A stretch of 63,420 nt of DNA, filler included, from Dugesia japonica (Eukaryota): assembly GCA_001938525.1 (NCBI GenBank). It is 6 parts of 6 records of this genome, joined end to end, with 100 filler letters (N's around TTAATTAATTAA, not from the genome) between each part and the next. Parts side by side here need not be neighbours in the genome. Positions count along the whole stretch, not along the records: positions 1 to 10,478 come from MQRL01604707.1; 5 more parts are not named here. One strand, 5' to 3'. Shown piece by piece: positions 1 to 63,420 of this stretch. Position 1 is the stretch's first letter, and each line of letters starts with the position of its first letter. The translations under genes were made by a program, and so were the position numbers. The notes beneath the pieces were generated by a model. The model saw only the letters and a list, made by a program, of their open reading frames with translations. It ran no database searches and was not told the origin of the DNA.

Positions 1-423
1 TCGTGCTTACTTACGCCATTCTATTTGCCTTAATCCGGTGTTTCACCTCAACAAAATACTCTCTCTTTTGAAAAGAATTCCGTCCCGGAATCTAATACTC
101 TTGTTGACTTTATTTTCTCTGATGGTTGCTCGTGTGCTTTTTTGCTCCGATCGGTTTCCATGCTTTAAAACCTAAAATACATTTATAATAACATTTAGAT
201 TCACCTTCACTCAATAGGTCATGCATTCAGTTGACTACAGCAATCTCAACAATATCTAGAAAGATCGACAGAAAGGATAAGATCAGTATAGAATAACTAA
301 GAACTAATCAGTATATCATGCGTACTAGACAATACATGGACCTTTAAATTCAATATACAACATTTATAACATAGTTTACATTATACACCGATATTTATAG
401 TTAATATATCATAAGTTTGTTTA

Positions 424-1790
424 TTAGACCAAATTTCCTGTCAATCTACGAAGTGGTGAGTAGCGACTCTCGTTGCTTCCTTCTGAATAGATTATGGAAT
501 CATCTGATGGTTCATTGAATGATTGGTTCTGCCAGATAGGGCTTATTATTGCAATGGAGTTTGCTGGTGCTGCTTTGTTCCAGATTTCGTTATAATTTGG
601 TTTTGGAGCTTGGATTTGATCGATTTTGTTTATATTTAGATTTTCATCTGCTCTGGTTTCCAGTTCTGTTGACGATCTGTTAGCTGCCCGTAGAACGTTT
701 CTCTTTCCTCAAATATTTCCAATGATTTTTTATTAGTTGCTCTCTGTTCTTTTATGGTTTTCTCAGATAATAGTTAAAAGTTTTTACATTGTATTTGGCT
801 TGACCGTAAGGCTTCTTCTAATTGAGATATATGTTTTCGGCTGAATGACATTCTTCTTTGTAAGTGTGCCAACTCTGTATCCCTTAATATCGTTGCATCT
901 CTTTTTTCTCCCATTGCTTTATCTGCTAATAACTTGAAATTTTGGCATTGTACTTGACTCATTCGTAAAGCTTCTTCTAATCTGGATATCCGGTCATCAT
1001 ATGCATTACGTCTTTTCTGCCAATCTTCTGGCACTGTCTGATAATTATCTTGTTCCACTTGTGTCATTAATTGGTTTCCATTTAAACTATCCGGCGTTTC
1101 TACTGTTTCCTCTTCCTTAGTTACTTGTAACATACCCAACTTGTTTGATATTTCTATTATTATAGCTAAGTCTTCACGACTTGCTTTAAATCGGCACATT
1201 CTTATGGTGTGTCCGGTTCTTCCACAGTTGAAACATCTAGGAATACCACATTGTTCTGCCAGATGACCTCTTCCTCTACACTTAGTACAATGTTTGTCCG
1301 GTTGGTATACTATTTCAGTATGTCCTTTGCGGCCACATTTTTTGCATTTTAACCCACATGAAGCTATCATGTGGTCTCTTTTTCCACATCTTGGGCAACC
1401 TTCCCGTCTAAAGGTAGGTTCGATATCTGATTCTTTTTTACACTGTTTCTCTGTATGTTCTAATTTACTACATAATTTGCATGGTTTTTTCCAACATAGT
1501 TTCTTTGGATGATCTGATTCCCCACAATATTCGCATAGTCTATTTTTCCAGCACCATGTTGCCAAATGTCCAAGTTTACTGCATGCACTGCACTTATAGT
1601 TTTCTTTTTGTTTAGGCACTGTGGGTTTCAGTGTTACTCCTTCTGGTTCATCCCAAGTTTTTAACAACAATTGTATTGCGGATTTCGTCCTCTTTCCTTG
1701 TTCTCTGAATTTCGATAGCCTTGACTTTAGAACATTTTCAACTATTGCTTCTACCGATACTTTCCGTACTGAGTTGGTTACCTCTTCCAA
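424..1790 (-). pseudogene. Seven-knuckle CCHC array, internally repeated coiled coil and C-terminal tail
   Basis: ORF 774-1790 has 7 CX2CX4HX4C-type motifs (one degenerate). The repeat ISRLEEALRMSQVQCQNFKLL / ISQLEEALRSSQIQCKNF*LL suggests the stop at 774 is a point mutation. The tail WNKAAP...SNESRYSPLRRLTGNLV* is conserved in the copy at ~41590-41750. Confidence 0.75.
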
Positions 1791-1814
1791 CTCCTTTAAC
1801 TGTAACGTTAATAC

Positions 1815-2948
1815 TCATAACAGTTCTTCCATTTGATCTGTCAGATCGTTGTTTAACGATAATTGTGACTCTTGATTTGAGTTTAACTTTGTTATATAGT
1901 TTATTTGTTCTTGGCTACGTTTTTGGTTTATTTTAGTTTCTTGAATATTTAGAGTGTCTACTTCTGATAACTGGTTACTATTTTTCGTTTGTCTAATTGT
2001 TTGTCTTCCCTTTTTCATTTTTGACACTACTTCTGTAAAGACATCTGATTGTTTTATTTCTACAGTTTCTACCTGTAGCATGCAAAAATTAACCGAGTCG
2101 GACTCCATATTTTCTTGTTCTCCTCCCTTGCTGTGGTGAATTTGTGTTGGTTCTTTCCTAGTCCTTTTTCTCTTATTGCTACAATTTTTTGATATATGTC
2201 CTTTTCCGCCATAGCAGTGGCATATTCTATCTGCCCAACATTTTTCTTCTATATGTCCTTTCTTTTTACATATTTTGCACTTTTGTATACTGACAATGAT
2301 CCGCCGTTCTTTTTCTACGAGTTTTAGTATCCTTATTATTAACACGGTCTTTTCGTCTGCTTCTTCAGGCATTAGATTTACTTTGTGAGTTATTTTTTTA
2401 AATTTTTGTAGTTGCATTGTTACCGTTCGCCGTAAGTCTTTAGATGGATTCGAGATGTCGTCTTCTTTAATGTTCTTTTCATTCTTTGTTTTTCTGTTCA
2501 TTGTCGATCTTGGTTCTTGCCACTTTGATACTATCTGTTCGTTAAATAATGTTAATGCTCGGAGACCTTTCNNNCTCAAGCTTATCTTTAATCGATTTAG
2601 ATGTCGGTTATTTCGTCCATCCCCTTTATTTTGGACGAATATATTGATTCTAGCGTTTTTCCAGAGTCCCCCTTATTGTACTGGGTCCATGAACTCACTG
2701 TCAAAAAGTGTAGAACCGAAGTATAATTCTTCCGTTTTTTTATCTGTCTGTTCTATTGGTTCTTGGTTGTTATTTCTAATCAATTCCGCTATATCGCACC
2801 AGCGATAATTTTCTGATATGATCAGTTTTATCTTATTGCAAAGCCATAAAACTTTTATTTTAAGTGATTCTGATTTTAAACCTAATAACCTTTGGGCTTG
2901 GTTATATACCAGCTCCTCTAATAACACTTGGTGTTCTTGACTAACCAT
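1815..2948 (-). pseudogene. Post-protease segment of the element polyprotein with 2 CCHC knuckles
   Basis: ORFs 2673-2948 and 1815-2579; CKICKKKGHIEEKC and degenerate CHCYGGKGHISKNC. Confidence 0.65.
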
Positions 2949-3224
2949 TGGTTTAAAATTATGTAGAGCTCCGATGAGTTCTGCTGTGCTAGCTGAAATC
3001 AGTTGTTTATTCTGACTTATTACTTTGATGACCTCCTGGTTTTTATTTTCATAGTTTCTTTAGCCAGAAAATTTTGATACCGGTCTTCCAAAAGGTTTTT
3101 GTCTTTTCCTAGATTGGGGTTTTCTTACCTTACTTGCAACATGCTTAACATTTCTGATTTTGGTTTTTCTGATTCGATTTGAAATGTAATCTCGAATCCA
3201 ATTTGGAATCCAATTTTGTCCCAA

Positions 3225-3510
3225 TTAACAATTTTGGCATTAAATCTGTTCCTAATACTGCATCTACATTGGTTTTCATCACAAGGAATTAGTGCTTTAT
3301 TGTCTTTTCTTGAAGTTGTGCATTACACTCTAATGTTCCATTGATCTGCAAGGTTTCCCCGTTAACACCTGTTGCTCTGGTTGTATAAGGTTTTTTTTCT
3401 TTTCTCTTATTTTGGGATATATTTTTTATATTCACCATTGATCGCGATGCTCCTGTATCCAACAGTGTTTTCATTGATTGGTTGTCAATTCTTATGATCA
3501 ATGAAAAGCT
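3225..3510 (-). pseudogene. Retropepsin (aspartic protease) domain
   Basis: IRIDNQSMKTLLDTGASRSMV ... VDAVLGTDLMPKLL, with one internal stop. Confidence 0.9.
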
Positions 3511-3599
3511 AAATCCGCCATCTTGAGTTTCTATTCCGGTTATTTGCTCATTCTGTTACTCTTCCTTATTTTCCGTGTTTATTGTATCTTCTGGAGTTA

Positions 3600-4793
3600 T
3601 TTTATTCTCCTTTTGCTCGATTTCCTCTGGGGAGCTTTCTCCTTCAATGAGTTTTAGCTTAGCTAGGGCTTTTCTTAGTCGAGTGATTCTTTGATGATTC
3701 CTTTTTATTTGATCACGTAACTGATGGTTTTCCTTGGATAGGGTTCTTGCTACCCTTTTATTCCTTGTATTTTCAGCATCTTTATCTTGTCGTAAATGAT
3801 ACCATTGTACATTTTTGATTGGATAACGATTTTCTTCGAAGCTACGACTTCTTCTGGCTTCTGTTAAAGTCCTTGGTCCTGCAAGGTCTATTCTGTGTCG
3901 ACATAGTCTTGCGATATGACTCTGTTTTCCACAGATGTAACAAACTTTATTTTTTATTTGACAATCTTTAGCTTGGTGACCTTGTTTGTTGCAATTGTAA
4001 CATTTTTGTACTCGCTGAGTCTTTGGTAATACCTCGTTAATACCTAGGCTCTAGGTACTTTGATTCTTAGCATGTGCAATTTTGTTGATTCTTTACTTTG
4101 GTTCACACTTTTTTGGCTTTGAGTTGNNNNNNNNNNNNNNNNNNNNNNNNNNNNNNNNNNNNNNNNNNNNNNNNNNNNNNNNTTCTTCGGGGTGCCCTTT
4201 CTTTCCGCATTTACTACAATATCTTTGCCAGCATTTATCCATGTGGTGATTTTTTCAACCACAAACGCTGCAAAATGTATAGATGATTGTACACTGATTG
4301 GTACTGTGGTGAGTCCTCCGACAATTTTGGCATCTATTCTGTTTATCCATTGTATCTTGACTAAAGGTTTCTTTTCCGATAATTAATCGTTGTTCTGCTA
4401 ATGCTTTATTAATTGCTTCTGCTTTTAATATAGCAGTGGTCAAATCAAGAGGTTTGCTGGAAGCTACATGGCTTCTTAATAGTAGGTTTCGCAGGCCAAT
4501 CTGAAACATCTTATTATCATTTGTTCATTTGTTAAGCCTGCTAATCTTGACAAATCTATTAGTGCGGCTGCAAATTCTTGGAAGGTTTCATTTTCCCTTT
4601 ATTTCCTTCATGCCAGTTGTTCATATAGTCCCCAAATACGTTTATTTTCTCGTTTTTTTACTGTTCATTCCTCCATCACTTTGTTAGCAACTTTTCCTGC
4701 TTTCTTTCTTTCTTGAATTATGGATGTCTTATCTGCTTCTGTATGTAGCATATACAGTCTTTCCGGTTCATTGTTCTTGGTTAGTTTTTTACA
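3600..4793 (-). pseudogene. Second Gag-like module: capsid C-terminal-like domain plus 5 CCHC knuckles and a coiled coil (stops and frameshifts)
   Basis: Manual translation: LYEQLA*RK*RENETFQEFAAALIDLSRLAG...MFQIGLRNLLLRSHVASSKPLDLTTAILKAE; CQNCRRTHHSTNQC, CSVCG*KNHHMDKC, CSKCGKKGHPEE, CYNCNKQGHQAKDC, CYICGKQSHIARLC. Confidence 0.75.
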
Positions 4794-4878
4794 NNNNNNN
4801 NNNNNNNNNNNNNNNNNNNNNNNNNNNNNNNNNNNNNNNNNNNNNNNNNNNNNNNNNNNNNNNNNNNNNNNNNNNNNN

Positions 4879-5565
4879 CCGATGCCCAGTTTTTTGACAA
4901 TAACGACAGATGAGTGGTGCATTCGTGCAATCCTCACTCTTATGCCCTTTTCGTTCGCATCTTCCACATTTTTTCTTTATATAATGGCAATCATTTTCCT
5001 GATGACCATTGCGTCGACATTTACTGCATCGTCCTGGTCGTGGAACTGGCTCTGATGTTGCTGGTTCATATTCCTGATGCATTTTAATAGCTTCTTCTAA
5101 TGTTTGCGGTTTTCGATTTTTGATGAATGGTTGTAATTTTTTATCCCAGATTCCTTCAATATAGGGGTTGATGCATGCACTATCCTTTTCTGGGGACCAT
5201 TTTTCCGTCGGAAGGAGTTGTCTAAACCTGATAGCATATAATATTGGACTCTCTGCTTCTTGCTGTTTGCAGTATAGTACTTCTCGCAATGCTTGCTGGA
5301 ATTCTCTTTGGATTTCAAAGTTTTTTCGTAATAATTGTTCTATAGCATTCCGTGATTTGAACAGTTCACCTATAGCCCTTATCTGATGTCTGTAGAGTAT
5401 TTTTGCAGTTCCTTCCAGGTGAAGTGGTGTCATATTGATTTTGTCTTTTTCTTCCCACTCAAAAGCTTTGGCATGCTCTTCATGGCTTAGGAGGAACACG
5501 TTATTTTCTTCGGGGTTACATTTGAAGGATTCACCGTGATATCGTTCTAATGATTTTCTTTGCAT
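4879..5565 (-). pseudogene. gag: Gag module 1: capsid-like domain plus 3 CCHC zinc knuckles
   Basis: LHLEGTAKILY...CKQQEAESPILYAIRFRQL...YIEGI..KKLQPFIKNRKPQTLEEAIK, then CSKCRRNGHQENDC, CGRCERKGHKSEDC, CRYCQKTGHR (runs into an N gap). Confidence 0.85.
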
Positions 5566-6059
5566 ATTTCTAAAAGAAGATATAATTACATACTAATTTA
5601 CTTGGATAGTGTCAATTGGTACAACGATTTCCGACTCGATTGTACTTGCTCCAGTGAATTTTTGGTACCTGTAACACATAAAAAAATTATTTTTTTTTAG
5701 ATAATCCCCGCTACTATTTACCCTTTAATCTAAGTCATACACTTGTTAAAGTCATTTTTCATCTCTTCACTCACCCTCGGTTTTTTTAGATTCGACGTCT
5801 TCGTCGAACTCTTTATTAGGGCTGCTAATTAATATTTACTCGTTTTTTTGCTGATTTTCCATCACTGGGGTTTATTTTAAAATCGCATTTTAATCCTATG
5901 ATGTCTTTCGTATTTATTCTGCAGTGACTGACTGATTTTGTATTTATTATCAATTTTTACTTTGATTCAATTAGCTAATTTTATAGCTTGATTTAAAATC
6001 GAATATTACATTTGATGTATTAATTGCTTTATTACCTATTAGTAGTTTGTTTATGAGAT

Positions 6060-6780
6060 ACAATCACTCCGTTATAATTTAATATGCTTATGAAAAATAA
6101 TACTTTTGTAACTCCCCCTTCTAGACACAATTTTTGTTTTACTTATGAAATGCAATAATCTTTGTAATTTCGCTTATGAACTGTAATGATCTTCATATAA
6201 CTTTGTTGTCTAAAACGAAATATATCTTTGGAATTTGCTTCTGAAATACGATACTTTACGCAATTTGCTGCTGAACTGTAATGGTCGTTGTATACTTAGC
6301 TGTCTAAAACATAATATCTTTTCGTGATTTTTTCTTGAAATACAATATTTGTTTGCAGTTTGCTTCTGAACTGTAACAATTGGTATATAACTTTGTCTAT
6401 CACGTCATATCCTTTTATAATTTACTCTTAAAATGCAACACTTATTCACAATTTGCTGCTGAACTCTATCCGTTATAATTTACCCTTGAAATACAATACT
6501 GATTCGCAATTTGCTGCCGAACTGTAACACATAATATCCTTTTATAATTTACTCTTGAAATACAATACTTATTCGCATTTTGCTGCTGAACTNNNNNNNN
6601 NNNNNNNNNNNNNNNNNNNNNNNNNNNNNNNNNNNNNNNNNNNNNNNNNNNNNNNNNNNNNNNNNNNNNNNNNNNNNATAATACTCTTGAAATACAATAC
6701 TTATTCGCAAATTGTGCTGAACTATAACAATCTTTATATAACTTTATCTAACACATAATATCCTTTTATCATTTACTCTT
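6060..6780. repeat. Degenerate tandem array in the element leader (~31-32 bp subunits in ~93-95 bp higher-order units)
   Basis: GAACT(G/C)TA recurs at ~6178, 6273, 6368, 6461; subunits of the form TTGAAATACAATACTTATTCGCAATTTGCTGCTGAACT. Confidence 0.85.
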
Positions 6781-9700
6781 CAAGCTTATCTGCAAATTGT
6801 TTATGTTTGGAATAACCAGAAAATGTTTTGCCGATTTGATCCGAAGGAGACGATACTATTCGTTACCTTCTTGAATTGCCTTTGGCTTGTACCGGCTCAT
6901 AAAATAATTCTGGTGACGAATTAGTTGGTTGTAACCAGTAGCTGTTGCTACTATGAGACTTGTATAAGCCTACATCTGAATTGATCGTGTCCTCTGAAGT
7001 GTAGTGAATACGTCCTAGAAGTAAGTGTACTACCGTTACTGACATCTAAGATTCGTTACCTTGTATAAGACGTGGACGGTTTGTCGGTTTCCACCGAGAC
7101 TGGTTTTCCCTTCCGGTCCCATCGCTTTCCTCATTTTATAACAGTCATAACTACTCGAGCAGCTTTTGCTGCGGACAACTGAGCCGATCGTATCTCAGAT
7201 GTCTCGTTGATCAGACCAATTTCACAACTGCTAATCTCGACTAGTATGATAGTTGAGGCTTCTTATTGTACTAAGTCTTCCTGTGGGTTATGTTAATTTA
7301 ATTTTGTCACCTTCCTTGCTCCTAGTCACATTTTCTGGCCAAGCTTGTGAGGTAGGAGGACCCCCCTGTGAACCCTTACTTTATTTCATTTTTATTTCCA
7401 ACATCATTAATTTGCTTATACGTATCACTCTAAGATCCACAGTTCACATTAATTTCACTATTCTTACTTTACTCATCTTGAATTTGCTTTATTCTTAACC
7501 ATACTATACTTAATTTATTNNNNNNATATATACTTAACTCACTTACTTAATCTTAATCTTGATATACTCTATTTTCGTTTCATACTCGTAATCTTACTCT
7601 CTACTAATTTCAAGGTTCTTAATTTGCTTAAATCGTGATAGACTTTAAAAACGCTTTACTTTAAGATTCCGAATTTCATTTTAATATTCTGAACTGGTTT
7701 TTATCATGATATACTTTATTTTAATACATTTGCTTTATTTTAAGATACTGAGTTTAATTCCAATATCATTCCTTTGCTCATTTTACTTTAATCTGTTCCA
7801 TCTACTTTAGAAAGTTGAATTTACCCTAACTTTAATATTCTTTATTTATTTTACTTAATATTTTTAATTTACTTTAGTTTTACTTACATTATAATGCTCT
7901 TAATTCACTTTTTTATGTTTGCTCTGATTTAATAATCGTATTACTGTGCTCAAATTACCTTAATTTATTTAATTTTACTTTTTATTTCATTTTGTTATTC
8001 TTATTTGGCTTTAATTTTACTTCCTTTAGTTTACTTTAATTTTAATTGATTTTGATTCTAAGATTCCTACTTTGCTTTAATTTTTACCCTTATTTTCTTA
8101 CTTCATTTTAGTTTCTTAATATACTTTACCGCGTTAATCTTAGTTTGCTTTAATTTTCATTATTCAATTTCAATTTTAGTACTAATACTTACTCTTAATA
8201 AAATCTTGTTTAATTTAATTTGTCTTTATTATTTTATTTTTATTTTATGATTTTATTACTAAATATCCTAATTTTAATTGTACGCCAGCTACCAATCGTC
8301 AACTCGCCAGACCAAAAAAAAATTTTTTTTTCTTTTGTATATTCGCTCGAGTTATTGTTGTTCTCTGTCCACGTAGTTTATTTTTATTTAAAATAAGAAA
8401 CAACCGTGTTGTTTACAAAAGTGTAAGTCACTGAATCGATTATTTTAATAAAATTTAACTGGATTCTTTTGGGTAGTATGGTCAAATTATTCAAATGAAG
8501 GAATAGCAAGTTTAATATCTTCGTTTTTGTCAACTTCTAATTTCGGGCAAATTGTTGTTCCATTGGAAGCGATGAATAAGAATTTTGTTGGTATTAGGGT
8601 AGGAAACATTATTTCTTTTTTACAGTTAAGATCAAGAATCTTGTCTTTTAGTGTAATGTTTATTCCTTCTGCTGCAATAATCGAAACGGAAATTATTGAT
8701 TCTTGGTTTAATCATTGTTTCTACAAAATTTAGAATGTTTAAGCTGGAAGCATTTAGCGACATCTCCATTGTTCTTATATTGCTACTAATGTTTTTCGCA
8801 AATCAATATTTGTCATGCAACCAGATCTAGTAATAATTGGTAATGAACCCCAGAAACCATCCAGCATTGGCTTTAATTATTTTGGGTAGTGTTTTGAAAG
8901 ATTTATTTCGTCATTGTTTATGCCCAATTGGTATTGCGCCACAATGGGTTCCAGACAGATAATTTATATTCCTTATTTCAATGCCTTATTTCACTATTTC
9001 AGTAACATTTATTTGGGTTTTCATTTTAATTAATAGCTTTATAGATACTTAGAAGAAGGTGTATATTTATCGAAGGTCAAGAGGTGTATTTCTTGATTTC
9101 CAAGCTAGATGAAAAGGAGAATAGGCAACGGTCCTTTTCAGGGCCATAATTATTGGTTGTTATTTTTTTTTGTTTTTCGACGAGATAAATCTACTTAGTC
9201 TTTTCATTTAATTGTCGTAAAACGAAGAGATCAAAAGTCTTAATTTTTTTTTAAATCTTTAATTTATGAAATTTTTTAGCTATATTCATAATTAATCTAC
9301 ATAGTTTATCTTTGATGGTTGTGAATTTAATTTAATTTCGTTAAATAATTTCAGTGATAATTTTAGTACTAAAATTACTTATTTGTTTTGTATATAAAGA
9401 TAATACGTAATTTACTTTTCTATTTGGTTTTGAGACCTAGAATTTCATTTAATTGAACGATTTGTTTTATTTTAATACATTTTATTGAATTAAATCATTC
9501 CAAGATACCATAGCGTAGTGGTAAAAATGGCCTTATTTTCTATTATTCACCCTTGAGCAACGGGTAGCTTTTAATTTATTTTATCCCAGTATTTTATTAA
9601 TATTCGCTTGAAGGGAATTAATTGTTATCATAATTTCTTGATAATATAGATGGCCATGTATTACATACATCTTTTTTAGGGCAGTTTATATCCGAATCAG

Positions 9701-10080
9701 ATGCACCTGAATTGTTTAATTTGCCAACTCATACCTCGATTTCTAGTACAGTCTGTTATTGAAAGAGCATTCATTTTCGAAGAAAATTGATATATCGCTT
9801 AAAATGATATTGGTAGTTAAATATTCCAGGACTTATGTCAATTATTAGGGCATAACAAATCACGTTTGCCTAAAATCGCATATTGGTAAGGTTAAGTCTT
9901 CCCAAAGATACCCTTAACTTATTTTAAGTCACCATGCTATTGTTATAAATTTTATGATTGAAATAACATTAATTTTAACCCTTTCTTTTTATTAAATTCT
10001 TTGCTTAATGTGGTTATAATATAAATTTTTTCTTTTAACTGAAACAACAGTTATATCCACTTGCTAAAATAAAGAACAAT

Positions 10081-10098
10081 ATCCCGGCTAAGCCCCCA
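10081..10098 (-). promoter_or_regulatory. Primer-binding site, tRNA-Pro type
   Basis: Minus strand TGGGGGCTTAGCCGGGAT, 7 nt after the LTR end ...CCCCAACA; 15/18 match to the canonical tRNA-Pro PBS TGGGGGCTCGTCCGGGAT. Confidence 0.8.
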
Positions 10099-10105
10099 AA
10101 ATTCA

Positions 10106-10478
10106 TGTTGGGGTTTTACCCTGGATAAGTTTATTTCTTATATGATTAAATCTAGGGGCGTCAAACTTTATATTAAATTAAGTCTAGGGTAATTGACCTG
10201 GTAAAACCCCGCGATGAATTTGAATCTGGTGTCCCCCTAAAATCCAGATCTTCGGAATGAAGCCGTTGACTCGTAGCTCGAGAACAGACTCGCATTCCTT
10301 TAGTTCGGATTCTTTTACATGATACTCGCTTAATTTTCTAATCAAAATTAGCTTTCACAATTATCCGCTAATAATTTTCCGCTATCCTATAATTGATTAT
10401 AATTTTAATAGCTATTTAACAATTCCGAAAAACAAAAGAACTTGTAAGTGAAAAATATATTATGATTTAAATTTCACT
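10106..10478 (-). repeat. 3' part of the 5' LTR of the large element
   Basis: Reverse complement aligns to 63080-63319 and 54878-55049; all end in CCCCAACA. Confidence 0.8.
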
Positions 10479-10578
10479 NNNNNNNNNNNNNNNNNNNNNN
10501 NNNNNNNNNNNNNNNNNNNNNNTTAATTAATTAANNNNNNNNNNNNNNNNNNNNNNNNNNNNNNNNNNNNNNNNNNNN
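10479..10578. other. Artificial contig-join linker
   Basis: N44-TTAATTAATTAA-N44 (stops in all frames), identical at five sites. Confidence 0.97.

Positions 10579-10646
<68 letters not shown>
10579..10646. repeat. (AAT)n microsatellite at contig edge
   Basis: Direct reading. Confidence 0.95.
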
Positions 10647-12319
10647 TACTGAGCTGCATTCAAAATTGAAGTAGTTTTGGCTTTAAATGTATTCTTAAAT
10701 GAAATAAAAGTATCTTTTGCATAAACAAATATCTAAATATTAATATCTACATAAAATATATAATATCATGTTATTTCACTCCATTCAAAACGCGTATGGC
10801 CGAAGTTTTAAATCCTTCATTGTTACTTTGTTCTTTTATATTTTCCTAAAGAAAATATGTTCAAATTAATCCATTTCATAATGTAAATAATTTATTTCAT
10901 TTTCTTTTAGTTATGAATATTATTTAATTGGTTAGTATAGAAACAAAATATTTATTTATAATATTTAAGGAAAATTTTGGAGTTTTGATAGAATATAATT
11001 AATTCTTTTTAGATAAATTTTTTTTCAATCATTAAAACTTGTTAAGTGAGGTTATTCAGAATAATAGAAATTCAATCAAAACAAACAATGTTTTCTATTA
11101 AATTTTCTATATTAAATATGTTTTCTTTTAAATTTTCTATTATTTAATACAGTTTCATATTTTATTAAATTTTTATTTAATGATAAATATTATTATTAGA
11201 TGAATCTATAACATTCATATTTGTATTGACAAAATTAACACTTTTCATTCCTAGATTTATTCAAGACAAAACAAAAACACAAAGTATGAATTTTTTTTTT
11301 TAAAGAAATTCTAAAATAAGCTAAAATATTTTATTCAATTCTGACCGAAGTTATTTTTTAAAAAAATGCAAAAACAATAAATTTTATATTTAACAAATAA
11401 AATTATTTTTAATTACATTTCAAAAAATTTGACTCTAAAAGATTTTAATACAAATTAAATTATTTAAACGTTTATTTTGAAGTTATTCCAAAAATTAAAT
11501 TTTAAAATTAACGCAACAAAAAAAGTCATTTATTAATAATTAATTTTCAAATATTGAAATTTTTAGTTTCCTAACTTTATTCTATGAATTTAATTTAATT
11601 ATTTATTAAACTATTTTCGTTAACAATTTCGGTTGAACTATCAAAATTTTAACTGTCTCAAACCATACTTACAATTAGTTTTACAACTAGAAGAGAAAAC
11701 TTCATCGAAGACAATTTGTTAATCTGTATACAGTTAACAAAATATTTTGACCGATGTGCGTATTAAAGGTAGTTGATTATTTCATTTTTGGTTAATTATT
11801 TGTTTTGTTTTTTCTTTGCGTTTTTTCATATAATAATAATAATAACCCTTGAAATGTTTTGTTAATAACTATGAACTGATTTTGCTTTATTAATATCATA
11901 TGTTAACAACAAACAAGATGGAGAAACAATATATATTCATAAATTCATATTTTTAACAAATATTTAGAAAACTAGATTCATGTCAAATCAACTTCTTGCT
12001 TATAGGCTGTCTTCGATATTTCTCCGTAATAAACTTTACATGAAAACTTATTTATTTGATTCATCTAAATGGACTTTGATTATTTCAGTCATATTTATTA
12101 AATAAAAATATATCTAATTGTACAGATTACATAATATTTAACAATTATTAATATTAACCAATTCATTAAGACAAAGCAATTTGTCAAAATATGAATCATA
12201 CGCATGCAACATAAATGTAAAACTATTTCAATACACGAGCAGAGTGACATGACTCTAAAACAAAGTAATTTGTCAATTGTAAGATGATGCATTGCTTTTC
12301 TGTAACAGAGATAGATATT

Positions 12320-12365
12320 ACAATTGCAATTATTGCGAGAATAATTGTTGGACTTAACCATTGAT
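12320..12365. repeat. Dispersed repeat/MITE terminal motif (also ~38745-38790, ~55811-55855 rc, ~60626-60660 rc)
   Basis: TTACAATTGCAATTATTGCGAGAATAATTGTTGGACTTAACCATTGAT-like motif in four places. Confidence 0.7.
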
Positions 12366-25679: not shown

Positions 25680-26524
25680 ACGCCACATACATTGAAGAGG
25701 GAAATAATTGGACGAAAAAAATACATTCTTGAAATAATCGACCAGTACAGTAAATATCTGGGTTTTATAGCATTTGCCTAAACAAGACGAGGAAACAATA
25801 CGAAAATCTATTTTTGAAAAGTGGATATTGAGATTTGGATGTTCAAGATAGATAAGACTAGATTGTGGAAAAGCTTTTGAATCCAGAATTATGAGAGAGT
25901 TTGCACTGAAGCTAGATATTAAACTTTGCTTTTCGAGTCCTTATCATAATAATGCAAACGAAAAATTGAAAGACAGTTAGGAGAATTAGAGATTTGATTA
26001 ATGCAACACTTCAGGAAAGAAAGACAACAGATTTGGGAGATATTTTATGGGAAATATAATTTACAATGAACGTGACAAAGCATAAGACGACTGGCTCATA
26101 TTTGGAAAGAAAATTAACAGAAAAGTGTTGAGTTTGACGTTTCAAGTAGAACTAAAGAAAACTCTAACAGAGAATTCAAAGTGGGCGATTTTGTACTCAT
26201 CGCGGTGGAAACACGAAATAAAAGTCAAAACAGAAGGACCTTATCGAATAATTGACAACATTCATGAAAGACAGTATGCGGTACAAGGAGAAAATGGATA
26301 GCAATTAGAAAGAAATGTGGAAAACCTAGAAAGTTTCTTAAGAAGCGGGATATAAGGAAGTAATTATTAATTTCAACGAATAGAAAGTGATTAAATTTAA
26401 TATTAATATTTAATTAATTNTAATCACTTATAATTATCTAATCTTATATTGTTGTAGTAGTGAAATAAATAAATTATTAGTTGTGATTTGGAAAATAAAT
26501 TATCAATTGAAGATTTACCTAACA
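25680..26524 (+). mobile_element. Gypsy integrase relic, purine-rich PPT-like tract and short 3' LTR (~26351-26524)
   Basis: KYILEIIDQYSKY...WILRFGC..IRLDCGKAFES...FSSPYHNNAN; AGAAGCGGGA precedes a ~170-bp repeat ending AACA that recurs (rc) at ~16210-16315 and ~57845-58030. Confidence 0.8.
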
Positions 26525-27129
26525 GTAATATTGTTGAGCATCAAACAAAATGTATAAGTTCAATAGGTTTGTCTGATTTTTAAATAATTATTGGGAAAGA
26601 GTGATGTGTGAAGCTTTGTTGATAAGATCATTAAGTCATAAAATTGATGTTCAGTTGACGGATTCAACATCACTTTTAAAATTATTTTATTGATAATTTA
26701 TTGTGATTGTACAATAGAAAGTATATAACCATTTAAACGTTTTAAATAGTTTGTTTTAACAATCATCAATTGCAGCAAATAAATATTTTGTTAAATAGCG
26801 CTCTTTTATTTTTATGAAAAAGTTGCCATTGTTTTTGGAGTTTTTATGAGAAATTAATAATTTTTTTATGAAATTTAATTATATAATGAAGAAAAATTTA
26901 AAAATTTTATTTTCACTATATAAAAATTTAAAATTCGTACAAAATTGAATTGATTTTAATTAAACTTAAAATATTTGTTAAAATTATATTAGCTTGATTA
27001 AAAAGTTCGTTCGGTTTACTGGAAGATAATTAAAATAAATCTAGTAAAACACAAATAAATATATTCCATAATATATACATTATTATGNNNNNNNNNNNNN
27101 NNNNNTCGATTAGGTAGTTTCATAATTTT

Positions 27130-28100
27130 ATCAGTGAAGAATTCTCCGGGCTGTCGACTGAAATAGTTATCCAGATGGTTTTGATATATTCCAAATATTT
27201 AAATTCTTTGTTATCAAAACTATTCTGCAAGGTATGAAAAAAATGGTAATCTGAAAGAGCAATATCAAGATAATATGTAGGGTGACTGAAAGCATCTCAT
27301 TTAAATTTTAAAATTTTTTGCCTTACATTCAATTGTACGTAAGTGCTGGTGTTATCATGATGAAATACNNNNNNNNNNNNNNNNNNNNNNNNNNNNNNNN
27401 NNNNNNNNNNNNNNNNNNGCACTTTTTGATTAGCTATTTCTGGACGTTCTTTAGTCACATTTGCCTTCAAATCTTCTAATTAATGGCAATACTCATGAGT
27501 GTTAATGGTTTTATTGCTAGCAGAAGCTCCTAATGGATTATACTTCCCAGATTATATCCCTCCAAACTGAAAGCGAAACTTTTTTGGGATGCAATCCTGT
27601 CTTAGATTGGCGAATAGAAAAAGAATTAAGTTATACGCGTGATCTGTTTCGTTTAATATTTTTATAAGTAATCTTTTTTTCTTCATCTGTTATTAGGCTT
27701 TTTAAAAATGAATCCTCCTCGTTTCGTTTCAAGTGCGAATTATAAGCAGAAATGCACTTATTAATGTTTGCTTCTGTCAATTTATAAAGTACCAAACTAT
27801 ATCATAACGAGAGATATAAAATACGTACGATATACGAATTTCCTGACTTATTTTTAACATATCTAATATCTCTCGCGTTGTTCTGAATTTTCTTTTGTGA
27901 AATAAGCTCTTTATAAGTTCATCGTTTATCGTCTACGGCTATACTGTGCGATCTGAGACTTTAAAGGAAAAATCGCTTGCTTTAAATTTAATAACCACTT
28001 TTGACAAATACGATCAGTCCCAGCTTCTTTTATGAAAGTAATAAAAGTATAATATGGTTAATATGTTTCTTGCTATCGAATATTTTGAATTTTCCTTACT
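27130..28100 (-). mobile_element. Mariner (DD34D) transposase relic
   Basis: KFKASDFSFKVSDR; WVLYKLTE; SFLKSLITDEEK; GLHPKKVSLSVWRD; VFHHDNT; HPTYYLDIALSDYHFFHTLQN. Confidence 0.85.
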
Positions 28101-28975
28101 AAATATTAAAATTANNNNNNNNNNNNNNNNNNNNNNNNNNNNNNNNNNNTTGTTAAAACAAAAATACGATATAAAGAAAGAAAATAATTGTTTGTTAATA
28201 ATTACTTCAAAATAATAAGTTTTCAATTTTAAACTAAAAACTGAATAAAGTTTCTGATCAAATTAATATTATATAGTTACAGGTTAACATTTTTCATAAT
28301 TACTTAATCTATTTGTTTATTTATCAAAATCTAAATTGGTAATGTTGTTTTTATAATTAAAAACAAACATTCATGAGCAAATAAAAACAATTTTTGTCAG
28401 TTTGGCAAAGAAATCAATGAAAAGAATGAATGGATAATAGTTAATTAATTCTGTGGAAAAGTGAACAAATTAATTAATTAATAAGACATAGTTTCTGCAA
28501 TTTAATAAAATTTTTGTTGAAGGGTTTCAAGTTAAATATAATAATTGAAAATGAAAACAAATTATAATTAATTAATCAATAGCAATGCGATATTATAAAC
28601 TTCCTAAACGCATTGACGTGAATTCTGTGATTTACGCGAGCAAGTTTAATTTTGTCTAAACATAAACAATTTGATTTTAAAACCTACATTTTTTTGATTT
28701 AATATTTTTTTATTTTATATTGTTTTGGAACATTTTCTTGTAAACTACAAATAGTTATGTAAATATATTATTTTAGACTTTGTAAACCTTTTTCGCTCGG
28801 ATTATTGCCCTGGAATTTGCAATTTTCTTTAAATTAGAGACTGCATACATTTAATAGGAAAAAAATTTAGTTATATTGCCTTTAATAAAACAAACACAAT
28901 TTATCAAAAATTGCAATGATTATATTTGATTATAAATTTATTAATACTTTCTATATTGAAACTAAAATTTTTTAG

Positions 28976-29057
28976 GTATTCTTAGTTCGGAAAATTAGCG
29001 AGCCATACCAAGGACAACTTTATGCCATGAAAGTACTTAAAAAGGCATCTTTAAAAG
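28976..29057 (+). CDS. Single internal exon of a p90 ribosomal S6 kinase (RSK/RPS6KA family) N-terminal kinase domain
   Basis: tttag|VFLVRKISEPYQGQLYAMKVLKKASLK|gtag; 82-nt exon containing the AMK lysine motif; close to RSK VFLVxK....QLYAMKVLKKATLK. Confidence 0.85.
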
Positions 29058-29059
29058 GT

Positions 29060-29093
29060 AGTAGTAGTAATACTAATAATAATAGTAAAAATA

Positions 29094-29147
<54 letters not shown>
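29060..29147. repeat. (AAT)n microsatellite
   Basis: Direct reading. Confidence 0.9.
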
Positions 29148-31409
29148 NNNNNNNNNNNNNNNNNNNNNNNNNNNNNNNNNNNNNNNNNNNNNNNNNNTAA
29201 TAATAATTAGAATAAGAGTAATAATATTAGAATCAATTTTTAATTAAAAAATATTGTTTTACACTTAATTATTTGAGTAGTAATACTAATTCTTAATATC
29301 ACTTCATGTACCATCAATGAAAATATTATATAAGGACAGAATTTTTAATAGAAACTTATATTGACAGCAATTAAAAAATATTTTGAAATTTTTAAGTATG
29401 TGATTCATTTAAAAATTTTGATAGTCAGTTTACATAACAGTAATGCTTGTATTGCTTGATAGACTGGTTGATTTAACATATTAAGTTAAAATTCTGGTTT
29501 AACTAAATACTGGCCTATCTCGTTTCGGGAAAAAGAGCAATTATAAAAAGAAGCACTGTTTTTTCAGGAGGATCTTTCGATTCTGATTCAGAGTGTGTAA
29601 TTTTTATTGGTATTTCTCCTAAGCTATCAATAAAGTTTTCAAGGGCTTTAACGAAGCAATGGTGAAAGAGTTAGCGTTAAACGAAAGATACCTGTACTTA
29701 AAATACTAATAATTTAAACAATAGAATATTTAAACAATAATTTCGTATTTGTTACAATAAATTTCTAAAGTAAAAAATGTAGCGAAATAGCACTAATAAA
29801 AGTTCTATTTTGCTTATTAAAATTTGATAGAAATGTAATAAATAAAAATCAGTTACATTATTTTGATGTATTGTTTTAGTTAGCTGGAATATACAAATAC
29901 AAATAATAATAATTTTAAATTCATTTAAATGTAATACAGTTATTAGTTATGGACAGATTATTTAATCAACTCGTTTCAGGCAAAAGAGAAACACTAACTA
30001 TGCAATGGTTAATTGTATTATAATAATTATATAATATAATCCATAGTTAACCATTGAACTGCAATTTTCAAAACAAAATAATAATCAATATATCAATAAA
30101 TTTATAGTATTATTTTATATCATTATTTAATTTAATTTTCATTGTCATTGTACTAAAGTAATAATAACAAAATTTATCTTTGAATGTTATTCATTATAAG
30201 AAGATAAGGTTCAAGTATTGAATAGTTATGTATTATATTTTGGATGAATAATAAACGACTAATAATGGAATTTTATCAATTGTTACTATTAACTCGGAGA
30301 TAATCGAGGATACATTTATTGTAAATTATAATTCTCTAAACAATAATAATTATATTATTTTCATTTTTGAATATCAAATGATAGATTACAATATTCAAAC
30401 ACAACTCATTAATTATCAATTAATTGTTNNNNNNNNNNNNNNNNNNNNNNNNNNNNNNNNNNNNNNNNNNNNNNNNNNNNNNNNNNNTATTAATTATTTG
30501 TGTCATTGAGGACTTCGTTATCAAAATTACATAAGAAATTGAAATATAAATATTATTAATATGTTTATGGATTTTCATATTTGATATTGAAAATTGAATT
30601 TCAAAATTTATTGAGATTTGTTTAAATAATTAACATTTAGTTTTGAAAATTTTGTTTTAAAAAATTATTGGTGTTTTATTATATTAGATAAAAAAAATTT
30701 TAATTGCGTGAGGATTAAATAAATGATAAAAAAAATTAGATAATAATTTTTTAAATAATTAAAATTAGAAAAGAGATTATAAAATATTGTAAATAATTTT
30801 TGTGTAAAATAAAAATATCTTAAAATTGTTTTAAATAAGATGATTATTTAAAATAAAATATTTTATCAAAATATTCAAGTTAAAACAGTATTTTGGAATT
30901 GATTAAATAAAATTTAATATTTTAAATATTTTGGTTATTTTTATTTTTTTATTATTATTTTTCCTAAAATTGATGTTGGTTTGCAAAAATGATCTATTTT
31001 ATCTAGTTATTTATTTTGGTTAATTATAGTAATAATAACAATAATAATAATAATTATGATTTAATTAAAATTATTAGTCTAACAAAGGTTATTTATTGAA
31101 GATTTTAGTAAAAAGTTGAATTTATGGAAAATACTAGTAAAAGAAAATTAATAAAAAATTAATTTTCTTATTTAATTTTATTTAACAATCATATAAAATT
31201 TTGATCAAATTTTATCTGATTGTCCATAAATAAACGGATTTTGAAATTTCTGAAAAATATAATTTTCAAATGATCTAATATTCTTTACTGTTCTTAATTT
31301 AATGGATATCAGAATAGTTTAAGAAATAGTGAGGAAATGATAACTTTATTAAAAAAGTATTAAATAATTTCCAAATTTTTTAACTTTTTATATATTGCTT
31401 CACAAATAT

Positions 31410-31441
31410 TAATTATAAATATTATTATTTATTATTATTAA

Positions 31442-31493
<52 letters not shown>

Positions 31494-31543
31494 NNNNNNN
31501 NNNNNNNNNNNNNNNNNNNNNNNNNNNNNNNNNNNNNNNNNNN

Positions 31544-31599
<56 letters not shown>

Positions 31600-31622
31600 G
31601 TATTGTTATTATTATTAGTAGT
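31410..31622. repeat. (ATT)n microsatellite (source of the poly-I/poly-N pseudo-ORFs)
   Basis: Direct reading. Confidence 0.95.
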
Positions 31623-32299
31623 NNNNNNNNNNNNNNNNNNNNNNNNNNNNNNNNNNNNNNNNNNNNNNNNNNNNNNNNNNNNNNNNNNNNNNNNNNNNNN
31701 NNNNNNNNNNNNNNNNNNNNNNNNNNNNNNNNNNNNNNNNNNNNNNNNNNNATAATTATTTGCCATTCGGAAAGTAAAAAGCATTTATAATGCTTGTATA
31801 TATTTACTGCTTTCAAGACACGAACTCTTTAAGCAACATTGAATAAAGAAAATTAGTTTTAAATTAAAAATTTCGAGATATTGATTATTTCTTTGAGAAA
31901 TAAATTATCGCTTCTTTGAAAATGACAGTCAAATCGGTTATCAGTTGGCAACACGTTTCAAACCCGACGATAAAATAATTTCCATTTAATATTGTTGTTA
32001 TTATGATCTGTTTTCATTTCGGTTACTAAATTCTAGATTGCTCTTGATTTTATGATTTAGTAATAAATGATTTTTTATTGGCCATATTTTTTTCAATCGA
32101 TCTCTTGTATATTTAATTAAACTTAAATAGAATGTTAATTAATTCTATTAGACATGAAAATTATTGATGAAATTTTGAGCTAATGTTGAAGATTTGTGTT
32201 AACCATTCTTAAAGAAATTAATAATGTATTTCAGTTTGACTTTCAGATTTTTAAAATTAATCAATTAAATGAAAAAGGCTTCTTATAATTATCATATCN

Positions 32300-32910
32300 G
32301 AGAACTGATCATGCTAGAACGTCTTGTGACGTATTGTGAGATTCATGCATCTTTAGCCATCAGTATGACAAACATACATTCGATTTTACATAAACACTTG
32401 GTCTTTAAAAAGTTGTATGCCCGTTAAATCCAGCATAATTTAACAATTTATAATAAATGCTCGTATGGATTTTCGACAAGCATGTTTCAGAAATAGAAAA
32501 GTTGTGCTTCATAAGCTATTTACAGGTAACAAATCTTGAATATATGAGTACGAAAATAATCAGCAGTCGGCAGTATGGGTTTTTCAAAATGAACGAAAAC
32601 CAACAAAATTCATTCGCACACAAAGCACTTTACAGAAAACGGTGGCCTGTATTTTAGTTAATCTTAAGACACAGCAACGGTGAATTTAGAAACTGGTAGA
32701 ATGGTAACCATTTGTTTGCTAGAGATCATTGGAAAATAACGTCCAATGTCAGATCATTTTTNNNNNNNNNNNNNNNNNNNNNNNNNNNNNNNNNNNNNNN
32801 NNNNNNNNNNNNNNNNNNNNNNNNNNNNNNNNNNNNNNNNNNNNNNNNNNNNNNNNNNNNNNNNNNNNATGTGTAAAGAAAAAATGGCGCGAACAACGAT
32901 TTTTTACACC
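32300..32910 (+). mobile_element. Mariner transposase relic (second family)
   Basis: RLVTYCEIHASLAISMTNIHSILHKHL..KLYAR*IQHNLT; TG.KS*IYEY..QQSAVWVFQNE. Confidence 0.75.
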
Positions 32911-35787
32911 AGAAAATTAAACCCCACTTTTAATTTATTTTTAAAAATTTCATAAATTTCACTCAAATTTACATTTTTAAAAGGTTTTCAAAAAATATAC
33001 CAAAATTAACACCATTTTTTAATTTATTTTTAAAAGAAATTACCATTTAATTGTGTTAAAAACCAAGTGGGGTTATGCGCCACTATCTACCTTCTACCCT
33101 TTATGAGTTCAAATTTCATATTTCCGAAATACGTAATTCGCTACTGTAAACGTATTTTGAAAATTGGTTTTCTTGTAAAGAAGAATGTATCAATTGTAAA
33201 GGAGATTAATTCTCGCAAATCAATTTTTATCATATAAAAGATATCTAAAATATTTACGGTTTTATGATTTCGTAGGGTTTGTGCTTTTTATGTGGTGGAT
33301 AATTTCAATTCTTGTTCTCAATGTTGATTCTGTTTTTAATTATTTGAGCGAAAGCAGCATTGTTTTCCTCAGAAAATGATCTTTTTACTTCATTTATTTT
33401 ACTTATTCAATTACAACAATATAAAACATATATATTAACATCCATGGTTGATTAAAAAAACGAAAAATTCATTCAAAAATGATAATTCAAAAAATGATAT
33501 TTGCCACTTTTTTAGTTTTTCTGCCAACTCTGCGCTGGGCTCAAATAAAAGAAATGAAGCGTCGCAAATATTCGACGCTGATAGTAAACTTGTTTTTTAG
33601 AAATTGTGTACAATCAAATTAGTTAGCTTTGTAATATTAATTCTAGTAATTTTAAGTTACTTAAAATGGAAACATGAAATTACTAAAAATCCAAACATAA
33701 TAAATTATGTTTTTGTTTCACTTTTTATATTACTTTTTTACTTATGTTATTATACTAATTTTGGTAATTTGGTTTTAAGAATTTATGTTCATCATACATA
33801 AGTATTTTTACTGCTAAAGTTTTTGAGGTAAGGCGGTATTAATAGTGCCCCAACTTTTTTAATGCATAAATATTCGTAAATATGAAAAAACTAAAAATTA
33901 AATTATTTTTTTTTTTTATTTTAAGTTATTTCTTTATTAATAATTTATTAATTATTATTTTCTAAAATTCCGTGCATCAAAAGGTTAACTTCTTATTTCA
34001 TCCAATTAAAACTGCGATTCCTAATAGCACGTATACAAGTGACATGTCTGGCCACAACATATTTTATAGCATTCGTTTCTCACAGCCTCGTCCGACTTGA
34101 ATAGTTTTCAATGTGGAGCAAAGAATTCAAATGTGAGAAGGCTGGTCAGTTTAATATACACGGTTTCTTAAAAAATGGATGCATGCTTTAAATAATTATA
34201 AAGTTGATATTTATTTAAATACATTTCATTTTCTAAATGGAATATATTCTATCAATATTATTTTATTGCTTTGTTGACACAACACGAAGCAACAGAATCG
34301 GAAATGTCGCAAAACATTTTGTTTCGTATTTATGTGTATTCTGCTACAATGGCTGTTCTTTATTCACTTATTGTTACAAGTTTCATAGAGTATAAATTGT
34401 CTTTGAAATAAACCATTAAAAAGTAAAGTAATGTGAGGTCTGTTCAACGCGCAAGTTATTCTTCAAAACCTATTTGTCCACTCTATTTATTTGGCATGTA
34501 TTAATGCTCTGTCTTGCTGAAAGGTTTCTTTAATGCTCAATATGACATACTTTTGCTGCAGGTTCAAGTTAATAGGATCAATCACAGTAGAATAAAAAAG
34601 AATTATCTAATTAATTAAATATAGAATAAAAAANNNNNNNNNNNNNNAAACTAAATAAAACAGATTAAAAATAATATTTTTAAAATTTGCAAAATCGATT
34701 TATTTTTCAAAGAATTTCATTTGAAATAACAAATTTTGATCAGATGCATTCTTTGGTACCCAAAAATTTTTCAAGTAAATAAATCACACAATAATAACAT
34801 TGTTGTGGATTGTTTTTCGAATCATGTGATTTCACTTTACTTTTATCTTTAACCTCGCTCTTATTAAAATCGATGTTATTTTATCCGGATTCTCACGCTA
34901 CGTCATGGATATTTTATTAGTAACTCTAAGCCTTATTTCATTGTACTAAAATTCTTTATGTAAATAAATTCTAAAAAAGTTTCAGTACTATAATAATTTC
35001 AAAAGCATTCTTTTATTAGAAAAGTAATGTTATTTGAAAAATTGGATCAGATTATTCTTCTGACCCACAAATAATTTTTTAAAAAATAAATATAAGTAAA
35101 ATATTTGATTAATATTTAATAATTTGTGTAGATTTTCAAGACGATTTATCTTATTAAATTTTCATAAAAAAATTTCAAAAAAAATTTTCTTTCAAATTAA
35201 TTTCAATTCTTTTTCTGTGTTTTATTTTTAGGTTTAATTCATTGTTTAAACTTTCTACAAAACTTCCTTTGACTTTATTAGNGAAATTATTTTTATGGCA
35301 AACAGTATTATGAACAAAACCTTTTTTATTTAAGGAACCATAACTTCTATGTTAATCTGTTTAAATAGAAATACTGTTCATTACTTTAGAAAGTATAGTT
35401 TTCTTCCCTTTTTTCAAAATTGTTGTGGCAAATGTCCTGGTTATGGATTGAAACGGTTCAACAATACATAAAGCGTATGTTCTGTTAGAAGGAGAACAAC
35501 CCCAGTGTAACCAGCACTTATAATTTAATATGGTTTCTGAACGAAAACTCAAGGGTCTCCAAACAAAGTTAAAGTTATTCATAGTTTTTTCATGNNNNNN
35601 NTGACACAATTTTCTTTTTAATAATCGAAAATCTTGGTTGATCTCATACAAAAGATATTAAACTTTAAAGTTTCTTACAATATCACATTCGAAATGTTCA
35701 AAGAAGCTTTTTTTCTTATATTAATTCTTTCTTTATATGAGTTACAATTCAAACTTTATCAACTCCAGCGTATTTCATCTTTAAAAC

Positions 35788-35950
35788 TGATATTTTTTCT
35801 TCGTAATAAAACTAATTACATTTTTATTTCTTTTTTCAAATAGTTTTCTTGTCTCAAAAATGCTATATTTTTTCTTCGTAATAAAACTAATTACACTTTT
35901 CATTTTTTTATTTCTTTTTTCAAATAGTTTACTTGTCTCAGAAATGCTAA
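35788..35950. repeat. Local tandem duplication, two ~76-85 bp units
   Basis: TATTTTTTCTTCGTAATAAAACTAATTACA...TTCAAATAGTTT.CTTGTCTCA.AAATGCTA twice. Confidence 0.85.
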
Positions 35951-36190
35951 CAATTCTGTTTTTTGTCATTTTAATAATGAAATCGTCAAATGAATCAAGA
36001 TGCATGAAGGTTTTTTAAGAAAATTTATGAATGTTTAGTTATTATTTTTTAATGCTTTGATTCCGGGGATGGTACAAGTTATTTGTATTAAATTTTTATT
36101 AAATTCCCTTAATTTATAAATCGTTTTCCTGAAATTTAGTTGACCTAAAATTGATTTGATATTTTGTGAAATGGCTTCTTTCAATCAATG

Positions 36191-36290
36191 NNNNNNNNNN
36201 NNNNNNNNNNNNNNNNNNNNNNNNNNNNNNNNNNTTAATTAATTAANNNNNNNNNNNNNNNNNNNNNNNNNNNNNNNNNNNNNNNNNNNN
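36191..36290. other. Artificial contig-join linker
   Basis: N44-TTAATTAATTAA-N44. Confidence 0.97.
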
Positions 36291-36829
36291 TCTCGAGATG
36301 ATATTTTAACTTTGTACAGTCACTTTTTCCTTCTGAGTAAAGTAATAACAAATTTGAAACAATATGAGTTATCTACGCAAAGAAAATTGAGCAGTAAAAT
36401 TCAAAGTTTGAGAGTTTTCAACTCAAAACCCTATTTATTTCCTTCCGAATAAATTTATGCGATTTTAGGTTTATATATTTAGAATCAGCAAAGAATTTTC
36501 TATCTTATAGACATAGTTATTTTATCTAAAGATGAGAAATAATTTTTCGAAAAATTTTTATTTGTGAAAAATAATCTCTATCAAATTCTCCATCGATTGA
36601 TGTAAAAATCTCGACAAAATATTTTTTCAAAAATTTTTCGCAATTTCAGATGTTTTCCCGGATTCTCAATAAAATTTGATTTAAATATTTTAAAAATCGT
36701 AAAATTTAAACAAAATGACCTAATTTCATCAATTTTTATCACAAAAGTTTAAAGTTATTTTAAAACACTTGAAAATTTAAACAAATTCTACTTTCCCCAC
36801 GAATTTCTGTAAAAATTAATCCCAAACTG

Positions 36830-37588
36830 ATCAATCCCGAGTAAATAATTGGCCGAATCACCCAGAAAATTACCCAAAGTCATCTGAATCAACCAAAAAT
36901 TTACCAATCCCGAGGAAAAATTTGACCAAATTCACCTAAACTACCCAAAAATGGATCGAATCGCCAAAAAGTACCCAAACTGACCTAAACCGAGGAAAAA
37001 TTGGACCAAAACCCCTAAAAATTACCAAAACCAACCAATCCCGATGAAATAATTGACCAAATTAACCTGAACCATCCAAAAATCGACCTTATTCGACCTT
37101 ACCAAGGAAAGTTTAGACCAATTTCACCTAAATCACCCAAAAATCATCAATACCGAGGAAATAATTGACCAAATTCCCCTGACCCAGCCAAAAATTGTTC
37201 AAATTCGACCTCACCGAATAAATTTTGAACAAAAACCTCTTAAAACCAATAAAAATAGAACTTATTTGACCTCACCGAATAAATTCCCAACTAAATACAT
37301 TAGAAACATTTAAAAACAGTTGATCCTCTTACATAAAATGTCACCGATGAAATTAATCTCATGACATAATTTGTTTGCAAAATTTGTTCGTCACCTATTT
37401 ACATTATAAAAATTTAAAAACAGTTGTATTAATCTCGCGAAAAGATTAGTTACATTATGTAACGTACACAAATGTGTGCCACCGCCTATTTACATTAGAA
37501 AAATTTAAAAACAGTTATGTAATAATCCGATTACGTCGGGGGCGAGGTACTCATGTGTGCTGTTCTTCACCACTACTATCTATCTACT
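36830..37588. mobile_element. Polinton-like right terminus with a subterminal degenerate tandem array
   Basis: Ends CACTACTATCTATCTACT, the inverse of the AGTAG.TAGATAGT terminus; repeated CCGAGGAAAAATTGACCAAATTCACCTAAA units at 36830-37300. Confidence 0.55.
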
Positions 37589-38167
37589 GATTTGATATAA
37601 AGAAAATGATACATTTAAACAAATGGAGAATTCCTCAAACAAAGTCAGAAATTTAATTATTTCTGGATTTATTTCTGTTGATATCGAATAAATCAGATTT
37701 TGGAATTTCTTTTCATCAAATTTTCTGTAAATCGAATTATCGAATTTTGTAAAATGAATCTTTAAATCATCATAGATATTTTCAAAATTTAAATAATCTC
37801 TAATTAACATTTCCAGATAATTCTTTGTTTTTTCTGATTTGTTATCAATATAAGTAATTAATAAACATTCTTCGATTGATAAGGCAATTCAATGATTCTT
37901 TGGTTTTATGATACAGAGAAACTTTATTAGTTTATTTGCGATCTAATGGACAACTGCGATGATTGACGAACCAACTTAGAAAACATGAACTACAAAAATT
38001 ATTATTACAAGATAGAATATTAACTAGCAACTCCTTCGAATATGAATGGTAGCATATTAAACATTTACATGAATTTAAATCAATTATTTAAAAAAATAAA
38101 ATTATTTGTTATAAAATAATATTTTACAAAGAATAATAAAAATAAATATTTTATAATTATTCTAACT

Positions 38168-38315
38168 ATTGATCTGTAAGAATAACTGAATATTTTGAAA
38201 AACCATGTTTTTATATAAAATTTAATTTTAAATGCAAAGATCAAAATGACGTTCTTCTAATTTCATAAATAAAATATTTTTATTTCAAAATATTCAGTTA
38301 TTCTATAGATCAATA
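38168..38315. repeat. Small inverted repeat (MITE-like)
   Basis: TATTGATCTGTAAGAATAACTGAATATTTTGAAA vs TTTCAAAATATTCAGTTATTCTATAGATCAATA. Confidence 0.65.
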
Positions 38316-39515
38316 AATCGTTTAATTTTTAAAAGAAAATTATTTTATGGTGTGCACCGATTAGAATATATTCAATTTAATGTTATAAATAGTGACCAAT
38401 GAAAATTAATCTTAATAAGATTAATGTAAATTGTGTTTCTATTTAAACGTTTATGAACAGAATGAGTTAAACAATAACTTCTGAAGATGGTATTGCCGAA
38501 ATATTGAACAATCAATGCAACTAGAAGAATATAATTTTGATTTTTAAAATTAAAATTTAAATAAAAATTAGTCAATCCAAATATTTTATAATTTTAAAAA
38601 AACTTATAATAATCCATAATTAGATAATTTATGTAAATATTAAACACGATTTATTAAAATTAAATTTTTTAAATTTAAAAATTAATTTTTTAACCATAAA
38701 TCAGTTTGATAAATAAAATCTTTTAATAAAATAAAATATTTTTTACAGTTGCAATTATTGCAAGAATAATTGTTGGACATAATCATTGTTCGTTTTATAG
38801 AATTCAGTTACATTGAAAGCTTCGATCAAAATTTGTTTTTTAGAAAAATACTGTCAGTTCTTGACGAAGACAAAGTAGAAAATTAGAATTATTATCCACA
38901 ACAAAAAAATTTTTGATTTTAATTAATTTGAATGATTTTGAAATATAAACAATTTTTTTATAATATATTTTATAACAAAATATAATATTGTTTTCGCGAA
39001 TATTTTCAAGCCAAAATTTATAAACTCATTTACTAAAAATTTACATTTATTAATAAATATTTAATGTTTTACTAACAATTAAAAATGAAATATTCTTCAT
39101 CAAAATATTCTACTGATTAATTAGTAAGTAATTTAACAATTTCAATATTTTATGCAAATTTCTAAATTAATTAAAAATTTATTTGAAAAATGTGTGTGGG
39201 ATATTTTTAATAATTATTAATATTTTAGTAAAATCTATTATTAAAAACTTGTTTTGGGGAAATTGATTTTAATTTTCATATTTAATATTAATTTTAAAAT
39301 ATTCTTTTGAATCGAATTTAATGTTAATAAACACGTGGAAATGTAAATAAATAATTTTATTTTTTGCTTATTTAAAATATTATTTAAATTGGTTCATTTG
39401 AAAATTAATAGAACTTTAATTAAAGTATATTTAATGTATATTTTTTAAAATATATTGAAAATTATATTTACATATATAAATTAAAATTTTTTAAGTAATA
39501 ATAAAATAATAAAAA

Positions 39516-40214
39516 ATGGAAACGGAAATGGAAAAGCTACTTAATTTAATGAGTTCTAAATTTTCAACAACTATATCAGCATAATCAAAAACATCTGAAT
39601 TTAAAATTGATTTTCTTACACCTATAGAATTAAATAACGATTTTAATTATGAATTTGGATTATTCTGGTTTAGTTGTTATAATACTATTTTCAATATTAA
39701 TAATATTAGTAATAAATTTCAATTAAATGATAAAGTAATCACAATTACCCCTGGAGCCTATGAAATTAAAGAATTAAATGAAAAGCTTAAAATATTTAAA
39801 ATGGAAATTAAAGTTGATTTATCTACATCTAAATGTGAATTAACTATTCCAAAAGATCAACTATTATTGAAAACACATCTTTCTTTCATATAATTCTCGG
39901 ATTTAATCCATGTATTTATAATAATGCAGGAAAATATAATAATATTCAAATAATAAATATTACAACAATAAATATTTCTTGTGATTTAATTAAAAGTAAT
40001 TATGTTAACGGTAAAGAAGAAAATGTTTTATATTCTTTTCCTATTTATACACTGTTCCCTTTGGTTTTAAACTTGTTGAAAGAATGTCTAATCCTATCTA
40101 TATTCTAAAACGTTAATTGAATCAATAATGATTTCTGTTGCCGATGAATATAATAATTTAATAGATTTTAACGGCGAAACTATTAGTATATTTTTACATT
40201 TAAAACAGGTTTAA
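39516..40214 (+). pseudogene. Minor capsid (penton) protein of a Polinton/adintovirus-like element
   Basis: METEMEKLLNLMSSK...FKIDFLTPIELNNDFNYEFGL..YNTIFNIN..ITITPGAYEIKELN...ILGF...INISCDLIKSNYVNG..VLYSFP...DEYNNLIDFNGETISIFLHLKQV*; has a stop and frameshifts. Confidence 0.8.
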
Positions 40215-40269
40215 TAAAATAAAATTAATTACACAATACTTGATTTCTTTAAAACATGCAGAATTAATA

Positions 40270-40660
40270 CTAAAACAAATTTTGATTTAAAAGAATATTC
40301 TATTCAATTAAATTTACTTGTTAAAATATTATTGAAAGATGAGCTTTATAAATTAAAGACAACCAAAAAACATAACGTAATTATTAATTATCAAAGCCCT
40401 AATAAAAACAGTTCTCATTGGGTTTGTTTTAAAGCGGCCTTCAGCCTAGAGCAAAGCTCGACCAAATATATATATTTTGATTCATATGGTTTTCAACCTA
40501 CAGATGAAGTAGAAGCTTTTTTAAATAAAGATTATTTTTATGACAAAATATAAGTACAACCTAATAATACAAATATATGTGGTATATTATGTCTTTATGC
40601 TTAATACATGTAAAACAATACAGATATTTCTTTTCATAAAATTATTGATTCTTTTTACTC
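40270..40660 (+). pseudogene. Adenain-type (C5) cysteine maturation protease
   Basis: TNFDL...KDEL...IINYQSPNKNSSHWVCF...YIYFDSYGFQP...VQPNNTNICGILCLY: His, Asp, Gln and Cys motifs in the expected order. Confidence 0.85.
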
Positions 40661-40688
40661 AGATTTGGAAAGTAATTTATCGACAAAA

Positions 40689-41100
40689 ATGAGTACTTTT
40701 AGTCCTGCAAGCAAATCTAGTTCAACTTTTCAGTTAAATGATTTTAATTTAGAAGATGCTATTAAATATACTGAAGCTAAATTAGCTAAACCTTTAGAAT
40801 ACAAGTTAAATAATAAAATTACTAATGAGATAAATAATCTTGATAAAAATTATATAAATGAATTGGATGATAAATAGAAAATCTAGAAGTTATTCAAGAA
40901 CCTAAAACTGATAATGATTTTGTAAATAATAAATATTTAAAGAAATATACTGATCAAATTAAAAAGGATATGGATAATAAAATAAATTTTAGAATAGATT
41001 CACTTATTACTAGAGTGAATGAAATAATTAAATCTAAAATAACAAATTTTAAAATTAAATTAGATAAAGAAATTAAAGATCTAATAAATCTAATAAAGAT
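40689..41100 (+). pseudogene. Polinton-associated coiled-coil/fibre-like ORF relic
   Basis: Follows the protease on the same strand; NLEVIQEPKTDNDFVNNKY resembles the I.NL..P....DAVNK.YVD motif of viral fibre-like proteins. Confidence 0.4.
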
Positions 41101-41160
41101 CTTAAGTCTAAATTCTTCGCTTTCTTTTCTGACGACAATTTTTAATTCGAGTCTACTTGT

Positions 41161-41749
41161 CGCCATTTTTATTTTCGGTACCCGGTGTTTCACCCTAACA
41201 AAATACTCTCTCTTCCGAAAAAATCCCGTTTTGGAATTTAACGCTCTTGTCTAATCGATTCTTTGTCTTGTCTCTTTATGGTTGTTCAATGTGCTTATTT
41301 GCTCTGATCGGTTTCCAGTCCACTGATGATTCCTAAACGACAATTATGATAACACTTAAATTCACATACACTCAGTAGGTCATACATTCATTTTGACTAC
41401 AGTAGTTTTAACAGTGTCTAAATTGATAGAGAGCACAAGATCAGTATATAACAACTAAGGATTAATCAGTACATCATACAACACTAGATATATACACGAA
41501 CCTTCTAATTCAACATACCACATCCATTACATGCTTTACATTATAAACCGATGTTTATAGTTAATTTATCATAAGTTCCTTTTGATTTATCAGACAAAGG
41601 TTCCTGTCATTCTACGAAGTGATGAATAGCGACTCTCATTGCTTTCTCCCGAATAGATTATTGAGCTGTCTGATTGTCCATTGAATAATTGGCTCTGGTA
41701 GATGGGGCTTATTATTGTAATCGGCTTTGTTGGTGCTGCTTTGTTCCAG
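41161..41749 (-). repeat. Diverged copy of 15-584 (C-terminus and 3' region of the large element's polyprotein)
   Basis: Colinear similarity; the minus frame LWNKAAPTKPITIISPIY...SNESRYSSLRRMTGTFV* is retained with synonymous changes. Confidence 0.9.
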
Positions 41750-44700
41750 AGGATGATAAATTAGAAACCCAAACCGTATGCATGATGATTTCCCAGCGCG
41801 CGAAACTTTTACAAAAAAGACTAAAAATAGACAGACGATGGGTAATTGCCATTATCGATACGGGAGCAAGTACGACGTTCGTCCACAAAAGAATATTAGA
41901 AGATTAACGACTACTCCGAATAACAATTACTAAAGGAGTTATCATCACAGCCTCTGGAGAAAATATCTTACCCGTTGCGAAAGCAATATGTGCAATAGAA
42001 AGTGACGGAATCCGTCTATGGCATAAACTACAAATAATGAATGAACTAACTTTCGATTGCTTATTGGGACTGGATCTCTTACCACGACTATGCCCACAGG
42101 GAATATTAGATTTGAGGAAACTAACGATACGGGAAAATCATGATCGAGAATATGCGCCAGTAGGTTATCAGAAAAGTCGAATAATAACGAAACAAAAACG
42201 ACCACAGCAGTAGAATCAACCAACTTCCAAACAACAACCGCGACTCTCATCAGGCAGAGGTGAGCAAAATAACTCAAACTGAGATCGTTGAAAAACTTCC
42301 GACATATCCACCATGATAAGAAACTATTGGATAAGGTTTCAGGAACGAGAACTAAGATGGAAAAACAAATAACAACCTAACACCAATCGTAACCCTTCGG
42401 AGGTGGTATGCGCAAGTCTCAACGCTGGACTTGAATTAACAATTACGGTTAAAATCAACGGTAGACCTACAACGGCATAATTAGACACAGGAGCAAAAAT
42501 CTCGTTGTTATCAATAGAAGAAATCGCAATAACAGAATATAAAAACATATTACCCACTAATACCACGGCAGATGTGGCAAACAGAAGCAGTCTTAAAATT
42601 TTCGGGAATTAGATTGTGAAGTAGAATAAAAGGACAAGAAAATTAAACACAATATGATAATAGTAGAGATAGCAGGACAGTGTATTTTGGGTACGGATAT
42701 TCTCCCAATTTTAATGAAAAATGGAATACTAAATTTCTCAACGCTACGGTTACAATCCCGTGAATAGTTTACTCACATTAAAGATCACGAAGTATTCACA
42801 ACAGAAGAGATCTTGGTGCCTAGTAGATGCCAAGTATATTGTGTAGTAAGTAACAAAAGTGTATACGAATGCGATAGTGTTTTTGAACCTTATGACGGAT
42901 TTGCACAACAGTATGAGTTACCTACATTAGGAGGAATAATCACGGTCAATAAAAACGGAGAAGTACCAGTGAGCTTGTTCAACTTCACTGAGAAAGATAT
43001 CACAATAAAACCGAATTCTAAGATGGGTACACTAACTCCCATTTAACTAGATACTAACGAGATAGAAGAAGTAATTGTCGAACCGGTAATAGATAGGACT
43101 TGAAAATTGTGGAAACAGAAACACTATCAGATGATCAAAAACAGGCAATGTTACAATTCTTGGAAGAATTCAGAGATATTTTTGCATGGACTGATGAAGA
43201 ACCAGGTATGTGTACAGCTACAATGCACACAATTTCCTTAACAGACGAAATCCCAAGCAAATAGAAACCATATGCCATGACAGTGGAGAAAAAAAAGTTT
43301 GCAAACAAAGAAACGGCTAAATTAGTAAAAATCGGTGTGATAGAACCCAGTTGCTCACCATGGCAGTCCCCATTGATGTCAGTGGATAAAAAAGACGGGA
43401 CACAGCGGTTCTGTATCGATTTCAGAAGGTTAAATGTGGAAACTAAAAAAGGTACGTATCCACTACCAGACATCAATGAGTTGTTACAGTTACTGCGTAA
43501 CGCTAAAATATTCACCACATTGGATTTGCAAAGCGGATATTAACAGATACAAATTAAACAAAAGGATAGGGAAAAACAGCTTTTTCCAGGGGCAAGGATT
43601 TGTACCAATTTATCCGTATGCCATACAGGCTTACAAATGCATCAGCTTCTTTTCAACGAATGATGAATTATATAACTCATGGTATATCTCAATGTATGGC
43701 CTATAATGACGATCTATTGATCTATTAACCAACATTTGAAGGACATTTCAATGATTTACGTAGTGTGTTTATCCGTTTGCAAAAATGGAACTTGAAATAT
43801 AAACCTACCAAGTGATAATGGGCTAAGAATAAGGTAACGTACCTCGTACATTTTATATCGGACAAAGGAAAAGAGCCTGATCCTCGAAATACTGAGAAAA
43901 TACGAAATCTAGCACCGCCAAATTGTGTGCTTAAAATACAAGAATTTCTCGGCCTCGCAAACTAATATCACAAATTCCTTAAGGATTTTGCTAAAATTGC
44001 GAAACCGATGCAGGAATTGGTCAAATAATATACTGCATTTATATGGGGATTAGAGCAACAACAATCATTTGAGACATTACGAGATAAATTATTATTTGTA
44101 CCAATTCTAATGCATCCGGATTTCAAAAAACTATTCATATTAGCCACTGACGCTAGTATTTATGCGATTGGCGCTGTATTAAGCCAACTAGATGAATAAG
44201 GGAGGGAAAGAGTGATAGCATATTTTAGCAAGAAATTTCAAGGAGCAGAGTTAAATTACAGCAATTCAGAACGCGATATAATGGCTATTGTGAAAGCTAC
44301 CAAACATTTTCGATCACTTATACATGGTCACGAGGTGTTAATCTATACGGATCACTTACAAATCCCATTCATAACTTAGAAATCATTACGATGGAATAGA
44401 ATGGAAAAATGGCAGCTAGCAATGCATGATTATTGTCCTCTGTTTAAGTTTAAAATGGGTAAAGTGAACTCAAATGCTGACTGTCTGTCGAGAATCGGGA
44501 ACCAGAAGTTACTAAAACAAGCACAGGCTGATGGTGAGGAGATCAAGAGCATCACGAAATATATGGAAAGTTACTATTTAGAGACGTTAGAATGCGAACC
44601 CAAGATGAAAGAGCACTTAAAGAAAAACGGCGGTCATTATGCATTTAACAAATAATGGTTGACCGCTCAGGATGGAGAAGATACCATGTTAGGTATCGCT

Positions 44701-45560
44701 AAAGCAAGACGGGATAAATTACTCGAACAATATCATAATGGCATACTAGGAGAACACATGTCCCATAAGAAAACCGAGTCAAAATTAAGACAGAAATATT
44801 ACTGGCCACACATAATGGAATCTGTGAGGGAATGGATTGCCAAATGTCAAATATGTGCTGCCAGACGAGGAACAGGCAAACGAGTGAAGGCACTATTAAA
44901 GCCAATAGCTGTACCTGCCACACCTATGGAAATAATAGCTATGGAGGTAGTTGGATAATTACCACCAACATTGAGTGGAAACATTTATATACTAACAATT
45001 ATGAATTACTTGTAGAAATTTCCCGAAGAATTCCCGATGAAGAACCAAAAAGCAACCACCATAGCGGATATTTTAGTACGAAATGTTTTCAGCAGATATG
45101 GCACACCCAAGAAAAGATTGACCGATCAAGGGAAAAATTTCATGAGCACTATATTAGCAGAGATATCGAACTTCATCAAAAAACACCAGTTACGGACATC
45201 GCTGTATCATCCACAAACAGATGGATTAACGGAAATATTTAATATAACTTTGATCTATATGCTACCTAGTTATGCTCAGAAGGAACAAAATAATTAGGAT
45301 AAAAATATTCCAGCTACTAAATATACTCCTTTTAGATTGATGTACGGAAGAGAATGTAATATGCCAATTGATTAAGAATTTAAACCACCAATAAAGCAAA
45401 ACCAGGACAAAACGAATTTTGCCGAAATTTCAAAGAGACGATGCAGCAAATCTAGAAACCGTCTAAAGAAAATGTAGGATTTTATCAAGAAAGTTACAAG
45501 GACCTCCACGATAAAATGGCAATGCAACATTCCCTTAAAAAAGGCGACATTGTGTTGATA
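41750..45560 (+). mobile_element. pol: Decayed Ty3/Gypsy pol: protease, second protease, dUTPase-like linker, RT, RNase H, integrase
   Basis: IIDTGAS..LLGLDLL (41830-42080); LDTGAK..CILGTDIL (42440-42710); SPWQSPLMSVDKKDGTQRFCIDFRRLN, TLDLQSGY, AYNDDLL; LATDASIYAIGAVLSQ; H..GEH..YYWP..CQICA; LTDQGKNF, YHPQTDGLTE. Confidence 0.92.
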
Positions 45561-45563
45561 TAT

Positions 45564-46307
45564 AGTAGGGGGATAGTAGCGCACTGTGGCAATTTTTTTA
45601 CGCAGTTATAGAGATCAAATTTTGATCAGATCGATTTTTTGTGATCAAAATTTTTGATCGGATCAATTTTTTTAATCATTATTTTTATCTTTTTTTTAAT
45701 TTTTTTTTAATATTTTTTTTAATCTTTTTTTTTATCTTTTGTTAAACTTTTTTTTTGGACTTTTTTGTTTTAATTAACGGACTTTTTTGTTTTAAAATTT
45801 GAACTTTTTTGTTTTAAATAATGAAAATGGTTTGTTTTAATTAATTAACTAGAATTTTGTTGGTATTTAAAATTTTATTAATTTTTTTTTGGGATTAGGA
45901 GGGGGGAAATTTTAATTTTGTGAGAAGACTTTATATTTATGTATGAGATGGGGCAGTCTTGATATTTTGGAAGCGAAGTATTTATAATTTGCATAGAATG
46001 GTGAGGATATCTGTTTAATATAATTAAATTAAATTAAATTTAATTTAGTTAAATTTAATTTAATTTAATTAAATGTAATTTAATTTAATTAAATTAAATT
46101 TTAAATTAATTTAATTAAATTTTAAATTAATTTAATTTTAAATTAATTTAATTAAATTAAATTACATTTAATTACATTTAATTGAATTAAATTTAATTAA
46201 ATTGATTTACTTATGTATGAAATGGACAGTCTTGATATTTTGCAAAAGGTGGGAAGTCTTTATCTATATGCATGGTATGGGCAGTCTCTCTCTCTCTCTC
46301 TCTCTCT
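45564..46307 (+). mobile_element. Polinton-like left terminus interrupting the end of the Gypsy integrase; contains an AATTT/AATTA simple repeat and (CT)n
   Basis: Starts AGTAGGGGGATAGTAGCGCACTG; subterminal TTTTGATCAGATC motifs shared with ~20935-20965. Confidence 0.6.
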
Positions 46308-46407
46308 NNNNNNNNNNNNNNNNNNNNNNNNNNNNNNNNNNNNNNNNNNNNTTAATTAATTAANNNNNNNNNNNNNNNNNNNNNNNNNNNNNNNNNNNNN
46401 NNNNNNN
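46308..46407. other. Artificial contig-join linker
   Basis: N44-TTAATTAATTAA-N44. Confidence 0.97.
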
Positions 46408-46429
46408 TAGATTTAATATACGGTCATAT

Positions 46430-46700
46430 TTCAAGTGATCTTGGTTACGATTTTAACGAAAAAGTTTCTTCAAACCTAACTTTTAAATTGTCGAAATGAT
46501 TAAAAATGATCGACTCCGCTCAAGAAAAATTTGCTGTAATTGATGACCAATCAGATGAGAAGTTTAAATTTACACAGAATGTTTTGTCGAAGGTTAGTCG
46601 CTATCGGAATACGTACCTAAAATTAAAAGAACCGGCAATTCAAACAACTCTTGAAAAAATTTTCAAACCAATTCNAGGTCGTAATGATGATGAAAGTTAA
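46430..46700 (+). mobile_element. Possible C-terminus of a pogo/Tigger-like transposase
   Basis: ..YRNTYLKLKEPAIQTTLEKIFKP resembles the QTTL..FF tail of these proteins; weak. Confidence 0.3.
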
Positions 46701-47359
46701 TCGGATGTCTTTGCATACTATTTATTTGAGTGAGGTCGATCCAACATAAATTTCAGAACATAAAAATCATTTCATTAAGATTTGAGAGTTCAATTTCAAA
46801 GTTATTTTTTTAAACTTCGTCATTATTTAACAATTGAAATGTGATTTTTTGAATTTCATTGAAATGAATTGAAATAAAATGATAGATATATAAAGATATT
46901 ATACAAAACAAAAACTTCAAAAAAATCTTTTTTTAACTTTGGAACCAATCTTTTGATTTTCAGTGTATTTATATGAAAAATGGAGTTTCGTTTTGCGTGG
47001 TTTTTTGTTTTCAAGATGTTTCTCCGGTTCCAGTTAATCACGCAAACTGAGGTATTAGTATATTTGTATAAAATTTATTTTTGAAATATACATTTAATTA
47101 TTTTAATAAACTCAAATAAATGGAGATGGCTATAATTAGTAGAAAAATTAATAATTTACTCGGAGGAATTGTAAAAATAGATTTAAAATAAGTGATATCA
47201 AGAAATTTTAATATTGATTTGTTTGAATTCAATAGTAGACTTAATTGTGATTTGAATTTTAAAAATCCAAATTAAAATATTAAAATTTTAGTAATTTGAA
47301 TTTTGGTTAATAAATAAATTTAAAATAAATATTTTATTTCTTAAAATTTTCTCAGACTG

Positions 47360-49317
47360 ATGACGAAATTTAAAATAGAAAATGTTTGGGAAATCTTAAA
47401 AAAATTTGATTTCAATAAAGAAAATGAAATAGAAAGCGATATATCGTGTTTATTATGTAAGAAATTGTTAATTAACGCTCACATTTCGCCTTGCGCATGT
47501 AGATTTTGTTTTGATTGTATTTCTAAATATCTTAATAAAGAGAATAAAGTATGTCCAGGAAACGCAGATGATTGTAAAAATGAATTACTTGGTTTAAATG
47601 AAAACATTGTTATTGATCACGCAGTAAATATTAGAATTTCGAAATTAAATGTAAAATGTCCAGTAAAATCATGCGACTTTAAATGTGAATTGAGAAATAT
47701 TGAGGATCACATTCGAATTTGTAATTATCTATCTATGCGTTGTCCATATTTGAAAATTGGATGCAATTCATCTAATATGCATGCTGGAAATGTAAACGAG
47801 CATTTACAATTAGAAATTGAGAAGCACACAAATTTATTGATTGATTGGATTGATAATTTGAATAATGAAATTGGAAGATTGAAAATAATAGTTGATAAAT
47901 TAGGAGAGGAAAATAAATTGTTAAAATGTGAAATAAATGAAATGAAAATAGATGGAGAAAAGAAACAAGTAATAATATTGATTATATTTATATTGGTTAT
48001 TTATGAATATATTTCAGGAGAAATGTGATGAACAAATGAGAGAAATCGATTTTTTGAATGAAGACATGGTGGCATTGAGAAATGTAGATAAATACACGAG
48101 AGATGATGTAGATGAATTGACATTGGATGGAAAGAAAAAACAAGTGGAAATATTGATGTAATATTTATCTTTATGATATTGCAGATAGAAATTGATAAAT
48201 TAAACAAGAAATTACAAGAAATTGAATCGAAATTTGAAATAGAAAGCAAATCAAAGATTGAAAAAGAATTTGATAAATTAAAATTGAATGGAGAGAGAAA
48301 AGAAGTGAAGAGATCGAATATTGATATTTGTGTTGATAATTTGTTTATATTTCAGAAAGAATGTGCTGAGCAAACTGATAAAATTAATTTATTGAATGCA
48401 GAAATTGAAAAGTTGAGAAATGTTGATAAATGTATGAGAGAAGATGTGGAAAAATTGAAATTGGATGGAGAGAGAAACAAAGTGATTATTTTATGAAAAT
48501 AATTTGTGATAAAAATATTTCAGAAATCTATTGAAACATTGGAAAAGAAATGTGAGCAACAGAATAAAGAACAAATTGAACAATTAAACAAGAAATATCG
48601 AGAAATAGAAAACAAATTTGTCAATATAAAGCAAGAGAGAGAAATTAAAGAAGTAAAATTAGTTTGTAATATTGAAAAATAAATATAAAAATAAAATTCA
48701 AATTATTTCAGAAAGATTCGATGAGAAATGAAATCAATGAAATGAAAAACAAACAAACTGAGATGAGGATAATGTGGAATAGAATTGATCAAACAATGAA
48801 AAATGTCGAGAATAAATTATTGGAAATAGAAATAAGCAATCAAAACAAAATGAATTATGGAGAATTTGTGTGGAGAATCGATAAAATCAATGATAAAATG
48901 AAAGATGCAAAAAATGGTATCAACACAGAAATTTACAGTGAATCATTTTATACACACAAACATGGATATAAAATGTGTTTGCGAGTGGATCCTGATGGAA
49001 ATCGTGTTGGCAAGGGCACTCACTTATCNGTTTACTTTTGCTTGATGAAAGGGAAATTTGATGATATTTTGAAATGGCCATTCAAATATGCTGTGACAAT
49101 CTCATTGGTCAATCAACAAACTACACTTGATCATGTAAGTGACACAATAAAATTTGATGATTTGCCAGATGTTGAATGTTACAATAAACCAATTATTGAA
49201 AGAAATCGTGGAATGGGATTTCACCAGTTGATAGAATTGCAAGAATTATCAAAAAACGCAAATCTGACTCGCAGCAATCAAATATTTATCAAATGTTCTG
49301 TAAATATTTCATCTTGA
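47360..49317 (+). CDS. TNF receptor-associated factor (TRAF) family protein, ~571 aa; exons 47360-47968, 48018-48143, 48185-48304, 48356-48481, 48524-48652, 48712-49317
   Basis: RING CLLCKKLL..AHISPCACRFCFDCI..CP; TRAF Zn fingers CPVKSC..HIRIC and CPYLKIGC..EHL; coiled coil; MATH FVWRI..YSESFYTHKHGYKMCLR..GKGTHL..DDILKWPF. All introns are GT-AG, phase 0, 41-59 nt. Confidence 0.93.
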
Positions 49318-49799
49318 CATCATTTTATGATTTGTTTTAATTTGCATCATTTTTATTTGTAAAATTCGTTCAAAATTAATTTTTATTGTTATTGTAGAAA
49401 ATGTTCTCATTTAATTTATTGATTTATTCACAATTCGCACTAAAGTAGAATTATATGCGTTGTGAACAGAAAGAAAATCAAGCAAACCGATTAAAATTAA
49501 TGTTTCATTTAGAAAATAAGTAAAACGAAACTCAAGCATACAACTAGCTTATCTCATCTATTATTATCTATTGTTAGCAAGATCAAATTCAAATAGAGAT
49601 CAAACTGGATAAAATTTGAACAAATAAAAAACTGAAAGAAAATGAAATTAACAAATTATCAATCGATAAATGCGAGAGCAATTAAATTTACCTGAATTGA
49701 TCATGATCTTGTTAGACAGCACTCATTTCAAAATAAACAATTTTATTTTCAATAAAAACTCTTCAAAAAATTGTTTCGCTACAAATAAACATTATCGAA

Positions 49800-50560
49800 T
49801 TAATCGCATTTGCATATCGAGTGTGATGATAAGTATCGGTGGAGTGGAGTTGGAATATTTTTTTGTACACGGAAGGACACATTAATGTGATCAGCGAAAA
49901 ATGATTAGATAGATGGCCAGAAACGAGGGTAACACTTAATAAGATGAATTTGCATTGTGCTAATGATAGTAGCTTGGTTACCAAAGGGAAGGAGTGACTG
50001 GAGGTCCAATTAGGTGAGTGCATATCTGGATACTATGGATATTATTGAAGGGTTAAATTTCAAACGTATATTTGGATTCCAGTTACTTTAAGTAAAGCAA
50101 TCATCTAGATCTATGGAGAAAGTAAAATTTGTAGAAAACATTGAAGCGAAATTCTCGAAGTAAAACAAGTTATTGAGATGCTGGAGGAAGTGTTTACAAG
50201 TTATTGGTAGACTGCGAATAGAATATGAGATACACATACATTGTGAAACAGAATTGTGACAAATGTGAAGCCATTAAAGATAAAACCTTATAGGATTCCA
50301 ATGCATTTGGAGAATCACATGGAAGAGACAGTTTGAAATTTGTTAGAAACGGTAACATTTAGAAAATTAATTTACCTTCGAATGCACCAGTAGTGTACAT
50401 ATCGAAGGAGAAAAAATATGTAGATTTTAGAATACGACCAAGTAAAAACAGAACAATACTCGCAAGAAAAGTGAGTCTTTTCAACGAAATACGAGCGGTA
50501 CTGTTTTAAGCTAATGGTTTTCGGCATAGCAGTCATCTGGATACTTTTCAGGAAATGATG
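49800..50560 (+). mobile_element. Highly decayed Gypsy protease-RT fragment
   Basis: ISIGGVELEY..INVISEK..LHCANDSSL; IKDKPYRIPMHLENHMEE..SNAPVV. Confidence 0.6.
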
Positions 50561-53500
50561 GGAAATTTAAAAAGCATATTTAAAATTTGGAAAAATTAAA
50601 GTCGATTCGCCGAACATTATAAAATTCTGAAATTAATTTTATTAATATGAAAAAAGTGAAAAATACAAGGTCAAAAATAACAAAATTACTTAAAATTATA
50701 TCATCAATGTATTAGTTTGGAAAACTCAACTGCGGTTATTAAAAATGTTAGAAGGGCATTTAAATATTATAAAAATTATCAAATAATTCATTAATGTATT
50801 TCATAACAAACTAATTCGGAATAACCTGAAGTATAAGCATCATCAAATTAGTAGAAATCATAATAAGTAGCAAAAATAAATAAAATACTTACTCCATCCC
50901 ATAAAAATTAGGTTTTTTAAAAAATTAAAAAACGAAGAAAATTTGTATATTTCAAATATATACGAGATAAAATATTAATATTAATCATTTATGAGTAACA
51001 TTGACAGCCACTCTTCTTGAAGCAATAATCTGGTTAACGAATTGAGATTTTGTCTCGAAGAGAAGATGTATGGATTTTTCCTTATGTTAGATCTTGTGAA
51101 GAGAAATAAAAATTTATTATTTATTTAATCTGACTCCAAATTCTACTTCGAAAAATTATATGCGCGTAAGGTTATAAATATAATTTAGAATAATAATAAA
51201 TAAGTAAGATAACAATTATGTTTTATAAAAACTTTATTTAAATAAATCAAATATATATATAAAACAAAAACTAATAAAAATTACAATTAATAATAATGCG
51301 ATTGATTTTACGGATTTAATGAGAACCGCTCTATTTTGATTTTAATTGCAGAAAAAAATACCGGTATTACAATACCGTCCTAATAAGTGACACGTATTAA
51401 CTCAAGATGTATATTATTTAAAATGGATTTTTTAACAAAACCCAGATAATAATTCAGTGTCTAAACCAGTGTGTTATTATCTAATAAAATTTTAAGATTA
51501 ATAGAAACAAATAATAATCTTAACAGATTTATATTTGTTCTAAACAAATAAAAATAAAAATTTTGTCTTTACCTTTTACTGCTAGTAATTAGCTCTTAAA
51601 TTTTATTACTGCTTATTAGCCGAACTGCTAATTAAGCTTAAAATTTATGCCTGAAAACTACTGATTTTCAATCAGTATTTATACTAAATTTAATGANAAT
51701 GTGTGTTAATACGCATAAGAAAAAATTAAGAAAAATATTCATTATTACTAAATATAGTAATAATTTATTTCTCCATTAAGAAATCGATTAAGAAATACGG
51801 TGAAAAAATATTGATTAAGTTCTTATTATTTTGAGTTACTAAATTTAGTAATTTATAAATTTTTTTTATTAAATTGAATAACCTTGAACAAATTAATGGA
51901 TTGATAAGTTTAAACAAATAGAAATTTTTAATAAATTAAATAAAAATTTTATGACTAAATTAATAAATTAGATAAATTAATGTAAGCTTAGCTTACAACC
52001 CTAACACTTATTAGACCAAACTTCGGCTTCTAAAGTTATCCACAATACAATACACATACATTTTTGGCATCGCTTATTCTAGGAATGAAACATTCCAAGA
52101 TCATTGATGTTTAACTCAGGATATTGAGCGGGCTGGTTCATAGCAGTTACTATTGGAGTTAGGCTGTCTCAAAAAATGGTTTAATTTTTTTGCACGTTGC
52201 TAATACCAACATATGTATGATCATTATCCATTTGAATGAAAATATTTTCACACATATACTACTTGTTACAGACTGCAGGCATAATTTCTATATGCATCAA
52301 TTCCTAAAATGAGTCAGAAGTGCATTAGGTAAATGTGAGCGTACCAGATCATCCAATCGGTGTGGGAAGGTGATATCATGCGCTCACATTAACCGTTTGA
52401 TCTATTAATTATAGTGGATTTAATGATTTAAGAATTTTGAGCGCTTCAGATATTTGATCGGATCAAATTTGAAATTTATTTTTGATTTGTTTAAAAATCA
52501 AAGGAGATTTTTTTTAGGAATTTTAAAGTTTTTTTTGGTTTCTTTTGAATTTGTTTTGGCGGGGAAATGTTTTTGAAGATAATGATGGTACTGAAGGTAT
52601 TAAGGGTTGTTGGTATTGAGTGTGGAAAGTGCAGGTGTATTTTTGGGTGCAGAGCTTTAAAAGGGGTTTGTGTGTGATGAAAAAACGAAAAAATGTCAAA
52701 AAAGTGTGTCTAGGTGTGTGTATTTAGAGGGTTTGCTGATGGATTTTTTCTGGCTGTTGAAAGTTTTATGTATGTTGGTGAAAATGGGTCAGGGGGTTCC
52801 TGAATTGTGTGTGCAACATATCAGGATGATAAATTATCGCAAGTTTGATGTATGATGGAGTATAGTTTTGTGAGTTTATTTTGGATTTAAATTAGAGTTG
52901 GCTTGTTTAAAAGAAAGTAAGTGAGGGTAAGTGATGGTGTTACGAGAGTATTGATTTTTTGGAAGATTTGCAGTTAAGGGTTAATGTGTAGCGCGTGAGG
53001 GGTAAAAATAACTTTTATGAGATGATTATTATTTTTAGATAGTAGAGGGGATAGGGTAAAAATTAAAAGTATGGTTTTGAATTTTTGGGTGTGTGCGTGT
53101 GTTGGAATTTTTGAAAATCATAGTTTTTAAAGCTGGAGGGATTTTTTAAATTATTGTTATATTTTAATAGTTTGAGTAGTTTAAAAGATTCCCAGGCACG
53201 TGATTTTTGTGTGAATCTGTATTGCAGCTGTGTTTCAACTCTATTGTAATTATGTTGGGTTGAAACACAAAAAGGTCTGAATCAGGGACCTAAAATCGGC
53301 AACCACAGTAAGAGAATTAGTAGATAATAAACCACCAATTAATAATAACCACAGAATAAATAATTAAAAGAAGAAGATCGANAAAATTAAGTTAAAAAAC
53401 GAATCTGGAGACCATTATAATGAAGTTAACATTAATTATAATTAGGAGATTTATAATTTACTATCTAAAAGTGAAGTAAATTATATTAAAATATGATGGT

Positions 53501-54590
53501 TAAATAACAAGAAAATTAATTAATTTTATTCTAAAAAGAAAATTTAATTGTATGAAAATCTGTTTTTATGAAATAGCTTTGCCCCAGAAGTTCTCAGTGA
53601 ATCCCAACTAGAAAATAGTGAAAGCTAAAGTTATGGAGCAATTAAATTTCCCAACGAGAAAAAGTTACCAACACCAAAAGAATATGAAAAAACGGTTTAA
53701 AGAACGGACCAATAAGAGGTTAGAAAATAAAGAAAAAAAAGCCTCAAAAGTCACCAGGTGTCCTACAAATAGGCACCAATAATGTAGCTAAGAATCCTAG
53801 AAATTTTTGGAACATTAGAGGTAGTGCCAATCAAAATTGGCTAACCAAAAAAAAGTAACTAACCAACGTGAAAGTAGTTGGGGTGTAAGGAAAAATATAT
53901 AAAAGGTCCTCGAAATTCAGACATAAGATCAGCAATTTTTGTTCATTAATTTGACTATTGAGGAACAATTAACTAATTTCTAGGAAAATCACAACAGTAT
54001 TTGGAGAAATATCGAAAAAATATCACCTACCAGTTCTATTTTGGAGCCACATTTCCACCATTTAGATAACCCGTTGTAGAAATTCTAACTATACTAGTAA
54101 GTAATATGTTTTGTGCATTGATTATATGAATATTTTAATACTGAATAATAAAATTATTTGATGGTTATATTAGTTATTAAAATGTATTGAATATAAATAA
54201 AAATGGTTAAGACATCAAACAATTAAGAACCAGTATTTTATTTTGCTCACCAGTAACTATGCTATAGCATGACATGTACGTAACTTTCGTAAAATAAAAT
54301 AAAAAACTATTTTTTCCATGATTTGTGACATGATAACATGTTATAAAAGTTCAGCAGCAGATCTTAATTCCTCCAGAGACGGCGTTTTAAATCTATAATA
54401 GATGTCGAATCAGCAGCAGCAAATCGTTACCTCCATCAAAAATTTGGTATTTGCCAACGTGTATATGTATATATGAGCCATAGTCATTTTTGCCATTCAT
54501 CAACAGTTAAATCCCTTTTCTGTGTAAGTCCACTACGATTTAGAAAATATTAAATATGAAATTACTGTTCTCATAAGTCATGATAGAATC

Positions 54591-54690
54591 NNNNNNNNNN
54601 NNNNNNNNNNNNNNNNNNNNNNNNNNNNNNNNNNTTAATTAATTAANNNNNNNNNNNNNNNNNNNNNNNNNNNNNNNNNNNNNNNNNNNN
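54591..54690. other. Artificial contig-join linker
   Basis: N44-TTAATTAATTAA-N44. Confidence 0.97.
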
Positions 54691-54873
54691 CAAAAATCAT
54701 TAAATTAAAACAAATCACAAAAAATCAATTACTTTAAACAAAAATAAATAAACATTAAAACAAATTGACCTTGAATTTTTTCAGCCAATGAGAATAAAGT
54801 ATACTAAAACACTAACCTTGAAAAAATTTGACCTTGGCGGGGGGTTGTTCCAGTGCGCCACTATCTATCTACT
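54691..54873. mobile_element. Polinton-like right terminus abutting an LTR fragment
   Basis: Ends CCAGTGCGCCACTATCTATCTACT. Confidence 0.6.
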
Positions 54874-54877
54874 AATA

Positions 54878-55049
54878 TGAACCCAAACCAAAGGAGTGCG
54901 AGTCTGTACTTGGATTCCGAGCCAATGGCTCCATTCCGAAGATCTAGATTTTTTGGGACGCCAGATTAAGTTCTTCACGGGGTTTAACTAGGCTGATCAC
55001 CCTAGACTAAATAATTAAAAAATTAACCCACCTAGATAAAGCCCCAACA
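54878..55049 (+). repeat. LTR 3' fragment of the large-element family
   Basis: GGAGTGCGAGTCTGTACT...CCATTCCGAAGATCT...CCCTAGACT...GCCCCAACA. Confidence 0.8.
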
Positions 55050-55194
55050 CAATTATAATTATAATTCTTAAATTGTTAAACAAAAAAATCCAAAAATTAT
55101 AAAAATTCAAATTATTTTTAATTTAATAATAACACTTAAGACATTGAAGAAATATTTTTCACTTTGATTTATTTCCATACAAAATGATTATTTA

Positions 55195-55805
55195 TTAAAA
55201 TTTCATCAACATAAAGAAAAAGGTTCGATCAAAATAAAATGTATTTGTAAAAAAGTTCAAATTTTCGACAATAGTCTTCTTCAAGAACATGACGACTTCT
55301 TGATTGATTCAACGCAATAGATCTTTGTTACTCAATTCTCTAGATTTTATCATATTTTTATTGGTTCATTTTAATTATGAATTTTAATCTTGAAATTAAA
55401 TTAACTCTTAGAAATTTTAAAAATTTTTTATTATAATATAATAATTGTAAAAAAATTTCAAAACTTCTTATATATAAAAATTATAATCGAACAAAAAAAT
55501 TTTAAAAATCACTAATATATTAAAATTATATGATACATAACTAAAAAAATTAAATATCTGAAAAACTTTTCAATTTAATTAATAAAAAAGTTTTTTTTAA
55601 AAAATTTTTAAGAGTTAATTTAATTTAAAAATAAGATTAAAATTCATAATTAAAATGAACCAATAAAAATCCGATAAAATCTAGAGAATTGAATAACAGA
55701 TCTATTGCGTTGAATCAATCAAGAAGTCTATTGTCGAAAATTTGAACTTTTTACAAATAAATTTTATTTTGATTGAAGCTTTTTCTTTATTTTAATGAAA
55801 TCTCA
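55195..55805. repeat. Long fold-back inverted repeat (~200-bp arms), MITE/Foldback-like
   Basis: 55213-55410 is the near reverse complement of 55600-55790. Confidence 0.85.
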
Positions 55806-56499
55806 AATTCGATCAATGGTTAAGTACAACAATTATTCGCACAGTAATTGTAATTATATTATTTATTAAGTTTAGAATTGTTTTTAAAATTTATTTAGAA
55901 TTTATTTTTTGTGTATTGTTAAACTTTTTAAGACGAACAAGGATAAGTAAAAACATTTAGAACTCTCAAATATAATTATCTATTTAATATTTTCGTGTTC
56001 GTAATTTTCATTTGCGCTATTTTTATGTTCACGTATTTTTTAAGTAATGGGATAAAATACTTTAGATTTAAAAATAATTAAAACAGAAAGTTTGTATATA
56101 AATCACAAAATACTGTGTTATGAAGAGAATCATAATTTAGAAATTTTGATACTTGTGGCTTCTTTTGCAGAGTAATTATAGCAGGTTAAAATATTAGAAA
56201 AATTCAAAAGATGCTAACAGTATTTAATATTTTTTTTTCATTTTAGAACTAAAATCAAAGTTGGGTATTTATTTAAAACATATTTGATATGTTAAAATAT
56301 TCTAAAATTGCAATACTTTCTTTGAATGCATTCGTTAGGATGTTTTAATATCCAACATAAAAATTTTTGAAAAGTTCCATAAAATTATTATGAAATAATA
56401 ATTGAAGAAATTTCAAATAAAAAAAAGAAAAGAATTAAAACAATTAATTGCATATGAATAAATTTTTCATTATCCTTATAATTTTTTAATAAATATTTA

Positions 56500-56990
56500 T
56501 GTAAACTGGAGAAAAGATAGAAGATCTATATGTGGATCGTATGTGGACCGTTCAAAGAGACTACGGAGAAAGAAATACATTCTAGCCATAATAGATCACT
56601 ATATTAAATATATTTCATTATCGGCCATAGGAAGAGGAAACCATATGCAAGATAATTAATGAAAAATTATTACTAAGGTTTGGAGCATCAAAAAAGATAC
56701 ATACTGATTGCGGGAAGACCTTCGAATCAAAGGCGTTCAAGGATATGGCATGCAGATTGTACATAGAACTATGTTACTCGAGCCCATACCACCACGGGAC
56801 AAATGGCTAGGTTGACAAACAAATCAGAACCATCAGGGACTACATAAATGCATCTGGATAAGCAAATTGGGGCGAAAAGATTCTTGAATTAGAGTTGATG
56901 ATAAATGCCACATATCAAAAGACGGTTAAAACTAGCCATCCTGTACGGAAGAGATTTTCGAAGAGAACGATGGATCGATTATGAAGCGGT
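56500..56990 (+). mobile_element. Gypsy integrase relic (related to 25680-26350)
   Basis: IIDHYIKY..LLLRFGASKKIHTDCGKTFES..YSSPYHHGTNG*VDKQIRTIRD. Confidence 0.8.
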
Positions 56991-57177
56991 AGAAGAGAGG
57001 TTGATCAGTGCTTTGTTAATGTAATTTCTATGTCACGAAAACATTCACAAATTCTTAATTTTTCTCTTGAAATTGGTTCTGAAAATTTCATTTAGGAATT
57101 ATTAATTTAATGTAGAAATTATTATTTTAAGCTGAACAATTCATATTTTATTTTATATATTATTTCATTTTTTACAG

Positions 57178-60100
57178 AGTTTGGCTATGGGTTTAATTGG
57201 GTTATTAGAATGTGATTCTGAAGATGTATCATCAATTGTTGATCAAAACTTTCAAATAGGGATTAAAGATTCTTTTGGTAATATTCGCGTAGAAGATATT
57301 AAAACCAGTGGTTCGAATATTAAGTTAACATCAGCAAATAGAGAAGTAATATTTTTGTATTTAATGTCGTTGCTTTTATGTTTAGTAGGAATATGTGAGA
57401 CTTTATTCTAGTTATTTATTAAATGATTCTGTAAAGAATCAGTTCAATGCTTTCTATGAAGGCTTTCAAATGGTTGTTAATGAGAGTCCTTTATCATTAT
57501 TATTTAGACCAGAAGAAATAGAGTTATTGGTGTGTGGAAATAAAGTATGATATTCTGATACTGTTTTTAATTATTTCAAGCATTTATAATCAATATCTTC
57601 ATATAGATAAATTTTAATTTGAGTTGCACAATATTGCAAAATAAAAAGTTTCTATCAATTTTTTCAAAACTTAATAATTTGTTGCTATAAAAAATTTTCA
57701 CACTTAAGTTACATTATGTAAAATTGTTAAACTGATTGTGAGATATACTATTTTTAAATAGTTTAAGTTTTCATGATTAATCAAATTTTAGGATTATTTA
57801 AATTAGATTTAATTTTTTTTAAAAATTCTGTTGTTTAAATATTAGTGTAGTTTGGAAGTTTATTAAAAACAATTCATTTTCCAAATCACAACTAATGCTT
57901 TTAGACATCATTTATTTCACTACTAAAACAGAAATTTGTTAAGATAATTATAAGTGATTACAATTAATTAAATATTAATTTTCAATTTAATCGCTTTCCA
58001 TTGGATGAAATTAATAATTATCTCCTTATATCTATCAATTAATTTTTTTTTAAAATTGGTCAAGTTCTTGTTCAAAATTTCAAAGTATAACCACAGCTTG
58101 ATTTTTTAAAAGATGTATGCAAACTTCAGATATAGTTGTTTTATATTTAAAGTTCGATTATCTGGCTTTTGAATATATGTACTGAAATGTTAATCATTTA
58201 AAGAAATTAATACAAATTAACTTAAAAAGAGGTGAATATTAAAACTTCGATTAGTCTAAATATATATACTTTTATTTGTTTTTTTTTATCTCTTTATAAA
58301 TTAAATTTTATCCATTTGCCAAGTGCTATTTAAATATTTTATCGAGTCTCTATTTTTCATATTATTTTCCCAAACTTTCAAAACTACATTTTAATATATC
58401 CGTAGATTTAAAAAGGTTATTTTTAAAGTAATATAATATAACAATATATAATAATATAATATAATAATATAAGTAATATAATAATATAATATAACATACC
58501 CTACCAATTAAAAAATTATTTGTATATCCTCTTTTCCTCACAATTTTTAATGTTTGTGCTTGAAATTTGTTAAGTTACTACCTATTTATAGGATATAAAA
58601 CTTCTCTGTAGTATTAGTGGTTTAGTGGACTGCAACACGTTTAACATGTTTAAATAATAAGTTTTTAATTAATACGTTTTCAAAGGTAATAATCGTATTA
58701 CTTTTAAGGATATAGTTAAAACGGCTCGATCAATGAAACTATATTTTCCCAATGTCCTCTTTCTAAATTTTATTCCCTGCAAGCTCTAACTGCTATGCGC
58801 TCCCCTCGCACACTGCGAAGGCCTGCTTTTGTGCTTTTATATTTTTTTTAAAAATTCGAAAGACAAATCAAACTTCGTTATAGATAATACATTAAATAAT
58901 GAGGAAGTTGCATAAAACATAAATCTTCCGCGGCATCACGCAAAATATTATCAGCACCTATTATGTGCCTGGGCTCACGTTTTGGACATCATTGTTATTG
59001 AAGAATAATACGTGCACTCCAAATGTCGAAAATAAATACTAAATCTCAGCAGAATCTTTTCAAAATATCCATGAAGTATAATTCAATAGAATGATAGCCT
59101 TGATATGCTATAATTGTGATTTCTTACGGATCAGTGGACTGCAACATGCTTAACATGTTGAAATAATAAGTTTTCAATTAATAGGTTTTCAAAGGTAATA
59201 ATCGTATTACTTTTAAGGATATAGTTAAAACGAGTCGATCACTGAAACTTTATTTTCCCAAAGTCCTCTTTCTAAATTTTATTCCCTGCAAGCTCTAACT
59301 GCTATGCGCTCCCATCGCTCACTGCGAAGGCCTCCTTTTGTGCTTTTATATTATTTTTAGGAGAATCATTAGCATGGAATGGTGACATTTAATTTTATTT
59401 ATTCACTACTTCATCAGTTAGTTGTGACTTTTAATTCATTTTAAAAAGTAACGCAAGATTTTTGCATTTTTAATTGTATTGTTGTTTATCAAATTCTTAT
59501 TGTAATCAATTAATGATTTTAGTTGTTTAAATAAATATTAGATAAAAAAGAAATCGTTATTAATAATGTGTATGTAAGCCTGATCCCTAACACTGATGAA
59601 AAAAAAATTGTCGACAAAAAAATAATATTGTAAAGTTTATTGATTTCCACTAATTTTTTATTCTATCTTTTTCATATTCATTATTTTGAATTCACCCGTA
59701 AATTCATTTTTTTAACTATTCTAGTTTGTCTTAGCCACAAATTACTTTCATTAAAATAAAAGCTTCGATCAAATTTTTGTTTTTGATAATAATTCTAATT
59801 TTTGACTTTGTCTTCTTCATAAATTGACTTTTTTATATGTTCAATTGTTATTTTTACAATAGTAATTTTATTTGAATTAATTTTTTTACTAAATTTTAAT
59901 TGATTAATTTCAATTTTTTTAATTTTAATTATTTAATTATTATAAGTTATATTGATTTTTGGATTATCTTTAATTAGTAATTCTTCATGTTTTTTCCTAT
60001 GAATTGTGGAACTGTAGCCTGTTCCTAGTGTTTTCAATGCTATGTGATTATTCTGATGAAATTTTATTTTTGCGTTGAAAGTATTTGAAGATTTCACTTT

Positions 60101-61828
60101 CTTTTTGTTTCAGATGTTCCTTAATTCTTGTTTGGATGGTTCTGCATGTTTCACCTATAAATGTTTCTTGACAAATGGTCGATGTTATTTTATAAGTGAC
60201 ATTTTTCTTATTGCATATATTTCTACCAACACAAACGAATTTGGGACCACAATAGTTTTGTCTTGGTTTCCGTAATTGGATGCCAAAGGTGCTTGCGTTG
60301 AAAATAATTGTTGGAATGTGTTTGAGTTAAGAATTTAGAATTTTGAATGTATTAAATTTTGCATGATTTGGCTATATTTCTCATTAATAAAAAGTAATTT
60401 AATAACTGTGTTTTTGGTTTGATTTTATTATGTTTTGTATTCAAAGATAAATATTTTGATATAATTTTATTTGGGTAGCCGTTATTTAAGAATTTANNNN
60501 NNNNNNNNNNNNNNNNNNNNNNNNNNNNNNNNNNNNNNNNNNNNNNNNNNNNNNNNNNNNNNNNNNNNNNNNNNNNNNNNNNNNNNNNNNNNNNNNNNNN
60601 NNNNNNNNNNNNNNNNNNNNNNNNNCCAACAATTATTCTCGCAATAATTGTAATTGTAAAACAAATTACTTATTTTAATATTTCTTAATTTTTTCTAGAA
60701 TTTCGAAAATGTTCAATAATTTTCAAATTCTCTTTATCTAATATTTTGCTTCAAAATAATTTTTTACTTTTCACAAGTTACTGGATTTCTCTTTAGTTTT
60801 TATTCCAGTTTTCCTAGTTTTATTATTCTGATTAGGGTGATTTACAAGCAGCATTTATAATACAAAATTAGCATTTAATGAAAAAATAGCATTTATAAAA
60901 TTAATGGGTGTTTATCAAGTTTATTTAACCGTTAAAACATCAAAAAAATTCAGCTAAACTAACTAAAATATTAAATATAATAATAATAATAATACTACAA
61001 TATTAAATATAATTTATATCTAAAATTCTTTTATTTTAATATATTGACACTTATGAAAATTTTCATATATGCTAAGAAAGTAGCAAAAAGTCGCCCTAAT
61101 TCTGGCATAATTTATTATTTTAATTATAATTATTTTCATTTATTTATTTTTGTCGAATTAATGCCTGTTATTTTTTGTAAATAAAAATTTTATTATTAAT
61201 TTTAATGATTCATTTCACTAATTTTATTTCAACGTTCTGTTTTAGTCTACGATTCCTGAATACTTGGGTAATTTGCCTAATGCTATTTATTTTCTTTCTC
61301 GTAACATTTTGTTTATTTCATAATAGGTTCTTTCTACTTTTTGAAATATATTTTTTGTTTACGTAATCTTAATTTTTATATATTTTATCTTTATTTAAAT
61401 TTAAACTAAATGCATATCTTTTTCGTTATAACAAACTATATTTATTAGAATGTTGATTTTCTCCAATTAGAAAAGGTTACAAAATATGATGGCGGATTTA
61501 CTTTTAATTCAAATACTATTATAAGCTTTTGGGAAATTGTACATGAAATGACGAATGAACAGCATTCCAATTTACTACAATTTTCAACTGGGTCAGATAG
61601 AATTCCAGTTGGGGGAATGCAAAAGATGGAATTCAAAATAATCAGACATGGATCTGATACTAACAGGTGGATAATTTTAGTTACTGATACTTATTTAATT
61701 TCTACAGACTTCCAACAGCACAGACTTGTTTTAATACTTTATTGTTACCTGACTATTGTTCAAAAGAAAAATTAAAGCATTGTTTGCTCAAAGCTATTTC
61801 TTATTCCAAAGGATTTGGAATTAGATAG
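57178..61828 (+). CDS. UBE3A: HECT E3 ubiquitin ligase, UBE3A/E6AP-like, 3' exons 57178-57345, 57389-57544, 61449-61666, 61708-61828
   Basis: [28 protein letters not shown]|[76 protein letters not shown]; canonical splice sites. Confidence 0.9.
57845..58030 (-). repeat. Solo-LTR-like copy of 26351-26524 in the UBE3A intron
   Basis: rc TATAAGGAGATAATTATTAATTTC...AATCACTTATAATTATC...TAGTTGTGATTTGGAAAAT. Confidence 0.7.
58623..59357. repeat. Two ~225-bp direct repeats flanking a ~285-bp spacer
   Basis: AGTGGACTGCAACA...CTGCGAAGGCCT..TTTTGTGCTTTTATATT at ~58623-58849 and ~59133-59357. Confidence 0.9.
59990..60350 (-). mobile_element. Penelope-like GIY-YIG endonuclease relic
   Basis: [44 protein letters not shown]. 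Confidence 0.85.
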
Positions 61829-63079
61829 AATTTTACATTCCAAGATTTAGCTGAACTTATATTTGTTGTTTTATTTATTTTATCTGAAAAAAAACGTTAA
61901 TTGTATATTATTTCGTTTATCAAAATTATACTTTTTAAAAATTATAATTATAATAGAAATTTTGAATAAACGGAATAAACGGAACATCTATTATAGCTTT
62001 TATTTTTTCAAAAAAGTAAACTGCAATATTTATTAATAGTTTGGAGGTAGTTACTTAATTTATTGTTTGTTTAATGTCATTACTAAGGTTTGATCAGACA
62101 TTCATGACAGTTTCGATGATTTACCGTACTTAAGTGCGCACATATTTGGTTTTAATTTGTTTGATGATCATTTGTAAAGTTGATTGAAAGTAGATATGAG
62201 TACAAGATATTAACTAATGAGATGTAGCATAACTAAGAATGTTTGTATTATGGCATTATTTCATTTTGTCAGATTACGTAATCATTTGCAACATTAATGA
62301 GAGCAGATCACAATAGATGGAATGGTATGCTTTCAATATTTCTTGAAAGCATATTGATAATGAGAGTAGTGTATGAAAATGCTTGCGTTATTAAATGAAG
62401 AATGTATAGTTCAAAAATGATTTAATTATAGAGGTATAATTATTAAAATTTAACAGAAAATCAGTGCTTCGCGAGAAAGTTAAAAGGGACAAATTAAAAT
62501 ATCTGAAAAAATCAATAAACGAGTAGTTCTACATAATATTATTTATTTTGATAAATGTTTTGGGTTATTTAGAGTATCTATCATGTATTTTGTCTTCTGA
62601 GTTCTGCAGCTCTTAGTTGAAATAAGTCTAGTGTTCCACTACAATTAAATTTGGTTTCTGAAGTTTATTACTAGAACAATGATCCGGTTTTCTAGATAGC
62701 ATCATGATTTACTTCCTTCACTTCCTAATGAAATCTTGGATCTTCTGATATTGCGCTATTCATGAGTTCAATAGATCAATATAAGAAACCTTAAATCTCA
62801 AAAGTCATGTTAGTTGTTTACTTATTATAATTTTTAAATTTATGTACCAGTAACAGTAAAATTTAGAATATAATTTTTCACTCGTTGAATTCTTCTATAA
62901 CAGTAAAAACATAAGGTATAGATTTTTAACATAAAAGTAGTAATTAAGCAAACTCAGTTAAAAATGTTTAACACTTAATACGAAAAGATTCTAATTAATT
63001 AGGGCCTCATTAATTGATGAAATGAATAAACGAGTTATAAGTTGAAGTCTAATGGACTAATGAATCTTAAGTAATAAGC

Positions 63080-63319
63080 ATGATTTGTAAATCAAGCGAG
63101 TATTATGAACTATGGACCCAAACCGATGGAGTGCGAGTCTGTACTCAGATTTCGAGTCAACGGCTCCATTCCGAAGATCTGGATTTTTGGGGACACCAGA
63201 TTCAAATAAATTGCGGGGTTTTACCAGATCAGTTACCCTAGACTTAATTTTATATATAGTTCGACCCCCCTAGATTTAATTATCTAGGAGATCAATTCAC
63301 AAAGGGTAAAACCCCAACA
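63080..63319 (+). repeat. LTR 3' part of the large-element family
   Basis: Aligns to rc of 10106-10345; ends GGGTAAAACCCCAACA. Confidence 0.85.
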
Positions 63320-63348
63320 ATAATAATAATAATAATAATAATAATAAT
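63320..63348. repeat. (AAT)n tract between an LTR end and a probable LTR start (TGTTGGG at 63349)
   Basis: CCCCAACA-(ATA)n-TGTTGGG. Confidence 0.85.
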
Positions 63349-63420
63349 TGTTGGGTTTTTAGGATTTTGAAATAATCTAATATCGTTGTTTTTCATAATC
63401 GAGCATTGTTACGAACAAAT

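Follow-up and report, generated by a model that had tools for sequence, protein, structure and literature searches.

A much-repeated LTR retrotransposon of Dugesia japonica with a poly-knuckle Gag-protease reading region and no reverse transcriptase

The DNA analysed here (the window) is a stretch of 63,420 nt from Dugesia japonica, assembly GCA_001938525.1. Positions 1-10478 (MQRL01604707.1) are a decayed copy of a much-repeated LTR retrotransposon that has cis signals at both ends and lacks reverse transcriptase (RT), RNase H and integrase. On the minus strand it consists of an LTR end, a primer-binding site (PBS), a leader of about 4.5 kb, a decayed reading region of about 5.2 kb, a polypurine tract (PPT) and the start of the 3' LTR. 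The internal region, from LTR to LTR, measures about 10.05 kb. The reading region encodes, in order, a capsid, three CCHC zinc knuckles, a likely second capsid, five knuckles, a retropepsin, two knuckles, seven knuckles and a coiled-coil-like tail.

The element is a non-autonomous, TR-GAG-like member of the Ty3/gypsy order with many genomic copies. Its LTRs are accompanied by a PBS and a PPT, it encodes Gag plus an aspartic protease, and RT, RNase H and integrase are absent. Membership in Ty3/gypsy is indicated by a Ty3/Arc-type capsid and a retropepsin, the latter being sister to the protease of a gypsy-order pol. Taken as a whole, the evidence makes it probable that the element moved by packaging its own RNA and borrowing enzymes from an autonomous Ty3/gypsy helper. 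Repeat libraries may already contain the family.

Ends of the element and absence of pol

The 3' part of the 5' LTR occupies 10106..10478 (minus strand) and terminates in CCCCAACA at 10113-10106; the LTR start is lost in a scaffold gap at 10479. Positions 10106-10344 are 82% identical to another LTR end, located at 63081-63319 and running on into (ATA)n, and contig depth reaches its maximum for the stretch at 10106..10478. After a 7-nt spacer comes an 18-nt PBS (10081..10098, minus strand), recognized by its sequence, which agrees at 15 of 18 positions with what is presumed to be the 3' end of tRNA-Pro. Contigs from two runs cross 9782-10106.

At about 6130-6790 the leader (5593..10080, minus strand) carries 94-bp and 69-bp tandem repeats, and at 7400-8330 its sequence is of low complexity. 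Many fewer copies share its part at 7700-9800, where X1 depth is 69-1,173, than share the coding region. A Pfam scan of 12 frames in 6780-7400 and 8330-10080 gave no match, and neither did Rfam. A decayed protease considered at 8480-8999 is not supported, 64 of 500 shuffles scoring as high.

At the other end, an 11-nt PPT (59..69, minus strand) stands 5 nt ahead of the 3' LTR, whose start, TGTTGAGG, lies within 1..53 on the same strand and is cut by the window edge. This start matches the inverted end of the 5' LTR at 7 of 8 positions. The same PPT is found at 41216 in a second copy of the element, and in both window copies the distance from the stop to the PPT and 3' LTR start is about 355 nt. 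A PPT plus an LTR-like start arose in 9 of 20,000 shuffles of the 3' 423 nt. The two LTR pieces of this element do not overlap in the window. Both LTR termini were observed beside (AAT)n, and one X8 contig continues from the homologous terminus (41201) into letters resembling a TAA repeat. The PPT and LTR start at 69-53 fall just beyond 424..10478, the interval covered by the initial annotation, and had gone unnoticed there.

Profiles built from 70 proteins each for RT, RNase H and integrase gave no match above 4 bits in 1-10478; the same profiles score 107-252 bits on the pol at 43115-45474 in the window. The initial annotation's claim that more than 10 kb pass without RT is thus upheld with sensitive profiles. 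It had also left pol either to a downstream ORF or to supply in trans: the PPT and LTR start that follow the stop speak against the former, and the latter was the right branch.

Giant LTR elements do exist, among them Ogre in plants and Burro in planarians, and on the downstream-ORF branch of the initial annotation this would be a giant autonomous Burro-like element with its pol further downstream. A long leader with tandem repeats is indeed drawn for Burro in the part of PMC6431247 consulted, where Burro elements also have accessory ORFs and, like the pol at 41760-45560, a dUTPase or dUTPase-like domain between protease and RT. That reading nevertheless has become very improbable: each of the two copies has a PPT and LTR start after its ORF, and Pfam shows no MATH, BCL2, BIR, ankyrin or env match in the reading region, about 900 nt after the protease being left with no assignment. 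The env of Burro was seen via HHpred, according to the same passages (PMC6431247). With an internal region of about 10 kb, and a PPT and 3' LTR start some 355 nt past the stop, the label "giant" has to be given up. At this size the proposed adaptation to packaging a very long RNA loses its basis as well, unless the protein acts on a long helper RNA too.

The Gag-protease reading region

The description of the LTR end, tRNA-Pro-type PBS, 4.5-kb leader and decayed coding order given in the initial annotation is borne out on the minus strand, and its view of the coding part as a multi-module, poly-knuckle Gag-protease region is supported by the domain order and by Pfam matches. All modules below lie on that strand.

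Capsid module 1 (5020..5592) is of the Ty3/Arc type. It matches Pfam Ty3_capsid with E 3.5e-6 (27 bits, slightly below the cut-off of 29.1) and Retrotrans_gag with E 0.012, and its best match among solved structures is an Arc capsid C-lobe (E 0.21). A fold predicted from the single sequence reached a pLDDT of 41.5 and had no structure match at E 0.001.

A likely second capsid module occupies 4414..4793, with a part resembling a capsid C-terminal domain (CTD) at about 4631-4414; it contains three stops and a frameshift near 4505. Aligned to a CTD profile with HHalign over 71 columns, it scores 22.2, compared with 10.9 +/- 2.0 for shuffles, none of 200 scoring as high. HMMER gives 7.0 bits, equalled by 11 of 1,000 shuffles. 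A whole-capsid profile gives no signal (157 of 300 shuffles as high), nor do BLASTP and Pfam. The first 94 residues are modelled from the single sequence as helical (pTM 0.32) and match generic long helices only, with no capsid among the 50 matches listed; this model weighs neither for nor against a capsid fold. A second CTD-like module is thereby moderately supported at the level of sequence, so that the duplicated capsid of the initial annotation stands on the CTD profiles and not on the whole-capsid profile, BLASTP or Pfam. A third capsid after the protease was tried and rejected, three segments being equalled by 25, 17 and 4 of 100 shuffles.

The knuckles number 17, of which 13 are perfect, two are cut by N gaps and two are degenerate; the motif count confirms the annotated layout of 3 + 5 + 2 + 7. 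Ordinary Ty3/Gypsy Gag has one capsid and 0-3 knuckles (usually 1-3), and RT follows the protease. The 13 strict CX2CX4HX4C motifs, one with an internal stop codon, compare with a mean of 0.0035 and a maximum of 1 in 2,000 shuffles. Knuckles 1-3 lie at 4879..5028, the third cut by the N gap 4794-4878, and knuckles 4-8 at 3901..4332, the sixth cut by the N gap 4127-4182. Knuckles 9-10 (2181..2279), the tenth degenerate, are followed by the seven-knuckle array 11-17 (1194..1592), in which the fifteenth is degenerate and spacing is mostly 17-19 aa. Outside the ligand codons, the knuckles are on average 40% identical in DNA, and 67% at most.

Between the first two and the last two knuckle arrays lies the retropepsin (3229..3495), with an intact DTG active-site motif, a Pfam RVP match of E 6.7e-7 and 55 bits with a local protease profile. 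The coding region after it (2280..3200), with a frameshift zone at about 3190-3060, does not stand out from shuffles with profiles of capsid, RT, RNase H or protease and has no usable match in Pfam, PDB or Atlas. An RT remnant in this position was discarded, 75 of 500 shuffles scoring as high. The region closes with the coiled-coil-like tail (424..1190), which has a frameshift zone at about 660-600 and ends in the terminal stop at 426-424. Within it, a 91-nt duplication (740-830 and 899-989, 70% identical) is the only internal DNA repeat in the reading region.

In 1,691 codons the reading region contains 17 stops, where about 124 would be expected. Its last 52 codons are stop-free in both window copies and end at the same stop; 16 of the 52 residues differ, the changes being 6, 9 and 12 by codon position, a pattern of weak constraint on the tail that counts against the packaging account. 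In other copies, one of 23 coding-region differences falls in a stop, among the 40 of 705 differences listed.

These figures bear on the view that the element is a LARD-like passenger spread by its cis signals alone, in which template switching left dead patches of gag and protease and the protein is idle. The modules are not recent duplicates, as the 40% knuckle identity and the confinement of DNA repeats to the tail indicate, the copy is broken, and the tail constraint is weak. All this would suit a passive mosaic. Such a mosaic would hardly keep about 5 kb nearly open on one strand, with 17 stops instead of about 124, 13 knuckles with all four ligands and an intact protease motif, nor does it sit well with all modules being repeated at similar depth. 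It is accordingly an unlikely account of the element.

Copies, assembly and a candidate helper

The second copy, a shortened 3' end (41161..41750, minus strand), comprises ORF tail, 3' UTR, PPT and a 3' LTR start at 41200, and is 77% identical to 14-584. Thirteen X4 contigs depart from it at 41750 into letters resembling the ORF of the first copy, which makes the junction with the neighbouring pol a local one. That pol was also considered as the native ORF2 of the element and rejected: it lies on the opposite strand and interrupts the ORF, and other copies continue into the ORF there.

Summed over contigs, depth is high in each of the 15 bins of 351-5600 (X1 72,178-483,631; X6 18,823-84,143), against a depth of 3-10 for identical pieces, which means that every module is repeated. 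Neither window copy, one of them partial, has pol at its 3' end, and coverage is deep for every module. Elsewhere in the family, deletion joints connect 922 to 1889 and 3387 to 3976. Two RNA runs placed 601 and 72 reads, nearly all fitting in part only.

With 39 N gaps, the assembly is fragmented, and among the contigs shown none bridges the gaps at 4127-4182 or 4794-4878. If these gaps joined different elements, the layout of two capsids and 17 knuckles would not be that of one molecule. This is quite unlikely: the gaps are short and sized (56 and 85 N), a form that sets them apart from the 44N-linker-44N joins, a knuckle motif is interrupted at each of them, and strand and depth agree on both sides. 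Moreover, the stretch 54-4126, gap-free with only 3 N, by itself contains the protease, 11 knuckles, the stop and the PPT.

A possible source of enzymes is found in the window. The pol fragment at 41760-45560 is arranged protease-protease-dUTPase-RT-RNase H-integrase, and its protease 2 (42430-42740) is sister to the protease of the element (support 92/92, branch not starred). The two score 58.9 bits at an identity of only 30%, the next best of 50 outside proteases scoring 45.1. This relationship makes the lineage of the pol a candidate helper; no LTR common to it and the element was seen.

The proposed cycle would start with an RNA running from LTR to LTR. Its reading region would be translated as one polyprotein, or a few, and cut by its own protease into one or more capsids and several nucleocapsid-like knuckle arrays. 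Binding with high avidity, the arrays may capture the element RNA and anneal tRNA-Pro to it as primer, which would favour it over helper RNA in mixed particles, and helper RT and integrase would complete the cycle. Recombination between distinct gag genes in the distant past likely brought the modules together.

A more ambitious version of this proposal, which can be held only tentatively, is that an animal lineage of non-autonomous LTR elements acquired a composite protein for packaging. One selected polyprotein would then unite two capsids, four nucleocapsid arrays (17 knuckles) and a protease, and with it the lineage would have out-competed its autonomous helper for particles and reached high copy number in (AAT)n microsatellites. 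Such an element would parasitize other retrotransposons and, rather than shrink, would invest in its packaging.

Truncated Ty1 Gag is known to control copy number. By analogy, the protein could be a decoy that joins helper Gag in assembly and sequesters RNA or protease, curbing the helper, or it could shield RNA from piRNA silencing. A capsid with many RNA-binding knuckles and no enzymes might fit a dominant-negative product, and the PIWI control of planarian gypsy-type elements, as given in the relevant part of PMC8532177, counts in favour. Full cis signals and many copies better fit selfish spread, and a decoy is therefore very improbable beside packaging with borrowed enzymes.

Loss of coding sequence is the usual course in non-autonomous LTR elements. 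The present element has no pol, yet its structural gene is several times the normal size of gag, with far more knuckles than the usual 1-3. If the layout is under selection, it offers a natural test of knuckle number against RNA packaging preference, as well as of tandem-capsid Gag assembly and of the competition of defective elements with helpers.

Comparison with known systems

In collections poor in animal repeats, none of 254 candidates was related to the capsid and longer proteins and none of 1,471 to the seven-knuckle ORF; viral contigs, metagenome contigs and plasmids held no relatives of the reading region, and Atlas gave no usable match (best 0.81). No description of a layout with 17 knuckles, two capsids and no pol was found in the portions of the literature searched.

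Tandem CCHC knuckles are typical of cellular proteins of the CNBP/Air1 type. The seven closely spaced knuckles resemble these, but the array sits in a retroelement polyprotein, and no homology to a cellular protein was found.

Closer comparison is offered by Burro1/GYPSM1 and Burro-2 to -4, giant gypsy elements of Schmidtea mediterranea with internal regions of about 20-25 kb (the following as in the Burro passages of PMC6431247). Burro1 has a single ORF of 4,873 aa with Gag, three knuckles, MATH, ubiquitin-like, BCL2, env, protease, dUTPase-like, RT, RNase H and IN domains; Burro elements in general have 2-3 knuckles. Shared features are the gypsy-like character, high copy number, a long leader with tandem repeats, Gag CCHC, and "Smc" coiled-coil and "AIR1" knuckle-rich motifs. 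The present element, at about 10 kb with 17 knuckles and no pol, differs from Burro1, which reaches 25 kb and has a polyprotein with pol; neither an internal region of 20-25 kb nor a polyprotein ending in protease, dUTPase-like domain, RT, RNase H and integrase is found in it. Compared by description only, its architecture is not that of the published Burro1 ORF (PMC6431247), an identity that the initial annotation had considered.

Against the probe for the planarian element GLT2 in Table S1 of PMC8532177, a 33-nt stretch matches 801-833, in the coiled-coil repeat, at 25 of 33 bases, a lead noticed by eye and post hoc. Over the first 400 letters of each GLT and GLT2 probe, nothing else alike is apparent by eye, and the coding part of the probe seems to have a higher G+C content (PMC8532177).

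The nearest parallel is with TR-GAG elements, a known mobile class of plants with only Gag, or Gag plus protease (PMC6022998, PMC13570524, in their TR-GAG passages). Both have LTRs, a PBS and a PPT around Gag and an aspartic protease, lack RT, RNase H and integrase, and occur in many copies. The same passages describe no comparable expansion of knuckles or capsids (PMC6022998, PMC13570524). The present element differs in its animal-like, AT-rich host and in an internal region of about 10 kb. Its coding part spans some 1,700 codons, has 17 knuckles in arrays before and after the protease, and includes a likely second capsid as well as a coiled-coil-like tail. If this layout is under selection, the TR-GAG strategy, known from plants in the parts of these sources consulted (PMC6022998, PMC13570524), extends to an animal.

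Ends of the element

All parts of the element, a decayed LTR retrotransposon copy at 1-10478, are carried by the minus strand. Its 5' LTR ends in CCCCAACA at 10106, and over 10106-10344 it shares 82% identity with a further LTR end (63081-63319), one followed by (ATA)n. Seven bases after the 5' LTR end lies an 18-nt PBS (10098-10081), alike in 15 of 18 positions to the tRNA-Pro PBS. An 11-nt purine run forms the PPT (69-59), about 355 nt past the stop and 5 nt before the 3' LTR start, TGTTGAGG at 53, which matches the inverted 5' LTR end at 7/8 positions. The 5' and 3' LTR pieces cover non-overlapping parts of the LTR. Since the PPT and 3' LTR start follow so soon after the stop, the internal region is about 10.05 kb. 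The initial annotation had proposed a giant element, which these ends contradict; that the element is giant and autonomous is scarcely credible.

An equivalent layout is found in copy 2, a second, truncated 3' end of the family (41161-41750, minus strand), which is 77% identical to the element and has TGTTAGGG at 41200. The window contains 22 LTR-like starts, and a purine run of at least 10 precedes three of them: those of the element (53) and copy 2 (41200), and one within the ORF at 2240. The combination of PPT and LTR-like start arose in 9 of 20000 shuffles of the element's 3' 423 nt. A single contig from run X8 departs at 41201 into TAA-repeat-like letters, as an LTR terminus lying within a microsatellite would be expected to do.

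LTR ends of related families also lie beside (AAT)n or similar repeats (63081-63420, 54879-55049, 10579-10646), and one (ATA)10 run (63319-63349) sits between two facing LTR termini; such positions suggest microsatellite targeting. Directly past the first ~100 nt of copy 2's 3' LTR is an AT-rich, multi-copy region with short plus-strand ORFs (39400-41100), without a match in a Pfam scan and with depth of 1,400-2,700 in DNA runs at 40600-41112. It is possibly another mobile element inserted into that LTR.

Coding region, one or probably two capsids, and absence of pol

The coding region runs from 5592 to a stop at 426-424 on the minus strand. The LTR end, tRNA-Pro-like PBS, capsid, poly-knuckle clusters and retropepsin are all present in the order first described. 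The Ty3 capsid match (Pfam E 3.5e-6) falls slightly below the family cut-off; that to retropepsin has E 6.7e-7. Counting confirmed 17 CCHC knuckles, clustered 3 + 5 + 2 + 7 (13 strict, 2 interrupted by N gaps, 2 degenerate), and no more than one strict knuckle occurred in any of 2000 shuffles. Read in seven segments, 1,691 codons contain 17 stops, the terminal one and those inside frame-switch zones counted in, against about 124 expected; frames switch near 4505, at 3190-3060 and at 660-600. The scarcity of stops, the domains and the knuckles indicate that the region once encoded protein; the copy seen here is dead. Knuckle DNA identity outside ligand codons averages 40%, so the arrays are old.

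The duplicated capsid of the initial annotation found support in some comparisons and none in others. The segment 4793-4339, with breaks read as X, scored 22.2 in HHalign over 71 columns of a profile of the C-terminal domain that combines capsid 1 (5020..5592) with nine outside Gag pieces; shuffled sequences gave 10.9 +/- 2.0, with 0/200 as high. HMMER gave 7.0 bits (11/1000 shuffles as high), the segment being one among six tested. A profile covering the whole capsid, built on seven outside sequences, found nothing (157/300 shuffles as high), but this profile is weak, giving capsid 1 itself 8.0 bits (0/300). No match came from BLASTP, from aligning sequences pairwise or from searches of Pfam and PDB, and single-sequence folds of the capsid modules carried no information on capsid fold. 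On balance, 4793-4339 is quite probably a second capsid. A third capsid after the protease gained no support from shuffle comparison.

Profiles from 70 relatives each detect no RT, RNase H or integrase in 1-10478, as the initial annotation had noted for RT; the same profiles score 107-252 bits on a pol fragment elsewhere in the window. A profile search for an RT remnant downstream of the protease was also without support. The element closes without pol. Of the earlier suggestion that pol is a separate downstream ORF or supplied in trans, the first part fails at the 3' LTR, while the lack of pol inside the element agrees with the second. Lone integrase-core fragments occur at 25774-25959 and 56637-56849 (plus strand; 23 and 39 bits).

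Copies and assembly

Contigs placed on 1-10478 number 28,113 in run X1 and 13,529 in X6, most of them 90-99% identical. Summed contig depth, which does not equal copy number, is high in 15/15 bins from 351 to 5600 (X1 72,178-483,631), and window-identical pieces reach a depth of 3-10. Each module is highly repeated. Other copies have deletion joints at 922 to 1889 and 3387 to 3976. Coverage of 7700-9800 in the leader is much lower (X1 depth 69-1,173) despite contigs spanning 9782-10106 at depth 106-164, marking the leader as that of a small subfamily. Within it, low-copy 8480-8999 (minus strand) looks like decayed coding sequence; it carries a few RNA reads and matches neither Pfam nor local profiles. 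RNA reads on 1-10478 (X22, 601, of which 578 fit partially; X21, 72, all partial) carry little weight.

An assembly chimera would join different elements at the N gaps 4127-4182 and 4794-4878, which no contig among those listed bridges. However, both gaps are short and sized, each interrupts a knuckle mid-motif, and 54-4126 by itself contains 11 knuckles along with the protease and the PPT; a chimera is improbable. The five unsized contig joins between records (10479-10578, 25239-25338, 36191-36290, 46308-46407, 54591-54690), each a TTAATTAATTAA linker with 44 N on either side, leave adjacency across them uncertain. The window also carries a TRAF-like host gene (47345-49317, plus strand) with RING, TRAF zinc finger, repeated coiled-coil exons and MATH domain, and a HECT ubiquitin-ligase exon (61449-61775, plus strand; E 9e-21).

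Proposed mechanism and known systems

The cis signals, domain order, absence of pol and many copies are demonstrated for the element. In LTR elements generally (PMC4558846), Gag packages LTR-to-LTR RNA, and a tRNA at the PBS and the PPT serve as primers. On this model, the element's RNA would be packaged and primed likewise; its own protease would cleave the polyprotein into capsid and knuckle arrays, and these would capture the element's own RNA in particles common with an autonomous helper providing RT and integrase. Such packaging with borrowed enzymes is the reading we lean towards. That the protein is a compound packaging protein selected for beating the helper in competition is doubtful. 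A passenger mosaic is unlikely, and a decoy role for the protein very improbable.

A candidate helper lineage is represented by the decayed, gypsy-order pol fragment (41760-45560, plus strand), in which a tandem pair of proteases is followed by dUTPase-like, RT, RNase H and integrase domains. It adjoins inverted copy 2, fused at 41750, where 13 contigs from run X4 depart with letters resembling the element's ORF, which makes the fusion a local one. The protease of the element and the second protease of the fragment are reciprocal best matches, at 58.9 bits against 45.1 and 48.1 for the runners-up, and pair as sisters in a tree of 53 sequences (92/92, not starred, bootstrap unsettled). Their 30% identity would indicate at most a common lineage, not a working partnership. 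The fragment's nearest outside relatives share about 44% identity over RT-RNase H, and two of them, P0009 and P0020, likewise carry a pair of protease motifs.

The family is so abundant that it is probably already catalogued. Literature searches, in a collection without most subscription papers and Repbase Reports, turned up no report of an LTR element with two capsids or many knuckles, and the portions consulted of PMC11410931, PMC13238120, PMC13172572 and PMC10954484 do not describe this layout. Identity with Burro, raised earlier, is not borne out: the element lacks two of the defining features in the reviewed description (PMC6431247), size and in-frame pol. The AIR1 and Smc labels in Burro-2 to -4 could refer to this family's knuckles and coiled coil. 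In GLT2, one 33-nt stretch among the first 400 letters of the published probe resembles the tail repeat by eye, a lead only (PMC8532177, Table S1). By the working definition of TR-GAG in the sections consulted of PMC6022998 and PMC13570524, which is Gag, or Gag and protease, only, the element belongs there with Gag and protease only. It thus appears to be a gypsy element of a TR-GAG-like, non-autonomous type whose structural gene is greatly enlarged.
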